IMG/VR virus record: IMGVR_UViG_3300010376_000032
Location: 1-64,000 of that record
Reading direction: 5' to 3' (one strand)
DNA: 64,000 nt
Source: a virus
Lineage: Duplodnaviria; Caudoviricetes
Every line of letters begins with the position of its first letter. The first letter of the stretch is position 1. The notes under the pieces were generated by a model. The model worked only from the letters and a program-made list of their open reading frames with translations, was not told where the DNA came from and searched no databases. The position numbers and the translations under genes were made by a program. This document shows, in pieces, positions 1 to 64,000 of this stretch.

Positions 1-1
1 C

Positions 2-100
2 GTGGCCGTGGCCTTCGGCTACGTCTTGTTTCTGATCCTGACCGTGATCATCGTGGTGGCGGCGCTGGTGTCTGCCTGGCGGACGTGGCGGCGCCGTTAG
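2..100 (+). CDS. C-terminal fragment of a small membrane protein (5' truncated)
   Basis: Translated by hand: VAVAFGYVLFLILTVIIVVAALVSAWRTWRRR*; a hydrophobic helix followed by an Arg tail. Confidence 0.5.
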   Translation: MAVAFGYVLFLILTVIIVVAALVSAWRTWRRR

Positions 101-378
101 TGGTCCTGGTTCTCCTGCTCCTGCGCCGCCTGCGCCTCTGCGGCCTGGCGTGCCGCCTGCATCTGGAAGCTGAACACGGCTTCGGCAGCCTTGAGGGCCT
201 GGAAATCAGACAGGCAGTTGGCCAGGGCGGGCAGCACGTCCTTGGCCGTGGCCAGGCGGTGGCTGACGAAGCGCTCGTCCTGGCTGAGCACCACCCGGCT
301 CGATCCGTCCAGGTCGAGGACCACCAGGAACAGGGTGAGGATCTCCTGGGGGGGCGGCTCAGACCCGTTGACGGTCAA
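97..378 (-). CDS. Hypothetical protein
   Basis: 93 aa ORF; its TTG start overlaps the upstream TGA (TTGA). Confidence 0.6.
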   Translation of the reverse strand: MTVNGSEPPPQEILTLFLVVLDLDGSSRVVLSQDERFVSHRLATAKDVLPALANCLSDFQALKAAEAVFSFQMQAARQAAEAQAAQEQENQDH

Positions 379-941
379 TCCACTTCTCCTGGCAGTCGCT
401 TGTAGAGGCCCGCGGCGTGCCGCTTGGCTGTCTCGACCGCCGAGTTCACCGGGCAGAAGTCGCAGAGGTAGACGTTGCGGCCCTTCCAGTCATGGGGCGT
501 GAGACGCTTGCGATCGGTCTGGTAGTCGATGCAGTCCGTCCCGGCAGGACGGCGGTGCAAATTGAAGCACCGCATGGCGTCCTCCTTGAAGGTGGACATC
601 TCCTGGTACACCCAGGGGTCGAAGCCGGTCCAGCGTTCGCGCAGGCCCTTGAGGATGTCGTCGCGGTGTCCCTGCCAGAAGGTGTGGGTGCCGCCGACTC
701 GGGGGCGGGTCATGGTCACCGTGCCCGAGGCGTCCACCAGCTTCTTCTCGTTGCAGCGGCAGATGTCCTCCGAGGCCACGAGCAGGGCGGCGGCGTCGGT
801 CCGCATGTCCCCGTGCTTCTGGACGTGGCGGCGCACCAGGTTGTCGAGAAGTGGATCGGCTGCCTCTAGTTCCTTGGGGCCGTCGTAGAGGGGCAGTTCT
901 TCGATCGTCTTGCACTCACGGCAGACCAGCAGGCGGGGCAC
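375..941 (-). CDS. Cys-rich hypothetical phage protein (putative Zn-binding)
   Basis: CRECK at the N-terminus, C..H.RP...C.DY in the middle, YLCDFCPV near the C-terminus; coupled start and stop. Confidence 0.72.
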   Translation of the reverse strand: MPRLLVCRECKTIEELPLYDGPKELEAADPLLDNLVRRHVQKHGDMRTDAAALLVASEDICRCNEKKLVDASGTVTMTRPRVGGTHTFWQGHRDDILKGLRERWTGFDPWVYQEMSTFKEDAMRCFNLHRRPAGTDCIDYQTDRKRLTPHDWKGRNVYLCDFCPVNSAVETAKRHAAGLYKRLPGEVD

Positions 942-1102
942 TACCTGGTGGGCTTCTTGGGCGGCGGGGTTTCCTTGTCGCCCCGCGTCGCCTTGAGCCG
1001 CTTGTTGCCATAGGTGTTCATGATGCCCTGGGCGCCGCTGCTGTAGTCCCCGGCCTTCTGCTTCTTGCGGAGGTCGCGCTTGGCGCGCTCGTTGCCTGCC
1101 AT
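941..1102 (-). CDS. Small basic protein (53 aa, missing from the ORF track)
   Basis: Translated by hand: MAGNERAKRDLRKKQKAGDYSSGAQGIMNTYGNKRLKATRGDKETPPPKKPTR*; start overlaps the upstream TAA and stop overlaps the downstream GTG. Confidence 0.6.
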   Translation of the reverse strand: MAGNERAKRDLRKKQKAGDYSSGAQGIMNTYGNKRLKATRGDKETPPPKKPTR

Positions 1103-1317
1103 TACCTACAGAACCTCCCGTCTGGGGTCCGCTTCTCGGGCGCCTCGCACACGCCGTAGCCGTTGTCGTGGTTGTTCAGGGCCAGCTTGTCTTCCTTCTG
1201 CAGGCGCCGGTCCGGATCGGGATACAGGGAGCGGTCGCGGATGATGCGCTTGTAGGTGCCGTCGATGGTGCCTTCCAGGAGTTCGGCATTCATCGAGCGA
1301 TCGCGGTAGGTAGCCAT
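1102..1317 (-). CDS. Hypothetical protein
   Basis: 71 aa, TAATG coupling on both sides. Confidence 0.62.
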   Translation of the reverse strand: MATYRDRSMNAELLEGTIDGTYKRIIRDRSLYPDPDRRLQKEDKLALNNHDNGYGVCEAPEKRTPDGRFCR

Positions 1318-1679
1318 TACCAGTCCTCCATTGTGGGCGGTGGTCCCCAGCCTCCTGGTCCGGTGCTGGGGCGTGGGTCTGCAGGTTCCTTGGCCACTCG
1401 GCCATCACCCCAGGATCCGACGATGTGATCAGCCGGTTCATCGTTGAAGTCCTTGGCAGCCTGGCGCGAATGGACGATGTGCGCTGCCGCGGCCCCAGCC
1501 GCCACCCCCGCTGTCTCGACACCCGCAGCCAGGAGCTTCAGCATGGGATTCTTCCGTTTGGCGACGTTGGCCATGGAACCGATGCCCTCCGACAGCGTAG
1601 TGCGGCCCTGGAGGTGGTATCTCGGGTTGCTGACGTGTCCCTTTCGGACTCGCTGCACATAGCCATAGTCAGGTGGCAT
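1317..1679 (-). CDS. Hypothetical protein
   Basis: 120 aa; AGGAG upstream of ATG 1679; alternative start ATG 1574. Confidence 0.55.
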   Translation of the reverse strand: MPPDYGYVQRVRKGHVSNPRYHLQGRTTLSEGIGSMANVAKRKNPMLKLLAAGVETAGVAAGAAAAHIVHSRQAAKDFNDEPADHIVGSWGDGRVAKEPADPRPSTGPGGWGPPPTMEDW

Positions 1680-1687
1680 GTCGTCTC

Positions 1688-2023
1688 CTACCAGACATCC
1701 TCAACGCCCACGTTACGCGCCGCCCCCTGCCAGCCTGCGACACCGCCAGAGAGATCCCAGCGCCGGTTGGGGTAGCTACGGTCCACGTCGAGCACCTGCT
1801 CGATGTCGGCTTGGCGTTCCTGGTAGGGGGCGTACCCGTACCTGGGGGGCCAGGGGTCGAGGTAGATGGGTGGCCGCACCTCTGCCACGATCTCGTCGCC
1901 GGGGATCATGGCGGTCCGGAGGGCAGCCGTGACCAGCAGTTCCTGCGAGGAATAATTGGGGCCGAGTTCGGCGTAGATGTCCCCGCTATTTTGCAGGCGT
2001 ACCGGGCGCGGGCCGTCGATCAC
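1688..2023 (-). CDS. Hypothetical protein (possibly virion-associated)
   Basis: 111 aa, collinear in the tail operon. Confidence 0.6.
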   Translation of the reverse strand: MIDGPRPVRLQNSGDIYAELGPNYSSQELLVTAALRTAMIPGDEIVAEVRPPIYLDPWPPRYGYAPYQERQADIEQVLDVDRSYPNRRWDLSGGVAGWQGAARNVGVEDVW

Positions 2024-2027
2024 GTCA

Positions 2028-2363
2028 CTAGCTTATGGGCGCACCCGTGGAGTCGAAGAACAGCGAGGCCACCGACGGGAAATTAGCCTGGGTGAGCGAC
2101 AGCAGATCCTCGTCAGTGACCTTGCTCTGATCGATCTTGCCGTTACCGAGGTCCACCTTTGCTCCCATGCCAGGACCGTTCGCGGCCTGACTGAGGAAGG
2201 AGGCGAACAGTTCTGGCTCCAGTTTCAAGCACGCCCTGGCACAGGCAGCCATGTCGGCGCGCCCGTCGTCCTTGAAAGTCTCGGATTGCTCGATCACACA
2301 AGCCCGGTTCCGCATCTGGAACTCCGAGTCGTTTTCCAGCAGGGCAGAAGCCATATACGACAT
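2028..2363 (-). CDS. Hypothetical protein, possible fibre/spike assembly chaperone
   Basis: 111 aa with AAGGAG RBS, directly downstream of the spike gene. Confidence 0.6.
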   Translation of the reverse strand: MSYMASALLENDSEFQMRNRACVIEQSETFKDDGRADMAACARACLKLEPELFASFLSQAANGPGMGAKVDLGNGKIDQSKVTDEDLLSLTQANFPSVASLFFDSTGAPIS

Positions 2364-2376
2364 GGTTGGTTCTCCT

Positions 2377-3150
2377 TTACATGACGCCCATCAGGGCACA
2401 GACGAAGAACGTCTCTGTAGTGACGTTGCGGACCAGACCACTCGCCACCGATGTCTGCGCCCCCACGTTGAAGGTGTCACCGGCATTGGCATTGATAATC
2501 GCCACACATTCAGCGGTAATCGCTGACGCCCCGGCCAGACCATTGGTAGCGTTACAGTTGGCGTTCCTGGCACCACTCCAGTAGATGTTGCAGGTGACGC
2601 TGGTCGCGGTGTTCAGGTTCATGGATATGGTGGCCCTGACGATGTACACCCCTGGCGCTGGACAGGTGTAGTAGCCGGTGGTCGGGTTGTAGGCCGTGCC
2701 CTGGGTTCGGTTGTCGTAGATGAAGGGGTTGACTTCCTGGTTGGCCGTGGCGGGCATGGTGTAGGCGGCATTACGGGTTGCCCGACTCATGTAGGTGCGG
2801 TTCGCTGTGGCCCAGCTTGCGTCGTAGTCGGTGTTGGAGTTCTTGGTCAGCACCTGAGCGGTGGTGCCACCAGGCGGAATGCCTGCGACGGGGATCTCGT
2901 CGGGCGAGGGCAGGTAGGTGGGGTAGGAAGGATCACCGCCCTGAAAGAGACACCACACGATGCTGCCCACCGCGGGTGCGCTGGCATTGATCAGAGGCGG
3001 CGCCCAGATCCTGACCGGGCTGCTGCCGAAGATCTGTGGGATCCACATCTGGATACGGCCCGTATTGGTGGGGTCGTTGTTGGCGTAGACCTTGGCCGGG
3101 TAGACACCGGGATAGGTGGTAGGAGCCGGAGCGCTAACCGATGGCGACAT
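2377..3150 (-). CDS. Baseplate central spike (gp5/VgrG N-terminal OB-fold-like) fused to a C1q-like C-terminal domain
   Basis: N-terminal GVYPAKV..NNDP..TGRIQ.WIP...W..P....P.VG..VWC.F.GGDP.YP signature; GGTTAQVLTKNSNTDYDASW fibre linker; YNPTTGYYTCPAPGVY..AT C1q-like strand. Confidence 0.72.
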   Translation of the reverse strand: MSPSVSAPAPTTYPGVYPAKVYANNDPTNTGRIQMWIPQIFGSSPVRIWAPPLINASAPAVGSIVWCLFQGGDPSYPTYLPSPDEIPVAGIPPGGTTAQVLTKNSNTDYDASWATANRTYMSRATRNAAYTMPATANQEVNPFIYDNRTQGTAYNPTTGYYTCPAPGVYIVRATISMNLNTATSVTCNIYWSGARNANCNATNGLAGASAITAECVAIINANAGDTFNVGAQTSVASGLVRNVTTETFFVCALMGVM

Positions 3151-4327
3151 TGAACTGGTTGGCCGCTCGCCAGTGGTTGTTGATCAGTACCGTGGGTGGG
3201 TTGTTGGTGGCGGCGTAGACGAAGGGGTTGCTGGGCGTGTAGGCCGTGGCGGTGGTCTGTATGGGGCGCGCCCCGCTGTCACCGAGGGAGTCGCGACCAA
3301 GGCAGACATCCATGGAGTAGCCGTCTGCAGTGAACTTGTGGGTGACCTCCTGGCACCACCACACGCCGTCCTGGTTGGAGTCGATGCCCGAGATGACCAG
3401 GGGCGTGCCCTGCTTCACCGAGGTCAGCCCGCTCAGGGTGGCGGTGGCCTGGTAGGCGAAGCGGTTGCACTCGGTCATGCCAGAGAGGACGGCCTGGGCG
3501 TGGCCCTGGTCGGACACCACCTGGTCCGAGATTTGCTGACTGAAGAAGGGGTAGACCGAGTTGGCGCCGAGGGTGTTGAGATTGCTGGTGTCATCGACGG
3601 CGTTGATCATGGTGCCGGTTCGCAAGTTGATGCCGCTGATCATGCGAAGGGCCTTGGTGTGTCCGGCCAGGGGCAGCGCTTCACCTTGCAGAACCTTGAA
3701 GCGTGAGATGCTCTGCTCCGCGTAGTTGGGCGCCACGTTGCGGCTCTTGAACACCGGCATGCTCGCCCAGTACTGATTCATGGCGGTGTCGATGGAGACA
3801 TAGCGCAGCAGGCTCTTGTTGCAGGCCAGGCTGTAGCCCGTCTTGCTGGCCAATTGCTTGAGCCATACCCAGGCCGAAGCCCCCGGGCTGGACAACTGGG
3901 GCCACACGTAGTCGTTAGTCTCGATCACGGTGGCCAGGAAGTACTGCTGGGCCACCTGCTGCACCAGGTAGGAGGTGGGCACGTTGGTCCAGGAGCCGAC
4001 GATGGGATCCTTGAGGGCATAGCTCACCCCGAGGCAGACCACGTCCTCGTACGTGCTGGCATCAGGGTAGGCCCGGTCGTAGTGAGTTTCGATGTGGTCG
4101 ATGTAGCCGTAGAAGGTGTCCATGTCGAGGGTGGCCCAGCCGTACGGCATCTGCACCGGGGTGCCGGGTTGTAGCTCCGGCGTGTTCAGTGATTCGGACC
4201 GCAGGGTGATGACGGCAGTGTCATGCATGCCCTCGCCCATCATCACCTTGACCTGGTTGACCGTCTTCTGGGTCTTGACGCCAGCGGGATCAAAGACGGG
4301 GTAGGCACCAGACTTGACGTAGGTCAT
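3134..4327 (-). CDS. Baseplate hub protein (gp27/gpD-like)
   Basis: Lies between LysM and spike; C-terminal G.T.VKQG..L.I.GI......WW..EVTH.F pattern; start reset to ATG 4327 (ATGA overlap). Confidence 0.7.
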   Translation of the reverse strand: MTYVKSGAYPVFDPAGVKTQKTVNQVKVMMGEGMHDTAVITLRSESLNTPELQPGTPVQMPYGWATLDMDTFYGYIDHIETHYDRAYPDASTYEDVVCLGVSYALKDPIVGSWTNVPTSYLVQQVAQQYFLATVIETNDYVWPQLSSPGASAWVWLKQLASKTGYSLACNKSLLRYVSIDTAMNQYWASMPVFKSRNVAPNYAEQSISRFKVLQGEALPLAGHTKALRMISGINLRTGTMINAVDDTSNLNTLGANSVYPFFSQQISDQVVSDQGHAQAVLSGMTECNRFAYQATATLSGLTSVKQGTPLVISGIDSNQDGVWWCQEVTHKFTADGYSMDVCLGRDSLGDSGARPIQTTATAYTPSNPFVYAATNNPPTVLINNHWRAANQFNVAIG

Positions 4328-4596
4328 GAGGATGGGATCCTGATGATGGATCCGGCCACCAGCATGTCGGGATAGAACACCTCCGGATTTGCGTTGGCGA
4401 TTTTCCACCAGTAGTCCGGCACGCCGTACACCCGGTTGGCGATGAGGTCGAGGCGATCCCCCTCCATCACTGTGTAGTAGGTGAAGGAAGCCGGTGGGTT
4501 GGGGGGCGGGCCGAACACGGTGGCGGTGTTGCCCTGGGTGGCGGTGGGGACCGACACCACCGGCTGGGTCATGTAGCGGGAGCCGGTCAGGATCAT
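4324..4596 (-). CDS. LysM/tail-X-like baseplate protein
   Basis: YTVMEGDRLDLIANRVYG...WWKIANANPE.....L..G..IRIP. Confidence 0.82.
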   Translation of the reverse strand: MILTGSRYMTQPVVSVPTATQGNTATVFGPPPNPPASFTYYTVMEGDRLDLIANRVYGVPDYWWKIANANPEVFYPDMLVAGSIIRIPSS

Positions 4597-6128
4597 ATCC
4601 AGGCGCCTCCCTTCTTCGTGGTCGTTACCACACCGAGCTTGGAGTTGAAGGAGTGTGCATTCTGGGTGTACGGGAAGGTGATCGTTCCGTTCTGGCCCAT
4701 CTGGGTGACCAGCGGGTTGACGATGTCAGCACTAGAGAGCATGGGCAGGTAGCGGCGCATGATGCCCACGGTGGCCTTGGCCTCGACCGGAATCATGTTG
4801 GCGTCGAACATGGTGTACTCGTAGTCGAGGGAGGCCATGTTCCCTTGGAACTGATAGGAGTACTGGCCGCCGAAGACCACCTGCACGTTGAGCGCTTGGG
4901 GTGCCCGGTCACCTTCTCCGTAGGCACCGAGGCCCATCTGTCCGTTGTAGGTGGCGCCCTTGCCGCCGTAGTCAACCTTGGCGTCGTACATCCCCATCAG
5001 GCGCTCCAGGGCGCGGATATCCCATCGCACACCGATGTCCGAGGGGCCGGGTCCACCGTTCTTGCCTTTTACCCCGCCCTGCCAGACCTCGTATTGACGG
5101 TTGAAGACCAAGTCGAAGGTGATGCTCTGCTGCTGGATCCACAGTGGGGCCTGGGATTGCTGGGCCTGGTTGGTCTGAGTCGGGGCAGCGACATCGGCGT
5201 TGATGGCGCAACTAACGTCAATACTCTCGGGGTTCATCATGAAATAGCAGGCGAACTGCCCGCCCTTCCGCAGTGTCCCTCCGGTATTGGAGTCGTTGGG
5301 CGCCATGAGTTCGACAATGCCCCCGCGCACAATCTGCAGGCTCTGCTGTACGTAGCCCCGCAGGCTGCGGGTGTCGAACTTGAAGCCGCCCACACCCATG
5401 AAGGCAGCACAGAAGGGCAGGTTGGTTCTTGGGTCGGGAAGATCCTGGGTGGCAGAGAAGTTGGGGTCGTTGTTTTGATTAGTGGCTCCACCACCAATGG
5501 ACTTCGGCCCGCTTGATCCCGAACCCTGCGACGAGCTTCCGCCACCGCCTGCCGCACCTCCGGTGCTGCCCCCTCCCTTGGCGCGCTTGACTCCTCTAAA
5601 CGGTTCCCGGGCGTCACCCTGGAGGTCGACCGGCACGATCCGGACCACCTGGCCCGTGTAGGGGGCCTCGATGCTGTTGCCACCGCCCGCGTACATCCGG
5701 ACGTGGGCGTTTTCTCCACTGTTCCCAGGCTGGAAATAGAGAAGCAAGTCTCCGACTTCCAGCTTGTCAACCGTCAGTTGCCCGTACGGGATCAGGACTC
5801 CCGGGGGGTTGGCCGTGCCCGTCGTCCCCAGGGCGAAGGCGTCATAGACGGTGTCCAGGTTGATCTGGTTGTTCCACTGGGCGTTGGTGTCGCGGCCCAC
5901 ATCGATGCCGGGGCCGTGCAGGTAGGAGTACTGCATCAAGCCAGAGCAGTCGAAGGTGTCCGGTCCAGTGGACCCGTACACGTAGGCGCAGCCGAGTTTG
6001 CTGTGAGCTACGGCATACGCCTGGTCCCCCGGCTTTACCTGCGGGGCTGGCTGAGCGTTGGCGGGGGCGGCACTATTTCCAGGGGTGTACGCAGAACCAG
6101 GTGCGTCGGGGGGGTTGAGGACAGGCAT
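4593..6128 (-). CDS. NlpC/P60 peptidase fused to a probable tail-tube initiator domain
   Basis: LGCAYVYGSTGPDTFDCSGL (catalytic Cys), GDLLLY, HVRMYAG (His); C-terminal FMMNPESI...SLDYEYTMFD..MIPV.A...V pattern; located downstream of the TMP. Confidence 0.8.
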   Translation of the reverse strand: MPVLNPPDAPGSAYTPGNSAAPANAQPAPQVKPGDQAYAVAHSKLGCAYVYGSTGPDTFDCSGLMQYSYLHGPGIDVGRDTNAQWNNQINLDTVYDAFALGTTGTANPPGVLIPYGQLTVDKLEVGDLLLYFQPGNSGENAHVRMYAGGGNSIEAPYTGQVVRIVPVDLQGDAREPFRGVKRAKGGGSTGGAAGGGGSSSQGSGSSGPKSIGGGATNQNNDPNFSATQDLPDPRTNLPFCAAFMGVGGFKFDTRSLRGYVQQSLQIVRGGIVELMAPNDSNTGGTLRKGGQFACYFMMNPESIDVSCAINADVAAPTQTNQAQQSQAPLWIQQQSITFDLVFNRQYEVWQGGVKGKNGGPGPSDIGVRWDIRALERLMGMYDAKVDYGGKGATYNGQMGLGAYGEGDRAPQALNVQVVFGGQYSYQFQGNMASLDYEYTMFDANMIPVEAKATVGIMRRYLPMLSSADIVNPLVTQMGQNGTITFPYTQNAHSFNSKLGVVTTTKKGGAWI

Positions 6129-9088
6129 CAGCTATTCCTCACGGCGTCGAGGAGTTGCGGCTTGGAGATGGCCTGGACGAATTTCTGGGCCATCTGCTCC
6201 ATGTCTTGCTGGCTGCTGGTGGCAGGTACCTGGAGCACAATCGATCCCTGGCGGAAGTCGAGATGCACCAGGACGCCACCACCGCCGCCCATCTGCCCAC
6301 CCCGGTTGTAGGGAGAGGTGGAGTAGTTGTCCTGGGCCGGGACCACAGCCTCACCCGCATGCAGCAAGGCCAACTGGGTGCGGTCGATGCGTTGGGAGCC
6401 GCGGGCGTAGCCGACATAGGAGCCGCCACTGGCCACCTGCTTCACCCCGGGCACGTTGTCGATGGCTTTGTACCTCGACTGGATGTAGCGGATCCCGGCC
6501 GCGATGTTCGACACCGGGTCGAGGATGTTGGAGTTGTAACCAGGCAGGGCGTTGGACTGGAACGTGCTGTCGATTTCCTGCATGAGGCCCTTGGAAGGAT
6601 GACCGGCGGCGGCGTTGGAATCCCAGTTGTTGACGGCGTTGGGATTGCCGCCAGACTCGTGCTGGATGATGAGGTTGAGGCCATTGGTCCAGTCGCTGCC
6701 CGAGACACCGGTTAACTGCATGCCCTTGGCGATCCACTGGGCCAGAGTTCCAGACGGTGCCCCGCCCTTGCTGCCCGCCCCTCCACTGGAGGCTCCGGAG
6801 GTGCCGGATGAGCCACTGGCGCCGGTCCCGCCCGATCCCGAGGCGGCATTGGAGGAGGCGCCGCTCTGCCCGCCCTGGAACGAGAACATGCCGGAGTAGT
6901 CGGCAGCCATGACGGTGCTGTCGCCGTAGTTCCACTTGTAGGGCGTCTTCACGGTCTGCGAAGCGGTGCCACCGCCACCAGTCCCGCCGCCACCCCCACC
7001 GCCGCCAGTCCCACCGCCTCCGAAGAGGCTGGCGATGCTTCCCAGGATTCCGCCGCCACCTTTCTTGCCACCAAACGCGGCGAGGATCGATTGAGGATCA
7101 CCCTTTATTTCTGGCGCACCACCTACGGGCTTGCCGCCCTGCTGCGTGGCCTTGCCAGGTCCACCTCCACCACCCAGGGCTGCCACCAATGATCCCGTTG
7201 GTGCGGGACTGAGCAGAGCATTCAGAGCGGTGTTGGGGATGTCGGTGACCTTGCCCAACAGCATGCCCATAGGACTCTCGGGGTCGAGTGCTCCTCCGGC
7301 GTGACCGGTCTGCGTCTTGGCATCCTTGGTGCCAAGCATGTGTTCCACTTGCGCCTTGGTCAGGACGTACTCCCCGCCGTGGACGACGGCCAGACTGGGG
7401 CCGGTACCGGGAACCGGACCGCCCTCCTGGAAAATGCCGCTCAGTCCTGGGATCTTGCCCAGCAAGGATTTACCCAGGCCCATGCCAGGAATGAGGCTGC
7501 CCAGACCACCACCGAGCAGGCCGTGACCACTAAGCGCACCGCCGACGCCGGGGATCTTGCCCAGTATCGATTGACCAAGACCGAAGCCTGGGATGATCTT
7601 GCCGAGCATCCCGGTGATGCCGCCACTGGAGGCATTGTCGGCCAAGGTCAGGAGTTTGGTGGCGGCTTCGTTCAGTGTCTTAGAGGCGTCAGCCAGACCT
7701 GGCTCAAGCCGAGACTGGAGGCGAGATTTCTCGCTAGTCCACTGCTCCTGGGCATACGCCGGGGTGTCGAGGCCCGCCGCCTTGACACCTTTCTTGGTGC
7801 TGAGGTCGGGCATGCCCTTCTTGCCCTGGTTGACCCGGGTGATGCCGTACTGCATGAATGCCTGGTAGGCGTCACTGCCAGGCTGGATCCCGATAGAGGC
7901 CAGGTTGACCTCGCCGTTGCCACCCGGTGCCATGACGGCGTAGAAGGTGGCCGCATCAGGGGTGCGCCCCAGGAACATGCGGTTGAAGATCTGGCCGAAC
8001 TGTGTCTCTGGATCCTGCATCTGCCCGCCCGGGCGCAGGTTCAGGCCCACTTGCTGGGCAGCATTGAGTACACCAGGTGTCGCCATCTGTCCCTGCACGG
8101 CGATCCGCTGTTGGTAGCTGGAACCCGGCATGAGAGCCGCCAGTTGATTGGCGCCTTTCTGGATGGTGCTCCAGTTCTGGGAGCCTGGTTGGACTCCCAT
8201 GGTCATGGCTGCGTAGTAGTTGCCCTGGGCGAAGTCACCGGCACTCGACACCATCTGGCCCTTGGGGACGACGTAGAGCGATTTCGCAGCCGCCGACATG
8301 AAGCCCTGGCCGGTGAGCATCTGGCCGATGGTGGCGCCCTGCACTCCCGTCTGCCCCAAGCTGCTCGCTCCGGCGATAAACCCGGCAGCGGTGCTGGCCG
8401 CAGCGGCGGGAATGGACTCGGCGGCGCGACCGGCCATACCACCCCAACCACCAGGACCACCAGGGCCACCGGGAGGAGGTCCACCAGGAGGACCACCGCC
8501 GCCACCACCAGGAGGCCCACCAGGACCACCGCCGCCCCAGCCGCCATTGGGAGGAGTGGGGCCACCGCCACCACCCCAGCCGCCCCCACCGCCAGGCGGA
8601 TAGAACGGAGGTGTGGCCGTGACCATCGAGGCACCGATGGCAGCACGGGCGGCAGCAGCGGTGCCGATGGGCGGATCGTTGAAACTGCTGGGGCCACCCG
8701 AGGCGGTGGATTGGGGCATGCCCGACATCGGGTTGCCCTGCATCTGCATAGGGCCGGGGTTGGGGCGGGGCGTCCAGTTCTGGGCGCTCATCATGTTGGT
8801 GCCGCCGCCGGAGACGGGCGGTGCAGGCTGCCCCATTCCTCCGGCGTAACTACCGCCGCCCCCCATCGCCTGCCTGGTCTGCTGCACCTGCTGCTGCAGA
8901 CCGGACAGCTTGCTGACGAGTTGCTCTATGGCCTGGGAGATGCCGGAGATGCTCGTGGAGGCTTGGGTACCGAAGGTACCGAAGGTGCCCTGGACGCCGG
9001 TCAGGGCATCGCTGATCTTCTTGATCGTGTCCGCGAACTTCTGCGGACCGCTGCTGTCGAACAACCCGACCCCGTAGCCGTCAGCCAT
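6128..9088 (-). CDS. Tape measure protein with C-terminal lytic transglycosylase (SLT) domain
   Basis: 986 aa after the chaperone; IIQHESGGNPNAVNNWDSNAAAGHPSKGLMQ SLT motif; TMP-type GGPVPG...AVVHGGEYV and A.LHAGEAVVP motifs. Confidence 0.87.
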   Translation of the reverse strand: MADGYGVGLFDSSGPQKFADTIKKISDALTGVQGTFGTFGTQASTSISGISQAIEQLVSKLSGLQQQVQQTRQAMGGGGSYAGGMGQPAPPVSGGGTNMMSAQNWTPRPNPGPMQMQGNPMSGMPQSTASGGPSSFNDPPIGTAAAARAAIGASMVTATPPFYPPGGGGGWGGGGGPTPPNGGWGGGGPGGPPGGGGGGPPGGPPPGGPGGPGGWGGMAGRAAESIPAAAASTAAGFIAGASSLGQTGVQGATIGQMLTGQGFMSAAAKSLYVVPKGQMVSSAGDFAQGNYYAAMTMGVQPGSQNWSTIQKGANQLAALMPGSSYQQRIAVQGQMATPGVLNAAQQVGLNLRPGGQMQDPETQFGQIFNRMFLGRTPDAATFYAVMAPGGNGEVNLASIGIQPGSDAYQAFMQYGITRVNQGKKGMPDLSTKKGVKAAGLDTPAYAQEQWTSEKSRLQSRLEPGLADASKTLNEAATKLLTLADNASSGGITGMLGKIIPGFGLGQSILGKIPGVGGALSGHGLLGGGLGSLIPGMGLGKSLLGKIPGLSGIFQEGGPVPGTGPSLAVVHGGEYVLTKAQVEHMLGTKDAKTQTGHAGGALDPESPMGMLLGKVTDIPNTALNALLSPAPTGSLVAALGGGGGPGKATQQGGKPVGGAPEIKGDPQSILAAFGGKKGGGGILGSIASLFGGGGTGGGGGGGGTGGGGTASQTVKTPYKWNYGDSTVMAADYSGMFSFQGGQSGASSNAASGSGGTGASGSSGTSGASSGGAGSKGGAPSGTLAQWIAKGMQLTGVSGSDWTNGLNLIIQHESGGNPNAVNNWDSNAAAGHPSKGLMQEIDSTFQSNALPGYNSNILDPVSNIAAGIRYIQSRYKAIDNVPGVKQVASGGSYVGYARGSQRIDRTQLALLHAGEAVVPAQDNYSTSPYNRGGQMGGGGGVLVHLDFRQGSIVLQVPATSSQQDMEQMAQKFVQAISKPQLLDAVRNS

Positions 9089-9253
9089 CTACTTGTCCCG
9101 GTGCAGTACGACCCTCACCCAGTGCTGTCGTTCTGGGTAGGGCATGGCCTTGATCTCGGACAGGTTCCAGCCCGGGAATCTCTCTGAGATCCTCTGGTAC
9201 TGGAGGTAGAGGAGGTCGTTGGGAGTGAGCTTGCTAACGAAATAAGTCCACAA
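9089..9253 (-). CDS. Short tail-assembly-chaperone extension ORF (gpT/E'-like), probably expressed by frameshift
   Basis: Translated by hand in the +1 frame: ...FVSKLTPNDLLYLQYQRISERFPGWNLSEIKAMPYPERQHWVRVVLHRDK*; fills the gap between chaperone and TMP; stop abuts the TMP ATG. Confidence 0.68.
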   Translation of the reverse strand: MWTYFVSKLTPNDLLYLQYQRISERFPGWNLSEIKAMPYPERQHWVRVVLHRDK

Positions 9254-10088
9254 GGCTGACGGTGTAGTCGGCCTCCTGACCGCATTTCATACATGTCACC
9301 ATCACCTCCTCCATACGTGGACCTGGCTGTGCGTCACTCATCTTCTGGGCGATCTTGCGCCGGTCCGCCATGCTCATCTTCTGGGCCACGTTGCCTGCGA
9401 TGGGGTTGCCATCCAGGCGACGAATGCAACGGTCGATGGCGAGGGTGACTTCCTCCGGACCGGTGCGGTTGCCCTCGCCAACCATCTCCAGTTGCACGGC
9501 ACCGGTCAGCAGCGCCACGTTGGCCAGGTGGCCGTTGCGTAGCTCGATCTCGATCTCCTGGACCATAGGGTTGTCCAGCTTCTGGATGGGGATCGAGTCC
9601 AACTCCACGATGGTGCCGAAGGTCTGCCCACACATGCGACAGGGGAAGTCAGGTACCTCCCAGTCACGTCCGAAGGTGAGGATGCGGACAGCCAGCATCA
9701 GGGCGGCGCGGTCCCCGGTGAGCATGTCACCCAGCACCCAGGACGGCACCGGCTCGATGTCGCCAACAGCGAGCACGGTGCGCTTGAGCAACAGGTCGAC
9801 CACCTTGGCCACATTCACGGTCGGGTTGCGTAGCTCCCGAGCCATGGCCTCCTCGTCGGAGCCGTTGATCTCGCGGATGCGAGCCTCTGTGTGCAGCACT
9901 CCGTCCTTGTCCAGGTAGCCACCGGGCAGGACGGCGATGTTCGGCTCCAGGTCCGGCATGAGAGGGATGGTGGGCTTGGTCAGATCCCGCGACAGGTCGT
10001 TGACCTGCTCCGGTGAGGAGCGGGCATCGATCACATCGGGATCAAAGACGGTGGGTCCGGCGTAGGAACCGGGCAGAGGTGAGGTCAT
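9234..10088 (-). CDS. Tail/baseplate-hub assembly chaperone
   Basis: Lies between tube and TMP; CRMCG and CMKCG Zn motifs; GDR..L.LAVRI.T.G pattern. Confidence 0.72.
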   Translation of the reverse strand: MTSPLPGSYAGPTVFDPDVIDARSSPEQVNDLSRDLTKPTIPLMPDLEPNIAVLPGGYLDKDGVLHTEARIREINGSDEEAMARELRNPTVNVAKVVDLLLKRTVLAVGDIEPVPSWVLGDMLTGDRAALMLAVRILTFGRDWEVPDFPCRMCGQTFGTIVELDSIPIQKLDNPMVQEIEIELRNGHLANVALLTGAVQLEMVGEGNRTGPEEVTLAIDRCIRRLDGNPIAGNVAQKMSMADRRKIAQKMSDAQPGPRMEEVMVTCMKCGQEADYTVSLVDLFR

Positions 10089-10699
10089 ACCGTCGCAGAG
10101 CTACTCAAGAACTTGCCGATGTCCTGAGAGGCACAAAGCACACCGAAGCCTTCATGTGCAAGCGTGAGCGTCTCTATAAACACCGCGTTGCCCCCCGCTT
10201 CCAGGTCACTGAAGCTGTAGTTCATGGGCCAAGCGTTGTAGACAAAGAAGCGGGCCTTGATGGGTGGTGGGTTGTCAACGCCCGCGGCGTAGCCGGTGCT
10301 GGTGATGGGGTGCTCCAGCACGTCGATCGTGACGCTGACTCGGAAGTCAGTGGTCGGACCGCCGAAGCCCTTGCCCACCGACACCGAGAAGATCTGGCTG
10401 AACCACTTGTACACCTCATTGGTGCCGACTCCGGTCGCTACCGCGTTCCCATTTGCCACAGGTGCGGCCATGAATCCCCGAGTAAATGTCAGTGGACCAA
10501 AGTCAGATTGGCCGGGCATTTTGCGAGTAGTTGTGTTGTTACCACCCTCCCTATATGGGATTACCTCGTTGTTTACTGACAGGCCGGATACGGCCATGAA
10601 ACCCATGCGAGCCATGGTGGGAATCTGGGGATGGTTGATGTTGACCTGGAAACGGAAGTTCCGCAGCGGGTCAGAGTTCAGCGGTCTGTTGTTGGCCAT
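10085..10699 (-). CDS. Tail tube protein (T4 gp19-like)
   Basis: DPLRNFRFQV...GF..VSGL......I.YREGG......K.PGQ..F..LT..RG; YNAWP......DL.AG.N.V.IETLTLAHEG. Confidence 0.92.
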   Translation of the reverse strand: MANNRPLNSDPLRNFRFQVNINHPQIPTMARMGFMAVSGLSVNNEVIPYREGGNNTTTRKMPGQSDFGPLTFTRGFMAAPVANGNAVATGVGTNEVYKWFSQIFSVSVGKGFGGPTTDFRVSVTIDVLEHPITSTGYAAGVDNPPPIKARFFVYNAWPMNYSFSDLEAGGNAVFIETLTLAHEGFGVLCASQDIGKFLSSSATV

Positions 10700-10708
10700 G
10701 GTGCCTCC

Positions 10709-12343
10709 TTATGACGTGCTGACGGACACGGTCTGCCCGCCCGCCCACTGACCGATCTTGATGACGACAAACTCGGCGGGGTACTCCAGCGAGACACCGA
10801 CCTCGACGTTGACGATGCCGTTCTGAATGGACTGCGGCGTGTTGTTGGTGGAGTCACAGGTCACGTAGTACGCCTGGGAAGCACTGGTCCCCGACAACCC
10901 GCCGCTCTGCCAGAAGGCGCCCAAGAACTGGCTGATCACCGACGTGATCAAGTTCCACAGCACCCAGTCGTTCGGCTCAAAGACGGCGAACTTAGTCATA
11001 GCCGCCAACTGAGTGGAGAGATAGATCAGCGTGCGGGTGACGGGTACATAGCGGGTGACCAGGTACTGTGACAAGGTCCGTGCCCCCCATACCACCACCC
11101 CAGACCCGGGCACCGAGATCAGACAGTTGACCATGGACTGGTTGAGGTTGCCCATGTCGACGTTGGTGAGTACGCCCGTAGCCTCGACGCCATAGACGCC
11201 GAGCAGGGAGGTGCCCAGTCCGGCGGGCGCCTTGGCCACACCTCGATTCAGATCGGTAGCGATGTAGGTGCCGACGACGTACCCGCCCGGTGCCACCGTA
11301 CGGGTGACGCCTGCGTTGGGCGAGTACGGATCGGAGATGATCACCTGCGGGTAGTACACCGCCGCCTTCTCCGACCGGCCCAGGTTGATAGCCCAGGCAG
11401 CCATAGCGGTGGGGGTGTAAGCAGGCGGGCAATCCAGCACCACGAAGCAGTCACCACGAGTCTGGGCCAGGCCCACGATGGGACCGGTCACGGTCGGATC
11501 CCACTGACCGCACAGGTTGATCACGAAGGGCTGGTCGGGGAACTGGTTCAGGAGGGCGAAGGCGTTCTGAAAGTCCGTAGGCTGTGGTGTCGGGGCATTC
11601 GCGGGCGGGGCGGCAGGAGTACTGCCGTCGAGTCCACCACTCAGTTGAAGGCCATTGACCGTGGCCGGGTTGTTGGCTGGTGCTGCGGTGGTCGAGTGCT
11701 GGTCCACCAGAGTGATGTAGTTCGATCCGGTATAGGGGCTGTTGACGACGTTGAGGGCGTAGTTGTTGATGCCCGCGTTCATAGAGGTGGCCACCATGGA
11801 TACATCCGGCCACACCTCAACGATGTTGGCGGGACCAGGTGTCCCCGGGGGGCCTCCGGCGACAGCAGGTGGACAATAATGCACCACGATGTTGAAGCTC
11901 AGCACCTGCGACCCCGCCGGGGCGGTGGGGTTCAGGAGCGTACCGGGTGTGATGTCAACGAAGACGTTGTTACCCCACTGGCCCGGGTTGTCGGCAACGA
12001 CTTGCAGCGTGGCCTTGGGAGTGCCGGTGGCCGAGTCGTTCAGCATCTTGGTGGCGGCAACGGGCGGGGATGCCGCCGTGGTCATGCGGATGATGACCGC
12101 CGAGGTGCCACCCGCAGAGAAGTAGGAGTACACGGCCAGATGCAACTGACTCGGGGCGTAGGCAGTCTCAAATCCGCCATAGTTGCTCACGAATGCCTTC
12201 CAACTGGACACAACTGTTGGCGTCAGTGGCCCGCGAGGGCACATACCGATGAAGCACGCTGACGCCGTACCTGGCGTGGCACTGACATAGGTGGGAAAAG
12301 CGGACTGATCCACATATACGCCAGGCCGAGTGAGGACAGCCAT
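10709..12343 (-). CDS. Contractile tail sheath protein
   Basis: RPGVYV at the N-terminus; AVYYP, RGVAKAPAG, VVWGARTL, YVPV.R, FAVFEPND, CD.TNN, P.EFVVI. Confidence 0.94.
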   Translation of the reverse strand: MAVLTRPGVYVDQSAFPTYVSATPGTASACFIGMCPRGPLTPTVVSSWKAFVSNYGGFETAYAPSQLHLAVYSYFSAGGTSAVIIRMTTAASPPVAATKMLNDSATGTPKATLQVVADNPGQWGNNVFVDITPGTLLNPTAPAGSQVLSFNIVVHYCPPAVAGGPPGTPGPANIVEVWPDVSMVATSMNAGINNYALNVVNSPYTGSNYITLVDQHSTTAAPANNPATVNGLQLSGGLDGSTPAAPPANAPTPQPTDFQNAFALLNQFPDQPFVINLCGQWDPTVTGPIVGLAQTRGDCFVVLDCPPAYTPTAMAAWAINLGRSEKAAVYYPQVIISDPYSPNAGVTRTVAPGGYVVGTYIATDLNRGVAKAPAGLGTSLLGVYGVEATGVLTNVDMGNLNQSMVNCLISVPGSGVVVWGARTLSQYLVTRYVPVTRTLIYLSTQLAAMTKFAVFEPNDWVLWNLITSVISQFLGAFWQSGGLSGTSASQAYYVTCDSTNNTPQSIQNGIVNVEVGVSLEYPAEFVVIKIGQWAGGQTVSVSTS

Positions 12344-12346
12344 TTT

Positions 12347-13123
12347 CTAACCTCCTGCTGTGGTTGACGAGTACTGCCCGGTGATGGTTTCGTTGTCCAG
12401 GAACTCGCCTGGAGAGATGGTGTCTATGGCACGCTCGCCCCACAGCAAGTCTCCGGTGTCCTTCTCGATGATGCTCAGGACCACCCGCTCGACGCGGGTA
12501 CCGGAGATGGCGATGGGGGACTCGATGTCGGTGGGGATGCGGATGCGGTAGATCTGGCGGAAGAGCCGCTTGTCGGACTCCATACCGTTGGTGCGGGTGG
12601 TGCCCAGTACCTCCAGGCGGCGCACCGTCCCTCCCGGGCAGTTCACGATGGCGAAGCGAGGGTGCAGTCGGCCCAGGGCCAGGGTGCCGCTCATCTGGGA
12701 GATGTGCTGGTTGATACGGGCGCTGGCCGTGACCGTGTAGTCGAAGTCCATGGGGAGGGGGTACTCCATGGAGGGCGGCGGGTCATCCATGGGGATGTTC
12801 TGCAAGTAGCGGTACCAGACCTGGACCCAACCCCGGTGCTCGCGCTCATGCGCCACCCGCTCCCCGGTGAAGTTGATCACGATGTTGGGGTAGGTGATGC
12901 GCCGAGTTTCCCTCTCTGGGTTGTGAAACCACACCGGCACCGGGCGGGGCGCTTCCTCTGGGGCGTTGAGGTCGGTGACGGTGACGCCCTGGAGCAGGTT
13001 CTTCAGCCCCATGTCCTCTTCGGTGTAGAGGCCGAGGAAGGGCGGGTTGGGGTCAGTGTCGAAGGTGGGGTTGGGATTGGTGGGGTAGGTGGCGTTGCTC
13101 ACCAGCGCCGCCCCATTTGCCAC
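12347..13123 (-). CDS. Probable tail terminator/sheath completion protein
   Basis: Immediately upstream of the sheath; YP.I.I...E..HEREH.G and YP.P.D.DY.V pattern. Confidence 0.6.
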   Translation of the reverse strand: MANGAALVSNATYPTNPNPTFDTDPNPPFLGLYTEEDMGLKNLLQGVTVTDLNAPEEAPRPVPVWFHNPERETRRITYPNIVINFTGERVAHEREHRGWVQVWYRYLQNIPMDDPPPSMEYPLPMDFDYTVTASARINQHISQMSGTLALGRLHPRFAIVNCPGGTVRRLEVLGTTRTNGMESDKRLFRQIYRIRIPTDIESPIAISGTRVERVVLSIIEKDTGDLLWGERAIDTISPGEFLDNETITGQYSSTTAGG

Positions 13124-13506
13124 CAGGACGGCTGGGCGTACTCCATCAGGCTGTTATGGAACTGCTGCTCGACCTCGCCGGACTGCTGAGCCAGGTCCAT
13201 GGCCACATCGCTGACCTGATAGTTGCTGTGCATCTCCTGCGCCCGAGACATGAGGGGATGGTCCTCCGGCAGGCCGACATGGACGTTGGCCTTGTCGCCC
13301 CATACCTGGAAGGCGCGGCCCACATCCTGGTAGCTGGCCAGGCTGGAGTCGCCACGCACCAGGTTCCGCATGTCGGCTCGTAGAGATCCGGCTGCCTTCG
13401 TCGCCGCCGCCCTGACCTGCCGCTCGTTGAGCTTGCCGTATTGCTTTGCGGTTCTTTCCAACCTGCTGAGGTCAGATTTATTGACGCAGCTAAATACGGA
13501 GGACAT
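13099..13506 (-). CDS. Hypothetical protein, probable neck component
   Basis: 135 aa with GAGGAG RBS; first gene of the tail operon. Confidence 0.55.
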   Translation of the reverse strand: MSSVFSCVNKSDLSRLERTAKQYGKLNERQVRAAATKAAGSLRADMRNLVRGDSSLASYQDVGRAFQVWGDKANVHVGLPEDHPLMSRAQEMHSNYQVSDVAMDLAQQSGEVEQQFHNSLMEYAQPSWWQMGRRW

Positions 13507-13576
13507 TTCTCCTCAGATCTGGGCGATTTTTCTGGCGATTACAGCTTGACCGGTGTTAGCGGACCGGATAGTTGCA

Positions 13577-13630
13577 AGCGTAGGCCGGGGTGTCGCGTCC
13601 CCCTTTGTCACCCGAACATAGCCTTGGCTT
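13577..13630. promoter_or_regulatory. Divergent promoter region: TACGCT (minus, 13577-13582) and TAGCCT (plus, 13619-13624, 6 nt before GTG 13631)
   Basis: Only sizeable gap between divergent operons; TAnnnT hexamers on both strands. Confidence 0.55.
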
Positions 13631-14761
13631 GTGTCAATGACTGGTCCAGTCTCGGGCCTCCCGAACCCCTACGACATCACCGCGGGGCAACCTGGGCAGT
13701 ACCCCGACACCGATCAGGGGCTGCCGTACCCACCCGTCGATCCTTCCTCGACGCAGCGCATCGCCCAGATGGCGCGTCTGCGCCTACGGGATCTACCCCG
13801 GCCCTTCATCTGTCGCCAGGTGTGCTCCGGTGTGGCCTGGCGGTTTGAGCTTCCCGTGGAAAATGTGAGCGCCGCCAATCTCCAGGTGGCGCTCACCGAC
13901 ACCACACCGGGGGGTACTACCAGCCCGGTACTGGGCACCGACTTCGTCCTCGATGAGCACGGCGGGGTGCTGGTCTTCACCGAGGCGCCGAAGCAGGGCC
14001 TGCTCATGATGGCGCAGGGCACGTACTACCGGGATTTCCTACCCCCCGAGCTTGACCTCTACATCCGCGCCGCCTACCTGCAGCACACCTACGGGACCGA
14101 TCCGCCCGAGCAGATCGACGGCGGCTACCCCCCGGTCATGCCACCCCAACTCGGGACAACGGGGCAGCCCATCACCTACGGCACCCCGGCGCCCATGACG
14201 CTCAACGAGGTGGAGGAGTATCCCGTCTCGATCCTGGTGGCGGTCATGGCGCTTTGGGATATCGCCACGGGCGTTGCCCAGCAACATGATGTGCATACCC
14301 CTGACGGCGTGACGATCCCCTTCGGCCAGATTTTCCAGCAACTCATGGCCATGATCAACGCCCTCCAGGCGCAGTACCAGGCGCTGTCGAGCGCCCTGGG
14401 CGTGGGCCTCTACCGGATCACCCAGAGCCGACTGCGGCGGGTGTCGCGGACGACGAAGCGGCTCGTCCCGATCTACCGGTCGAAAGAGTATGACGATCTG
14501 ACTTGGCCCCAGAGATCGCTCCCAGAGGTCGATGCCGTGGAACCGATCTACACCTACCAGGGGGCCTGGGATGGAGGGACGGCGAACTGCCCCGCCCGGT
14601 CCTATGCCACCAATGACCTGGTCGACTACAAAAACCGGCGCTACGTATGCCTCCAGCCCAACACGAATATTGAGCCGGATCGCGACGTGGACCCATGTAC
14701 GGGGTCGGGCTACTACTGGGCCTGGAGCACCATCAACACCGGATGGGTGGGTTGGTGGTGA
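13631..14761 (+). CDS. Head-tail adaptor/neck protein with a C-terminal CBM5/12-like aromatic domain
   Basis: Precedes a stopper-like gene; C-terminal YQGAWD...SYATNDLVDYKNRRYVCLQPNT..EP......YW. Confidence 0.6.
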   Translation: MSMTGPVSGLPNPYDITAGQPGQYPDTDQGLPYPPVDPSSTQRIAQMARLRLRDLPRPFICRQVCSGVAWRFELPVENVSAANLQVALTDTTPGGTTSPVLGTDFVLDEHGGVLVFTEAPKQGLLMMAQGTYYRDFLPPELDLYIRAAYLQHTYGTDPPEQIDGGYPPVMPPQLGTTGQPITYGTPAPMTLNEVEEYPVSILVAVMALWDIATGVAQQHDVHTPDGVTIPFGQIFQQLMAMINALQAQYQALSSALGVGLYRITQSRLRRVSRTTKRLVPIYRSKEYDDLTWPQRSLPEVDAVEPIYTYQGAWDGGTANCPARSYATNDLVDYKNRRYVCLQPNTNIEPDRDVDPCTGSGYYWAWSTINTGWVGWW

Positions 14762-14831
14762 CGCGCTGGCATTTCCGTTGGCGCTGTGAGGTAGCCGTCG
14801 CCATGCGCCGCCGTCGCTGCAGGAGGCTCTG

Positions 14832-15338
14832 ATGCCGATTTACACGCCAGGCTGGGAGCAGAAGAACCAGATGATCCGCATGAACGAGGTCATGCGGAAC
14901 TACCAGCGCTACTGGGGCGAGAACGTGCTGTGGTCGGAGTACGACGCTATGGCCTCCACCAAGAACAACGTCTACGACGAGGGGCCGAACCGCAACTGGT
15001 ACGACCCGGTGGTCCTGCCCGTGTTCTTTCTCAGTTTTCGCCAGGACGATCCCATCGACTCCGATCAGGGCTTCTATGTCCTCTCCACCGCCCAGGTCAC
15101 CTTCCAGGTCACCGAGGCCATGGACCGGTTCCGGATAAACCCGCTGTACACGGCCTCACACTTCCGTGACCGATTTTCCTACGACAACATCGTGTATCGC
15201 GTCACCCGTTATGAGAAGCAAGGCTTCGTGCATGGCACCTACCTGACCATCTCGGCGCTGGGCGAGCAGGTCAAGGGTGAGGAAGTCGTCAACGACGCCC
15301 AGCAACAGGACTTCTTCGTTCAGACCCTGGTGTGGTGA
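14832..15338 (+). CDS. Probable head closure/stopper protein
   Basis: AGGAGG RBS; beta-rich with RDRF.YD..VYRV pattern; follows the adaptor. Confidence 0.58.
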   Translation: MPIYTPGWEQKNQMIRMNEVMRNYQRYWGENVLWSEYDAMASTKNNVYDEGPNRNWYDPVVLPVFFLSFRQDDPIDSDQGFYVLSTAQVTFQVTEAMDRFRINPLYTASHFRDRFSYDNIVYRVTRYEKQGFVHGTYLTISALGEQVKGEEVVNDAQQQDFFVQTLVW

Positions 15339-15339
15339 T

Positions 15340-16242
15340 ATGGCTCGACTTCCAGTAACCGGCGGCGACGGCGAGGCGTGGGGGGACATCCTCAACCAGT
15401 ATTTGCTCGTCGCTCACAATGCCGATGGCACCCAGGTAAACCCGGTCATCCTGAACCAGACCGTCACGGCCTCCGGCACCGTCACCGCTCCCTCCTGGGC
15501 CACCAAGGCTGAGGTCATCGTTGTCTCGGGGGGCTGTGGTGGAGGCGGTGCTGGAAGCGCTCTCACTTCTGGTGGCGTAACCGCTCAAGTAGGTGGGACA
15601 GGTGGCCTCTCAGGCAACTGCACGATCGCCATGTTCGGTCCTTTCACCGGGGGCCAGACCTTCACCGCGACCGTGGGAGCAGGGGGAACCGGTGGAGCGG
15701 GCGGCACAGCCAACGGCGGCGCCGGACAGGCGGGAAACCAGGGTGGTGACACCCGATTCCAGCAGGGATCGGGCTTCCTGGTAGATGCCGGTCTTGGAAG
15801 CTACGCCGCCGGTCACCCAGCAGGCATTCCTAGCTCTGGCAATAGCACCACCGCACCAACGGTGTACGCCATTTGGTCACCATCCAGTGGTTGGACTCTC
15901 ACCTGGGGTCCACCAATATGGGCTGGTGGATCCGGTGGCTACCCCGGTGGTCCCGCCATGTTGTATGTAGGTGGCGGCGGCGGTAGTGGTGCAGTTGCTA
16001 CTGCCACACTTGGTGGAGGTGGTGGAAACGCTGGGTCGCTGGGAGGTGGCGGCGGTAGCAATAGCGGCGGCGGACATGCTGGGGCTGGCACTGGTCCTAC
16101 CAGCAGTGGCTTAGCTGGACAGAACGGCACCGACCCCGGTTCCGGTGGAGGTGGTGGGGGCGGGGGCGCCCCGGGAGGGACGGGTGGCGCAGGTGGGAAT
16201 GGTGGTCCAGGAATTATCTACATCAGGTGGTTTGCACAATGA
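15340..16242 (+). CDS. Glycine-rich tail fibre/adhesin-like protein
   Basis: Start reset to ATG 15340 (MARLPVTGGDGEAWGDILNQYL..AHNADGT); long GGGGG/GG.GG repeats ending GG.GIIYIRW. Confidence 0.7.
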   Translation: MARLPVTGGDGEAWGDILNQYLLVAHNADGTQVNPVILNQTVTASGTVTAPSWATKAEVIVVSGGCGGGGAGSALTSGGVTAQVGGTGGLSGNCTIAMFGPFTGGQTFTATVGAGGTGGAGGTANGGAGQAGNQGGDTRFQQGSGFLVDAGLGSYAAGHPAGIPSSGNSTTAPTVYAIWSPSSGWTLTWGPPIWAGGSGGYPGGPAMLYVGGGGGSGAVATATLGGGGGNAGSLGGGGGSNSGGGHAGAGTGPTSSGLAGQNGTDPGSGGGGGGGGAPGGTGGAGGNGGPGIIYIRWFAQ

Positions 16243-16433
16243 GCCTCAATCACTGGGCAGTAATCGAGAGCGACACCATCACCAACGTGGTCATCTGCGA
16301 GGACGCCACCTACGGCAACGATCAAGGTTGGATGGAGTTGGAGGGCAAGGATCCCATGCCCTGGATGGGGTGGACCCTGGTCGATGGCGTCTGGACTCCA
16401 CCGCCCCCACCTGAAGAACCACCAACGGCGTAG
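16239..16433 (+). CDS. Small fibre-associated chaperone-like protein
   Basis: ATGA overlap; WAVIE...I.NVVI...W.GWTLVDGVW.PP pattern typical of genes after Gly-rich fibres. Confidence 0.6.
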   Translation: MSLNHWAVIESDTITNVVICEDATYGNDQGWMELEGKDPMPWMGWTLVDGVWTPPPPPEEPPTA

Positions 16434-16435
16434 AT

Positions 16436-16891
16436 ATGCCTCTCACCCTCTACGACTTCTACCTCGACGCCTGGGCCGACTGGCAGCGCACCATCCGCCT
16501 GCGCGATCCCAATACCAACGAGCTTGTGCCGCTCTCGGCCGCGCTCATGGAGATCCGCAACACCAACGGCGTGCTGGCCATGCGCCTCGACCAGGTCAGC
16601 AGCCGCTGCGTGATCGGGCCGGACGGCGCCTCGATCCTGCTGCACATCCCTGCCGAGGACAGCTATACCACCTTCCACTACGGCAGCTACCCGGGCGCCG
16701 TACAGGCCGTAGGCATCTGGGGCATCGGGCGGGCCTACATGTACGACCTCTTCGCCACCTATACCAGCACGGGCGCACAGGTCCGGATACTGCGCGGTTG
16801 GTTCCATGTAGACCCGAATATCTCCATGCCCGCCGGGGCGGGGCCGGTTACACCGGGAGCGCCATCGCCCTACGCGGCTAACACCTCGTAA
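16436..16891 (+). CDS. Virion adaptor-like protein (BppU/LtfC-like Ig fold)
   Basis: [10 protein letters not shown]......L..A.MEIR...YDL.....G....ILRG.F.V.P pattern. Confidence 0.55.
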
Positions 16892-16899
16892 GGAGCCTG

Positions 16900-17955
16900 A
16901 TGTCCACCATCTCGACCCCCACCGAAGACATCATCGAGATCCTGGAGTCAGGTATGCCGGGGCCTGCCGGTCCCGCAGGGCCGCAGGGGCCAGGCGGGGT
17001 GCAGGGTCCGGTCGGCCTGCCAGGCCCAGTCGGTCCCAGTGGTCCCCAGGGGCCTCCAGGCGGCTTTGTTATCGCCCGGGTGGTACCAGACACCTCGTAC
17101 CTACCTGCCGTGCCTGCCAACGCCGACATGGGAAAGGTGTGGCTGGTCGGGACCACCACCTATATCGTCCACTTCTACGACCCAGTGACCGGCTGGATGA
17201 CGCTGAACATCGCGGCCGGTCCCCAAGGACCACCAGGCGCCAACGGCGCCATGGGCGGGCAGGGTATCCAGGGAGCCACCGGGCCAATCGGACCGCAAGG
17301 ACCGGTCGGGGCTACCGGGGCCACGGGCGGCATGGAGCAACTGATCCCGCCGTCATGGATAGACGCCACTCCACTGGTAGTGGCACCTTGGAAAGTGATC
17401 CCAGGTTCCAGCGCCGCCTACATGATTGACGGCTGGGGCCGGTGCCAACTGACCGGAGAGATCTACTACCCAGGCGGCAATCCTCCTGACGGGTCGATCT
17501 TCTTCTCCTTGCCCGAGGGCACGAACCCACCCCAGAACGCGGTGCTGCCCGTGGTCGAGGACGTGATCCCGCCGCGCATGTACCGCGTCGATGTTTGCTA
17601 CGACGGCAATATCCGCCTGCGCTGGCCAACGCAGAACTCCACCGGACAACTCTTCCTCGACAACATCTCCTGGATGACACAGCAACAGGGCATCCTGGAG
17701 CCACCGCCTCAGCCCCAGCCACCGCCTAACCCGGTCATCTACGGCTTCACACTGGGCAACCCCACCCCGGCAGGCTCGCCGTACACCATCACCCACAACA
17801 TCGGCACCACCGATGTCATCGTCCAGGTCTACGACCTCGTGACCTACCACATAGTCGAGGTGGGGGTGATCATCGTGAACCAGAACAGCATCCAGATAAC
17901 CGTCGATGCCCCGGTGCCGCATGCCTTGCGAATCGTAATCAGTGGAGCGCCATAA
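16900..17955 (+). CDS. Collagen-repeat tail fibre protein
   Basis: Two Gly-X-Y runs ([10 protein letters not shown]...); C-terminal [18 protein letters not shown] domain; TAAGGAG RBS. Confidence 0.78.
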
Positions 17956-20900
17956 TGCCGATCGAGCGGTACATCAACACCGAGTACGCCGGAACCAACA
18001 CCACTGTCCTTCCCTTCGGAACCGAAGTAGTAGGTGATACCAACTTCCGCTTCTCCCTGACTTCGGAGGGTGACCTGACCTGGGGAACGGGCACCGCACC
18101 AGGTGACACCACTCTGAGCCGCCTGGCAGGAGGCGGACTAACAATCGGGCCGTCGCTCACTGTGGCAGGCCCCACCACCCTCAACGGGAATGCAAGCATC
18201 TCCGGTTCGCTTACCGCGGGGAACACCACAGTCGGCGGGACACTGTCGGCTAGTGGAGCAACATCTCTGGCCAACACCACGATCACCGGAGCGCTTTCAG
18301 TCAGCGGAGCCGTCTCGGTTGGATCGGTCACCCCACCACTCACCATCACGGCTGCCGCTGCCGCCACCACTACCTGGCAAACCAAAGTCACCGGAGACAC
18401 CCAGCAGCGATTCATCATGACCGCTGGCGGCAACCTGTCCTGGGGACCGGGCGGATCCACTGCCCCCAACGCCCAGATCTATACCGACGCTAGCGGGCTG
18501 CTGTACTACCGAGGACCGACTGGGAACATCGGGGGACTGGACATCCAGCGGGGCTATGCAGTTCTGCGCGGCCAGGCAGCCACCTACGCCACTCTTCAGT
18601 TCACCGCTCTCGACAGCACCACCATGGCGGGCTACATCGCCAACGACGGTGGCGTCTTCTACCTGCAGGGCAACGCCGCCAACTCCCAGCGATTCATGGT
18701 GGCATCCAACAATACGGGTGGATCATTAGTCGAACATCACGCTCCGGCCTCTGTTCCTTTCACCATCCAGGCTGCGCCCAGCCAGAGCGCCGACACCTTC
18801 GACATCAAGAACAGCGCCGGGACCAAGCTCAGTTGGTTCGACAGCACTGGTCAGTACAACCAGCCCGCCGATACTGCTCTCACCGTGGGTCATCTCCAGC
18901 TTGGCGACAGCACCACCTACGGCTGGGGGTCCATCAGCACTACCGACAACCGGCGCCTCGTCATCAGCAACGTCAACGCCGTCCAGATCTACAACCCCGT
19001 TTCCATCTTCAACGCTACGGCTGGCAGCAATGCTCTTCTGGTTCAGGGGGCGGCGAGCCAGACGGGTGATCTGCTCCAGATACAGAACAACAGCAGCAAC
19101 ATCTTGGCAGGCTTCGGCAGCAACGGGCGGCTTTATCTGAACAACACCGTCGCCAGCACCGTCCCCTTCACCATCAACCTGGCTGCCAGTCAATCCGGCG
19201 ATGCCTTCCAGGTGTACAACAGCACCCCCAGCAAAATGACCTGGATCGACAGTGCCGGTGCAATTTGGGGTGGTGCCCTGAACATCAAGTCAAACGGCAT
19301 CCTGTCGCTGTGGCCTTACAACAACCAGGCCATCCAGATCATGTACCTCAACAACTGGGTGGACACCCAAGCTGGCCTCAGTTTCTACCTGGCCGACAAG
19401 ATCCAGTTCTTCGGAAACCTGGGTGTGCCTATTGGTCGCGTCGGCTGGTCCACCGCTGGCTTTGCCATCTTCGCCGGAACCTACAGCCTGGCCAACGAGC
19501 CGGTCCCGGTGGGCGTTCTCGATGTGATCGGCGGTCCCTCCTACAACAAGATCATGCTCCGAATCGTGGGCAGCAGCGCCCAGACGACAGATCTGACCCA
19601 GTGGCAGAACTCCTCCAACACCGTCCTGGGCGGCATTAACGCCACTGGACAGCAGTATCTGGGCGCAGTCGGCTCCTTCGGCGGGGGCGTCGGCCCCATG
19701 ATATTCCTGGGTAATGACGGTACCGATCCCGGTGGCGCGGTGTCAGGTGGCAGCGTTCTCTTCAGCAACGGCACTACCGCCCTGACCGTCAAGGCTCCTG
19801 CGGACTCTCGCTTCTGGATGAAGCGGGGAGCCACCGGAGACTCGGCGGTATGGCTGGGAGGCGACGGGAACAACGGCGACAGCATCATCAACCTGTTCCG
19901 TGGCGGTGGTCAGAACGAAGACATGCGACTCGCTGCGGCGGCGGGCGGATCCACCGGCCAGAACAACGTCTATCTGATCGACCGCATCAGCGGGTCTGTC
20001 GCCACCGGACGGGATCTGCTGTATCGCTACGCCTCTGACGGCGGCACTACCTATACCAACCAGTTGCGTCTGCAGGGAGCAAACGCGGGTGGCACAATCA
20101 TCGCCTACCAGCCTGCCAGCGCTGACATCGTCCAATATCAGAACTCGGCTGGCTCTGCCAACCTGGCGGGAATAACCAATCTTGGTGGCAGGTATGGGCC
20201 GACACTGGTACTGACGAACCTGGTCGCGGCTACGGTCCCGCTCACCATCAACCTCGCCGCCAGCCAAAGCGGTCACGCCTTTGACATCAAGGACAGCGGC
20301 GGGAACAGCCGACTCTACCTGGACAGCAACTGGGTGCTAGGAGGTGGCGACCCTACCTACGGTGCCTTGATCCTGAATGGCTATGGAGGTGGCGGTGTCT
20401 ACATGCAGACCTCTGGAACCATGACCGGCAGGGTCTACAACGGAACCGGCTGGAGTGACAGCGTCACAGGCGCTCATTTGGAACTCGGCGCAGCGGGAGG
20501 GTACGCACAAGTCGAGGCTGTATTTGGGGCCGCACTGGCCCGGTTTGGCATCGCCTCAGCCGGAACCACGATCTATGACGGTGGCAGCTATAGCTCGATC
20601 ACACCGCCGACAGCGCTTGTGGACGTGGTACTCAACACGGCCTCCAAGGTAGGGCTGAATATCACGGGGGCAGCCAGCCCGAGCGCCGATCTCTTCAGGA
20701 TCCGCAACAACGCTGGTCAGATCATGTACGGCGTCAATAGTGCCGGGACGTTCTACGCATCCGCTCAGCCGATGAACATACAGGCGGGCACCGACATCCA
20801 GATGTGGAGTCGGAGCAATCAGGTCATGTACTTCAACGGTTCCATCGCAACGTGGTCCGATTCTGTCACTGGATCACGGCTTGATTTGGGTGCCGGTTCT

Positions 20901-23006
20901 GGACTGGTGCTTGACGCACAATCCGGTGGCTCCATCCCGCGGCTGGGGATCATAACCAACGGGATGATCATCACCAGCGGTGTGGCTCCCACCACGATAA
21001 CCCCACCGGCTGCGTTACTCGATGTAGTCAGTGGCGGCAACGTGGTAACCCTGAGGGCCAAGATGACCGCCGGTCAGACTGTCGACGCCTTCGACATCGT
21101 GAACAGCGCCGGGACTGCCATCACAAAGGTTGGTTCTGCGGGCACGCTCTCCATTCCCAGTGTGGCAGCGCAATCTGCTCCCATGTTGACCTTGGGTGAT
21201 CCGGCTGGACTAGGCAACGGTGGGATCAACTTCTACAGCTACAACGGTGTACTGACCCAGATGTACCCTGGCCAAAATCTGGCCGGTGCCAACGCTAGTG
21301 GCTACTTCACGCTTCAGACCGCAGCAGGCCAAGCATTCGTCATCAACTCCCCTCTAACATATCTGAGTTCAGGGAATCTCCAGATCAACCCCGCGGCCTC
21401 CGGACCCGCCATCTATGTCAACGGCAACAATGCGGTCCAGTTCAATGCCGCGGGACAGGGGCAAGCCTTCAACTGGAGCAATGGACAACTACTGCTGACA
21501 GCCGCATCGGCCACCACTGTTCCCTTCGCTATCAAGGCCGCGACCAGCCAGACCGCTGATCTCCAGCAGTGGTACAACAGCGGTAACCAAAACGTAGTGC
21601 GAGTCACAGCCGCTGGGGATATCGGCTATGTCATCGCCAACTATTTGAGCTTCGTGGATAACAACGCTGCCAACTTGATGCGGTTACAGACCTGGCCCGC
21701 CGGGGCCTGGACCGATAATCAGACTGCGACGCTTGTGTCGCTGGGTACCGCCGCCAGTGGGTATGCCTGGATAAACGGTACAGGTGGCACCAATCTCACC
21801 CGCCTGGGCCTGAACGTCGGTGTAGTGCATATCACCACCGCGCAATACCCATCGGCTGCTCCTCCGACAGCCGGGTACCGGCTTCAGGTGGACGGCAACA
21901 TTCTTGCCCAGAGTGAAACCATAATTCCTCCGGCTGCCACCACCATACCCCTCACCCTCCAGGGCGCAGCCAGCCAGAGCGCTGACCTCTTCGACATCAA
22001 GAACAGCGCAGCCGCAGTTCTGGCTGGGTTTGATTCCACGGGCCGTCCCTTCGTGGGAGCTACACCGTCTTGGGGTGGCGGCACCGGCCCCATGATGTTC
22101 GTGGGCAACGACACCGCGGACCCAAGCACCAACCCTACGAGTGGGACGATCCTCTTCTCGTCAGCAGGAGTACTCAAGGCCCGCACCCCAGATGGCACGG
22201 TGACACAGATCGCACCCGCAGCGCTGCGACTGTCAACGGTCAAGGTCACGGCCACCGGGGCGAACTCAGTTACGGTGCCCTCCTGGGCCACCGTGGCCGA
22301 TGTAATCCTGGTAGGTGGTGGTGGGGGCGGCGGGGGCGGTGGTGCAGCCGCTCTGACCGGTGGCGTGACCACACAGACAGGTGGTGCCGGTGGTGGTGCG
22401 GGCGGCGATCTGCATGTGGTTGTCACCGTTGTCCCCAACGACACCTTGACCGTCACCATTGGGGCGGGAGGCACGGCTGGCACGGGTGGTGCGGCTAGTT
22501 CCGGTTCAACCGGTAACGCGGGCAATCTTGGCGGGGGCGGCGGCAACTCCTCCATCACCGGCAGCGGCGTCAACTATTCCGTTTCGGGGGCTGGGCCAGG
22601 ACGGGCCGGTGGCGCCAACACCACCACCGCCAGCAACGCTGGCGTGAAGGGGACAAACGCCAATGGAGCCAACGCCACCATCCTGTACGGACAAGGCACC
22701 GGCTCCATATCCGGTGCCGTGCCGATCGCGGGAGGCCCTGGCCCCTACTCCGCAGGCGGGGGTGCCGGTGGTGTCATCGCCAACGCCACCAACGGCGGTG
22801 TCGGCGGCGCCCCTGGCACGTTCGTGGGCCAGACCCAGGTCGGCCAGGCTCAGACTGGAACGGCCACCGGAGGAAACTCAGTTGATGCTGCTCCTAACAC
22901 CGGAGCCGGGGGTGGAGGCGGTGGCGGCGGGGCACCAGGAGGTGCTGGCGGTAATGGTGGGGCCGGAGGTTCCGGCTTCGCAGTTATCACCTTCAGATCG
23001 ATATGA
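17955..23006 (+). CDS. Very long tail fibre (1683 aa) with internal repeats and a Gly-rich tip
   Basis: G/S/T/N/A-rich; about 9 copies of a P(F/L)TI..A.SQ..D.F.I.NS module; Gly-rich C-terminus. Confidence 0.82.
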   Translation: MPIERYINTEYAGTNTTVLPFGTEVVGDTNFRFSLTSEGDLTWGTGTAPGDTTLSRLAGGGLTIGPSLTVAGPTTLNGNASISGSLTAGNTTVGGTLSASGATSLANTTITGALSVSGAVSVGSVTPPLTITAAAAATTTWQTKVTGDTQQRFIMTAGGNLSWGPGGSTAPNAQIYTDASGLLYYRGPTGNIGGLDIQRGYAVLRGQAATYATLQFTALDSTTMAGYIANDGGVFYLQGNAANSQRFMVASNNTGGSLVEHHAPASVPFTIQAAPSQSADTFDIKNSAGTKLSWFDSTGQYNQPADTALTVGHLQLGDSTTYGWGSISTTDNRRLVISNVNAVQIYNPVSIFNATAGSNALLVQGAASQTGDLLQIQNNSSNILAGFGSNGRLYLNNTVASTVPFTINLAASQSGDAFQVYNSTPSKMTWIDSAGAIWGGALNIKSNGILSLWPYNNQAIQIMYLNNWVDTQAGLSFYLADKIQFFGNLGVPIGRVGWSTAGFAIFAGTYSLANEPVPVGVLDVIGGPSYNKIMLRIVGSSAQTTDLTQWQNSSNTVLGGINATGQQYLGAVGSFGGGVGPMIFLGNDGTDPGGAVSGGSVLFSNGTTALTVKAPADSRFWMKRGATGDSAVWLGGDGNNGDSIINLFRGGGQNEDMRLAAAAGGSTGQNNVYLIDRISGSVATGRDLLYRYASDGGTTYTNQLRLQGANAGGTIIAYQPASADIVQYQNSAGSANLAGITNLGGRYGPTLVLTNLVAATVPLTINLAASQSGHAFDIKDSGGNSRLYLDSNWVLGGGDPTYGALILNGYGGGGVYMQTSGTMTGRVYNGTGWSDSVTGAHLELGAAGGYAQVEAVFGAALARFGIASAGTTIYDGGSYSSITPPTALVDVVLNTASKVGLNITGAASPSADLFRIRNNAGQIMYGVNSAGTFYASAQPMNIQAGTDIQMWSRSNQVMYFNGSIATWSDSVTGSRLDLGAGSGLVLDAQSGGSIPRLGIITNGMIITSGVAPTTITPPAALLDVVSGGNVVTLRAKMTAGQTVDAFDIVNSAGTAITKVGSAGTLSIPSVAAQSAPMLTLGDPAGLGNGGINFYSYNGVLTQMYPGQNLAGANASGYFTLQTAAGQAFVINSPLTYLSSGNLQINPAASGPAIYVNGNNAVQFNAAGQGQAFNWSNGQLLLTAASATTVPFAIKAATSQTADLQQWYNSGNQNVVRVTAAGDIGYVIANYLSFVDNNAANLMRLQTWPAGAWTDNQTATLVSLGTAASGYAWINGTGGTNLTRLGLNVGVVHITTAQYPSAAPPTAGYRLQVDGNILAQSETIIPPAATTIPLTLQGAASQSADLFDIKNSAAAVLAGFDSTGRPFVGATPSWGGGTGPMMFVGNDTADPSTNPTSGTILFSSAGVLKARTPDGTVTQIAPAALRLSTVKVTATGANSVTVPSWATVADVILVGGGGGGGGGGAAALTGGVTTQTGGAGGGAGGDLHVVVTVVPNDTLTVTIGAGGTAGTGGAASSGSTGNAGNLGGGGGNSSITGSGVNYSVSGAGPGRAGGANTTTASNAGVKGTNANGANATILYGQGTGSISGAVPIAGGPGPYSAGGGAGGVIANATNGGVGGAPGTFVGQTQVGQAQTGTATGGNSVDAAPNTGAGGGGGGGGAPGGAGGNGGAGGSGFAVITFRSI
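18750..22050 (+). repeat. Dispersed ~35-aa repeat module, about 9 copies, inside the long fibre
   Basis: Copies near 18750, 19040, 19155, 19550, 20230, 20645, 21045, 21515, 21940; 18778-18817 and 21970-22009 share 37/40 nt. Confidence 0.75.
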
Positions 23007-23019
23007 GCAAAGGAGAACA

Positions 23020-23289
23020 ATGGCAATTGAATATCAAGTCCTGACCGAGGAGCAGCAGCAGCAAGCCCAGATCGCCAGACTGGGTCAACTGGAGGCTGAG
23101 CATTACTCGGTAGGACTACGCCTGACCGAAGTAGATGCCACCATCAGCGAACTGGAGGCCATCACGGATCCTAATGACGCCCAGACCGCGGCCCTGGAGG
23201 CGTATAAGTCCGAGCAGCAGCAGCTATTAGTATCGCAAAAGGAACTGGAGAGCGCGATCCTGACCAACCAGAGCCAGACCGCACCGTAG
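23020..23289 (+). CDS. Coiled-coil protein, possible fibre chaperone
   Basis: AAGGAG RBS before ATG 23020; heptad-like Q/E/L-rich, 89 aa. Confidence 0.68.
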   Translation: MAIEYQVLTEEQQQQAQIARLGQLEAEHYSVGLRLTEVDATISELEAITDPNDAQTAALEAYKSEQQQLLVSQKELESAILTNQSQTAP

Positions 23290-23307
23290 CCGGAAAGGAA
23301 GATGTAA

Positions 23308-23505
23308 GTGGCTGATACACGAATGCGGGTGGTGGGCTGGAACGTCCAGCCCGTCCTCATGGCCGATGACGGCGACAACCTGACCCAGGTACCCGTTCAG
23401 GCCACCATGATCCCCAACGCCCAGTGGAAGGACTTCAAAGAGGGCGGCGACGAGCAGGCCCTGGAACAACTACGTCAAGAGATCGAAGGAGAGATCGCCA
23501 AATGA
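23308..23505 (+). CDS. Hypothetical protein
   Basis: 65 aa; AAGGA RBS upstream. Confidence 0.62.
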   Translation: MADTRMRVVGWNVQPVLMADDGDNLTQVPVQATMIPNAQWKDFKEGGDEQALEQLRQEIEGEIAK

Positions 23506-23672
23506 GCACCACCGAACCCCCTGCCCCTGAACCCGAACCCCAGAGGGGCATCGAGACTGAGAAGTCCGCTGAGGTGACCACCGAGGAAGGCACCCAGATC
23601 ACCCACGCCGAGCAGACCGGAGTCGAGTTCCCATCCGATGAGACGGAGGCGGCGCCTCCCGAAGACGCATGA
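23502..23672 (+). CDS. Small acidic protein
   Basis: ATGA overlap at 23502; E/P/T-rich, 56 aa. Confidence 0.55.
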   Translation: MSTTEPPAPEPEPQRGIETEKSAEVTTEEGTQITHAEQTGVEFPSDETEAAPPEDA

Positions 23673-23896
23673 CAGACATAGATCAACCAGAAGGCCCGAT
23701 CAGCAACGCCCCCCACATGAACCCTGATGATGTGCGGGGGCCAAACGGCGAGGAACTGGAGTGGCCCGAGCCACAGGACGATCCTGAGGACTGGGTCGAG
23801 CAGGGGGAATCGGACTACAACGACGGCACGCCTGGCGCGCTGGCAGAGGGGGAGGAAGGCAAGAAGTCAGGAAAAAGATTGAGCCTGGAGGGCTAA
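23669..23896 (+). CDS. Small acidic protein
   Basis: ATGA overlap; D/E-rich, 75 aa; stop abuts the lysin ATG. Confidence 0.58.
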   Translation: MTDIDQPEGPISNAPHMNPDDVRGPNGEELEWPEPQDDPEDWVEQGESDYNDGTPGALAEGEEGKKSGKRLSLEG

Positions 23897-24766
23897 ATGG
23901 CACTGCAACGAGTCGGGATCCCCAGCCCGAACCAGTCCAGCCGAGGCGGGACAGGTGTGAGGCTCATAGTGCTGCATACCAGTGAAGGTGCAACGACGTA
24001 CCAGTCACTCGGAAACTTTTTTGCCAGTTCCAGTTCAGGTGTGTCGAGTCATGTCGGCATTGATAACGCCAGCAATGGCGTTATTGGCGAGTACGTGGGC
24101 CGGTCCAATAAGGCTTGGACAAGCTGCAATGCCAATCCCGTGGCCGTGCAGGCAGAACTCTGTACACCCTCTGGGGCGGCTATGGGCTGGAGCGCGGCCC
24201 AATGGCAGCAGCAATCCATCATGCTCGCCAACACCGCCGCCTGGATCGCGGAGGAGTCGGCGGCTTTCGGCATTCCCATCGTCAAGCTCACGGCGGCACA
24301 AGCTCAGGGCGGATCTGCCGGTGTGTGCCAGCACACCGATCTCGGCTCCTGGGGCTGTGGTCACTCCGATTGTGGCCCCAACTTCCCCATCGACCAGGTG
24401 ATCTCGATGGCGAAAGGCGGCTCGACCCCCGCCCCTACTCCTCCTCCGACCCCCTCGCCCACGCCGCCACCGGCAGGAAAGGCGCCGCCCTTTCCCTATC
24501 CATCCAACCACTACCTGGGGCAGCCATCACCCGACCCATGTTGCCATTCCGGCTACTACGGCGGCGTGGATAACCAAAACGTGGCTACCTGGCAACGGCA
24601 GATGATTGCCAGGGGCTGGAACCTGGGGTCAAGCGGAGCCGATGGCAAGTTCGGTTCGCAAAGCTCCAGTGTCGCCAGGCAGTTCCAGCAAGAGAAGGGC
24701 CTCTCTGTGGATGGCCTGGTGGGTCCACAGACGTGGTCGACTAGCTGGACCGCACCAGTCACATAG
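23897..24766 (+). CDS. Endolysin: N-acetylmuramoyl-L-alanine amidase (Amidase_2-like) with a C-terminal peptidoglycan-binding domain
   Basis: LIVLHTSEG, SSH, QAE, CQH.D.G..H.DCG Zn-amidase motifs; PTP linker; DGKFG..S....RQFQ.EKGL.VDGLVGP.TW. Confidence 0.9.
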   Translation: MALQRVGIPSPNQSSRGGTGVRLIVLHTSEGATTYQSLGNFFASSSSGVSSHVGIDNASNGVIGEYVGRSNKAWTSCNANPVAVQAELCTPSGAAMGWSAAQWQQQSIMLANTAAWIAEESAAFGIPIVKLTAAQAQGGSAGVCQHTDLGSWGCGHSDCGPNFPIDQVISMAKGGSTPAPTPPPTPSPTPPPAGKAPPFPYPSNHYLGQPSPDPCCHSGYYGGVDNQNVATWQRQMIARGWNLGSSGADGKFGSQSSSVARQFQQEKGLSVDGLVGPQTWSTSWTAPVT

Positions 24767-24768
24767 CC

Positions 24769-24981
24769 ATGCTCGCCAGCGTCTGGGATTCCGGCTTCGC
24801 CATCAGCACCTACATCCTGGTGTTCCTCATCTGGGGCTTCGGGATCTTCTGCGCGCTGATCTGCCTACGGAAGCGCCACCTCCTGTGGTTCATCCTGGGG
24901 TTCTTCTTCGTGTTCTGTTGGTACATCGGGGCCATCTTGCCTGACCGGCGCGAGGTGGTGGTCGTGGAGGAGCGCCGCTAG
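24769..24981 (+). CDS. Small membrane protein, holin candidate
   Basis: Two hydrophobic segments separated by RKRH; directly after the lysin. Confidence 0.58.
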
Positions 24982-24983
24982 AT

Positions 24984-25826
24984 GTGGCGAATGGTGACGG
25001 CGCTCTCATTGCAGCAGCCTGTACGGGAGTCGCCGCCATCATCACGGCCTGGGCTGCCATAATCCGAGCCAAGAAGACCGCTGCCAAGGACTGCAGGGAG
25101 GAACTGGCCGTCGCCAGACAGGAGGCTGAGGACGCTCAGGCCAAGCTCCATCACATACGCATGACACACCCAGAAGTAATGGAAGAGGACGACTCAGAGA
25201 AGGGGGACATTTCCCCGAACGCCTTGCTGTTTCTCGCCATCGTCTTCGTCACAGCATCGATCTTGTTCGCTCTCCTGGCGGGGCACCAACGATCAGCGAA
25301 CGGACAGACTGGTGGCATCGGTCCCCCAGGTCCAGCGGGACCAGCGGGACCAAAGGGCGAGAAGGGCGACACGGGCGCTCGTGGGCCGATAGGGCAGACG
25401 ATCGCGCATGTGGTCAATCCAGTAGCGACGGCAGGACAGAGAGGGTCGACAGGTGCAACAGGAGCCACCGGAGCCACCGGAGGATCAGGAACTGCGGGAG
25501 CGACGGGAGGCGTGGGAGCAACGGGAAAGACGGGACCGACCGGCTCGACGGGAGCGACCGGTGCCACGGGCAGCACCGGAGCGACGGGTAGCGCGGGTGC
25601 AACTGGCAAAGCTGGAGGCACCGGACCTGCTGGCCCTGTTGGGCCTACCGGCAGGACAGGAGCGACTGGACCCACCGGATCTCGTGGTGCTCAGGGTGTA
25701 CAGGGGCCGGTAGGACCGCCTGGGCCACCAGGCGGCTTCTCCTGTCCTGGAGGCTCGTCGCTTCAGAAACTCACCATCAACGGCAAGGGTGGACAGCAAA
25801 CCATTTGGGCTTGCGTGATCGGCTAA
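24984..25826 (+). CDS. Membrane-anchored collagen-like protein with a holin-like N-terminus
   Basis: TM1 ([21 protein letters not shown]), coiled segment, TM2 ([19 protein letters not shown]), long Gly-X-Y runs, C-terminal Cys pair. Confidence 0.7.
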
Positions 25827-26122
25827 ACGGTATCGCCTATGAGTCGGGTGGTGAATACGTCATCGAGGTAGGCGGTGGCACCGAGCAGGAGCGGGTCGAG
25901 GTTCGCCACCGCCTCAAGCGAGTCAGCCAACTCGGGCGGAATGCGGGTCAGCTTCACCGTCATGCTGGACGTAGCGGACATGCTGACATGGTCGGTATGA
26001 GTGATCCGGCTACCTATCAACAGGGTGGTCGAGGCCCTGAGCGTGATCGAAGCAGTGTTCGTGGGGGCGGCACTCAGTACCACGGAGGCGACCGGCCTGC
26101 CCAGAGATCCGCCGTAGCTCAT
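25823..26122 (-). CDS. Hypothetical protein downstream of the tailspike
   Basis: Start reset to ATG 26122 (ATGA overlap); beta-rich, 99 aa. Confidence 0.55.
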
Positions 26123-29073
26123 GTTGACACCGGGGTCAGACAGTACTTGATGCGGCACTTCAAGGGCTGGGCAGTGGTCAGGTTCGCCGCGGGCGTGAGC
26201 ACCACCGGGTAGACCACCTGGGAGCTTCCGGCGCCAGGCGTGAGTGTCACCAGCGCCGTGAAGCGCGTGGTCCCGGCCTGCACGTCCTTGCTCTCTCCGG
26301 CACCACCCGTGAACAAGCCGGACACTGAGTTGGGAGTCGTGAAGAGGGCGTTCCCACTCAGCGACCAGGAATCTGTTGCCGAGGAGCCGCTGCCCGAGAC
26401 ATCAATGATGTAGAGCGTTTGCGAGACATTTGGCTGCTGGTTGACGATGAGATAGCCCGCCGTGTACCCCGCGGTGGTGATAGGCGTTCCAGCCGGGATG
26501 ACAAAAGGCTCCTCATGCATGCCCTGCTCATCGAGGACGTAGAGGGTCGCGCCTGGCTCGACCTGATCGTTGAACCAGTGATTGAGGACGGAGTTGAGGC
26601 CCGACGAGATCATCGCCTTGGTCGCCCCGGTCCAGGCGTGGATGCGGGGCAGGCTCATGCCACAACCCGTCATGCTGAGCAGGATGATCGGCGTGGTCTG
26701 ATCACCACGCTGCTTGGCGTAGGTGTTGATGGCCACACCGGGGCAGCCAGAGAAGTGGGCGTGGAAGTTCCCGGTCAGGTTGAACGTGCCCACACTGTTG
26801 GCAATGCCGACGTACGAGCTATTGGTGCCACCGTACATGCGAGTGTTGAGAGACGTGATATTGAAGGGGCCACTGCCCGGGATGGCATACCAGTTGGTGA
26901 TCTTGGCGTCGAAGACGGCGCCGCCGCCTCCGTTATAGGGTTCGGAGACGGGGCAGTCGATGACACCAGACGGTCCCCAGTCATCGGTCCAGACCTGGTT
27001 GATCAGCAGACCGATATTGCCATTGCTGTTTGCACCGGCAGCGCTCAGCGTCCACCACACCGCCGTGCAGCTATCCACGAGTAGGGTGTCGATCTCAGGC
27101 AGGCCACTGCTGGCGCCCTTGATGCAGGTGCGGTCCGGCGCTCTGGGCAGATCGAGGTTGCCGGAGTACACATAGCCAGGATCGCCCTTGAAGTTGTGGA
27201 AGACGCATTCGCTGGCCTCTGCATAGACCGCCCAACGGAGCGAGCCAACCCACCATCTCTCTGCCTTGACACTGGTGCCAGTGCCCTTGTACCCGATCCA
27301 TGAATTGCAATCCACGATGTCGGTGACTTCCTGATTGACCTGGCTACCGAGGACGCTGCACGCGAAGGGAATGTACGAAGGGCTGCCGTTAGTGGCATCG
27401 ACGTTGTTGCCTTGCAGCGATCCGTTAGTCTGGTAGGGCCAGAAGAACTGGAGCTTTCGGGCTGCCGTACCCATGCCGTGCAGCCACAGCATGGAACCGT
27501 TGTTTCCAGGGGTATTGAACGACGTGAAGACGAGCGTCGTACAATACGGGTTGGGCAGCGGGTTGGCGTTCTGGGAAACTGACTGCGTGATCGTCAGGGG
27601 GTAATGCTCACCTTGGACGCTGCCACCATGGTTGACGGTGCCGCTATCCGGTATTTGGAGCGGATAACCGATGGGGTAAAAGCCATCCGGCAAGACCACG
27701 TTCCTGATCGCAAGCGCGGCAGCACCGATGGCGGCGGTGTCATCATGAGTGACCAGAGCATTGGTCAACTGGGGGCCGATATTGTTCGCCACAGTGACGG
27801 TGGTGGGCGTCACCGCGTTGACCTTTGAGAACAAGCTGGCATTGATGTTGGCGGCGGGAGGAGTGACAGGAACCTGTGGCAGGCGACCAGGGCCTCCCCC
27901 GGCGTAGCTCCCGGTACCGTTCAGGAAGGGCTGGCCATTGTCCACATAGGTGACCATGGTGGGCGGGTTCTGCGAGGCGTTGGGAACAATGGCCCCGTAG
28001 TCCTGCCATACCCGGTCCGCGATGGGCACCTGCTGCATGAACTGGAGCGGCCCTGCACCGGTCTGCCGGTAGATGTTGTAGTACCGGTAGCCCATGGGGA
28101 TGCCGTAGAAGAAGTCCCAGTAGACGTTGATGCCATAGACCGTGGCCCCGGTGGTAACCGTGGGAGCCGGGTTGACCAGGGGTGGGCTTTCGTTGCCGTA
28201 GTAGTCCACTCCCGTGATGGTGTACCCATAGGTGGTGCTAGGAGCCAGGTTGGACCCCAGGTAGGGCGGCAGCAAGTTGGAGGCGACCAGGCCGCAGGAG
28301 AAATGCGTGGGCGAGTGGAGCCAGTAGGTGCCGATCAATTGCATCGAGCCGCCTATGCGCCCATAGATCGCATACCCGTAGACCACTGAAGCGGTCATGG
28401 CTACCACCGGAGTGAACTGGATCCGGTTGTAGTTGCTGGCACTCAGCGTGGCGTTTCCCTGGAAGGTGGTTATGGGACTCGCCGCTGAGCATCCGTCATA
28501 GGTGGCGCTCTGGATACAGGCCACCTGATAGCTGTAGGTCACCGTGCCGCCATTAGTGCCGGTGGATGCGATGACCGGCGCGGCAGGCACCTGCATCCCA
28601 ACGGCGGTGCCGCCGTAGAGCCGGATGCCGTGGCCCACCTGGAAATCGTGGGCGCCCAAGGTAACCACCGTCTGGTTCGCGCCGCTCGTTGATCCGCTGT
28701 AGTAGTTCAGCGAAGCACTGATGCCGTACTGCTGAAGGATGTTTGGCTTCACCGATGCCAACGCCTGAGAGGTCAGCACCGGTATGGCGACCCAGTTGGA
28801 CGCGTGCGCGGTGGGCGGGCCACCTTCGGCTCCCCTGAGTACGGTCCAGGTGGTGCCGGAGATGTTGATCACCAACATGATCTCCGGTGGCGCATTGGTG
28901 TCGTTGACATCAACAATCCGGAACACGGTGGGTGGGCTGGCCGTGTTGGAGGCGGGCGGCGCCCCGGTAGAGGACGCCACCGTCCACGTCTCCTGCGTGA
29001 GGGCGGCAGGAGCGGTTGTCCCACCGGAGGTGACCGTCCAGCGGTAGTACTCGGAGAACAGGTCAAGCGGCAT
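26119..29073 (-). CDS. Tailspike/receptor-binding protein with a probable beta-helix (pectate-lyase-like) domain
   Basis: 984 aa; virion-type N-terminus (PEIM.V....GT.WTV.RG.EG); Fn3-like repeats (Y.Y.ITGVD..GNES); THDDTAAI.AA....RNVVLPDG.YPI beta-helix entry motif. Confidence 0.72.
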   Translation of the reverse strand: MPLDLFSEYYRWTVTSGGTTAPAALTQETWTVASSTGAPPASNTASPPTVFRIVDVNDTNAPPEIMLVINISGTTWTVLRGAEGGPPTAHASNWVAIPVLTSQALASVKPNILQQYGISASLNYYSGSTSGANQTVVTLGAHDFQVGHGIRLYGGTAVGMQVPAAPVIASTGTNGGTVTYSYQVACIQSATYDGCSAASPITTFQGNATLSASNYNRIQFTPVVAMTASVVYGYAIYGRIGGSMQLIGTYWLHSPTHFSCGLVASNLLPPYLGSNLAPSTTYGYTITGVDYYGNESPPLVNPAPTVTTGATVYGINVYWDFFYGIPMGYRYYNIYRQTGAGPLQFMQQVPIADRVWQDYGAIVPNASQNPPTMVTYVDNGQPFLNGTGSYAGGGPGRLPQVPVTPPAANINASLFSKVNAVTPTTVTVANNIGPQLTNALVTHDDTAAIGAAALAIRNVVLPDGFYPIGYPLQIPDSGTVNHGGSVQGEHYPLTITQSVSQNANPLPNPYCTTLVFTSFNTPGNNGSMLWLHGMGTAARKLQFFWPYQTNGSLQGNNVDATNGSPSYIPFACSVLGSQVNQEVTDIVDCNSWIGYKGTGTSVKAERWWVGSLRWAVYAEASECVFHNFKGDPGYVYSGNLDLPRAPDRTCIKGASSGLPEIDTLLVDSCTAVWWTLSAAGANSNGNIGLLINQVWTDDWGPSGVIDCPVSEPYNGGGGAVFDAKITNWYAIPGSGPFNITSLNTRMYGGTNSSYVGIANSVGTFNLTGNFHAHFSGCPGVAINTYAKQRGDQTTPIILLSMTGCGMSLPRIHAWTGATKAMISSGLNSVLNHWFNDQVEPGATLYVLDEQGMHEEPFVIPAGTPITTAGYTAGYLIVNQQPNVSQTLYIIDVSGSGSSATDSWSLSGNALFTTPNSVSGLFTGGAGESKDVQAGTTRFTALVTLTPGAGSSQVVYPVVLTPAANLTTAQPLKCRIKYCLTPVST

Positions 29074-29082
29074 TGGGGCGCC

Positions 29083-29469
29083 CTAACTCAGTTGTTTCGT
29101 GAACGACCCCGTACTGATCGAGAAAGTGTCTCCGGCATTGATGGTCTTGGGCGAGGACAGGTTGCCAAACCAGCGCCGTACCGGAGTAGGCGTTGCCGAG
29201 TCGTACTCGTCTATTCCGGTGATGGTGCAGGCGGGAAGGTTCACAAACGTCACCGCCACGTTGGAGGAGATCGAGCCACCGGCAGGGGCAGCGAAGGTGA
29301 TGGTCTGACGTACGTAGCCGCCGCCGACAACCTCCGTGCCAGCCGCGGTGGCGGTACCGGTCGCAGTAACCAGGGCCACCTGGATCGGTGGGACAGGCGC
29401 CACATAGGGAGCCTGGCCCGAGCTTGCCGCCAGGATGTTGTTGGCTTCAGTGGTGACGAGATTGGCCAT
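29083..29469 (-). CDS. Small virion structural protein (tail-fibre-associated fold)
   Basis: Start reset to ATG 29469; EV.GGGY.RQ.ITF.AP..G..S....VTF..LPA.TITG...YD.A......W.G.L...KT...GDTF. Confidence 0.7.
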   Translation of the reverse strand: MANLVTTEANNILAASSGQAPYVAPVPPIQVALVTATGTATAAGTEVVGGGYVRQTITFAAPAGGSISSNVAVTFVNLPACTITGIDEYDSATPTPVRRWFGNLSSPKTINAGDTFSISTGSFTKQLS

Positions 29470-29651
29470 TACACCTTCTTCAGGGTCTGCTGACAGACCG
29501 GGCATCCGGCTTCAGCGCAGCAGGTAATGTGCGCGCTCTCCGACTGCTCCTGGCCCATCTGGATGATGTAGTGGACATGGTGCGGCTCAGTGTCAGTCTC
29601 ACCACAGATGGCACAGGTGCGAGCTACCGGGTCAGGGTCAGTGGTAGACAA
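29469..29651 (-). CDS. Small Cys/His metal-binding protein
   Basis: CAIC..TD..PHH.H...H..CC...GCPVC in 60 aa. Confidence 0.65.
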   Translation of the reverse strand: MSTTDPDPVARTCAICGETDTEPHHVHYIIQMGQEQSESAHITCCAEAGCPVCQQTLKKV

Positions 29652-30168
29652 CGCCCCGGGACTCCAGCCATTGATAGAGGTGCTTCGGCACCCGGTAGCG
29701 ACGGCCCCGCAGGAAGGTGTACTCGTTGCCCACGCCGTAGGTCATCTGCTCGATGTCGGTGTTGACGCGGATGACCTTCCACTCTTCCTCGACGGTCATC
29801 GGCTCCTCGCCCAGGTCCACTACCTCCATGGAGTTCGTCGGCGTGGGCCGAGCCTGCTGCTGCGTTTCGGTGGGGCGCAGATCCTTCATGGGGTCATACG
29901 CTTGTGCCGAAGTGGAGGGATCAAGGATCGGATCCTCATCCACCACCATGGGCTGAGACAGATCTTCGATCCTGGCCGTTCCTTCCGCGGACATTTCCAC
30001 CATTGCCCCGGTGGCCGGATCGAAGATCCCCTCTTCCTCCGTCACGATGTCGACCTGGTTGACGAGTCCGATCTCCTGCTGACGATCGGCAAGCTCCTGA
30101 GCCTTTTCCTCAGCCAGTCGCTGCCGCTGTGCTCCGGTGAAATCGCCTCGTTGCGGTCCTCTGGGCAT
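29638..30168 (-). CDS. Capsid-associated protein (acidic, with a conserved-looking C-terminus)
   Basis: Directly after the MCP and in frame with it; IRVN.DIEQMTYG.G..Y.F..G.RY.VP. Confidence 0.68.
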   Translation of the reverse strand: MPRGPQRGDFTGAQRQRLAEEKAQELADRQQEIGLVNQVDIVTEEEGIFDPATGAMVEMSAEGTARIEDLSQPMVVDEDPILDPSTSAQAYDPMKDLRPTETQQQARPTPTNSMEVVDLGEEPMTVEEEWKVIRVNTDIEQMTYGVGNEYTFLRGRRYRVPKHLYQWLESRGVVYH

Positions 30169-30171
30169 CCC

Positions 30172-31188
30172 TCAGTTGGTCCAGGCGATGACGACGCTTT
30201 GATCGGTTATCAGCCCAAATCCCCATATAGCATACCAGCACAACGCGTGCTCTCGTCCGAAGTCCAATACACCACCATCACGTAGCTCGACAGGCAATGC
30301 AATGGCATGACCGAAGGCATTGTCGCCCAGGTACATGGCGCCATGGACGACACCGGCATTGGTGACCGCGCCCATGCCACTGGGTCCGGTATTGGGGGCG
30401 TACTGACGGACCTGCGTCGTCTCGATATAGACCACATCGTTGAGGCGACCGATTTCCCCGATCATGAAGTTCCCGGCCGCGGCATATTTGGTGACCTCGA
30501 TGAACTCGGGGTTGTCACGCAGGCGGCGGGACTGATGCGGGTCCAGGAAGCAGACGTACGTCTCTCCGATGCGCGGCACGTTCTTGGTGGCCAGCGTCTC
30601 GACGGCGTCCTTGGTGACGTTGACGCTCATGTAGAACGTCCCAGCCAGGGCGCTGTAGTTGGCACCCACGGTGCCCGCGTCATACGGCGACAGCGGGGTA
30701 CGGGTGGCCGTAGGAGCCGGAAGCTGGTAGCCAAAGATGGCCGAAGACGCCTGGTACAGGGTGTCTCGGGCTGAGCCGTCGAGGTACTTGGCCATGTTTC
30801 TCCCCAAGAGCCTTGAAGAGGAGGCCATCACGTCATCGAAGGAGGCGTTGAGCAGAAGCTCGCTCACCGCGACGGCGTAGCCCTGCTCTGCCACGGTGAT
30901 GGCGTACTGGCTGGCCGTCAATGCCGCCGTCTGCATGCGGACACCTTCAACCAACTGCGTGGCGTCACCCAAATTGTTGTAACGCATAAAGTTGATCTGG
31001 AGTCCCGGCTGGATGCCCAGTTCTGTCTTCTTGACAGCGAACTGCTCATATCTCAACACGGGCATTGACTGGAACAAAATTTCCTTGCTCCAGATCACCT
31101 GGATGGCCGGGGACAACTGGGAGTTAGTACCCGGGTAGCCGGTGGGGGACGCACTCAGCAAAGGAGTGCCGGTGATGCTGGAAGGCAT
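30172..31188 (-). CDS. Major capsid protein (N4-gp56-like family)
   Basis: WSKEILFQSMP.LRYEQFAVKKTELG..PG.QINF.RYNNL; GEIGRL.DV..IET; VELRDGG..DFGREH.L.WY.IWG.G; AGGAGGT RBS. Confidence 0.92.
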   Translation of the reverse strand: MPSSITGTPLLSASPTGYPGTNSQLSPAIQVIWSKEILFQSMPVLRYEQFAVKKTELGIQPGLQINFMRYNNLGDATQLVEGVRMQTAALTASQYAITVAEQGYAVAVSELLLNASFDDVMASSSRLLGRNMAKYLDGSARDTLYQASSAIFGYQLPAPTATRTPLSPYDAGTVGANYSALAGTFYMSVNVTKDAVETLATKNVPRIGETYVCFLDPHQSRRLRDNPEFIEVTKYAAAGNFMIGEIGRLNDVVYIETTQVRQYAPNTGPSGMGAVTNAGVVHGAMYLGDNAFGHAIALPVELRDGGVLDFGREHALCWYAIWGFGLITDQSVVIAWTN

Positions 31189-31220
31189 ATCGCCTTACCT
31201 CCTATTTTAGGGTACTACCT

Positions 31221-32027
31221 CTATTGCTGCCTGCGACTTTGGGACGCCGCTCGTAGCAAGTTGTCACGTTCCGCAGCGTACTCTTCGGGTGTCATCGCCT
31301 TGAGTTCATCGGCTGTATACGTCCGTGTAGTCCCGCTGGTTTCCATAGGACCGACTGGGGGCGCGGTGACTCCTACCGTGGGACGGGCGGCGTTGACCTG
31401 ACGTAAACCGTTGACAACACCACTTTTGATGTCGTTGGTTTTTTGTACAAGAAGAGAAATCGACTGGTCGATCTCTTCAGTGGTATTTCCAGACACCAGA
31501 TCACGGAGTTCAGGCATGATATTTTCTGCCTCAGTGGCCATCCGCTGGCTCATGTAGGTCTGCAGCGAGGCGTGGCGGCGCTCCTGCTCCAACATGGCGA
31601 AGGCCCGTTCCCGTTCCTGGCGCTCCTCCTGGAGGCGGGTTTCCCACTCCTGATCCTTGCGCTGGATCAGGTCGCGGAGTTCCATCTCCTCCTCTTCCTT
31701 CTTCTTCGCCGCCCGCTGGGCATCACGCTGCGTCTTGGCTTCCGCCGCCTGGCGGTCCTCTTCGGCCTTCCTGTATGCGGCCAGTTCGTCCTGAAGCTGG
31801 TCGGCCCGCTGCTGCTCTGCGGCGTAACGGGCACGCTCCTCCTGACGAATGCGCTCGACATCTTCGGCAGTGAACGACGAGGGCAGTTCGCTGTTTCGCT
31901 GGTTGCGATTGCCGCTCGTGGCCGGGGGCGGTTCCGCGGGCGGGGTGACCGGGACGGTGATGCTGTTCGGGTCAGGCGGTTCGGGGTCGCCTTGCTGCTG
32001 CGTCGGGTCTGGTTCGACGGTGGTCAT
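31221..32027 (-). CDS. Prohead scaffolding protein
   Basis: Lies between portal and MCP; long charged coiled coil; P-rich N-terminus. Confidence 0.82.
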   Translation of the reverse strand: MTTVEPDPTQQQGDPEPPDPNSITVPVTPPAEPPPATSGNRNQRNSELPSSFTAEDVERIRQEERARYAAEQQRADQLQDELAAYRKAEEDRQAAEAKTQRDAQRAAKKKEEEEMELRDLIQRKDQEWETRLQEERQERERAFAMLEQERRHASLQTYMSQRMATEAENIMPELRDLVSGNTTEEIDQSISLLVQKTNDIKSGVVNGLRQVNAARPTVGVTAPPVGPMETSGTTRTYTADELKAMTPEEYAAERDNLLRAASQSRRQQ

Positions 32028-32036
32028 CTCCTGGCG

Positions 32037-33815
32037 TTAGCTCCTTATGCTGTCATCTTCTTCGGGGGTACGGCGTTGTGGAATGGTGGTGCCGTGAGAG
32101 AGAGTGACGATCCGCTGGAACATCTTCTTCACGTCCTCGCTGTCTTTCAGGTCAATCCCTGGCAGCATCCCGATCTTGGCCTGGGGAGCGCTGTTTACAT
32201 TTGGGCCACCCGCCGACTTCACGCCTCCCCCGTTGGACGATCCGCCGTTGGAGTTGCCGTCGCCTCCACCGTTCTGTGGGGGTGGGGGCATTGGTTGTGG
32301 GCCTTCGGGTGCGACCATGCCGGTGAGATTGGCCGTGAGGCTGGCGACCTGTGCCTTGAGGAGATCGAGGGCAGCCTGCTGCTCCGCGTCATCTACCAGT
32401 TCCTTGAAGAGTTCCTGCAGCTTCTCGTCGGGGAACTCCTCACCAAGCTCTATGAGAGCGCCCCGCTTGGACTCCAGGCCCAACTGCATCTTGACCATTA
32501 GCTCGTTGAGCTTGACCAACTGGTCGACCGGCAACGGTGGCTGGAACTGAACGGTGTTCTCATAGGTCACCGGGTCCATCGGGTCCAACATCGGTAGCTG
32601 GTCATCCCTGAGTGGGGGATCCCACTCAGGGTTGTAGACCAATGTCTCCGGCTCTTTCATAAAGAGCGTCTTCAGTGCCAGCCGATTGACCTCTGCGAAG
32701 CCCTCACCATACTGGGTGGCCTTCAAGTGGAAGCGATTCATGAGAGGCTGATACTGAATCGCCAGGGCCACACCGGAGGTGTTGGAGATGGCCTGCTCCT
32801 CGCCCAGGGCGGTCACCGGGACACCGGTCATCTCGTGCATGGCCCGCTTGAGCACATCCAGCAGCTTGATGGCCTCCTCGATGCCCCGAGGGTCGAAGAG
32901 CAGGTTCTCTACCCGAGCTTCCTTGTTCGGGATACTCCAAGTCTGATGCGTGCCCTTCTCCAGGTTAGAGGCGCGGGCGCCGATCACCACCGTCACCGGG
33001 GCGGCGTGATAGCTGACGATGTCGCAGATATCCGTCGCAGTTTCGTTATACTGCCGGTTGAGCGGTGCGATGTCCTGTATGTCGGGCATCCCCCAGGGCG
33101 ATGAAGCGATTGGCATATTGCTGATGTGGACAACGGGGATCTCGCCCAGAGGATTTTCCCGCTGGTCGATGAGTTCGTCGTTGACGTACTCCTCGATCTG
33201 GTTCTCGGTGAGCAACTCGGTGTAGGTGAAGACCTGCCGGGTGCCCTCCTGGGTGGTCCCCCAGAACCGATACTTCAGCTTGAACCGGATCAGTCGCTTG
33301 CGATCATGGGGATGCCATTCCGGAAAGCAGAACGCCGAGTTCAGCGGCAAGATCCGAACGCGACCGGGATGTGGCATCCCGGCGGGATCCTGCCACGGCT
33401 CCTCGTAGGCCACCTTTACGAAGCAGTCCCCGGTGACAGATCCCATGGACCCCATCTCCCACAGGAGCGAGTCCTTCTTGTTGTCTGTCTCCCAGATGCG
33501 CTGCAGCCGGGTGGGCACGATGGCACCCGTGGCATCCGGTGAGCGAAATCCCACGCCCTTGCCGAACACGAAGTTGGTGGTGAAGTCGCTCAGCGCCCTG
33601 GTGTAGTTGAAGGTGAGTTGCGGCTCACCCAGATCGGGCCGTTGTGCCCAGTGGTAGCCCAGGTAGAAGGCCCAGTTCATGGCGTAGCGGTTGAGCCTGG
33701 GGCCGTGGACCTCAAACTCCTCGTCGGCAAGCTCCACCAGCCCGAGCGGGCTGATCTGGATGGTCAGATCAGACGATGCCGCTCGATAGCTGGGGGACTG
33801 GAACTGGATGGACAC
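32037..33815 (-). CDS. Portal protein (SPP1 gp6-like)
   Basis: RYA.NWAFYLG.HW, G.VTGD.FVKV, P.N.AFCFPE.HPH, NPLG.IPVVH.N, YHAAPVT, SNTSGVAL.IQY.P. Confidence 0.9.
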   Translation of the reverse strand: MSIQFQSPSYRAASSDLTIQISPLGLVELADEEFEVHGPRLNRYAMNWAFYLGYHWAQRPDLGEPQLTFNYTRALSDFTTNFVFGKGVGFRSPDATGAIVPTRLQRIWETDNKKDSLLWEMGSMGSVTGDCFVKVAYEEPWQDPAGMPHPGRVRILPLNSAFCFPEWHPHDRKRLIRFKLKYRFWGTTQEGTRQVFTYTELLTENQIEEYVNDELIDQRENPLGEIPVVHISNMPIASSPWGMPDIQDIAPLNRQYNETATDICDIVSYHAAPVTVVIGARASNLEKGTHQTWSIPNKEARVENLLFDPRGIEEAIKLLDVLKRAMHEMTGVPVTALGEEQAISNTSGVALAIQYQPLMNRFHLKATQYGEGFAEVNRLALKTLFMKEPETLVYNPEWDPPLRDDQLPMLDPMDPVTYENTVQFQPPLPVDQLVKLNELMVKMQLGLESKRGALIELGEEFPDEKLQELFKELVDDAEQQAALDLLKAQVASLTANLTGMVAPEGPQPMPPPPQNGGGDGNSNGGSSNGGGVKSAGGPNVNSAPQAKIGMLPGIDLKDSEDVKKMFQRIVTLSHGTTIPQRRTPEEDDSIRS

Positions 33816-34036
33816 TAGGAGTCGCTCAGGTCCAGGGTGCCTTCAAGGGCATCGTGAAGCTCAGGATCGAATCTTCCTGTCCCCTTGCCCTTCGCCAGAT
33901 TCATACGTCCCCATTTCCCAAGCTGACCGGGGGCAGAAAACCCGGCGGCGAGCGTTAGAGCGGAAGTCGGGGCATAGCGGCGACCCTCCATACGCCGATC
34001 ATGAAAAAGATGACCGTCACCATCCCCGTTCGTCAT
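33815..34036 (-). CDS. Hypothetical protein
   Basis: Start reset to ATG 34036 (ATGA overlap); stop overlaps the portal GTG. Confidence 0.55.
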   Translation of the reverse strand: MTNGDGDGHLFHDRRMEGRRYAPTSALTLAAGFSAPGQLGKWGRMNLAKGKGTGRFDPELHDALEGTLDLSDS

Positions 34037-34212
34037 CGCGATTTCCTCATCTGCTGTTGGTAGTCCCATTGGGTGCGAGGCAGCTTGCGACGGCTCTGCT
34101 GCTTGACGACGCGGTTCACCTGCTGTTGGTGCTTCTGTGCCTGGGTGGTCGCGGCCAACGAAGCGTGCCGGGGGCGGAATCGCTCCAGGTGCGACGAGTC
34201 ACCAACGGCCAC
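34033..34212 (-). CDS. Small basic Gln/Arg-rich protein (59 aa, missing from the ORF track)
   Basis: Translated by hand: MAVGDSSHLERFRPRHASLAATTQAQKHQQQVNRVVKQQSRRKLPRTQWDYQQQMRKSR*; coupled on both sides. Confidence 0.58.
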   Translation of the reverse strand: MAVGDSSHLERFRPRHASLAATTQAQKHQQQVNRVVKQQSRRKLPRTQWDYQQQMRKSR

Positions 34213-34415
34213 TACTCATCGCCTGCCCGATGAGTGGGCTGGCCCCGGTAGACCTGCTCGACCATGCCGCCCAGGGCACTTGGCCCCGCGGCGCGACCGT
34301 ACATACGCTTGGGGTCCGAGGACATGGGATTGGCATGTGGATCACGCCGGTCGTTCCACAGCGTGTCGATGTCCATGTACTCGACGGGGACGCCTTTGAC
34401 CTTGGGCTGGTCCAT
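34212..34415 (-). CDS. Hypothetical protein
   Basis: 67 aa, TGATG coupling. Confidence 0.58.
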   Translation of the reverse strand: MDQPKVKGVPVEYMDIDTLWNDRRDPHANPMSSDPKRMYGRAAGPSALGGMVEQVYRGQPTHRAGDE

Positions 34416-35959
34416 CAGAACAACCGTCCTTGCATCTGTCCGAACTGCACTGGGTGCTTAATGGGGGGGTGCGCCTGCTCCTCGCTGGGGAAGTTCGCGG
34501 CCAGCTTGGTCTTCCCGGCAGCCATGGCACTCTCGTGGCGGCGGATGGTTTCCTCACCCCACTGGGTGGCCTGGGCCTGCTCGACGTGGGTCAGCCCACG
34601 CTTTTTCATGGCCTGGCGGGCGGCGTAGTCGGCCAGGGCGTGGAAGCTGGCCCGAGGCACATTGGACTGCCGGGAGGCGTACTCGATCACATGCTCGCGC
34701 CCTGACTTCTGGCGCATGGGCTTGCCGCTCTTCAAGAGCCTGGGGTTGCCCTGCTCGTCAGTCAAGATGGGCTTCTCGGTACCGAGGTGAGGGAGCATGC
34801 CGCCACCACCGGAGTGGATGTCAGAGGTGAAGAACTGGGGCGTGCCACCCAGCCAGGCGTTGTGGTAGGCGCCGGTCTTGGGACCAAACCCGCCTTTGCC
34901 TGAAGTGCCAGCGTCAGTCTCCGCAATGGACTTTCCCTCGTGGATGACCTGGTGGGCGCGCTCCAGGGCCTTGGCTGTGTTGGCCGGATACCCACTGCGA
35001 GCGTGGCCGGTCAGAGGATGCTCAGGATCGTCCTTGCTCCACTCGTCAGGGTTCCTGCCGGAGGCGATGTGGCGGATGATGTGATCGGCAAGCTCCGCGT
35101 TGGGATAGCTCACTTTGCCGGTCTTCTTCGACTCGTACTTGAACTTCATGTTGGGCGAGGTGTCAGCGTTGACCGCGGCCACCAGGCCCAGCGACGTGCC
35201 GTGCTGCTTGGCCGACTGCTGCAACCGCTGCGCCGCCTCACCGTGGGTGTAGAAGGTCTGGGCGTAGGGATCCTCAGCCCCGTGGGTACGCGCCCGTAAA
35301 TAACCCTGATCTAACTGAGCGCCGAATGATTTTTCCATCTCCTTCGGACCCACCCCGCCCAGTCGCTTGACCTCCTCCAGCGTCCTCTTCTGTTCCTCTG
35401 GGGTGTGCTCCTCCCAGCGCTTGGGTACCGGCCGCGCCTGAGGATCCTCCATACCGGGAAGCTGGGGCTGATCCATGGTGGATCGGCCTGCGCGATGATG
35501 TTCTCCGAACCCGTAGTGTTCGTACGCCTGGGCGTGTGTGAGCTTCAGTCGCTTCTGCTCCTGGAGGCCAAGCTCTGGACGCTCCCGCGCCAGCTTGTTG
35601 TGCTGCTCCGTGGCGTAGTCCACCACGTCCTTCATGCGCTCCTGACCTGCCTTGCTGCGCTCCCAGTTCTTCCGCTTCTTCACCGACGCCGCCGTCTCGG
35701 CCACGTCTGCCTTCTGCTGGGCAGCCTGCTTGGCCTCACGTTCTTGAGCAGCGGCGTGGGCCTTGGTGCCAGGCCGGGGAGCCTTGGATCTCTGGGCGCC
35801 GGTCTGTGACGGCTTGACGGGAGCGGGCTGGTTGGGGGGCGCGCTCTCTGTCGGCACCACAGAGAACTGCCGTCCCGCGCTGCGACGACGCCTTACTGTC
35901 TCTGGCGGTGCCGCCCCCGCATCCCACTCCTCGCTCATCGGGACCGCGGCCATCGTCAA
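34415..35959 (-). CDS. Unknown protein: disordered basic N-terminus, HhH-glycosylase-like core, C-terminal QGRLF
   Basis: AAV.A.TSP..K...N..LA; GFGPKTGAY; TSDIH; QAQATQW pattern recalls phage HhH-GPD-like proteins (from memory, not searched). Confidence 0.55.
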   Translation of the reverse strand: MTMAAVPMSEEWDAGAAPPETVRRRRSAGRQFSVVPTESAPPNQPAPVKPSQTGAQRSKAPRPGTKAHAAAQEREAKQAAQQKADVAETAASVKKRKNWERSKAGQERMKDVVDYATEQHNKLARERPELGLQEQKRLKLTHAQAYEHYGFGEHHRAGRSTMDQPQLPGMEDPQARPVPKRWEEHTPEEQKRTLEEVKRLGGVGPKEMEKSFGAQLDQGYLRARTHGAEDPYAQTFYTHGEAAQRLQQSAKQHGTSLGLVAAVNADTSPNMKFKYESKKTGKVSYPNAELADHIIRHIASGRNPDEWSKDDPEHPLTGHARSGYPANTAKALERAHQVIHEGKSIAETDAGTSGKGGFGPKTGAYHNAWLGGTPQFFTSDIHSGGGGMLPHLGTEKPILTDEQGNPRLLKSGKPMRQKSGREHVIEYASRQSNVPRASFHALADYAARQAMKKRGLTHVEQAQATQWGEETIRRHESAMAAGKTKLAANFPSEEQAHPPIKHPVQFGQMQGRLF

Positions 35960-36357
35960 TCAGTGACGACTTCGGGTGCCCTCCGCTTCTGGATGGCTCC
36001 GTTGCGGAACACTTCCTCATACCGGACCTCTGCTTGGTCCGTAAATGAGCCGTGGGCGAACTCGCCCAGCATGGTGGGAGCGTCGATCCAGGCCGCAGAG
36101 CCGACGTGGGCGCGCTCAGCCATCGTCTCCTCAGGCATCTTGAACTGGGTGTTGGGATCGACATGGTTGATCCGACCCGGGGCCGACACCATAAATTCCG
36201 TCATACCCCGCTGAAAATCGGTCGGAATATCTGTGTCGGTGCTTAACCCTTCCTCAAAACGCAGTGGACCGCGACCGCCAGGGGCGTTCGGTCCCATGGT
36301 GCGGTCGTAGCTGTACTGGCCCCTCTCGGGGAACTGTGGATCAGGGCTAATAGACAT
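35956..36357 (-). CDS. Conserved-looking phage protein, probably virion-associated
   Basis: Start reset to ATG 36357 (GGAGG RBS); RGPLRFEEG..TDTDIP.DF..G; AHVGSAAWI.AP..L.EF..G. Confidence 0.7.
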   Translation of the reverse strand: MSISPDPQFPERGQYSYDRTMGPNAPGGRGPLRFEEGLSTDTDIPTDFQRGMTEFMVSAPGRINHVDPNTQFKMPEETMAERAHVGSAAWIDAPTMLGEFAHGSFTDQAEVRYEEVFRNGAIQKRRAPEVVTD

Positions 36358-36388
36358 GGGCATTCCTCCCAATGACGGGTTGTATTGA

Positions 36389-36446
36389 AGGCTAGTGACG
36401 GCCCGATGACGCACCGCGACCACCCAGTACCCCATACCGTCGAGAC
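36389..36446. promoter_or_regulatory. Back-to-back promoters: TAGCCT (minus, 36389-36394) and TACCGT (plus, 36435-36440, 6 nt before ATG 36447)
   Basis: Gap between divergent genes with TAnnnT on both strands. Confidence 0.55.
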
Positions 36447-37196
36447 ATGGCGAAACAGCTTCGTCTGGCCCTGGGACGGCTGTCGGCTCGTCAGTTCGCC
36501 CCGGTGGGGTCAGCGGCGGTACACGCCCGTGCGTTGACCAAGAAGGTCACCGGCAACAGGTACCAGGCGCCATCGGCCCAGCTACAGGTGGACCCCATGG
36601 TGGGCCACCACCTCATGTCGGAGTACCGGTCACGTCAAAACGAGCCGCCCAGCGACCGGCTGCAGCGCAGCTACGCCGCCATGCGGGACGACGTGAACGC
36701 CCAGTACGAGCACATGACCAGGCCCCGGGAAGAGGGTGGCATGGGTATCCACCACGAGGTGACCGCCGAGGATCCCTACGCCACACCAGGGCAGATGGCC
36801 CATGATGTACGGAAGAACAGGACTATAAAAACCCTGTCAACTGAAACCACGGGCGGGCATTCATTTTTTACCAATGAGGAGAACGACCGGTTCCGAGCCG
36901 TTCATGATGTGTTCGGTCACGCCGCTGTGGGCCGGGGCTTCTCTCGTCATGGCGAGGAAGCGGCCTGGCGCAGCCACGTCCAGATGTTCTCTCCCGAAGC
37001 CCGGGAGGCCATGACCTCAGAGACTCGGGGTCAGAACAGCTACCTCAACTACCACCCGGGCGGGGCGAACTTCCCCGAGCAGGGCATGGTGGGCATGTCC
37101 AAGCTGGCCCAGTCACCTGAGGCCGGGGCCATCCTGCGCCGAGCCACGCCAAAGACGGCACGGCCCCAGGGCGAACAGCTACGGTTGCCACTGTGA
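36447..37196 (+). CDS. Unknown protein with an HDxxGH (zincin-like) motif and terminal QLRLxL motifs
   Basis: FRAVHDVFGH...F...GEEAAW.SH..MFS..AR.AM.SETRGQNSYLN; begins MAKQLRLAL and ends EQLRLPL*. Confidence 0.68.
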   Translation: MAKQLRLALGRLSARQFAPVGSAAVHARALTKKVTGNRYQAPSAQLQVDPMVGHHLMSEYRSRQNEPPSDRLQRSYAAMRDDVNAQYEHMTRPREEGGMGIHHEVTAEDPYATPGQMAHDVRKNRTIKTLSTETTGGHSFFTNEENDRFRAVHDVFGHAAVGRGFSRHGEEAAWRSHVQMFSPEAREAMTSETRGQNSYLNYHPGGANFPEQGMVGMSKLAQSPEAGAILRRATPKTARPQGEQLRLPL

Positions 37197-37399
37197 GCGC
37201 GTCGGACGACTGGGCGCACAACACCTCGATGCAGCGAGCGACTGGGAGTGACGTGGCCTTACCGATCACTCCCGCCACCGCCCAGATGGGTACACAGTCC
37301 GCCCTGTCCCAACTGCAGTCCCAGGCTGAGCCAGCGCTCGCCCAGGGTGCCTCTACGCTGAACGATGTTGCGGCTGGCGTCTTGGGCGCGCTGACCTAG
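37193..37399 (+). CDS. Hypothetical protein
   Basis: GTGA overlap; 68 aa, A/Q/S-rich; overlaps the terminase 3' end convergently. Confidence 0.45.
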   Translation: MSASDDWAHNTSMQRATGSDVALPITPATAQMGTQSALSQLQSQAEPALAQGASTLNDVAAGVLGALT

Positions 37400-38996
37400 C
37401 TCGCCTCGCCCCCGCCGCCCATGGCGTCGTCTGGATCTCCACCTGGGGCACCATCAGCACCTGGCTCATGACGGTGGCGCAGGCCAGGGAGTCGACGTAG
37501 TCGTCATGGGCACCGGCCTCGTTCGGAGCTTCTACGAGGAGATGCGCTCCCTTGTAGGTCTTCTCCACGTCGATCATCTGCTGGCGGAAGCGCCGCCACA
37601 CCCGGGTCTTCTTGGCCCTGGGGTGGGCGGGCCAGGACAGTAGGCCCCGTTGGAGTAGCTGCTGGAGGTGCTTCCACCGGGCCGACTGATCCGCGATCTG
37701 TGACGACAGCGGTTCGACCTGGATCTTGGGCAGGAGCCGCTTGAGCCGGTCCGCGGCTACGTCCCCGATGCCCTGGGCGTCCACGCCCATGGCTACCACT
37801 GAATAGTTAGAAACAAAGTCCACGATGCGGAAGAATTGCTCCTCCCAGTTTTCACCATGCATCTCCAACCAGTTGAGAATCCGGTGATCGTAGAGGCCAA
37901 GTTCGTCTGGCCGATCAAAATCTACCCAGCAAATGGTGACGACGGTGGAGTCCATTTTTCTGGCGAAGTCCACGCCCGCCACCAGTGGAGAGCGCCAATA
38001 CGCAGGGACGATAGGCATGGTGGGGTCGCCAAGCTCGTCAAACCTCGACTCAATTATCAGTTGCCCACGTTCCAATAACCATTCCAGCCGATAGTTGAGC
38101 CGGAACTCGTCGCTGTCCTCCCCAATACGCTGGGCCTCGCCCCGAATGTAGGCGGCGTAGTTGCGATTAAACTTGGCGCAGTAATGCCAGTCGAATCGGA
38201 AGTGATTTTTCTTACCGCCCCGACGCAGTTCCATGCGCCGGTTGTGCTGGATGGTCTTGTAGAAGACGCCCTTGACGATGTCCGGTGTGCCAGTCATGAC
38301 CATGGTGGCGAGATAGAACGCACCCATGGGGGAGATGCTCTTGTCCAGCACGTACTGGTCCACCGACTGGCTCTCGTCCACGAAGATGACGTGGTAGCTC
38401 TTGGACTCGATCTTGGCCCGGGGGTTGGCCGTCTGCATGGCGCAGAAGCTCTGGCACTTCTTGAGCTTTACCTTCCGCGAACCTGGGCGCACCTGGTCAT
38501 CGATCTCAGGGTCGGCCAGCATCTCGTCGGCCCGCTCCGAGGTCAACCGGTCTACTACCCGCCCAAACAACGTCTCGACCTGCTGCTCGACCGGGGCGAA
38601 GCAGCCGATCATGACCCCCTTGGCGAACTTTTGGAGTGGCTCAAACTCGGGGAAGATCTCAGCCAGGCGAGGTAAGAGAATCATAAGACTGGCCGCAACA
38701 TTCGCAACGACTTCGGTCTTGCCGCTCTGACGAGACAATTCGCCCGTAATGGTCGCGCCGTCGCCGGAGATCACCGACTCGATGATGCGGCGCCCGATGG
38801 CCTCCTGGTAGGGGAACATCTCCACGCCAGAGAACATGACGGTGAAGGCCCACACCTTGTCCACCAACCTGTGGACAAAGTCCTGATCGGCAGGGTTGAG
38901 CGGCTCCGGCGCGTAGCGGGCCAGGTCATCAGATAGACCTTCCTCGTCTAATTCCTCCTGTACCTCGTCCAGGCCGGGATCCTCGACGTATGTCAC
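37353..38996 (-). CDS. terL: Terminase large subunit
   Basis: Walker A SRQSGKTE, Walker B VIFVDESQ, MTGTP coupling motif, nuclease VAGVDFA..DSTV and HDDYVDS. Confidence 0.93.
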   Translation of the reverse strand: MTYVEDPGLDEVQEELDEEGLSDDLARYAPEPLNPADQDFVHRLVDKVWAFTVMFSGVEMFPYQEAIGRRIIESVISGDGATITGELSRQSGKTEVVANVAASLMILLPRLAEIFPEFEPLQKFAKGVMIGCFAPVEQQVETLFGRVVDRLTSERADEMLADPEIDDQVRPGSRKVKLKKCQSFCAMQTANPRAKIESKSYHVIFVDESQSVDQYVLDKSISPMGAFYLATMVMTGTPDIVKGVFYKTIQHNRRMELRRGGKKNHFRFDWHYCAKFNRNYAAYIRGEAQRIGEDSDEFRLNYRLEWLLERGQLIIESRFDELGDPTMPIVPAYWRSPLVAGVDFARKMDSTVVTICWVDFDRPDELGLYDHRILNWLEMHGENWEEQFFRIVDFVSNYSVVAMGVDAQGIGDVAADRLKRLLPKIQVEPLSSQIADQSARWKHLQQLLQRGLLSWPAHPRAKKTRVWRRFRQQMIDVEKTYKGAHLLVEAPNEAGAHDDYVDSLACATVMSQVLMVPQVEIQTTPWAAGARRARSARPRRQPQHRSA

Positions 38997-39008
38997 CCAC
39001 CAACCGTA
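38997..39008 (-). promoter_or_regulatory. Leaderless promoter candidate for terL (TACGGT-N6-GTG)
   Basis: TAnnnT at 39008-39003, exactly 6 nt before the start; no RBS seen. Confidence 0.55.
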
Positions 39009-39206
39009 GGTGCGGGCCGCTCAGCCGCCTTGACCACCCAGAAGTCCTTGCCAACGTAGCACCGTGTTGATAGTTTCTGAAAAATACGGCCCGAGTTCAC
39101 CCACGAGCGAAGAGCCCTTTTTCGAAGAAGAAATCCGACGTGACAACATGCGATGTGACCAGCGGATTTTCGCCGAGCCAGAACGAGGGGCAGGGAGAGG
39201 TGACAG

Positions 39207-39899
39207 ATGAGCCGACTCGCTGCCTACGCAGGCGGAACCGTGGTCAGTGCTGTCGCCCACGTTCTCGACCTGATGGAAGATTCCATCAGCCTGAACCCGA
39301 GCGTCCTACTGCTGCTGGGAATGGTTGGTTTCGTCACCACTTCGTGCTTGATGACCCCGGGCGGGCATCATCCGGCACCCCTCGTCACCACGGCTGAGTT
39401 GCTGGCCCTCAAGGCCCGCCACGCGGAGCGCTTGGCTTCGTTCATCGACAAGGTTGCACACCCGCCTGGCATAGCGTGGCGGGTACGAGCGCTCTCCCGG
39501 CTCATCGACACCTACGTGGCGGGCCAAGCTGTCTACGGCGAGCAGGTGGATACCTTCATGACCGACATGATCGACGCCGGAGTCTGGTGGATCGAGAACA
39601 ACGGCCAGGATCCCCACGCCACTGAGCGCCAGGAAGACCTGGTTCTGATGGCGCGATGGCGTGACAGCCTGCCTGACTCTCCAGACGGAAACTGCCCGAC
39701 GCCCTCGCTGGGCGCCCGCATCCGCATGGCCCGAGAGGCTCAAGGGTGGACCCAGCAGCAGTTGGGGGATCGAATCGGCAGGAACATCATGACCGTCAAC
39801 CGGTTGGAGAACGACCAGAGCCGGGAGCCGTCTGTGGAAACCCGGCGCCGACTGGCCAAGGTGCTGGGGGGCAAGCCTGCCGATTACACCCGGGATTAA
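39207..39899 (+). CDS. XRE-family HTH transcriptional regulator (C-terminal HTH)
   Basis: LGARIRMAREAQGWTQQQLGDRIG....TVNRLENDQ.R.PS..T..RLAKVLG; start uncertain. Confidence 0.82.
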   Translation: MSRLAAYAGGTVVSAVAHVLDLMEDSISLNPSVLLLLGMVGFVTTSCLMTPGGHHPAPLVTTAELLALKARHAERLASFIDKVAHPPGIAWRVRALSRLIDTYVAGQAVYGEQVDTFMTDMIDAGVWWIENNGQDPHATERQEDLVLMARWRDSLPDSPDGNCPTPSLGARIRMAREAQGWTQQQLGDRIGRNIMTVNRLENDQSREPSVETRRRLAKVLGGKPADYTRD

Positions 39900-40287
39900 T
39901 CGCTCGTGTACGGCCCTATTCGGCCACAGTCGGTGAAGTAGACGAGTCACGTATATAGCCCCATGGGGGGTACATCGATCCGCAGCATTCAGTGCATTGC
40001 CCCTGGTCAGCGGTAGACGTTCTACGTCTAGTGGGGGAATATCCAACACCCCGGCATTGGCTCTTGACAGGCGCCCCAAACGGGGGCACAGTCGCGAGTT
40101 ACCGCCACCCCTGCGGGGGGGACGGCTGGACGAAGCGGAACCTGCCTTCACAACCAGGGCAGGCCAGGGGAAGGATCGCGGGATGGGAGACGGTGGGCTA
40201 CCACCTTGCTCTGACCTGGGTCAGAGCACGGAACACACCCTGTTGGAGTGGCTGGGGCGCAAGGCGAACCGCCGGGGGATAGTGGCG

Positions 40288-41001
40288 ATGGAGTACGACC
40301 GGCTGGAGGATCGGATCTACCGGGAGGTAGGGATCCGGCATCCCCGCGAAGTGCTGGGGTACCTCATCCCGTACTACATCGAGAAGGCATACGAGGGCGA
40401 ACCGATCCGGTTTCGGATCCTGGTCAAGTGTGGTTGCCAAAACTTTTCCCGAGAGGATTGTTCCGCCCCACCCGCCGCAGGCGGGCGAGGGACTAGTCTA
40501 GCGGCCAAGCCGCTGGGTACTAGGCCCGAGCCGAGCGGAGCTTCGGAGGCTGAAAGCCGGAGAGGCGAAGCGAGTCAGGCGAATAAAACGATAACCTCGT
40601 TCTTCACTACGCCGCCCAGCCGGAAAAAATGGCCACCGGACGTGGAGTTGGCCAGAGACTATTTTCCTCAGCTACTGCTCCAGCACGGACATACCAGGTT
40701 CACCTCCTGGACGAACGTGCCAGCCTTTTCCAGGAACCTGCGCCAGTGGCATGACCGGGACGGCATCGATTATCCGATGATCCGGTTGATGATGGAGGAG
40801 TTCGCCCATCACCCCGAGTGGTGTCGTCGGTCGAAGAACATGCCTTGGAAGGTCTTCCTGGCTCGCCGCACACAGTTGACCGAGATACTGCTGGTCCAGC
40901 AGCGGAAGGATCCGGCCAACCGCCGGTTCAGCAACGGTGACAGCGGTGAGGGCAGCTACTGGAATCGCCGTCCCACCTCCGTCGCATCATTGGCGCTATG
41001 A
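40288..41001 (+). CDS. Putative replication initiator/replisome organiser
   Basis: Start reset to ATG 40288; upstream of a DnaC-like loader and DnaB; flexible middle and helical C-terminal domain. Confidence 0.5.
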   Translation: MEYDRLEDRIYREVGIRHPREVLGYLIPYYIEKAYEGEPIRFRILVKCGCQNFSREDCSAPPAAGGRGTSLAAKPLGTRPEPSGASEAESRRGEASQANKTITSFFTTPPSRKKWPPDVELARDYFPQLLLQHGHTRFTSWTNVPAFSRNLRQWHDRDGIDYPMIRLMMEEFAHHPEWCRRSKNMPWKVFLARRTQLTEILLVQQRKDPANRRFSNGDSGEGSYWNRRPTSVASLAL

Positions 41002-41513
41002 CTGCCGTCCGTATCCCATTGTGGTACCGGGGCCGCGCCACCCCCGACTTCCTGGACTCGGGCCGGTGCGCCTGCATCGGCAAGCGAGATCTGTACTTCG
41101 ATGAGTCGATCGAGGCCCTGGCTGCCTGCCAGGCCATCTGCGTCACCTGCCCGGTGTTCCAAGCCTGCACCCGCTGGACCATGCAGCAGCACCGCCTGGG
41201 CAAGCTGGAGTTCGGCATCTTCGCCGGACTGACCCCGCACGTCCGAGACAAGATCGTGGAGGGCAAGGAGCCGTACTACGACTGGCGGCGCGAGTGGAAC
41301 CGACGCAACTACGTCCCCCGCATCGCCGCCGATGTGTCGCGGCGGGCCTACAAGGCGGGCCGGGGCAAGCGCATGCAGGCTAAGGCCGAGATGCCGCTCT
41401 GCCCGTTCTGTGGCGTTCGGAATCGGGTGTGCCGCTACGGGCGCGACCGGGACCGCCAGCGCTACCGCTGCTACACCTGTCGGCTCTCCTTCCTGGGAGA
41501 GGAGATGCTGTGA
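40998..41513 (+). CDS. whiB: WhiB-family regulator fused to a C-terminal Zn ribbon
   Basis: C-x21-C-x2-C-x5-C with GIFAG turn; C-terminal CPFC...YG.....QRYRCYTC. Confidence 0.8.
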   Translation: MTAVRIPLWYRGRATPDFLDSGRCACIGKRDLYFDESIEALAACQAICVTCPVFQACTRWTMQQHRLGKLEFGIFAGLTPHVRDKIVEGKEPYYDWRREWNRRNYVPRIAADVSRRAYKAGRGKRMQAKAEMPLCPFCGVRNRVCRYGRDRDRQRYRCYTCRLSFLGEEML

Positions 41514-42109
41514 AGCAGGTCTTTCCGTTCTACCGCGACAAGGGCCTCTACGACTTCCAGACCCTGGACAATCCCACCCTGGAGATCGCCGTCCGCAGGG
41601 TGGAAACCTACATCGATGACCTCAAAGCCATGAAGGATCGAGGCACCGGCCTCACCTTCGTGGGCCAGAACGGGGTAGGCAAGACGCACCTGGCCTGCAA
41701 CGTGATGGCGGCGGCGGCAGAGGCCGGGTTCAAGATCGAGTGCATCGAACTCGCCACCTGGATCGATCTGTGGCAGGAGATGTTCCGCATCAGCGACGAG
41801 GAGCGGATCGAGTACCTCAACGACCAGCTTCGCTACATCAAGCGGGTGCAATTCCTGTTGCTGGATGACCTGGGCCGCGAGCATGAGTCGGCGTCGGGCT
41901 GGTCGAACGAGCGTGTCTTCGACCTGCTCCGCTACCGGCACAACCGCAACCTGCCGACACTTATCACCACTAACATCCCCGTCGACAATCCCGACGCCGA
42001 GACGGACTTGAACCGGCGCTACACCGAGGGCCTCTCCAGTTTCCTGCAGGAGGCCAGCATCATCGTGGTGATGGCGGGTGAGGATTACCGGTGGATAAAG
42101 GGCAGCTAG
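41510..42109 (+). CDS. dnaC: DnaC/IstB-like ATPase (helicase loader)
   Basis: Start reset to GTG 41510; GQNGVGKT, LLLDDLG.E, RYR.N.N.PT.ITTN. Confidence 0.88.
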   Translation: MKQVFPFYRDKGLYDFQTLDNPTLEIAVRRVETYIDDLKAMKDRGTGLTFVGQNGVGKTHLACNVMAAAAEAGFKIECIELATWIDLWQEMFRISDEERIEYLNDQLRYIKRVQFLLLDDLGREHESASGWSNERVFDLLRYRHNRNLPTLITTNIPVDNPDAETDLNRRYTEGLSSFLQEASIIVVMAGEDYRWIKGS

Positions 42110-42537
42110 GCATCGGCGTGGAGCGCCGCATGATCTTCATCTGGGAGGGGGCGGTCGCCACGCTGCCGGACTACGTCGGCGTGGCCAAACTGGAGCGGGT
42201 CCGGCTGGCCATGCGCCGCTACGACGCCGCCGTCCAACTGTGGGTGATCAACGAGCACGCCATCAAGTGGATGTGGACCATGATGGTGCGCTCCAGCTTC
42301 CGGATTGACATCTGCGTCACTACACGCTCGCCAAAGTTCGCGCAGGCAGTGGCGCAGAGGTGCGAGCGCCGGAACTGGCCGGTGCGCTACGTGTTCGCGG
42401 CGTCAGCACCTGAACTGGGACGGCAACTACCCACGATGCCCGACGTGGAGCGGGTGGTGTACGGCCTGGAGGAGCAGCGCTGGTCCTATGGGCCACGGGG
42501 GTTGTTGCTCTCGCGTGACTCAGGACAAATCGTCTGA
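42091..42537 (+). CDS. Hypothetical protein (possibly degenerate HAD-like fold)
   Basis: 148 aa between loader and helicase. Confidence 0.55.
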   Translation: MDKGQLGIGVERRMIFIWEGAVATLPDYVGVAKLERVRLAMRRYDAAVQLWVINEHAIKWMWTMMVRSSFRIDICVTTRSPKFAQAVAQRCERRNWPVRYVFAASAPELGRQLPTMPDVERVVYGLEEQRWSYGPRGLLLSRDSGQIV

Positions 42538-43793
42538 TGGACACCGAGTGGTCACTCCTCTCCAAGACGGTGGAGGTACGAGGCTTCCAGGCCCTGGCCG
42601 AGGCCCGCATCACCCAGGCGTTCTTCATGGATCCGGACAACGCCGCTGTCTATGGCTGGATGCTCGATCATTGGACCAGGTACGGGGAATCACCAGGGGA
42701 AGAGGCTTTCCATCACGAGTACCCCGCCGACAACCTGATCGAAACCCCCGAGCCGCTGGCCTACTACATCGATGAGCTACGCGACGCCTACCGCTACGGG
42801 CGCCTGACCGGCGTCATCGACAGCGCCCGCGACGCCCTCAAGAACCATGACACCGAGATCGCCACCAAGCTCCTGGCGTCGGGGCTGGAGGCCCTGCATG
42901 TCGAGGTGGTGGACCTCCAGGACGACCTGCTCACCGACACCATGGAGAACCGGGTGGCCTACTACGACAACCTCTCCACCCAGCGCGGCCTTCTCGGTTA
43001 CCCGACCGGATTCCCCACCATGGACCGGGCCACCAACGGCCTACAGAAGGGGCAGTTGGTCACCCTGACTGGGCTGCAAAAGAAGAAGAAGTCCATGCTG
43101 CTCATGGTCATGAACATCGCCGCCCACCGGGCCGGTGCCCGCACCTTGTTCGCCAGCTTTGAGATGTCCAACACCGAGCAGGCCACCCGCCACGATGCCC
43201 TCCGCGCCGGGATCAGCCTGACCCGGTTGCAGAAGGGTGAGCACACCCCCGACGAGCGCCAGAAGCTCATCCGCATGATGCACGAACTCGACGGCATGCA
43301 GCCCCTGGTGCTGGTCTACGACCCGGCCAGTTCCACCACGGTGTCGGCCATCGCCGCCAAGATCGCCCAGCACAAGCCGGACGTGGTGTTTATCGACGGC
43401 ACCTACATGATGGACGCCGAGGGGGTGCAGGCCGAACCCGGCTCGCCGCAGGCCCTGACCTCGATCACGCGGTCGCTCAAGCGACTGGCCCAGCGGTCGA
43501 ACATCCCGATCTGCCAGACCACCCAGTCCCTGACCTGGAAGGCCAAGCGGGGCCTGACGCTCGACTCCATCGGCTACTCCTCCAGCTTCGCCCAGGACAG
43601 CGACGTGATCTTCGGGGTGGAGGAGATCAAGGAGGACGGCGAGGTCAACGATCGCGAGATGCTGCTGCGGATCATCGCCAGCCGGAACTGCCCCCGCACC
43701 GACGTACGCCTGGCCGTCGACCTCGACCGGGGCACCATCATCGAGACAGAAGAAGTAGCCACGAACTATGAGGCGGACGACGGTCTTGATTGA
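42537..43793 (+). CDS. dnaB: DnaB-like replicative helicase
   Basis: G.PTGF..MD..T.GLQ.GQLV.L.G; FASFEMS; VVFIDG.Y.M; L.R.LK.LA; IGYS.SF.QD.D; Walker A atypical. Confidence 0.9.
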   Translation: MDTEWSLLSKTVEVRGFQALAEARITQAFFMDPDNAAVYGWMLDHWTRYGESPGEEAFHHEYPADNLIETPEPLAYYIDELRDAYRYGRLTGVIDSARDALKNHDTEIATKLLASGLEALHVEVVDLQDDLLTDTMENRVAYYDNLSTQRGLLGYPTGFPTMDRATNGLQKGQLVTLTGLQKKKKSMLLMVMNIAAHRAGARTLFASFEMSNTEQATRHDALRAGISLTRLQKGEHTPDERQKLIRMMHELDGMQPLVLVYDPASSTTVSAIAAKIAQHKPDVVFIDGTYMMDAEGVQAEPGSPQALTSITRSLKRLAQRSNIPICQTTQSLTWKAKRGLTLDSIGYSSSFAQDSDVIFGVEEIKEDGEVNDREMLLRIIASRNCPRTDVRLAVDLDRGTIIETEEVATNYEADDGLD

Positions 43794-44667
43794 AGATCTG
43801 CTTGACGAAATCGGTGTCGAGGACATCCGGCCCCTGGGCGAGGAGGTCCAGGCCCGCTGCCCCCTGCACGAGAAGCGCACCGGGGAGCGCGAGCACCGGC
43901 CCGACCATTGGTCCGTCAACCGGCGCTCCGGCGCCCACCACTGCTTCTCCTGCGAGTACTCCGGCAGCCTGACCCGGCTGATCATGGACTTGACCGGCAT
44001 GGGCCTGTGGGAGGCCCACCAGATGCTGCGGCACTTCGACGTGGAGTTGGGTGGCATCGAGGAGGCGCCCTGGGAGCCGCCGGTCACGGCCACCGTCGAG
44101 CGCCGCCTGGAGGACTTTGATCTACCCCCCACCCGGGTGCTGAAGCGGCGCAAGATCACGGTCGAGTCCGCCCTGCGCTACCGGCTCAAGTGGGATCACG
44201 ATGAGTCCGCCTGGGTCATCCCCATCATTTCCCCCACTGGGGAAACCTGGGGCTGGCAGGCCAAGTTCCCCGATCGGATCCGCAACTACCCACCCGGCAT
44301 CAAGAAGGGGCGCACCCTGTTCGGCCTCGACGTGCTTCGCGCCAGCCACGTCGTCCTGGTGGAGAGTCCGCTCGACTGCGCCTACCTGGACAGCATCGAC
44401 GTGCCCGCCGTCGCCGCCTTCGGCTGCCAGATCTCCGATCGCCAGATGAAGCTGCTCATCGAGCGTTGCGATCAGGTCATCCTGGCCCTGGACAACGACA
44501 AGGCCGGGATAGCCGAGACGCGCCGCCTCTTGGACGAGAAGTGGCACCATCGGCTGCCCATCCTGGTCTTCGACTACGCCAGTCACAAGGGCAAGGATCC
44601 TGGCGAACTGTCTCCCCACCAGGTGGCCAACGGCATCGAGGACGCCGCCTTAGCCTCGTTCTGGTGA
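43768..44667 (+). CDS. dnaG: DNA primase (CHC2 Zn finger + TOPRIM)
   Basis: CPLH...HCFSC; LVES.LD; ALDNDKAG; KDPGE. Confidence 0.9.
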   Translation: MRRTTVLIEDLLDEIGVEDIRPLGEEVQARCPLHEKRTGEREHRPDHWSVNRRSGAHHCFSCEYSGSLTRLIMDLTGMGLWEAHQMLRHFDVELGGIEEAPWEPPVTATVERRLEDFDLPPTRVLKRRKITVESALRYRLKWDHDESAWVIPIISPTGETWGWQAKFPDRIRNYPPGIKKGRTLFGLDVLRASHVVLVESPLDCAYLDSIDVPAVAAFGCQISDRQMKLLIERCDQVILALDNDKAGIAETRRLLDEKWHHRLPILVFDYASHKGKDPGELSPHQVANGIEDAALASFW

Positions 44668-44690
44668 GATGACCAAGAACGGGGACAGCC

Positions 44691-44879
44691 ATGAACCAAC
44701 GGACGGCAATGCTGGGACTGGTCGTTATTGGAGTGATCCTGGTCGTTGGCGGGGTCATTGTCGCCATCACTGGCACTGACGGCCCCGAGTGGCTGGGCAA
44801 GGCCATAGCCATCGTCGTCGGGGCGTTGGTAGCACTGGCTGGTGGGTCCACCATCATTCACCACAAGGATTCAGATTGA
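44691..44879 (+). CDS. Small two-TM membrane protein
   Basis: 62 aa with two strongly hydrophobic helices. Confidence 0.65.
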   Translation: MNQRTAMLGLVVIGVILVVGGVIVAITGTDGPEWLGKAIAIVVGALVALAGGSTIIHHKDSD

Positions 44880-46447
44880 CCTTCAAGGGCAGCCTGTACC
44901 CCTTCCAGGAGGAGGCGGTGCAGAAGATGATCGACATGCAGCACCTTTTGGTCGCCTACGAGATGGGCCTGGGAAAAACGGTGCTGACGATCGCGGCCAT
45001 CGAGAACCTGATTGATGATGGAAAAATCGGCGGGGGATTCATCGTCTGCCCCGCCTCAATTAAGTTGCAGTGGCGCCGCATGATCGAGGAGTTCGCGCCA
45101 GAGGCCAGCGTGATCGTGGTGAGTGGTGACGCCAACCGGCGTGAGCGCCAGTACCGGGAGTACAACTCGGGCGGCGCCGAATACCTGGTGGTGAATCCCG
45201 AGCAACTCGTCAACGACTGGAACATCGTCCGGAAGCTGCCCCGCGACTTCATCGTGGCTGACGAAGTGCAATGGGCCAAGAACTTCAAGCCACAGCGGTC
45301 GAAGAAGCTGAAGCGGCTGCGGGCCACCTACCAGTGGGGCCTGACCGGTCAACCCGTCGAGAACCGGGCCGAAGAGATGTTCTCAATTATGCAGTGGGTT
45401 AACCCCGGTGTCCTGGGCGACTTCAAGAACTTCGACACCGCCTTCATCAAGCGCGATAGCTGGGGCCGGGTGAAGCTGTACCGCAACCTACCCACCCTGC
45501 ACCGCCTGGTCAGCGACCACATGGTGCGCCGCACCCGGGAAGAGGTCAAGGACCAGCTACCCGCCGTCACCGAGCAGACCCTGCTGATCGAGATGGACCT
45601 GGAAGGCGCCCGCCTCTACCGGCGCATGGTGCATGACCTGACGAACGACCTGCAGGAGGCCATGCAGACCTGGGGCAACTTCTCGCTCGACGGGTTCTAC
45701 CGGGGCGAGGAGCAGGGCGAGGTCCGCGGCCGGATCATGTCGAAGCTGGTGTGCATGCGGATGCTGTGCGACCACCCCGAGCTACTGCGGATCTCGGCTG
45801 CCCACTACCGGGGGGTACTACCCGGCACCCGGCAGGGCAGCCAGTACGCCGACGAGCTTCAGCAGGCGGGCGTCCTGGAGCGTTGTAAGCGGACCCCCAA
45901 GCTGGACGCGGTTGTAGGGACCAAGGACAGTCCCGGTCTTATATGCGACATCCTGGACGCAGATCCGCGCAACAAGATCGTTTTCTTCTCCTTCTTCAGG
46001 GACATGCTCGACCTGGTCGCCGCCGCCACCGCGAACGTGACCAAGTCGGTGCTCTTCACCGGGGCGGTGTCCACCAAGGCCCGCGACGCGGCCAAGCAGC
46101 AGTTCGCCACCGACCCCGAGACACGGCTGTTCCTCTCCAGTGACGCCGGGGGCATCGGCCTGGACCTGCCCCAGGCCAACTACTTGATCTCTTGCGACCT
46201 GCCCTGGTCTGCGGGCGCTTATGCCCAGCGCCAGGCCCGAATCATACGTCTATCATCTGATTTCCCTCAGGTGACGCTCCTGTCCACCCAGATCTCGGGC
46301 AGCATCGAGGAGTACCAGGACGGCCTGCTCCGGCAGAAGAAGAAGGTGGCCGACGCCGTGGTGGACGGCAAGGGCATCTCCCCGAAGGGGCGCCTGACCC
46401 TCGATCTACAGTCCCTCTCCGAGTACCTTCGGACTCATACGGTATGA
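44876..46447 (+). CDS. SNF2/SWI2-family (SF2) helicase
   Basis: Start reset to TTG 44876; LYPFQ, YEMGLGKT, CPAS...QW, ADEVQ, LTG.P.EN, SSDAGG.G.DL, QR..RI.R. Confidence 0.9.
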   Translation: MTFKGSLYPFQEEAVQKMIDMQHLLVAYEMGLGKTVLTIAAIENLIDDGKIGGGFIVCPASIKLQWRRMIEEFAPEASVIVVSGDANRRERQYREYNSGGAEYLVVNPEQLVNDWNIVRKLPRDFIVADEVQWAKNFKPQRSKKLKRLRATYQWGLTGQPVENRAEEMFSIMQWVNPGVLGDFKNFDTAFIKRDSWGRVKLYRNLPTLHRLVSDHMVRRTREEVKDQLPAVTEQTLLIEMDLEGARLYRRMVHDLTNDLQEAMQTWGNFSLDGFYRGEEQGEVRGRIMSKLVCMRMLCDHPELLRISAAHYRGVLPGTRQGSQYADELQQAGVLERCKRTPKLDAVVGTKDSPGLICDILDADPRNKIVFFSFFRDMLDLVAAATANVTKSVLFTGAVSTKARDAAKQQFATDPETRLFLSSDAGGIGLDLPQANYLISCDLPWSAGAYAQRQARIIRLSSDFPQVTLLSTQISGSIEEYQDGLLRQKKKVADAVVDGKGISPKGRLTLDLQSLSEYLRTHTV

Positions 46448-46659
46448 AGACCGTACATCGGGATCCCCGATACCCCCCGCCCTCATACGTGACCGACATC
46501 CCCTTCCACAGCAAGCCCCTGAAGGAGCTATACGCCATCGTGGATGACATGAACCTCCCAACAACTCGCTATCAGGTTCAAGCTGCTCAGGAGTTGACCC
46601 GCAGAATGAAGCACTACATGGCGGTGTTGGAGGCACTGGCGGTGTTGGAGGCACTGTGA
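46444..46659 (+). CDS. Hypothetical protein
   Basis: 71 aa, ATGA coupling. Confidence 0.55.
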   Translation: MKTVHRDPRYPPPSYVTDIPFHSKPLKELYAIVDDMNLPTTRYQVQAAQELTRRMKHYMAVLEALAVLEAL

Positions 46660-47003
46660 GGTCAGGCCCCCAGTACCTCATCTGCGGCAGTCACCTGACC
46701 GATGACACCCTGGTCCTCCGCATGATCCTGGAGGGCCTCAACACCCAGGCCCGCCACTGGAGCGAGACGATCACTATCCAGGACGACGGCAGCCTGAACG
46801 GCCTGGAGTTTGAGGTGGAGCAGTTCAAGTACCTCAAGCACCGCCCGGTTGACGGCTGGGAAGACCCCAATATCGTGCTGTGTTTCATGGACCATTTGAG
46901 CCAGAATCGCGCCTCAGAGCGGCTCCTGTCGGTCGCAGCAACTGAACACCGTCCTGCCTTCATCATCAGCACCTACGACGGCAACGAGAGGATTGCTCCG
47001 TAG
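46656..47003 (+). CDS. Hypothetical protein
   Basis: 115 aa, GTGA coupling. Confidence 0.58.
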   Translation: MRSGPQYLICGSHLTDDTLVLRMILEGLNTQARHWSETITIQDDGSLNGLEFEVEQFKYLKHRPVDGWEDPNIVLCFMDHLSQNRASERLLSVAATEHRPAFIISTYDGNERIAP

Positions 47004-47028
47004 CCCATAGGGCGTCGCGCCGCCTGGA

Positions 47029-47040
47029 TACCCTGCATGT
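47029..47040 (+). promoter_or_regulatory. Leaderless promoter candidate (TACCCT-N6-ATG)
   Basis: TAnnnT at 47029-47034, 6 nt before ATG 47041. Confidence 0.55.
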
Positions 47041-47505
47041 ATGCCCCGGCGTTTGGCCCGAGAAGACCTGGACCTGAGCGCACTTCGCAAAGAAGTAGCT
47101 GCCTGGTATGCCCTGAAACAAGAAGCCGCTCTGCTCAGCAATGAGTTGGATAAACGGAAGAAGAGACTGCAGGGCATTCTAGAAAAATACGGAGAGACTG
47201 ATCCGTCGACTGGTTCCATTTTTCTGGACCTGGGCGAGCCGGTCGGGTCCGAGCGCATCAGCCAACTGAAGAACCAGTGCGCCACCCGGCAGGTAATGAA
47301 CGAGGAGATGGCTGAGGAGGTTCTCTCCAAGAAGGGCCTCTGGGAGGAGATGACCGATCTCATTCGGGTCATCGATGACAGCCGGGTGCTGGCCGCGTAC
47401 TACGACAAGCGGATCACCGACGACGAGTTGGCCAAGATGATCCACGAGAAGGTGGTCTACAGCTTCTTCGTGCTCGATGACGCCGGGAAGCCGGTGCGGG
47501 CGTGA
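47041..47505 (+). CDS. Hypothetical coiled-coil protein
   Basis: 154 aa; helical N-terminus; first gene after the promoter. Confidence 0.68.
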   Translation: MPRRLAREDLDLSALRKEVAAWYALKQEAALLSNELDKRKKRLQGILEKYGETDPSTGSIFLDLGEPVGSERISQLKNQCATRQVMNEEMAEEVLSKKGLWEEMTDLIRVIDDSRVLAAYYDKRITDDELAKMIHEKVVYSFFVLDDAGKPVRA

Positions 47506-47999
47506 GCGGATCCGGCGCTCTGTGCCGCCCCAACTACGAACACGAACTCATGGCCGCGTTCGGCACGCTGCAGGATGAGTACTACCCGGGCAGCAAGCAG
47601 AAGCGCCGGGAGTCGCGCCAGGCCCGCCGCGAGCGGCTGGTGGATGAGCGCCGTGCCGCCCGGGAGGAGGAGGGCTGGGACGCCCACCCCAAGAAGGCTG
47701 CCATCAACGGGGTCAGCATGGAGTTCTTTCCGGTTGGCGCCCTGGCCAAAGCCCTGGGCCGCGACTCGGTGACGATTCGCGCCTGGATGCGGAAGGGCTG
47801 GCTGCCCCGCAACACCTTTCAGACCCCGGCAGTGATCGGCTCCCGGGGCAATGCCTCCCGGCGCCTGTGGAGCCGTACCCAGATCGAGGGCATCGTCGCC
47901 ATCGCCAGAGAGGAGGGCCTGCTACTCAGTCACCCACCCCGTATCCAGACCACCAACTTCACCCAGCGCGTGTTCGCAGCGTGGAAGACCTGGCGATGA
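47502..47999 (+). CDS. MerR-like HTH DNA-binding protein
   Basis: FFPVGALAKALGRDSVTIRAW.RKGWLP....RRLWSR.QIE. Confidence 0.72.
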   Translation: MSGSGALCRPNYEHELMAAFGTLQDEYYPGSKQKRRESRQARRERLVDERRAAREEEGWDAHPKKAAINGVSMEFFPVGALAKALGRDSVTIRAWMRKGWLPRNTFQTPAVIGSRGNASRRLWSRTQIEGIVAIAREEGLLLSHPPRIQTTNFTQRVFAAWKTWR

Positions 48000-48391
48000 A
48001 GTTGACCAAACACATCCGCTACCTGGTCCGCGTCCGTGATTACGAGACGGTTCAGGTCGAGGTGGGGGCCGAGGCTGATCACCATGACCTGGGCTACTCC
48101 GATCAGGAGTGGGCGCAGGCCACGCCTCAGCTACGGCACAACGAAACCGATCATCTGGAGCTTGTCGTCATCTCCGAGGTCGAGAAGCTCGCGCGCACCG
48201 AGTTGGAGATCGTTGCCGAATGGAGCGAGATCTCACCCAACCTTGCCGAAGACTTCCTGTCTGAACCCACCATTGCCACCATGCAAGAACAAAGGAGCAA
48301 CCATGCCCGAACCGAGAAGACTGGTCCGCCCCCGACCAGCCGAAGAATACGACCGCGAGGAGGAGGCCCCACGTCGCCGTCTGCGGCGTGA
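47996..48391 (+). CDS. Hypothetical protein
   Basis: Start reset to ATG 47996; tail overlaps the SSB start by 89 nt. Confidence 0.6.
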   Translation: MKLTKHIRYLVRVRDYETVQVEVGAEADHHDLGYSDQEWAQATPQLRHNETDHLELVVISEVEKLARTELEIVAEWSEISPNLAEDFLSEPTIATMQEQRSNHARTEKTGPPPTSRRIRPRGGGPTSPSAA

Positions 48392-49034
48392 GGAGCCGCC
48401 AACCCAACTACGCCACTCCCGACCCCAGCGAGAAGAGGCCGACGACGACGCCGGTCTGGCCGTGGCGCCCGTCGCCAAGGGCTGGGGCGGCTACAAACGC
48501 ACCAAGGCCAACGCCCCCTCCCAGTTCACCAAGCTCTTCAAGGTCACCGACGACGAGCAACTAATAATGTTCTGCGAGGACGGACCGTATGCATCATTTT
48601 TGATGCACTGGTGCGATTGGGTGCCGCGGGGTGAACGCATGTCCTATGTCTGTCTGCAGGAGCACTGCCCCCTCGATGAGGTGGACCCCAAGCCCCAGGC
48701 CCGGGTGCGCTTCAACATCCTCGACTGCAATGGCGACACCCCCATCCTGGTCACCTTTGAATGTGGTGTCTCCGTGACCGACACCCTGGACAAGTACGCT
48801 AAGGACGATCCGTTGGCTGGGCGGTACTTCGCCGTGCAGATGACGGGCCAGAAGAACAACCGCCGTACACAGATCCGTCCCATAAAAATCCGTGACCTCA
48901 AAGAGGACTGGGATTTTGCTGCGCTCTCCGAAGAGGACATCGCCAAGTTTGACGATCGCCTCTGGGATGAAACCTCGTTGGAAGTCAACACCAGGGTCGA
49001 GCTACAGAAAATAGCCGACGCCTTCAACGAATAA
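48303..49034 (+). CDS. Single-stranded DNA-binding protein (gp32-like)
   Basis: AAGGAG RBS before ATG 48303; F..DGPYA....HW; Y.CL...CPL; acidic C-terminus; upstream of Pol. Confidence 0.68.
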   Translation: MPEPRRLVRPRPAEEYDREEEAPRRRLRREEPPTQLRHSRPQREEADDDAGLAVAPVAKGWGGYKRTKANAPSQFTKLFKVTDDEQLIMFCEDGPYASFLMHWCDWVPRGERMSYVCLQEHCPLDEVDPKPQARVRFNILDCNGDTPILVTFECGVSVTDTLDKYAKDDPLAGRYFAVQMTGQKNNRRTQIRPIKIRDLKEDWDFAALSEEDIAKFDDRLWDETSLEVNTRVELQKIADAFNE

Positions 49035-49048
49035 GGCTCTGGCCGGGG

Positions 49049-51421
49049 GTGCCGTCGCAAGCCGCCACCGTGACCAGAAAGGGAGAGAGGCTGGACCCGC
49101 CCCCAGCCTCTCTCCTCCATGGGCTGAAGTGTGACATTGCCTGGATAACACCGGGGAGAACAGAGGGCGTCTGGAACTATGGGCCAGGGGCGCAACATCG
49201 GCGCTGCGTCTTGGCCCTGGACCATGCAGGTGACCACGACACCGGAGAAGGGCAACGAGACAGGAACGAGGTTCGCCGCTCCAGATATAAGTGGGGGAAG
49301 CGCACCTTCACCGACGAGCAGGTTGCACGATCCGAAGCCATAAGAGCCAAGTGGAACCGGATGGGGCAGCCCCAGCCGTCCGATGCCGTCCGCTCCTACG
49401 TCGCGTTTGAAGCCTGGGTGGAGGGCCTGGACGAGAAAAATCCTCCACGGGAGCAGGGCGGCAACGCCGTTCCCACCATCACCACCCTCGACCAGCTAAA
49501 AGAAGTGGTGGACATCTACACGAATTTCTCCGAGTTCGCATTCGATGTCGAGACGCGAGGCAACCGGAGAGTCCACGGGCTGCAACCGGGGCGCCGGGTG
49601 CTATCAAGATACGGAGAACAGACCACTCCGTGCCTGGCCTGCGGCACTCCCCTGCCCACCAGGCGGCGGGCCTACTGCTCCGACCTGTGCCGCAAGGCCG
49701 CAGACAAGGACAAGCCCGCCCTTGACGCCAGGACCAACGAGGTCTGGTGTATTTCTCTCGCTGGCCCTGGCCGTGCTGATGTCATACCCATCGGGCATCC
49801 CGACAAACGCCAGCAGCTACGCCGCGCCGATGTCTTCAACGCCCTGGAGCCGTTGTTCTTCTCGGAGCGAAAGAAGATCGGCCACAACGTGGGGTTCGAC
49901 CTCCTGTCCGTATCCAAGTACTACGACGGCGGGATCCCACCACCGCCTTATGGCGACGTGATGACCGCCGCCTTTCTTCTGAACGAGAACCTGGGTAGCT
50001 ACAAGCTGGGGGTGCTCAGCCAGCGCTACTGGGGCTACACCTACAGCGAGAAGCTGGGTGAAGAGGCGTACAACGTGGAGTGGCGGCGGGCCATGCGGTA
50101 CTCGATGCTCGACGCCCGCAATGCCTGGCTGCTCTGGTACAAACTGGCCCCCAGGTTGAAAGGAAAGCTGTCGGAGCTTTTCACCCTGGAGATGCAGGTG
50201 CTTCGGGTACTACTCGACATGCGGTGTAGTGGGGCCTACGTGGATGTGGAAGGTTTCCGCAGGCTGAGGCCCATCCTGGAGGAGCAACTACGTGTCCTGG
50301 GCGCGGAGATCCAGACCATGGTCGAACCGGTCTGGGACCAGCCCACCCCGCTCAACCTGAACAGCACCCATCAACTGGGTCACTATTTCTACGACCTCCT
50401 CAAGCTGCACCCTCCCAAGTTCACTGAGTCCGGCCTGCGCTCCACCGACGCCGACACCCTGCGGATCCTGGCCCGCCGTCACAAGGCCCCGGCCAAGATC
50501 CTGTCCCACAAGGACGTGTCCAAGCTGCTGTCCACCTACGTGGTCGGGTTCATCCCCACCATCGATGACGACTCGCGGATCCGTGCCTCCTTCAACCAGG
50601 CCGTGGCCAAGACCGGGCGCCTCTCGTGCTCGCAGCCCAACCTGCAGAACATCCCGGCCCGCTACCGCGAGAACACCGAGGGCACCATGATCCGACGCAT
50701 GTTCGTGGCGCCGCCAGGCAAGGCGCTCATCGTGGCCGACTACAGCCAGATCGAGCTACGCATCCTGGCCCACCAGACCAGGGATCCCCGGCTCCTCTAC
50801 GCCTACACCCATGGTGAGGATCTCCACACCATGACGGCTTCGTTGATCTGGCGCATCCCCATGGACCAGGTGGACCCCGAGCGACGGGCCATCGCCAAGA
50901 ACTCCAACTTCAACTTCGCCTTTGAGGGCGGGCCTGGCCGGGTGGTGGCCATGTCAGGCATCCCCATGAACCAGGCCCAGGAGGTCTACGACGGCTGGCA
51001 CCGGGCCTACCCGGGTGTGAAGCGTTGGGGTAGGCAGATCAAGCGGTTCTGTTGGGAGCACGGTTACGTCGAGACGCTCTACGGGCGCAAGCGGCGCTTG
51101 CCCGAGATCTCCTCCTCAGACATGAGGGAACGGTCCTATGCCGAACGGCAGGCCGTCAACCATCCCATCCAGGGCACCGCCGCCGACATCGCCAAGATCG
51201 GCATCGTCCAGGTCCACCGGGCGCTGGCCGAGTTCCACGCCACCCTGACCTTGCAGATCCATGACGAATTTGTCATCGAGTGCGCCGAGGACGAGGTGGA
51301 GGACGCCATACCGTTTATCAAGGCCGCGATGGAAGACATCCGGCTGGGGGACCGTCCGGTCCTGGACGTGCCCCTGGAGGTGAACATCGGAGTGGGCATG
51401 AACTGGGCTGAAGCGAAATGA
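49049..51421 (+). CDS. polA: Family A DNA polymerase with 3'-5' exonuclease (start uncertain)
   Basis: FAFDVET, IGHNVGFD, YSMLDA; KTGRLS..QPNLQNIP; motif A VADYSQIELR; motif B R...K...F...F; motif C QIHDE. Confidence 0.95.
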   Translation: MPSQAATVTRKGERLDPPPASLLHGLKCDIAWITPGRTEGVWNYGPGAQHRRCVLALDHAGDHDTGEGQRDRNEVRRSRYKWGKRTFTDEQVARSEAIRAKWNRMGQPQPSDAVRSYVAFEAWVEGLDEKNPPREQGGNAVPTITTLDQLKEVVDIYTNFSEFAFDVETRGNRRVHGLQPGRRVLSRYGEQTTPCLACGTPLPTRRRAYCSDLCRKAADKDKPALDARTNEVWCISLAGPGRADVIPIGHPDKRQQLRRADVFNALEPLFFSERKKIGHNVGFDLLSVSKYYDGGIPPPPYGDVMTAAFLLNENLGSYKLGVLSQRYWGYTYSEKLGEEAYNVEWRRAMRYSMLDARNAWLLWYKLAPRLKGKLSELFTLEMQVLRVLLDMRCSGAYVDVEGFRRLRPILEEQLRVLGAEIQTMVEPVWDQPTPLNLNSTHQLGHYFYDLLKLHPPKFTESGLRSTDADTLRILARRHKAPAKILSHKDVSKLLSTYVVGFIPTIDDDSRIRASFNQAVAKTGRLSCSQPNLQNIPARYRENTEGTMIRRMFVAPPGKALIVADYSQIELRILAHQTRDPRLLYAYTHGEDLHTMTASLIWRIPMDQVDPERRAIAKNSNFNFAFEGGPGRVVAMSGIPMNQAQEVYDGWHRAYPGVKRWGRQIKRFCWEHGYVETLYGRKRRLPEISSSDMRERSYAERQAVNHPIQGTAADIAKIGIVQVHRALAEFHATLTLQIHDEFVIECAEDEVEDAIPFIKAAMEDIRLGDRPVLDVPLEVNIGVGMNWAEAK
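49082..49115 (+). terminator. Perfect 13-bp hairpin (terminator-like or translational control)
   Basis: GGAGAGAGGCTGG / 8-nt loop / CCAGCCTCTCTCC; no U-tract; lies inside the open Pol frame. Confidence 0.5.
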
Positions 51422-51927
51422 GTGACTGGTGGGCCAGGCAGTTGGGTGGGGTAGTACCTACCGCCCCCAGTCAACAGGAGCGACCACAACCGACTGGGAC
51501 CGTCTCGTACCCGCAGAAGGCGGTACGGTGGCAGCCACAGTACCCCCCAACCGGACCACGCCAGGAGGTGACGGAAGAGGTCCAGCCGGGGGGCAACGGC
51601 GACGATAGCTGGCAGCGGGTCCACCGCCAGGGCTTCCTCTCCAAGGCCCCGGCCAGCCTGGGCAAGGATGGCAAGTGCCCGGGGTGTGGTGGCTCCAACT
51701 ACTTCCGCCGCAAGGGACCGATGGGCGTGGAGGCCGCGCCGCTCTGCACCGAGTGCGGCTACAACGGCGAGTACTTCACCCAGTCGGGCACCCTGCTCAA
51801 CGCCGTGGGCATGAAATCGTCCGGTCCGACCCAGTTCGCCCGCACCGACAACCCCGAGGCCCAGGCCCACCTGTGGTCTGACCCTGGCCTGTCGGGCACC
51901 GAGTTCAGTTGGAGCAGTGTGAGATAG
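51418..51927 (+). CDS. Zn-binding hypothetical protein
   Basis: CPGCGGSNYF...CTECGY. Confidence 0.7.
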   Translation: MSDWWARQLGGVVPTAPSQQERPQPTGTVSYPQKAVRWQPQYPPTGPRQEVTEEVQPGGNGDDSWQRVHRQGFLSKAPASLGKDGKCPGCGGSNYFRRKGPMGVEAAPLCTECGYNGEYFTQSGTLLNAVGMKSSGPTQFARTDNPEAQAHLWSDPGLSGTEFSWSSVR

Positions 51928-51935
51928 GAGGGACC

Positions 51936-52187
51936 ATGCCAGGAGGTAAGGATCCAGGCCCGTCCATTAAAAAACCCGATAGCTACGAGGCTCTGAAAGA
52001 GAAGGGTTTTTCCAAGAGCAAAGCGGCTGCCATCTCCAACGCCCAGGCCCAGGGCAAGGGCCGTCGCCATGCCATGGGCGTCGAGGGCGCGAAGACGCGT
52101 GAGTCCGGTGACAAACCCATGAGCAAGAGGGGCGAGGCCAAGCCACAGAAGGCGACACGCAGCTATAACAAGAAGGAGAACCGCTGA
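51936..52187 (+). CDS. Small basic protein with a GPSIK..D.YEALK..G.SK.KAA.ISNA signature
   Basis: AGGAGG RBS before ATG 51936; resembles small actinobacterial proteins of unknown function. Confidence 0.68.
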   Translation: MPGGKDPGPSIKKPDSYEALKEKGFSKSKAAAISNAQAQGKGRRHAMGVEGAKTRESGDKPMSKRGEAKPQKATRSYNKKENR

Positions 52188-52309
52188 TGGCCACCAAGAA
52201 GAAGGAGCCGTTCGGAGGTAAGCAGGCCGCGCCGTTCGGCAAGAAGGATGAGGACAAGGACAAGGACGACAAGGCCAAGAAGGCCCCGGCCAAGAAGTCC
52301 AGAAAATAG
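52187..52309 (+). CDS. Lys-rich microprotein (40 aa, missing from the ORF track)
   Basis: Translated by hand: MATKKKEPFGGKQAAPFGKKDEDKDKDDKAKKAPAKKSRK*; TGATG coupling and AAGGAG RBS. Confidence 0.68.
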   Translation: MATKKKEPFGGKQAAPFGKKDEDKDKDDKAKKAPAKKSRK

Positions 52310-52476
52310 TGGCCCGCAAGAAGAACCCGGTCCTCCAGAAATATCAGGTGGAGGTGCGGGGCAATCAGTATTTCGTGGTCAACACGAAGACTCATGTCAC
52401 CGCGGGCGGTCCGTTCAAGACACGGGAGGCTGCCCAGCACCGGGCAGACCAACTGGAGAGGACTTCCCCCGGGTGA
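52309..52476 (+). CDS. Small protein (55 aa, missing from the ORF track)
   Basis: Translated by hand: MARKKNPVLQKYQVEVRGNQYFVVNTKTHVTAGGPFKTREAAQHRADQLERTSPG*; coupled on both sides. Confidence 0.62.
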   Translation: MARKKNPVLQKYQVEVRGNQYFVVNTKTHVTAGGPFKTREAAQHRADQLERTSPG

Positions 52477-53561
52477 CCAATCGCCAGGCCGTCGAGGCCA
52501 TCATCGCGGAGATCAACAAGGAGCTTGGGCCGGAGACGGTGGTCTGGGGCAGCCAGATCCGTTACTCCGATCTGCCTCGCATCTCGACGGGATCCTTCGC
52601 GCTGGACGTGGCCCTGGGGGGCGGCTGGCAGACCAACGCCTTCCACGAGCTTTACGGCGACGAGTCCTCCGGCAAGACCACGGTGATCCTCAAGACCATC
52701 GCCACCCAGCAGGCTCTCAACCCCGAGCACACCACCTTCTGGGTGGCAGCCGAGGAGTTCGTACCGGCGTGGGCGCGTGACCTGGGCTGCGACACCGATC
52801 GCATCATGGTGATGCAAACCAACATCCTGGAGGAGGCGTGCAACGCCGCCATCAGGGTTCTGGAGAGTAGAACCGCCGACGTTCTAGTCATCGACTCCAT
52901 GCCCGCCCTATCACCGATAAGTGAGGGCGAGGGGACCATGGACGACACCCAGGTGGGCTTGGCGGCGCGGCTCATCGGCAAGTTCTTCCGGAAGAGCTAC
53001 ACGGCCATGAAGCGCTCCCTGGTGGAGGACGACAGGGCCGTGACCTGCTTCATCGTCAACCAGTGGCGCGAGAAGATCGGCGTGTTGTTCGGGGATCCCC
53101 GCACCACCCCGGGCGGGCGGGCCAAGAACTACTGGTTCACCAGCCGGGTCGAGTTGAAGCGGGATGAGTGGCTGACCGAGGGGGAGCGCCGCAGCCAGAA
53201 GAAGGTGGGCATAACCATCAAGGCCCTGACCAAGAAGAACAAGAGCTTCCCGCCCGAGCGGGTGGCCGTCTTCGACTTCTACTTCGATCACAACGAGGTG
53301 GGCATCTCACCTGGTGCGTATGACACCGCCAAGGAGTTGATCACTCTGGGCCTGGCCCTCGACATCTTCAGGGTCAAGGGCAGCTACTACCACCTGGGCG
53401 AGGACTCCTGGCACGGGCGTTCGGCCCTGGAAGAACAGTGTCGATGGGACTTGACGATGCAACAGAGGTTGCGAGATGCTGTCCAGTACCAGATAGTCAA
53501 GGGAAAGCCAGCAGAGGAGGCCGGTCCCTCCCCCCGCAAGCTGGTCAGGCAGAAGAAGTGA
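52473..53561 (+). CDS. recA: RecA/UvsX-like recombinase
   Basis: Start reset to GTG 52473; ISTGS..LDVALGGG; ELYGDESSGKT; LVIDS; NQWREKIG..FGDP.TTPGG. Confidence 0.95.
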   Translation: MTNRQAVEAIIAEINKELGPETVVWGSQIRYSDLPRISTGSFALDVALGGGWQTNAFHELYGDESSGKTTVILKTIATQQALNPEHTTFWVAAEEFVPAWARDLGCDTDRIMVMQTNILEEACNAAIRVLESRTADVLVIDSMPALSPISEGEGTMDDTQVGLAARLIGKFFRKSYTAMKRSLVEDDRAVTCFIVNQWREKIGVLFGDPRTTPGGRAKNYWFTSRVELKRDEWLTEGERRSQKKVGITIKALTKKNKSFPPERVAVFDFYFDHNEVGISPGAYDTAKELITLGLALDIFRVKGSYYHLGEDSWHGRSALEEQCRWDLTMQQRLRDAVQYQIVKGKPAEEAGPSPRKLVRQKK

Positions 53562-54163
53562 GTGTCCGTCAGCGGCTCCTGTTGTCGAAGCAGCAGGAGT
53601 CAGAGGGGATGAAGCGCTTTGGCGGTGTCCGGAACCCGCGTTCTGGTGCGCGTTGGGACCGCCGTAACGACGGTCGCACCGACACAGAACTCATCGAGTT
53701 CAAGCGCACAGATAACGCTCGCGGCATCCGCCTCCTCGCTGACGACCTCGACGCTCTCTACCAACACGCCGTGGCAGAGTGCCGCCTCCCTGTTCTCGGC
53801 TTTGAGCTATGTGGAAAACACTGGGTCGTACTCCCTGAACCCGACTATCACGAACTGGCTGCTCTACGACGAGCACCAGGTACTGGCGGCGATCTACGAG
53901 CGGATGAACATCGGGGAATGGAGCCATCGGGCCAAGTGTCACGGCCTGCCAGGAAACCTGTTCTACGCCGAGTACCAGCACAACAACAGCCAGGTCCAAG
54001 AGGCCCGAAGCGTGTGCCTGGGAACCCATCCGGACCACCCCGGTGTGTGCCCGGTGATCCAAGAGTGTCTCGACTACGCGATCAACAACGGGGAGAGGTA
54101 CGGCGTCTGGGGCGGGTGTTCCGAAAGGGAGCGCCGCCGGATCAAGCGCCAGCGGCACCGTGA
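53558..54163 (+). CDS. PD-(D/E)XK Holliday-junction-resolvase-like nuclease
   Basis: S..QE....K.FGG...P.SGA.W..R.D......LIE.KRT; the last ~100 codons overlap whiB out of frame. Confidence 0.72.
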   Translation: MSVRQRLLLSKQQESEGMKRFGGVRNPRSGARWDRRNDGRTDTELIEFKRTDNARGIRLLADDLDALYQHAVAECRLPVLGFELCGKHWVVLPEPDYHELAALRRAPGTGGDLRADEHRGMEPSGQVSRPARKPVLRRVPAQQQPGPRGPKRVPGNPSGPPRCVPGDPRVSRLRDQQRGEVRRLGRVFRKGAPPDQAPAAP

Positions 54164-54344
54164 GGAAGCTCTCGCGAACGGGAACGTCATCCCGCTCGAC
54201 ACACCGCCCGGTGATCGACAAGAACCTGCGGGCGTTGTTAGAAACGACCAAGCGGGACACCCGACTCCTTGGCGACGTTCAAAGGCTCTTATTGCAGCCT
54301 GGCGAGCACAACGGGCCGAGGAACGATGCGCTGCATCCTTCTGA
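53904..54344 (+). CDS. whiB: WhiB-family regulator (second copy)
   Basis: W..RAKC...LFY; C-x25-C-x10-C-x5-C; RYGVWGG.SERERRR; start set to ATG 53904. Confidence 0.88.
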   Translation: MNIGEWSHRAKCHGLPGNLFYAEYQHNNSQVQEARSVCLGTHPDHPGVCPVIQECLDYAINNGERYGVWGGCSERERRRIKRQRHREEALANGNVIPLDTPPGDRQEPAGVVRNDQAGHPTPWRRSKALIAAWRAQRAEERCAASF

Positions 54345-55203
54345 GATCTCCCACTCCGACTGGTGCCCCCGGGCCAGCTACTACCGCCTGGCGGGGGTAG
54401 TACCCCATACCGATCCGCCTGCCACGTACTGGCAGATGCAGATGGTCTTCGATGAGGGCAAGGAGATCCACCACAAGTGGCAAAAAAGGATGTGGGATCT
54501 AGGCCGGTTGTGGGGCACGTTTTATTGCCAGGATTGTCACTACGCCTGGGGCGCCACCGCCCCCCAGAATTGCGAGAAGTGCGGAGCCAGGCGGGAGTTC
54601 TTGCGCTACCACGAGATCCCACTGGCCAACCGGAACCTCAACATGGCCGGTCACGCCGATGGGGGGTTGGAGCAGAGCCTGGTGGAGATCAAGTCCATTG
54701 GCCTGGGCACCCTTCGGTTTGAGGCCCCAGGGCTGATCAAGGACCACACCTACCGCTTCAACATCAACGGGAAATCTAGAGAATTTCTAGATTACGACGG
54801 GCTGTGGGACGCCATTCGCAGGCCGTTCCCCTCCCACGTTCGACAGGGCGATTTCTACTGCTACCTGAGCCGCCGCTACGTCGAGGTGATCTTCATCTAC
54901 GAGTGCAAGTGGAACCAGAGAGTCAAAGAGATGATTGTTCCGCACCGGGTGGAGCGCATCCAAGACCGGCTAGACATGTGCAGCAGGATCACCAAGGCGC
55001 TCCAGGGCGGACGAATCCCGGTATGCCCCTTCGATGGCTGCGCCGACTGTCAACGCTACGAGGAGAAGCATGCAGACAGAGGCCCCGTCCTCACCAGGCG
55101 AGCGGCGTCTGAAGCGCAGGCCCCCACTCGACCTGCACGAGACGCTGCTGAAAATGGTCAACGGCAGTCGCCGCGCCGTTTATCAAGATCTGGGGATCGA
55201 TGA
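54211..55203 (+). CDS. Cas4-like/RecB-family exonuclease
   Basis: LHPSEI...WCPRASYY; F.EG..IH..WQ; GHADG; LVEIKS; H.RQG..Y; C-terminal C..C..C; start GTG 54211 or 54160. Confidence 0.82.
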   Translation: MIDKNLRALLETTKRDTRLLGDVQRLLLQPGEHNGPRNDALHPSEISHSDWCPRASYYRLAGVVPHTDPPATYWQMQMVFDEGKEIHHKWQKRMWDLGRLWGTFYCQDCHYAWGATAPQNCEKCGARREFLRYHEIPLANRNLNMAGHADGGLEQSLVEIKSIGLGTLRFEAPGLIKDHTYRFNINGKSREFLDYDGLWDAIRRPFPSHVRQGDFYCYLSRRYVEVIFIYECKWNQRVKEMIVPHRVERIQDRLDMCSRITKALQGGRIPVCPFDGCADCQRYEEKHADRGPVLTRRAASEAQAPTRPARDAAENGQRQSPRRLSRSGDR

Positions 55204-55633
55204 GCCAACCAGCCCCGACTTTCAACCGCCCAAGCTGGAGCCGGACATCGATGACCTCACCGATAAACAACTCATGGATCAGTTCGTCAAGTTCACCCGG
55301 TGGACCGATTATTTCCAGAACCAACTCGCCATCGAGGAGATCTACGAGCGCTACGCCGATGCGGAGGTGCGCCGCCTGGAGGGTCTGTACATGGCAGCCA
55401 ACAAACCCGATCGGGTCACCGAGGCGGTCACCTGGGTGCGGGCGCAGATGGAGTCGGACCGGACCATCCAGGAGGCCCGCGACGCCCATCGGATCATCTA
55501 CGCCCGCCGGAAGCTGAAGCAGATGCTGTTTGAGAGCGCCGAACGCGACGCCGCCGTGGTGAGCCGCGAACTGACCCGGCGCACTGACGCCAAGTCACCC
55601 GGGTACCGGCGTGCGGACCGAGGCGCCCCATGA
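55070..55633 (+). CDS. Coiled-coil protein, possible recombination mediator (UvsY-like)
   Basis: AGGAG RBS before ATG 55070; helical, ends ...SRELTRR. Confidence 0.58.
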   Translation: MQTEAPSSPGERRLKRRPPLDLHETLLKMVNGSRRAVYQDLGIDEPTSPDFQPPKLEPDIDDLTDKQLMDQFVKFTRWTDYFQNQLAIEEIYERYADAEVRRLEGLYMAANKPDRVTEAVTWVRAQMESDRTIQEARDAHRIIYARRKLKQMLFESAERDAAVVSRELTRRTDAKSPGYRRADRGAP

Positions 55634-55788
55634 GTGCCCGCACCTGGGTGGTGGAGGGCAAGGTGCTGGGCCGATTTTCCTATGAGTGTGAGTACTGCGG
55701 GTACTGCGGGGGCAACTACGCCAACCGGGAAGAGGCTGAGGTCTACGCCGAGATCCACGGCAGCATGCAGGTACCGGAGCACCGATGA
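55630..55788 (+). CDS. Small CxxC/His protein (52 aa, missing from the ORF track)
   Basis: Translated by hand: MSARTWVVEGKVLGRFSYECEYCGYCGGNYANREEAEVYAEIHGSMQVPEHR*; ATGA coupling on both sides. Confidence 0.62.
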   Translation: MSARTWVVEGKVLGRFSYECEYCGYCGGNYANREEAEVYAEIHGSMQVPEHR

Positions 55789-56099
55789 CTGACCTGGTCA
55801 ACCACCCACCTCACTATGGCAGCCATCCCTCCGGTGTCGAGTGCATCGTCATCACCGAGCACTACAACTTCAATGTCGGCAACGCCATCAAGTACCTGTG
55901 GCGAGCGGGCCTCAAGGATGGGGTCGACCCGATCGAAGACCTGAGGAAGGCAGCGTGGTACGTCAACCGAGAGATCGAGCGACTGATGTTGCGGCCCATC
56001 TCTTCCGAACCACTGACACCTACCGCTGCGGAGTCTGCGGCGAGTACTGGGAACACCACAACCACCTGGAAGAACACAAACGAGTATCGACGTTCATGA
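55785..56099 (+). CDS. DUF3310 (T7 gp1.7/SaV-like) protein
   Basis: VNHP.HY..HPSGVECI.I....FN.GNAIKYLWRAG.K....EDL.KA.WY..REI. Confidence 0.88.
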   Translation: MTDLVNHPPHYGSHPSGVECIVITEHYNFNVGNAIKYLWRAGLKDGVDPIEDLRKAAWYVNREIERLMLRPISSEPLTPTAAESAASTGNTTTTWKNTNEYRRS

Positions 56100-56689
56100 C
56101 CGACATCTACATAGGCATCGACCCTGGCTCCAAGAACTGCGCCCTGGTGGCCTGGTCACCAACCCGAGGGCTGATCACCACCTGGAAGCCCAAGCCCCCC
56201 ATGCCGACAGGTGTGCTGCGCCTCCGCAAGCTGATGGTGGAGATTGACCGGGAACTGAAGAAGCTAGAGGTTCACGACGGCGTCATCAAGCAGGTGGCCA
56301 TGGAGTCGTACTCCATGGCCGAGAAGTACGGCCAGCACGCCTCCGGTGAGATCGGCGCCGCCATCAAGCTCACCGTCCTGGCCCATTTCGCCAGCGATGA
56401 CCGGCGGGCCTTCCCGGTACTGGTAGCCCCCCAGCAGTTAAAAAAGTTCGCCACCGGCAATGGAAACACGAAAAAAGAACTGCTACCGAAGGAAATATTA
56501 AAGCGCTGGGATGTAGACTTCAACGACATGAATATTGCTGAAGCGTACGTGCTGGCTCGTCTGGCATATGCTGTGGAGGCCAGACCCGAGGGCTTGACCC
56601 AGTTCCAGTGGGATGTGGTCACTGCCGTGGACGGGCGCACGGAATGGGTGGCCCTCCCGCAACGCCGACTGGTGCGGGTGGGCAGGTAG
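56096..56689 (+). CDS. ruvC: RuvC-like Holliday junction resolvase
   Basis: YIGIDPG; VAMESY; E.GA.IK; V.P.QLKKFATG.GN..K; D.N.AEAY.LA; may have an N-terminal extension. Confidence 0.88.
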   Translation: MTDIYIGIDPGSKNCALVAWSPTRGLITTWKPKPPMPTGVLRLRKLMVEIDRELKKLEVHDGVIKQVAMESYSMAEKYGQHASGEIGAAIKLTVLAHFASDDRRAFPVLVAPQQLKKFATGNGNTKKELLPKEILKRWDVDFNDMNIAEAYVLARLAYAVEARPEGLTQFQWDVVTAVDGRTEWVALPQRRLVRVGR

Positions 56690-56697
56690 CCCCGCCG

Positions 56698-56709
56698 TAG
56701 GCTTTGGGC
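56698..56709 (+). promoter_or_regulatory. Leaderless promoter candidate (TAGGCT-N6-ATG)
   Basis: TAnnnT at 56698-56703, 6 nt before ATG 56710. Confidence 0.55.
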
Positions 56710-57225
56710 ATGGCAGATCAGCGCAGAGTAGGACACGCGATTCGTCGCCGCATGGGTGCTTCCTCCAGCCATCTTGGTCAGGCTGGCGGTCCAGGCGGTT
56801 CCTGGAGTCCTCCGTTTGCAGCCTCTCCAGGAGGCGAAGCTGCTCTCTCCCAGGCCGAAGCCACAGCCCGGGGGAATGTTCAGGTTCCGATAGCAGGAGG
56901 TCGGTCTATGGGTACTAGTCATATCAAGGGTGTGCCGGATGAGTATCCGACCGGCACCGACACGGTTGGTCGAGGCGCCAAGCCGCCCCTGGGCGACAAT
57001 GCCGCCTTCGCCAGCGGTGTGAGCGCCGGGGTCCAGGCAGAGCCACATCCGCCTCGCACCCGTGGCGGGCCGGAGTTGGCCAACGCCAGGCTCACGGTGT
57101 CGCCGTCGATGAAGGTGCCGCAGGAGTCACCGGTCCCGACGCAGGCCCAGGGCCGCATCGTGCCCTCGACGCCGAGCCGTCAGGGATCGTTCGGTGTCGG
57201 CCAGCAAGAAGCGGGGATGGGATGA
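56710..57225 (+). CDS. Low-complexity G/P/A-rich hypothetical protein
   Basis: First gene of a probable late operon. Confidence 0.6.
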   Translation: MADQRRVGHAIRRRMGASSSHLGQAGGPGGSWSPPFAASPGGEAALSQAEATARGNVQVPIAGGRSMGTSHIKGVPDEYPTGTDTVGRGAKPPLGDNAAFASGVSAGVQAEPHPPRTRGGPELANARLTVSPSMKVPQESPVPTQAQGRIVPSTPSRQGSFGVGQQEAGMG

Positions 57226-57464
57226 GCGACCGAGGCGTCTTCCAGGGACCAGCGCCGCAGAACATCGGACCCGGCAGCTACGAGTACGCCCAGCATGTCA
57301 ACAAGGAACCGCACGGGCCGACGTACGACATGGTTGTGAGTGAAAAAGCCGCTGAGACTAAAGACCCTCAGAACCCGCATTTTCTGGGACAGCTTCTTCC
57401 GGTGGCACATTCTCGCTCCGATGAGGTGCGTAGTTTTTTTGACGCTACGTCCATAACAGGGTAA
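57222..57464 (+). CDS. Hypothetical protein
   Basis: 80 aa, ATGA coupling. Confidence 0.5.
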   Translation: MSDRGVFQGPAPQNIGPGSYEYAQHVNKEPHGPTYDMVVSEKAAETKDPQNPHFLGQLLPVAHSRSDEVRSFFDATSITG

Positions 57465-57468
57465 ACCC

Positions 57469-57972
57469 ATGCCCAGGGGCGTCTTCACCCCGTGGCAATA
57501 TCTGCCGCCATACAACTTCGGCGCGCCCGGCAATGCCAACACCGTTGGCGGCGGGGGCGGCATGGGGCCGTACTTCCGCGATGCCCTCGATGCTCGCCGG
57601 TCGATGTACAACCAGACGCCCGAGGCCATGTACCCCGACGGGTATCTGGGCACGATCAACACCAGGCGCCAGGACCGCCTCCTTGACAGCCTGAAGAACC
57701 GGGCCAACCAGCGGTCCTACACGCGCGGCGTCCACAAGGGTGAGCGGATCGATCCGGCTGACTACTTCTTCCCCCCTGAGCTACAACCCACCGCTGGCTT
57801 GACTCGCCAGATGCAGGCCGTGCCGGTGGACACCATGTTCCTGAACGAGCGCTACGCCCCCAAGCAGGAACTCGTGCCGCAGTTCAGTCCGCGCCAGCAG
57901 TCCATGTGGGGGGCCGATCCCGGCATCGGACGTACGACCCAGCTTAAGAAGCTGGCCCCACCCTGGAGGTAA
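57469..57972 (+). CDS. Conserved-looking phage protein, probably virion-associated
   Basis: D.LDARR......PEA.YPDGYLGTI.TRR.DRLLDSLK.R.NQRSY.RGVHKGERIDP.DY. Confidence 0.7.
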   Translation: MPRGVFTPWQYLPPYNFGAPGNANTVGGGGGMGPYFRDALDARRSMYNQTPEAMYPDGYLGTINTRRQDRLLDSLKNRANQRSYTRGVHKGERIDPADYFFPPELQPTAGLTRQMQAVPVDTMFLNERYAPKQELVPQFSPRQQSMWGADPGIGRTTQLKKLAPPWR

Positions 57973-57974
57973 TT

Positions 57975-58679
57975 GTGGCCGAGAGCTTCGGACGACGACT
58001 GCTGCGTAAGGCACTACCCGGTCTGGGGGAAGAACAGACGACGTTCGCCACCCGCCCGATAGCCGGACCCACCTCAGGTCAGGGAGTGGGCGGATTTCTC
58101 CGGAACTTGGGTACCCAGTTCAACAACCCAGAGGTGAACCGGCAGGTACAGGGGCACGCCTACAACCTGGAGTACGCCCGTCATTTTCGCGACGCCGGAC
58201 TGGGTTCCGCCATCCACTACACGATCACGGGCGAAGTTCCCCACGGCCTGCGGCACACGGCGCGGCAGCGCCAACAAGTGAACCGGCAGGTACGAGGCGT
58301 CAATCCCGGCCACGTCGAGGCCACACCGTGGGAACCCAGTGCAGAGGACTGGCGGCGGTCAGCGGGCGGGGGACGGCCCCCGACAGCCGACGAATGGAAC
58401 CGGCAGCGTCGGGCACAGGCCAGAAATCAGCGTATGAAGAACGCCTGGGGCGCACCGGCTCCCTCTGAGGAGCAGATGGAAGAAGACGACTGGGCCGAAG
58501 GTCATCAGGCCGAGTCGCGGCGTCAGAATCGAGCCGCCTACAAACGCAACATGGGCACCCCGCAGAGGCGCCCTCCGGATTTCTCCGAAACCGGAGGTAC
58601 GTCCGACCTCAAGGAGCACATCGAATCGATGAAGAGGTCAGGGCAGGACCGTAGCGATCTGCGTAGGTGGACGCCATGA
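57975..58679 (+). CDS. Charged low-complexity hypothetical protein
   Basis: 234 aa, GGAGGT RBS; R/Q/E-rich. Confidence 0.6.
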   Translation: MAESFGRRLLRKALPGLGEEQTTFATRPIAGPTSGQGVGGFLRNLGTQFNNPEVNRQVQGHAYNLEYARHFRDAGLGSAIHYTITGEVPHGLRHTARQRQQVNRQVRGVNPGHVEATPWEPSAEDWRRSAGGGRPPTADEWNRQRRAQARNQRMKNAWGAPAPSEEQMEEDDWAEGHQAESRRQNRAAYKRNMGTPQRRPPDFSETGGTSDLKEHIESMKRSGQDRSDLRRWTP

Positions 58680-59524
58680 GCTTTGTCTTTGACGAGTTCT
58701 TCCCCTTCGATCCCGGCCATGGCGCCAGCGCCAACTCCGCTCGCTGGCGGAAGATGGCCCAGCTATGGGCATCGGACGGTGTGCTGAACAACTACCTGAA
58801 CGAGATGAACGCTACGCAGGCCGGTACCCAGGTCACGGTGCAGACCGGCGCCGTGTTCATCCACGGCTACTACGCCGAGCTTGCCACTCAGCAGACCTTC
58901 ACCGTGGGGACGAACGGCACCATCGTGGCTCAGGTCAATATGGCCATCAACAGCGAGGTCATCAACCTGGTCTATCGCGACGGCGTGATCGACTACGGCA
59001 GCAACCCGGCCAACAGCTACGAGCAAGACGCCAACATCTGGGAGATCCCCATCTGGCTGATCAGCGCCGGGAGCCTGGTCGACCTCCGCACCAAGATCAA
59101 CCCAGCCACCGGGTTGCGGTGGTGGGCGCAGTCCGCCGCCGCGGTATCGATCCCGACCTCTACCACCAGTAACTTCATTTTCGGTACAGCCCGCATCCCC
59201 TACAAGGCCACCGGCTTTCTGCATGGCACTCTGCTGCTGCAGTTCTCGGATCTGAGCATCGCCCAGACGGCCCCTTGCACCATGGTGTACCAGAACGGAG
59301 CCGGGGATCAGCAACTCAGTCCCACGGTCACACCGTCGATCTCGGGGGGCGGACCAGCCGGTCAGAACATTTGGATGCCGGTTGCTCTGACTGGCTCTAT
59401 ACCGGTCACACAAGGAAAGAAGACCTTCGGATGGAGAGTGACATGCGGGAGCGGGACAGCGGGGATCCAGGTGGCGTCGATGACGCTGAGCCTGTGGACG
59501 GGGGGAGTAACCGCGGCGGCGTAA
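58676..59524 (+). CDS. Minor tail/fibre protein (paralog A)
   Basis: FFPFD.G.G......W..MA..W..DGV; V.TGA..I.G.Y; WEIP...I. Confidence 0.7.
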   Translation: MSFVFDEFFPFDPGHGASANSARWRKMAQLWASDGVLNNYLNEMNATQAGTQVTVQTGAVFIHGYYAELATQQTFTVGTNGTIVAQVNMAINSEVINLVYRDGVIDYGSNPANSYEQDANIWEIPIWLISAGSLVDLRTKINPATGLRWWAQSAAAVSIPTSTTSNFIFGTARIPYKATGFLHGTLLLQFSDLSIAQTAPCTMVYQNGAGDQQLSPTVTPSISGGGPAGQNIWMPVALTGSIPVTQGKKTFGWRVTCGSGTAGIQVASMTLSLWTGGVTAAA

Positions 59525-59676
59525 TCACTTATGTCCTCGATGAGGATGGCACCCTGATCAACGAAGAGACGGGCGAACCGGTGCCCGTCCAGGAAGACCT
59601 GGTTCCCACCGAGACGCTGCCCGATTGGCTGTGGAAGCAGCACCTGTCCCAACCACCGCAGGAGCCTGAAGAATGA
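59431..59676 (+). CDS. Small acidic hypothetical protein
   Basis: Probable start ATG 59431 (uncertain); overlaps the upstream gene; stop coupled to the next ATG. Confidence 0.4.
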   Translation: MESDMRERDSGDPGGVDDAEPVDGGSNRGGVITYVLDEDGTLINEETGEPVPVQEDLVPTETLPDWLWKQHLSQPPQEPEE

Positions 59677-60509
59677 CCGTAGTTGATAGCTACTTCCCGT
59701 TCGACAGTGGCACCGGATCCATTGCCACGCCAGCCCACTGGCGCTCCATGTCGCGAAACTGGCAACCGCCAGGAGTCATCCCTGGTATCAGCAATCAGTG
59801 CAACCCAACCATCGCCGGGTCCGTAGTAACAGTCAACACCGGAGCGATGTGGATCGACGGCTTCTACGGAGAGATCACCATCGCCAAGACCGTCAGCGTG
59901 AGCGGTAACGGCATGGTCGTTGGGCGAGCAGACCCCAATGACAAGACAATCAAGATCTATTTCGTAGCCAACCAGACCGTTCCAGCCCAGCCTGCGAACA
60001 CCACGGGTATCTACGAGATACCTATTGCCCAGATCACTGGCACCACACTCGCGGACATACGTCAGTACAGCTACGGGCTTGTCGTCCCGTGCGGTCACGC
60101 CGCCGCGAACAACCAGACCATCCAGACTGCTGACGGCACCTGGTTCCAGATCGGATATCTGGGCACGAACTGGTTCAAAGGCGGAATGGGATTCGCAGGC
60201 AGCACCATGACCGTACCCACCGATGGGGTGTACCACGTCGATGCTTTGGTCACCTACCAGGCCAGCAACAACGTGGTGCCAGCCGGTCGTTACGTCTGTG
60301 GTATCCGCCAGAACAATGTCACCATCGCCCAAGGGGAGGATCATCCTTCCGTCAGTGCCTTCCCGCAGCCGAAGTGTTCAGTTCTGGCGAACTGCAAGGC
60401 GAAGGACACCATCAACATGTGGGGCTGGAAGCAGAACGGAGGCGTAGCCGTAGCTTCTTATGGCATTAACTGGATGTGCTATCTGTCAGTGGGATTTATA
60501 TCGCGATGA
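59673..60509 (+). CDS. Minor tail/fibre protein (paralog B) with C1q-like C-terminus
   Basis: YFPFD.G.G....A.W.SM...W...GV; VNTGA.WIDG.Y; YEIPIA.I; TMTVPTDGVYHVDA.V. Confidence 0.7.
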   Translation: MTVVDSYFPFDSGTGSIATPAHWRSMSRNWQPPGVIPGISNQCNPTIAGSVVTVNTGAMWIDGFYGEITIAKTVSVSGNGMVVGRADPNDKTIKIYFVANQTVPAQPANTTGIYEIPIAQITGTTLADIRQYSYGLVVPCGHAAANNQTIQTADGTWFQIGYLGTNWFKGGMGFAGSTMTVPTDGVYHVDALVTYQASNNVVPAGRYVCGIRQNNVTIAQGEDHPSVSAFPQPKCSVLANCKAKDTINMWGWKQNGGVAVASYGINWMCYLSVGFISR

Positions 60510-60937
60510 CCTTCGTCCTGCCCGCCCAGTTTCGGCAGCTTCCTCCCATCTGGGAGATCGCCCAGCCCTTCAAGATTGGTGATTCCAACGCCATTGCTTT
60601 CGACCAGGATCCATACATGTGGGCACGCAACCACATCCTGGCGCTGCTCTTGACCAACCCGGGCGAGCGGGTCATGCGACCGAACTACGGCGTCGGCATT
60701 TACAGCCTGGTCTTTGAGAACGACAACCCGTTAATGGAGGCCCAGATCATCGCCGCCATCAACTCGGGTCTGTCTGCCTACGAGCCGAATATCACCGTCA
60801 ACGAGTGTGTGTTCGTGCCTCAGCCGGATTATTCGGGGGTGATGGAGATTCAGATCGCCTTCACGGTAGGCAGCGCCCCGAGCATCTACAGCATCGCCTT
60901 CACTGTTGGCGGCAACACCGTCGAGGTGAGCCAATGA
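60506..60937 (+). CDS. Baseplate wedge subunit (gp25/gpW-like)
   Basis: Start reset to ATG 60506; I..LLLTNPGERVMRP.YG.G....VFE; AI...L..YEP.I.V. Confidence 0.88.
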   Translation: MTFVLPAQFRQLPPIWEIAQPFKIGDSNAIAFDQDPYMWARNHILALLLTNPGERVMRPNYGVGIYSLVFENDNPLMEAQIIAAINSGLSAYEPNITVNECVFVPQPDYSGVMEIQIAFTVGSAPSIYSIAFTVGGNTVEVSQ

Positions 60938-62838
60938 GCAACCTGCCAGTCTCCCTGGGCACCGTGTCCGATGTGATGACCGGCGACATCGTCGTCCCTC
61001 CCATCGACTACACCTCCCGCGACTACGCCTCACTGATCAACGATCTGCTGAACCTCATCCCGAGCTACCTTCCAGAATGGACCGACCGGTCCCCGGGCGA
61101 TTTCGGGATCGTCCTCCTGGAGTTGTTCGCCTACGTGGGCGACATCCTCAACTACTACTCGGACCGCATCGCCAACGAGGCGTTTATCGGCACGGCCCAA
61201 CAGCGGCAGTCGGTCCTCAACATCGCCAACCTGCTGGACTACACGCCGCACGGCAACGTGGCGGCGACCTGCACCCTGCAGTTCAGCATCTCATCACCTG
61301 CCCCCGTACCGGTGCTGATCCCAGCCCAGACGCAGGTCGCGACTGCTCTCAGCGGCATCCAGCAGATCATCTTTCAGACTTCCCAGGATCTGTGGATCTT
61401 CGGAGACGGCATCAGCAATACCAAGACCGTCACCAGCAACGGCCAGGCCAATCAACAGATCGTGCTCAGCGATCCCGGTGTCGGGTACCCGACTTACTAC
61501 TTCACCGGGGGGAGCGGCAATCAGAGCGTCACTGTGGGCGGCACGGCCTGGACCCTGGCCCCCAACAACACCTTCGTAGGCCAGCCGAACACCGCCACCA
61601 TGTACACCGTCGTCGGCGGTAACCCCAATGCCATACCCCCCGTACCACCCAACATCGTCAAGTTCGGGAACGGCACCAACGGCGCCATTCCAGCCAACGG
61701 CGCTTCCATCGTGGTCACCTACCAGCCCAAGGCGCCCAACACCTACGTCGATTTTGTCAGCGCCACGCACGGCTCCACCAACGCAGGCGAGGGCATCGGG
61801 ATCTCGGACGGCACCCCTAACCAGCAGTTCACGCTCTTCAGCACCCCGGTGGTGGATGGCACCATCGTCGTCTACGTGGACGAAGGCGGGGGGCCGGTGA
61901 AATGGACCTACCACCAGCGCATCGTGGATGCCTTCTCTGCCGAAGCGGCCTACACCTACACCACCAACGCCAACGGCGTCGTCACCATTGTCTTCGGTGA
62001 CAACGTGGCCGGTCGCATCCCGGCCCCGGGCGCCTTCATCACCGCTGACTACATGGTGGGCGGCGGTGCTATCGGCAATGTGGCGGCAGGCTCGCTAACC
62101 CAGTTGATGAGCGGGCCGGACGCCATCACCGGAGTTCTGAACACCACCGCAGCCACGGGTGGCGCCGATGTCGAGTCGACCGACCACATTCGCATCCATG
62201 CGCCTCTGTCGATCTCGGCCATCAACCGGGCGGTATCTCTAGACGACTACGCCGCCCTGGTGCTGAACATCCCCAGCATCGCCAAGGCGTCGGCCATGTC
62301 GACGCAGTACAACGCCGTCAATATCTACATCCATCCGGCGGGCAACTTCATGATGACCGGCCCCAACGACACCACCGGCCAGGCCGCGCTGCAAAACCGT
62401 GTCAATGCCCTCCTGCCCTCGATCACCAACGTGGGCATGACCGGCTATATGGACGACAAGAAGATGGTGGGCATGTCAATCGTCGTTCTGGCTCCGCAGT
62501 ACAACAACGCCGGGGTGCTCTCCACCGGCTATGTCCCAGTGTGCGCCAGCGTGACCGTGCAGGTGTTGCCGCAGTACCACGCCTCCACTGTGCAGGCAGC
62601 CGTACAAGCCGCGATCTACAACCTCATGCTCTTCTCGGTGGTGGACTTCGGCAGTCGCATCAGCCTGTCGAGCCTGTACCACGCCATCATGGACCTGGAG
62701 GGCATCGACTACGTGAGCGCGGCCAGCATGTGGCGCAACGAAAGCCCGGGTTCCCCAGGAGACATCGTCTGCGCTCCCTACGAGATCCCCATGGCGTACT
62801 CCGTCAGCGTGACGACGACAGGAGGCATCGTCTACTAA
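60934..62838 (+). CDS. Baseplate J-like/gp6-like wedge protein
   Basis: Start reset to ATG 60934; IDYTSRDY.S....L....P.WTD.S.GDFG.VLLELFAY.GD.L.YY.DR.ANE.F..TA..R.SV; A.GG.D.ES; RAVS..DY. Confidence 0.92.
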   Translation: MSNLPVSLGTVSDVMTGDIVVPPIDYTSRDYASLINDLLNLIPSYLPEWTDRSPGDFGIVLLELFAYVGDILNYYSDRIANEAFIGTAQQRQSVLNIANLLDYTPHGNVAATCTLQFSISSPAPVPVLIPAQTQVATALSGIQQIIFQTSQDLWIFGDGISNTKTVTSNGQANQQIVLSDPGVGYPTYYFTGGSGNQSVTVGGTAWTLAPNNTFVGQPNTATMYTVVGGNPNAIPPVPPNIVKFGNGTNGAIPANGASIVVTYQPKAPNTYVDFVSATHGSTNAGEGIGISDGTPNQQFTLFSTPVVDGTIVVYVDEGGGPVKWTYHQRIVDAFSAEAAYTYTTNANGVVTIVFGDNVAGRIPAPGAFITADYMVGGGAIGNVAAGSLTQLMSGPDAITGVLNTTAATGGADVESTDHIRIHAPLSISAINRAVSLDDYAALVLNIPSIAKASAMSTQYNAVNIYIHPAGNFMMTGPNDTTGQAALQNRVNALLPSITNVGMTGYMDDKKMVGMSIVVLAPQYNNAGVLSTGYVPVCASVTVQVLPQYHASTVQAAVQAAIYNLMLFSVVDFGSRISLSSLYHAIMDLEGIDYVSAASMWRNESPGSPGDIVCAPYEIPMAYSVSVTTTGGIVY

Positions 62839-63590
62839 TGCCTGCCGCTTACCCCAACGCCCTCAAGGTCTTCCAGGTATTCCACGATTACACGGACATC
62901 ATCTGGGCGCAAAATATCACGGAGATTCAATGGGAGATCGTGGCTCTGGAATCGATGGTAGGGACGAATCCCTTCACCGGCACGCCCTATTCCACCGTAG
63001 GTGGGGCCATCCAGGATCTGTACAACAACAAGGCCCCGATCAACCACACCCATACCCACAAGAACCTGCTGGACGACACCAAGGGCAACGATCACCCGCA
63101 GTACATGCAGATCACCGGTTACCCCGGCTTCTCCCATCCCGTCACCGGCAAGGCAGGCACCAACTCCAACGACCTCGTGCCCCTGGGCCAGCTTCAGGGC
63201 ATGGGCTACCAGAACTCGGCCCAGGTCCAGGCCGCGGTCAACGCCTCCCTGGGGAACCTGATGGCTGGAGGCTGGGGAGGAGCGCCGCTGGCGGGCCACG
63301 CCATCTCGCCCAACTGGCGCATCCAGGGAGGTCTGTACTCCGGTTGCACTGACGGCTCTGGGCGCATCACTGTGCCGTTCAACCCTGGCTATCCCCACTG
63401 CGTGCAAGGCTTCGCTTCTACGAAGCTGCCACCCCAGGGCGGTGGTCCCTGCCCGCCCTACAACTGGATCGAGGCCCAGCAGACGTTGGTGGGTGTGTCG
63501 GGTACGAGTGCCACGCTGCAGTTCTCTCACGATTACTCCTGGCAGCCCAACATGTGGGTTTCCTTCACCTGGATCGTGATAGGGAACTAA
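62838..63590 (+). CDS. Baseplate-attached fibre-like protein (paralog C)
   Basis: TAATG coupling; YP.A...F; EI..LE...G..PF; HTH...DD....DHPQYM. Confidence 0.65.
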   Translation: MPAAYPNALKVFQVFHDYTDIIWAQNITEIQWEIVALESMVGTNPFTGTPYSTVGGAIQDLYNNKAPINHTHTHKNLLDDTKGNDHPQYMQITGYPGFSHPVTGKAGTNSNDLVPLGQLQGMGYQNSAQVQAAVNASLGNLMAGGWGGAPLAGHAISPNWRIQGGLYSGCTDGSGRITVPFNPGYPHCVQGFASTKLPPQGGGPCPPYNWIEAQQTLVGVSGTSATLQFSHDYSWQPNMWVSFTWIVIGN

Positions 63591-64000
63591 TGCCCACTCC
63601 ACCGCCGGTACCCGCCGCTCAGCGCTACCCCGTGGCCATTCGGGACTTCGTCACCTACCTGAACCAGCCTTGGAACACCAGCAAGAACCTGGTCACTACC
63701 AACCCCAATCCGCCTCCGGCCACCATCACCACCGATCTCACTCTCTTCCTGGCGGCGGTCAACAGAGATCTGCAGACCGAGATCCTCAGTCTGGAGAAGA
63801 CCATCGGGATTCGGCCCTTCACAGTGCCGAGAAATCCCACGCTGGGGAAGTCGATCCAATGGCTGTACAGCCAAATCTCTCCCGGGTCCATCGACGCTCG
63901 TGGCGCTATTAACCCGCTGCCCACGCCCTCGCACACCCACCCCCACAAGCAGTCCGCGGCCCTGGATGCCGATGATCACCCGCAGTACATGCGAGTCGAC
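63590..64000 (+). CDS. Baseplate-attached fibre-like protein (paralog D), 3' truncated
   Basis: Translated by hand from ATG 63590: MPTPPPVPAAQRYPVAIRDFVTYL...LQTEILSLEKTIGIRPF...HTHPHKQSAALDADDHPQYMRVD; open to the window end. Confidence 0.68.
   Translation, partial: MPTPPPVPAAQRYPVAIRDFVTYLNQPWNTSKNLVTTNPNPPPATITTDLTLFLAAVNRDLQTEILSLEKTIGIRPFTVPRNPTLGKSIQWLYSQISPGSIDARGAINPLPTPSHTHPHKQSAALDADDHPQYMRVD

Follow-up and report, generated by a model that had tools for sequence, protein, structure and literature searches.

Clamp-binding-like terminal peptides are conserved on a neighbouring pair of enzyme-like actinophage genes

The consensus pentamer of the bacterial clamp-binding motif (CBM) is QL[S/D]LF (PMC9690074, PMC11139829), and its hexameric form is QLxLxL. 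The motif is C-terminal in Pol II (...GQLGLF) and Pol IV (QLVLGL) and N-terminal in Hda (QLSLPL), the CBM of M. smegmatis DinB1 reads QESLF, and NucS, Nei2 and XthA are clamp partners (PMC11139829, PMC9690074, bioRxiv 10.1101/2022.03.06.483125). The phage gene pair described here resembles such cellular clamp-tethered proteins in bearing the same pentamer or hexamer on a disordered terminus beside a putative DNA-processing domain, whereas the cellular proteins serve host housekeeping. Like the Caulobacter toxin SocB, and like Gp168 of Staphylococcus phage Twort, the proposed pair would be a product of a mobile element aimed at the DnaN of the host. Gp168, cited in PMC11139829 among phage inhibitors of the host clamp, binds the DNA channel and not the peptide pocket.

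For MuC of phage Mu, experiments have shown that CBMs at the two ends of the protein bind the beta clamp of the host (PMC12867686). The MuC/Mor late activators resemble the pair in carrying near-consensus CBMs at both termini throughout the family and in borrowing the host clamp, none being encoded by the phage (PMC12867686). However, MuC comes from a proteobacterial phage and is a small transcription factor that binds DNA, while the pair consists of two enzyme-like domains (one HhH-GPD/DUF7178-like, the other of unmatched fold) in actinophages and is a candidate for clamp binding; no homology is implied. The initial annotation had called the module undescribed, and in this it went partly too far: N- and C-terminal CBMs of phage proteins are precedented by MuC (PMC12867686), but the searchable papers describe neither a phage pair sharing a CBM nor a CBM-bearing protein of the HhH-GPD type or with DUF7178, and contain nothing on DUF7178.

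The pair is also close to the polyvalent proteins of phages and conjugative elements (Iyer et al. 2017, PMC5512222) and to Pfam DUF7178. Both of its cores are found, often side by side, in multidomain phage proteins of 500–3000 aa. The accompanying modules are NUDIX, 2H-phosphoesterase, GNAT, MuF and portal. In the pair, by contrast, the domains are split over two genes and both have clamp-motif tails, which the fused forms lack.

The window analysed here is a stretch of 64,000 nt, positions 1 to 64,000 of the record IMGVR_UViG_3300010376_000032 (Caudoviricetes), and the features of interest are the following.

34415–35959, minus strand: ORF514, HhH-GPD/DUF7178-like, with a disordered N-terminus (~60 aa) and a clamp-binding-like C-terminal tail.
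34418–34432, minus strand: QGRLF-COOH, ORF514 residues 510–514, the C-terminal pentamer, preceded by a QF element (VQFGQM).
34808–34885, minus strand: putative active-site stretch of ORF514, a hairpin GFGPK361TG with D380-I-H382 19 residues on, family-invariant.
35956–36435, minus strand: ORF159, a small conserved protein that sits between both tagged genes and follows the terminase in this lineage.
36358–36446, no strand: divergent intergenic region from the probable start of ORF159 to ORF249, assigned by sequence inspection.
36447–37196, plus strand: ORF249, a stand-alone polyvalent-protein-associated domain (phrog_3170 core, residues ~15–230) with clamp-binding-like hexamers at both ends.
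36456–36473, plus strand: QLRLAL, ORF249 residues 4–9, the N-terminal hexamer within MAKQLRLAL.
36903–36920, plus strand: HDVFGH, ORF249 residues 153–158, core H153-D154...G157-H158 invariant.
37176–37193, plus strand: QLRLPL-COOH, ORF249 residues 244–249, the C-terminal hexamer (...GEQLRLPL*).

ORF514 and ORF249 are real genes, as shown by their homologues and AF2 models: 61 homologues, 155 representative clusters and a model pLDDT of 87 for ORF514, and 319 homologues and a pLDDT of 94 for ORF249. One source among the NCBI-derived homologues is an Ilumatobacteraceae MAG. A megablast search of phage records with this region gave no match, nor did tblastn of ORF514 against phages, and Pfam and PHROGs family scans returned nothing for ORF514 or ORF159. 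The gene caller places the start of ORF514 at an ATG two codons in (MAAVPM...), and the true start of ORF159 is probably M27 at about 36357, ahead of which lies a GGGAGG ribosome-binding site.

The fold comparison of ORF514 (VIA-align) gives HhH-GPD enzymes or Qng1 for all of the top 22 matches, with Z of 7.8–4.5, 170–238 residues aligned and rmsd of 3.9–5.4, after which the matches drop to unrelated folds. The same families also come first in Foldseek, though with E values no better than 0.45. The core thus appears to adopt the two-domain, all-helical fold of HhH-GPD glycosylases, the match being moderate (Z below 8), and at the level of fold the earlier description of ORF514 as glycosylase-like holds. 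The family also has an invariant GPK...D-I-H motif. The K, D and H are invariant in 61 sequences (K359/D378/H380 in P0121 numbering).

The superfamily to which ORF514 aligns comprises EndoIII, OGG1, MutY, AGOG and MagIII, together with Qng1/DUF2419. In these enzymes a helix-hairpin-helix and a Gly/Pro-rich loop precede the catalytic Asp by about 20 residues, and bifunctional members have a Lys in addition. In ORF514 a G-x-G-P-K-T hairpin is followed 19 residues on by an invariant Asp, an arrangement that may correspond to that of the bifunctional glycosylase/lyases; the K361/D380 spacing resembles that of K120/D138 in EndoIII and K249/D268 in OGG1, residues whose putative equivalence is judged by inspection and not from a residue-level structural alignment. 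Unlike HhH-GPD enzymes, ORF514 has a long helical N-terminal extension and additional invariant residues (H382, W, E and R), and it gives no profile match. Against Pfam there is none at E up to 0.1 and only a chance match to DUF3882 at E up to 10, neither HhH-GPD nor DUF7178 of Pfam matches ORF514 itself, and its profile has no match among PDB chains. However, two members of the ORF514 family, P0175 and P0281, score 28.0 and 28.6 bits, above the 27-bit gathering cut-off of DUF7178 (PF23802), and the ORF514-family profile matches P0332 and P0330 in their DUF7178 regions. Since hhalign of the ORF514 family to the small, six-sequence DUF7178 alignment was negative, the link is carried by these intermediate sequences, through which ORF514 appears to be a divergent, DUF7178-like branch. 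No DNA-modification genes that would give a reason for a glycosylase were seen among the ORFs of the replication module.

ORF249 has a confidently predicted fold without a solved relative. Foldseek/PDB, VIA-wide, ESM Atlas named clusters and a PDB profile search revealed no known relatives; there is no Pfam match, Foldseek gives nothing at E of 0.09 or better, and the best match to a solved structure has a Z of 3.0, the matches being scattered across folds. The protein had been described as metalloprotease-like, a description that is not borne out, as its invariant motif is HDxxGH (H153-D154...G157-H158) and not HExxH and it has neither the Z-score nor the Pfam or PDB relative that would be expected. 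Zincin-like chains (ArdC, YbeY, PprI, CapP and minigluzincins) reach a Z of only 2.2–2.5 and are mixed with unrelated folds, and a zincin metalloprotease, including one of the SPRTN type, is not supported. The parallel with SPRTN drawn in the initial annotation is therefore speculative, as are the sabotage of host replication and the removal of defence complexes that it suggested. The invariant residues may, together with E170, E171 and H177, form a metal or catalytic site. The core recurs in large multidomain phage proteins, being found at E of 1e-56 to 1e-65 within proteins of 438–2993 aa that carry NUDIX or DUF7178, and is thus a polyvalent-protein-associated domain; its BFVD matches are named MuF, ‘Large polyvalent protein associated domain’ and ART-PolyVal.

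Both genes were noted at the outset for clamp-motif-like termini, and this is confirmed: the translation of ORF514 ends in ...VQFGQMQGRLF*, while ORF249 begins MAKQLRLAL and ends in QLRLPL. There are thus three terminal motifs in two linked genes with unrelated folds. Of the 353 six-frame ORFs in the window that reach 60 aa, only these two have clamp-motif termini, and in a complete 118-kb relative they are likewise confined to the same two genes. A Qxx[LM]F ending is present in 6/4269 ORFs of the viral loci, namely four ORF249 homologues and two partner-like neighbours, and in 0/7527 ORFs of the bacterial loci used as background. The QLRL stretches were also considered as direct repeats in the DNA on either side of a mobile cassette, an idea that was dropped because their codons differ (cagcttcgtctggcc vs cagctacggttgcca).

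The conservation of the motif at the termini of homologues, which the initial annotation had proposed to check, is borne out. A C-terminal Qxx[LM]F, in the form Q-[GQE]-[RSK]-[LM]-F, is kept in 44/61 ORF514 homologues. For ORF249, 72 of 120 homologues have a C-terminal motif (58 pentamers and 14 hexamers), and in 87 of 120 the first 30 residues include QxxLF or QLxLxL (59 pentamers and 28 hexamers), the median start being residue 4. Where the final residue is F, Q stands at -5 in 49/54 and 38/48 and L at -2 in 50/54 and 37/48 of the two homologue sets, while positions -8 to -6 are variable. The motif is kept over 31–88% identity and in distant representatives, and the adjoining linker varies. 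The family logo is Q-[G/L]-[R/S/K]-L-F-COOH, in place of which other homologues have QLxLx[L/F] at the equivalent position (QLSLPL, QLKLPL, QLGLEF), and some homologues terminate in exactly QESLF (several) or QLSLPL. These data support the view that the terminal peptides of both genes obey the pentamer/hexamer rules of the beta clamp. A functionless match by chance or low-complexity sequence is favoured only by the arithmetic that one Qxx[LM]F C-terminus is expected per ~8000 ORFs, so that isolated cases arise over many windows; three motifs in two linked genes, kept in most of more than 180 homologues next to variable linkers and missing from control ORF sets, make it extremely improbable, and through these conservation data it is effectively refuted.

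The motif is missing from the fused versions, from Micromonosporaceae chromosomal copies and from several copies of the same lineage; the scan of bacterial genomes for prophage copies found only this motif-less Micromonosporaceae subfamily. Most relatives keep the terminal peptides, and for this reason the pair probably rides the host replication clamp, which is the best reading by the logic of the motif. Besides these motif-less copies and the position of the genes described below, two observations count against it: position 2 of the pentamer is frequently Gly instead of Leu, and the ORF249 termini have a pLDDT of 70–84, compared with <50 typical of free tails. No DSSP elements are assigned to residues 1–20 and 233–249 of ORF249 or to the C-terminal tail of ORF514, the latter having a pLDDT of 50–54.

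The ORF249 values may mean packing of the termini on the core of the monomer model, and the tag is common to two partners that work as a module. It is therefore conceivable that the peptides dock on a hub other than DnaN, be it a different host protein or a replication protein of the phage, or else on each other, forming a complex or autoinhibitory tails; related pairs also share other tags (TAREQFEMLxPW N-termini and F-[ND]-DRRR tails). This is unlikely, because the motif fits a well-defined known ligand class and we know of no alternative hub of this specificity. It is further opposed by L009, L010 and L014, where motif-bearing copies of ORF249 have no detectable partner.

At least 13 phage loci have the two domains side by side and at least 7 have them fused, from which it follows that they constitute a genuine two-part module, as had been proposed earlier. 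In this lineage, ORF514 and ORF249 are part of the head-morphogenesis block, with the terminase on one side and the portal on the other, and ORF514 is translationally coupled to the head operon downstream. Homologues of ORF159 adjoin the terminase in Streptomyces BRock-like phages. In P0332, DUF7178 is fused to the portal, and gp205 of phage E3, annotated as ‘structural protein’, contains an ORF249-type domain. Since the genes are in the head block and the domains occur in virion-associated proteins, including MuF/polyvalent proteins, the tails could be capsid- or portal-targeting signals that load stand-alone effectors into procapsids in place of covalent fusion, and their likeness to clamp motifs would then be coincidental; the confinement of the tags to stand-alone forms fits such a role. 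However, the other head proteins (the scaffold-like protein at 31221–32027, portal and capsid) have no motif, and ORF249 lies on the opposite strand in the window with its own upstream region. In P0038, which has both motifs, the locus sits between tail-fibre-like genes and the endolysin, outside the head block, while in head loci of the same lineage motif-less copies of ORF249 occupy the equivalent slot. Moreover, the alternation of pentamer and hexamer and the placement at either terminus are rules of clamp motifs, which a capsid site has no reason to follow. Packaging as the sole role is quite unlikely, and targeting to the capsid or portal could coexist with clamp binding after ejection.

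Returning to clamp docking, no beta, PCNA or gp45 clamp domains were found in G000, G001 and G002, which are the record and two complete relatives, and the replication genes present are PolA, DnaB, primase and RecA. This agrees with the initial description of a PolA phage without a clamp gene, as far as the searched clamp families are concerned. The target would thus be the host DnaN loaded on DNA, and the presence of two WhiB genes indicates an actinobacterial host.

ORF514 and ORF249 may be regarded as the two parts of an effector module conserved among phages, which elsewhere is fused into large virion-associated ‘polyvalent’ proteins and in this actinophage lineage would be made as separate proteins with terminal CBMs, one C-terminal pentamer on ORF514 and a hexamer at each end of ORF249. 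Tethering to host DnaN would place the HhH-GPD-like ORF514 on DNA at or behind primer termini, with ORF249 alongside. The chemistry of ORF514, which we infer from the invariant Lys361 and Asp380, would probably be base-excising or nucleoside-hydrolysing. ORF249, whose candidate CBMs lie at the very N-terminus, where Hda also has its own, and on a basic tail of ~25 residues, could fill both pockets of the clamp dimer. Since replication of the phage uses its own PolA, DnaB and primase, the filling of host pockets could also set up competition with Pol III and the repair enzymes of the host. A further extension of this scheme is a device for host takeover, in which ORF249 plugs both pockets and evicts Pol III and repair enzymes, the clamp carries ORF514 as a glycosylase/lyase that damages host or unprotected DNA, and the phage replicates independently of the clamp through PolA. 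Such a device is unlikely; were it to exist, it would be without precedent as an offensive enzyme module that a phage tethers to the clamp, and it would tie two domains of large polyvalent proteins, DUF7178 and the core of ORF249, to replication clamps.

The conserved putative docking peptide provides the first functional lead on the widespread, unstudied DUF7178 and phrog_3170/polyvalent-protein core, and predicts that both families act on DNA-loaded host sliding clamps. If this is true, the use of host clamps by phages would widen from transcription factors (Mu MuC) and channel blockers (Twort Gp168) to enzyme pairs, and the natural pocket ligands of actinophages would bear on DnaN, which in mycobacteria is a validated target for antibiotics. 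Terminal peptides shared by neighbouring phage genes may be a general route to the host hubs that phages exploit. Among related pairs, those of cluster C mycobacteriophages and Skog share TAREQFEMLxPW as an N-terminal tag on both genes, and tails of the form F-[ND]-DRRR are also found.

A scan for the sigma-70 consensus, promoters and terminators around ORF249 found nothing. A TACCGT hexamer, a possible -10 element of the TANNNT type, ends 7 nt upstream of the ORF249 ATG, a position compatible with a leaderless transcript.

The window comprises positions 1-64,000 of a 77-kb IMG/VR virus record (completeness about 66%) and has a GC content of about 62%. Its head-gene block lies on the minus strand and comprises the large terminase, the small protein gene ORF159, ORF514, small ORFs and an SPP1-type portal, with ORF249 inserted between the terminase and ORF159 in the opposite orientation.

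32037-33815, minus strand: SPP1-type portal
34415-35959, minus strand: ORF514
35956-36435, minus strand: ORF159
36447-37196, plus strand: ORF249
37353-38996, minus strand: large terminase (Terminase_6C, phrog_2)
40998-41513, plus strand: first WhiB-family gene, fused to an IS1595-type Zn ribbon (Pfam E 1.9e-07 and 2.3e-04)
53619-54344, plus strand: second WhiB-family gene

The plus-strand block that starts at 39 kb encodes an XRE regulator, the two WhiB proteins, an IstB-like loader, DnaB, a primase, an SNF2 helicase, a family A polymerase, RecA, an exonuclease and a RuvC-like resolvase. WhiB proteins point to an actinobacterial host, and the presence of two of their genes indicates such a host for this phage. 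ORF159 probably starts at M27 (ATG at about 36357, after GGGAGG) rather than at the longest-ORF start at 36435, which would leave a divergent ORF159/ORF249 spacer of 89 bp. In the window's lineage, as in BRock-like Streptomyces phages (48% identity), the gene directly follows the large terminase. A 67-aa ORF (34212-34415, minus strand) begins at the ORF514 stop codon with a TGATG overlap, which suggests that ORF514 is translationally coupled to the genes leading to the portal.

ORF514 ends in ...VQFGQMQGRLF, while ORF249 begins with MAKQLRLAL and ends in ...GEQLRLPL; translation and a coordinate check place these motifs exactly where the initial annotation had reported them. Of the window's 353 six-frame ORFs with a length of 60 aa or more, these two are the sole carriers of a terminal QxxLF or QLxLxL motif, and in the complete 118-kb relative G001 (714 ORFs) the C-terminal motif is confined to the two orthologous genes. 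Qxx[LM]F C-termini occur in six of 4269 ORFs from 80 viral loci, four of them ORF249 homologues and two partner-like neighbours, and in none of 7527 ORFs from bacterial loci. Chance is excluded as the origin of the motifs. G001 also encodes a third protein, of 239 aa (79059-79778, plus strand), with an N-terminal DQLKMF and no homologue in the window.

The motifs are conserved at the termini of homologues, the point on which the initial annotation had proposed a check. The Qxx[LM]F C-terminus is found in 44 of 61 ORF514 homologues (31-88% identity), and 72 of 120 ORF249 homologues carry a C-terminal motif (58 pentamer, 14 hexamer). Counted separately, 87 of these 120 have a motif among residues 1-30 (59 pentamer, 28 hexamer; median start at residue 4), and the ORF249 N-terminus is backed by homologues starting MAKQLRLDLG, MAKQLQLPIG and MAEQLRLFDP. 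The C-terminal logo reads Q (49/54; 38/48), G/L, R/S/K, L (50/54; 37/48), F-COOH, preceded by three variable positions. Distant ORF514 relatives end in QGTLF, QPTLF or QGRLF, and other partner-like proteins in [K/R/Q]-x-L-G-[L/I]-[E/P]-F. Family members also end in QESLF, EQLSLF or EQLRLF and start with QLSLPL, QLKLPL or QLRLFD; pentamer and hexamer replace each other at equivalent positions, and either terminus can carry the motif.

An alternative C-terminus, ...LF or ...PF followed by [ND/TD]-D-R-R-R (QLSLFKDRRSK, PSLFNDRRR, VPFNDRRRAT), is present in both the ORF514 family (P0208, P0235, P0239, P0287, P0326) and the ORF249 family (P0067, P0082), and could be a longer form of the docking signal or a different one. 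Many ORF514-family members have a QF element 6-10 residues upstream of the C-terminal pentamer, and in ORF514 and the relatives closer to it the disordered N-terminal region retains a short RRxxAGRQF motif (ORF514 residues ~25-33; ~35860-35890, minus strand).

The consensus of β-clamp ligands is QL[S/D]LF (PMC9690074, PMC11139829); the motif may lie in a C-terminal tail, as in Pol II (...GQLGLF) and Pol IV (QLVLGL), at the N-terminus, as in Hda, or within a loop. The clamp-binding motif of M. smegmatis DinB1, QESLF, is identical to the C-terminal ending of some family members. Clamp recruitment through such motifs is well known, and Mu MuC provides a tested precedent of a phage protein with two terminal motifs (PMC12867686). 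A search with TIGR00663, the three Pfam β-clamp domains, PCNA_N and the T4 gp45 family found no clamp of these families in the record or in two complete relatives with direct terminal repeats, in agreement with the earlier observation that the window lacks a clamp gene; any clamp used would therefore be that of the host.

The reading we favour, as reasonably probable from the sequences, is that ORF514 and ORF249 would both dock through their tails on the peptide pocket of DNA-loaded host DnaN. The families obey the rules of clamp motifs, exchanging pentamer and hexamer and using either terminus, and we see no evident reason for an unrelated binding site to do so. Docking on another hub, or of the two proteins on each other, is unlikely; the ORF249 termini have a moderately high pLDDT, a hint that they might pack on the core. 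Docking on DnaN would bring a base-excision-type enzyme, ORF514, and its partner ORF249 to DNA, and ORF249, which has a motif at each end, could occupy the two pockets of one clamp dimer. Occupied pockets could also disadvantage host replication, since the phage relies on a PolA replisome of its own. We infer all three elements, the DnaN binding, the enzyme chemistry and the consequence for the host.

The two-part module that had been proposed recurs across phage loci. An ORF249-like gene lies next to an ORF514/DUF7178-like gene, or within 3.5 kb of it, in L002, L006, L007/8, L012, L025/27, L030, L031, L032, L035, L036, L041, Gordonia phage Skog and Mycobacterium phage Tonenili, and the domains are fused in L040, L046, L049 (E3), L052, L057, L075 and L126. 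The window's lineage keeps the order terminase-ORF159-[ORF514-like]-[ORF249-like]-portal-capsid; where a motif-less ORF249 copy occupies this slot, no partner is detectable. In cluster C mycobacteriophages, as in Skog, the two neighbouring genes both start with (I/V)TAREQFEMLxPW in place of the clamp-type tag.

7993-10903 of Tonenili (L079): DUF7178-like and ORF249-like pair with the shared N-terminal peptide
7498-10636 of Skog (L074): DUF7178-like and ORF249-like pair with the shared N-terminal peptide

Given this second shared peptide, shared terminal tags seem to be a general property of the gene pair. The QFEML within it resembles a clamp pentamer.

The location in the head block and the virion association of fused forms would also fit tails that serve as capsid or portal targeting signals. 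This is quite improbable, however, as the tag is absent from other head proteins, ORF249 is divergently transcribed in the window, a doubly tagged homologue lies between tail fibres and endolysin, and related capsids tolerate motif-less copies. Under clamp docking, what appears to be new is that the cargo is a pair of uncharacterised phage effector domains, one glycosylase-like in fold, and that the pair is linked to polyvalent proteins, large multidomain phage proteins in which both cores occur.

ORF514 and ORF249 are real genes. ORF514 has 61 homologues in a word-indexed search and 155 representative clusters in an exhaustive one, and its AF2 model has a pLDDT of 87. The glycosylase-like assignment holds at the level of fold: against 48,161 solved chains, the best 22 are all HhH-GPD glycosylases (including OGG, EndoIII, MutY, AGOG, MagIII, Mag1, AlkA and ROS1) or the related Qng1, with Z 7.8-4.5 over 170-238 aligned residues and unrelated folds from Z 4.3 down. 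Foldseek places the same families on top, weakly. Invariant residues include K361 (GFGPKTG) and D380/H382 (SDIHSGGGG); the distance of 19 residues from K361 to D380 resembles that between the Lys of the hairpin and the catalytic Asp of EndoIII and OGG1. The sequence profile gives no link to Pfam HhH-GPD or the PDB.

By sequence, the ORF514 family is probably a divergent branch of DUF7178 (PF23802), for which the literature search found no paper. Two members pass the DUF7178 model cut-off, the family profile matches the DUF7178 segments of P0332 and P0330, and the closest relative (L002) has a canonical 288-aa DUF7178-like gene in the ORF514 slot. P0332 (1433 aa) is a phage portal protein with DUF7178 fused at its C-terminus and P0330 (2123 aa) a polyvalent protein with 2H phosphoesterase, GNAT and DUF7178 domains; they indicate a putative virion-associated delivery route for DUF7178.

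ORF249 has 319 homologues and a very confident, all-helical AF2 model (pLDDT 94). No relative was found among solved structures (best Z 3.0), nor any Foldseek match, named Atlas cluster or PDB profile match. The invariant H153-D154...G157-H158, E170, E171 and H177 point to a site for metal binding or catalysis. The description of ORF249 as metalloprotease-like is not supported: HDxxGH differs from the zincin HExxH, and zincin-like chains are few and do not stand out (Z 2.2-2.5). The core corresponds to phrog_3170 and recurs within phage proteins of 438-2993 aa, among them gp205 of Rhodococcus phage E3, annotated as a 'structural protein'; in BFVD, proteins of this fold go by the names MuF, 'Large polyvalent protein associated domain' and ART-PolyVal. 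Stand-alone homologues of about 230 aa occur widely in genomes of Micromonosporaceae (L082-L154: Micromonospora, Dactylosporangium, Actinoplanes and related genomes); they have no terminal motifs, starting with ...SPxFPPVxYV and ending in ...RxFSDPRxVRV.
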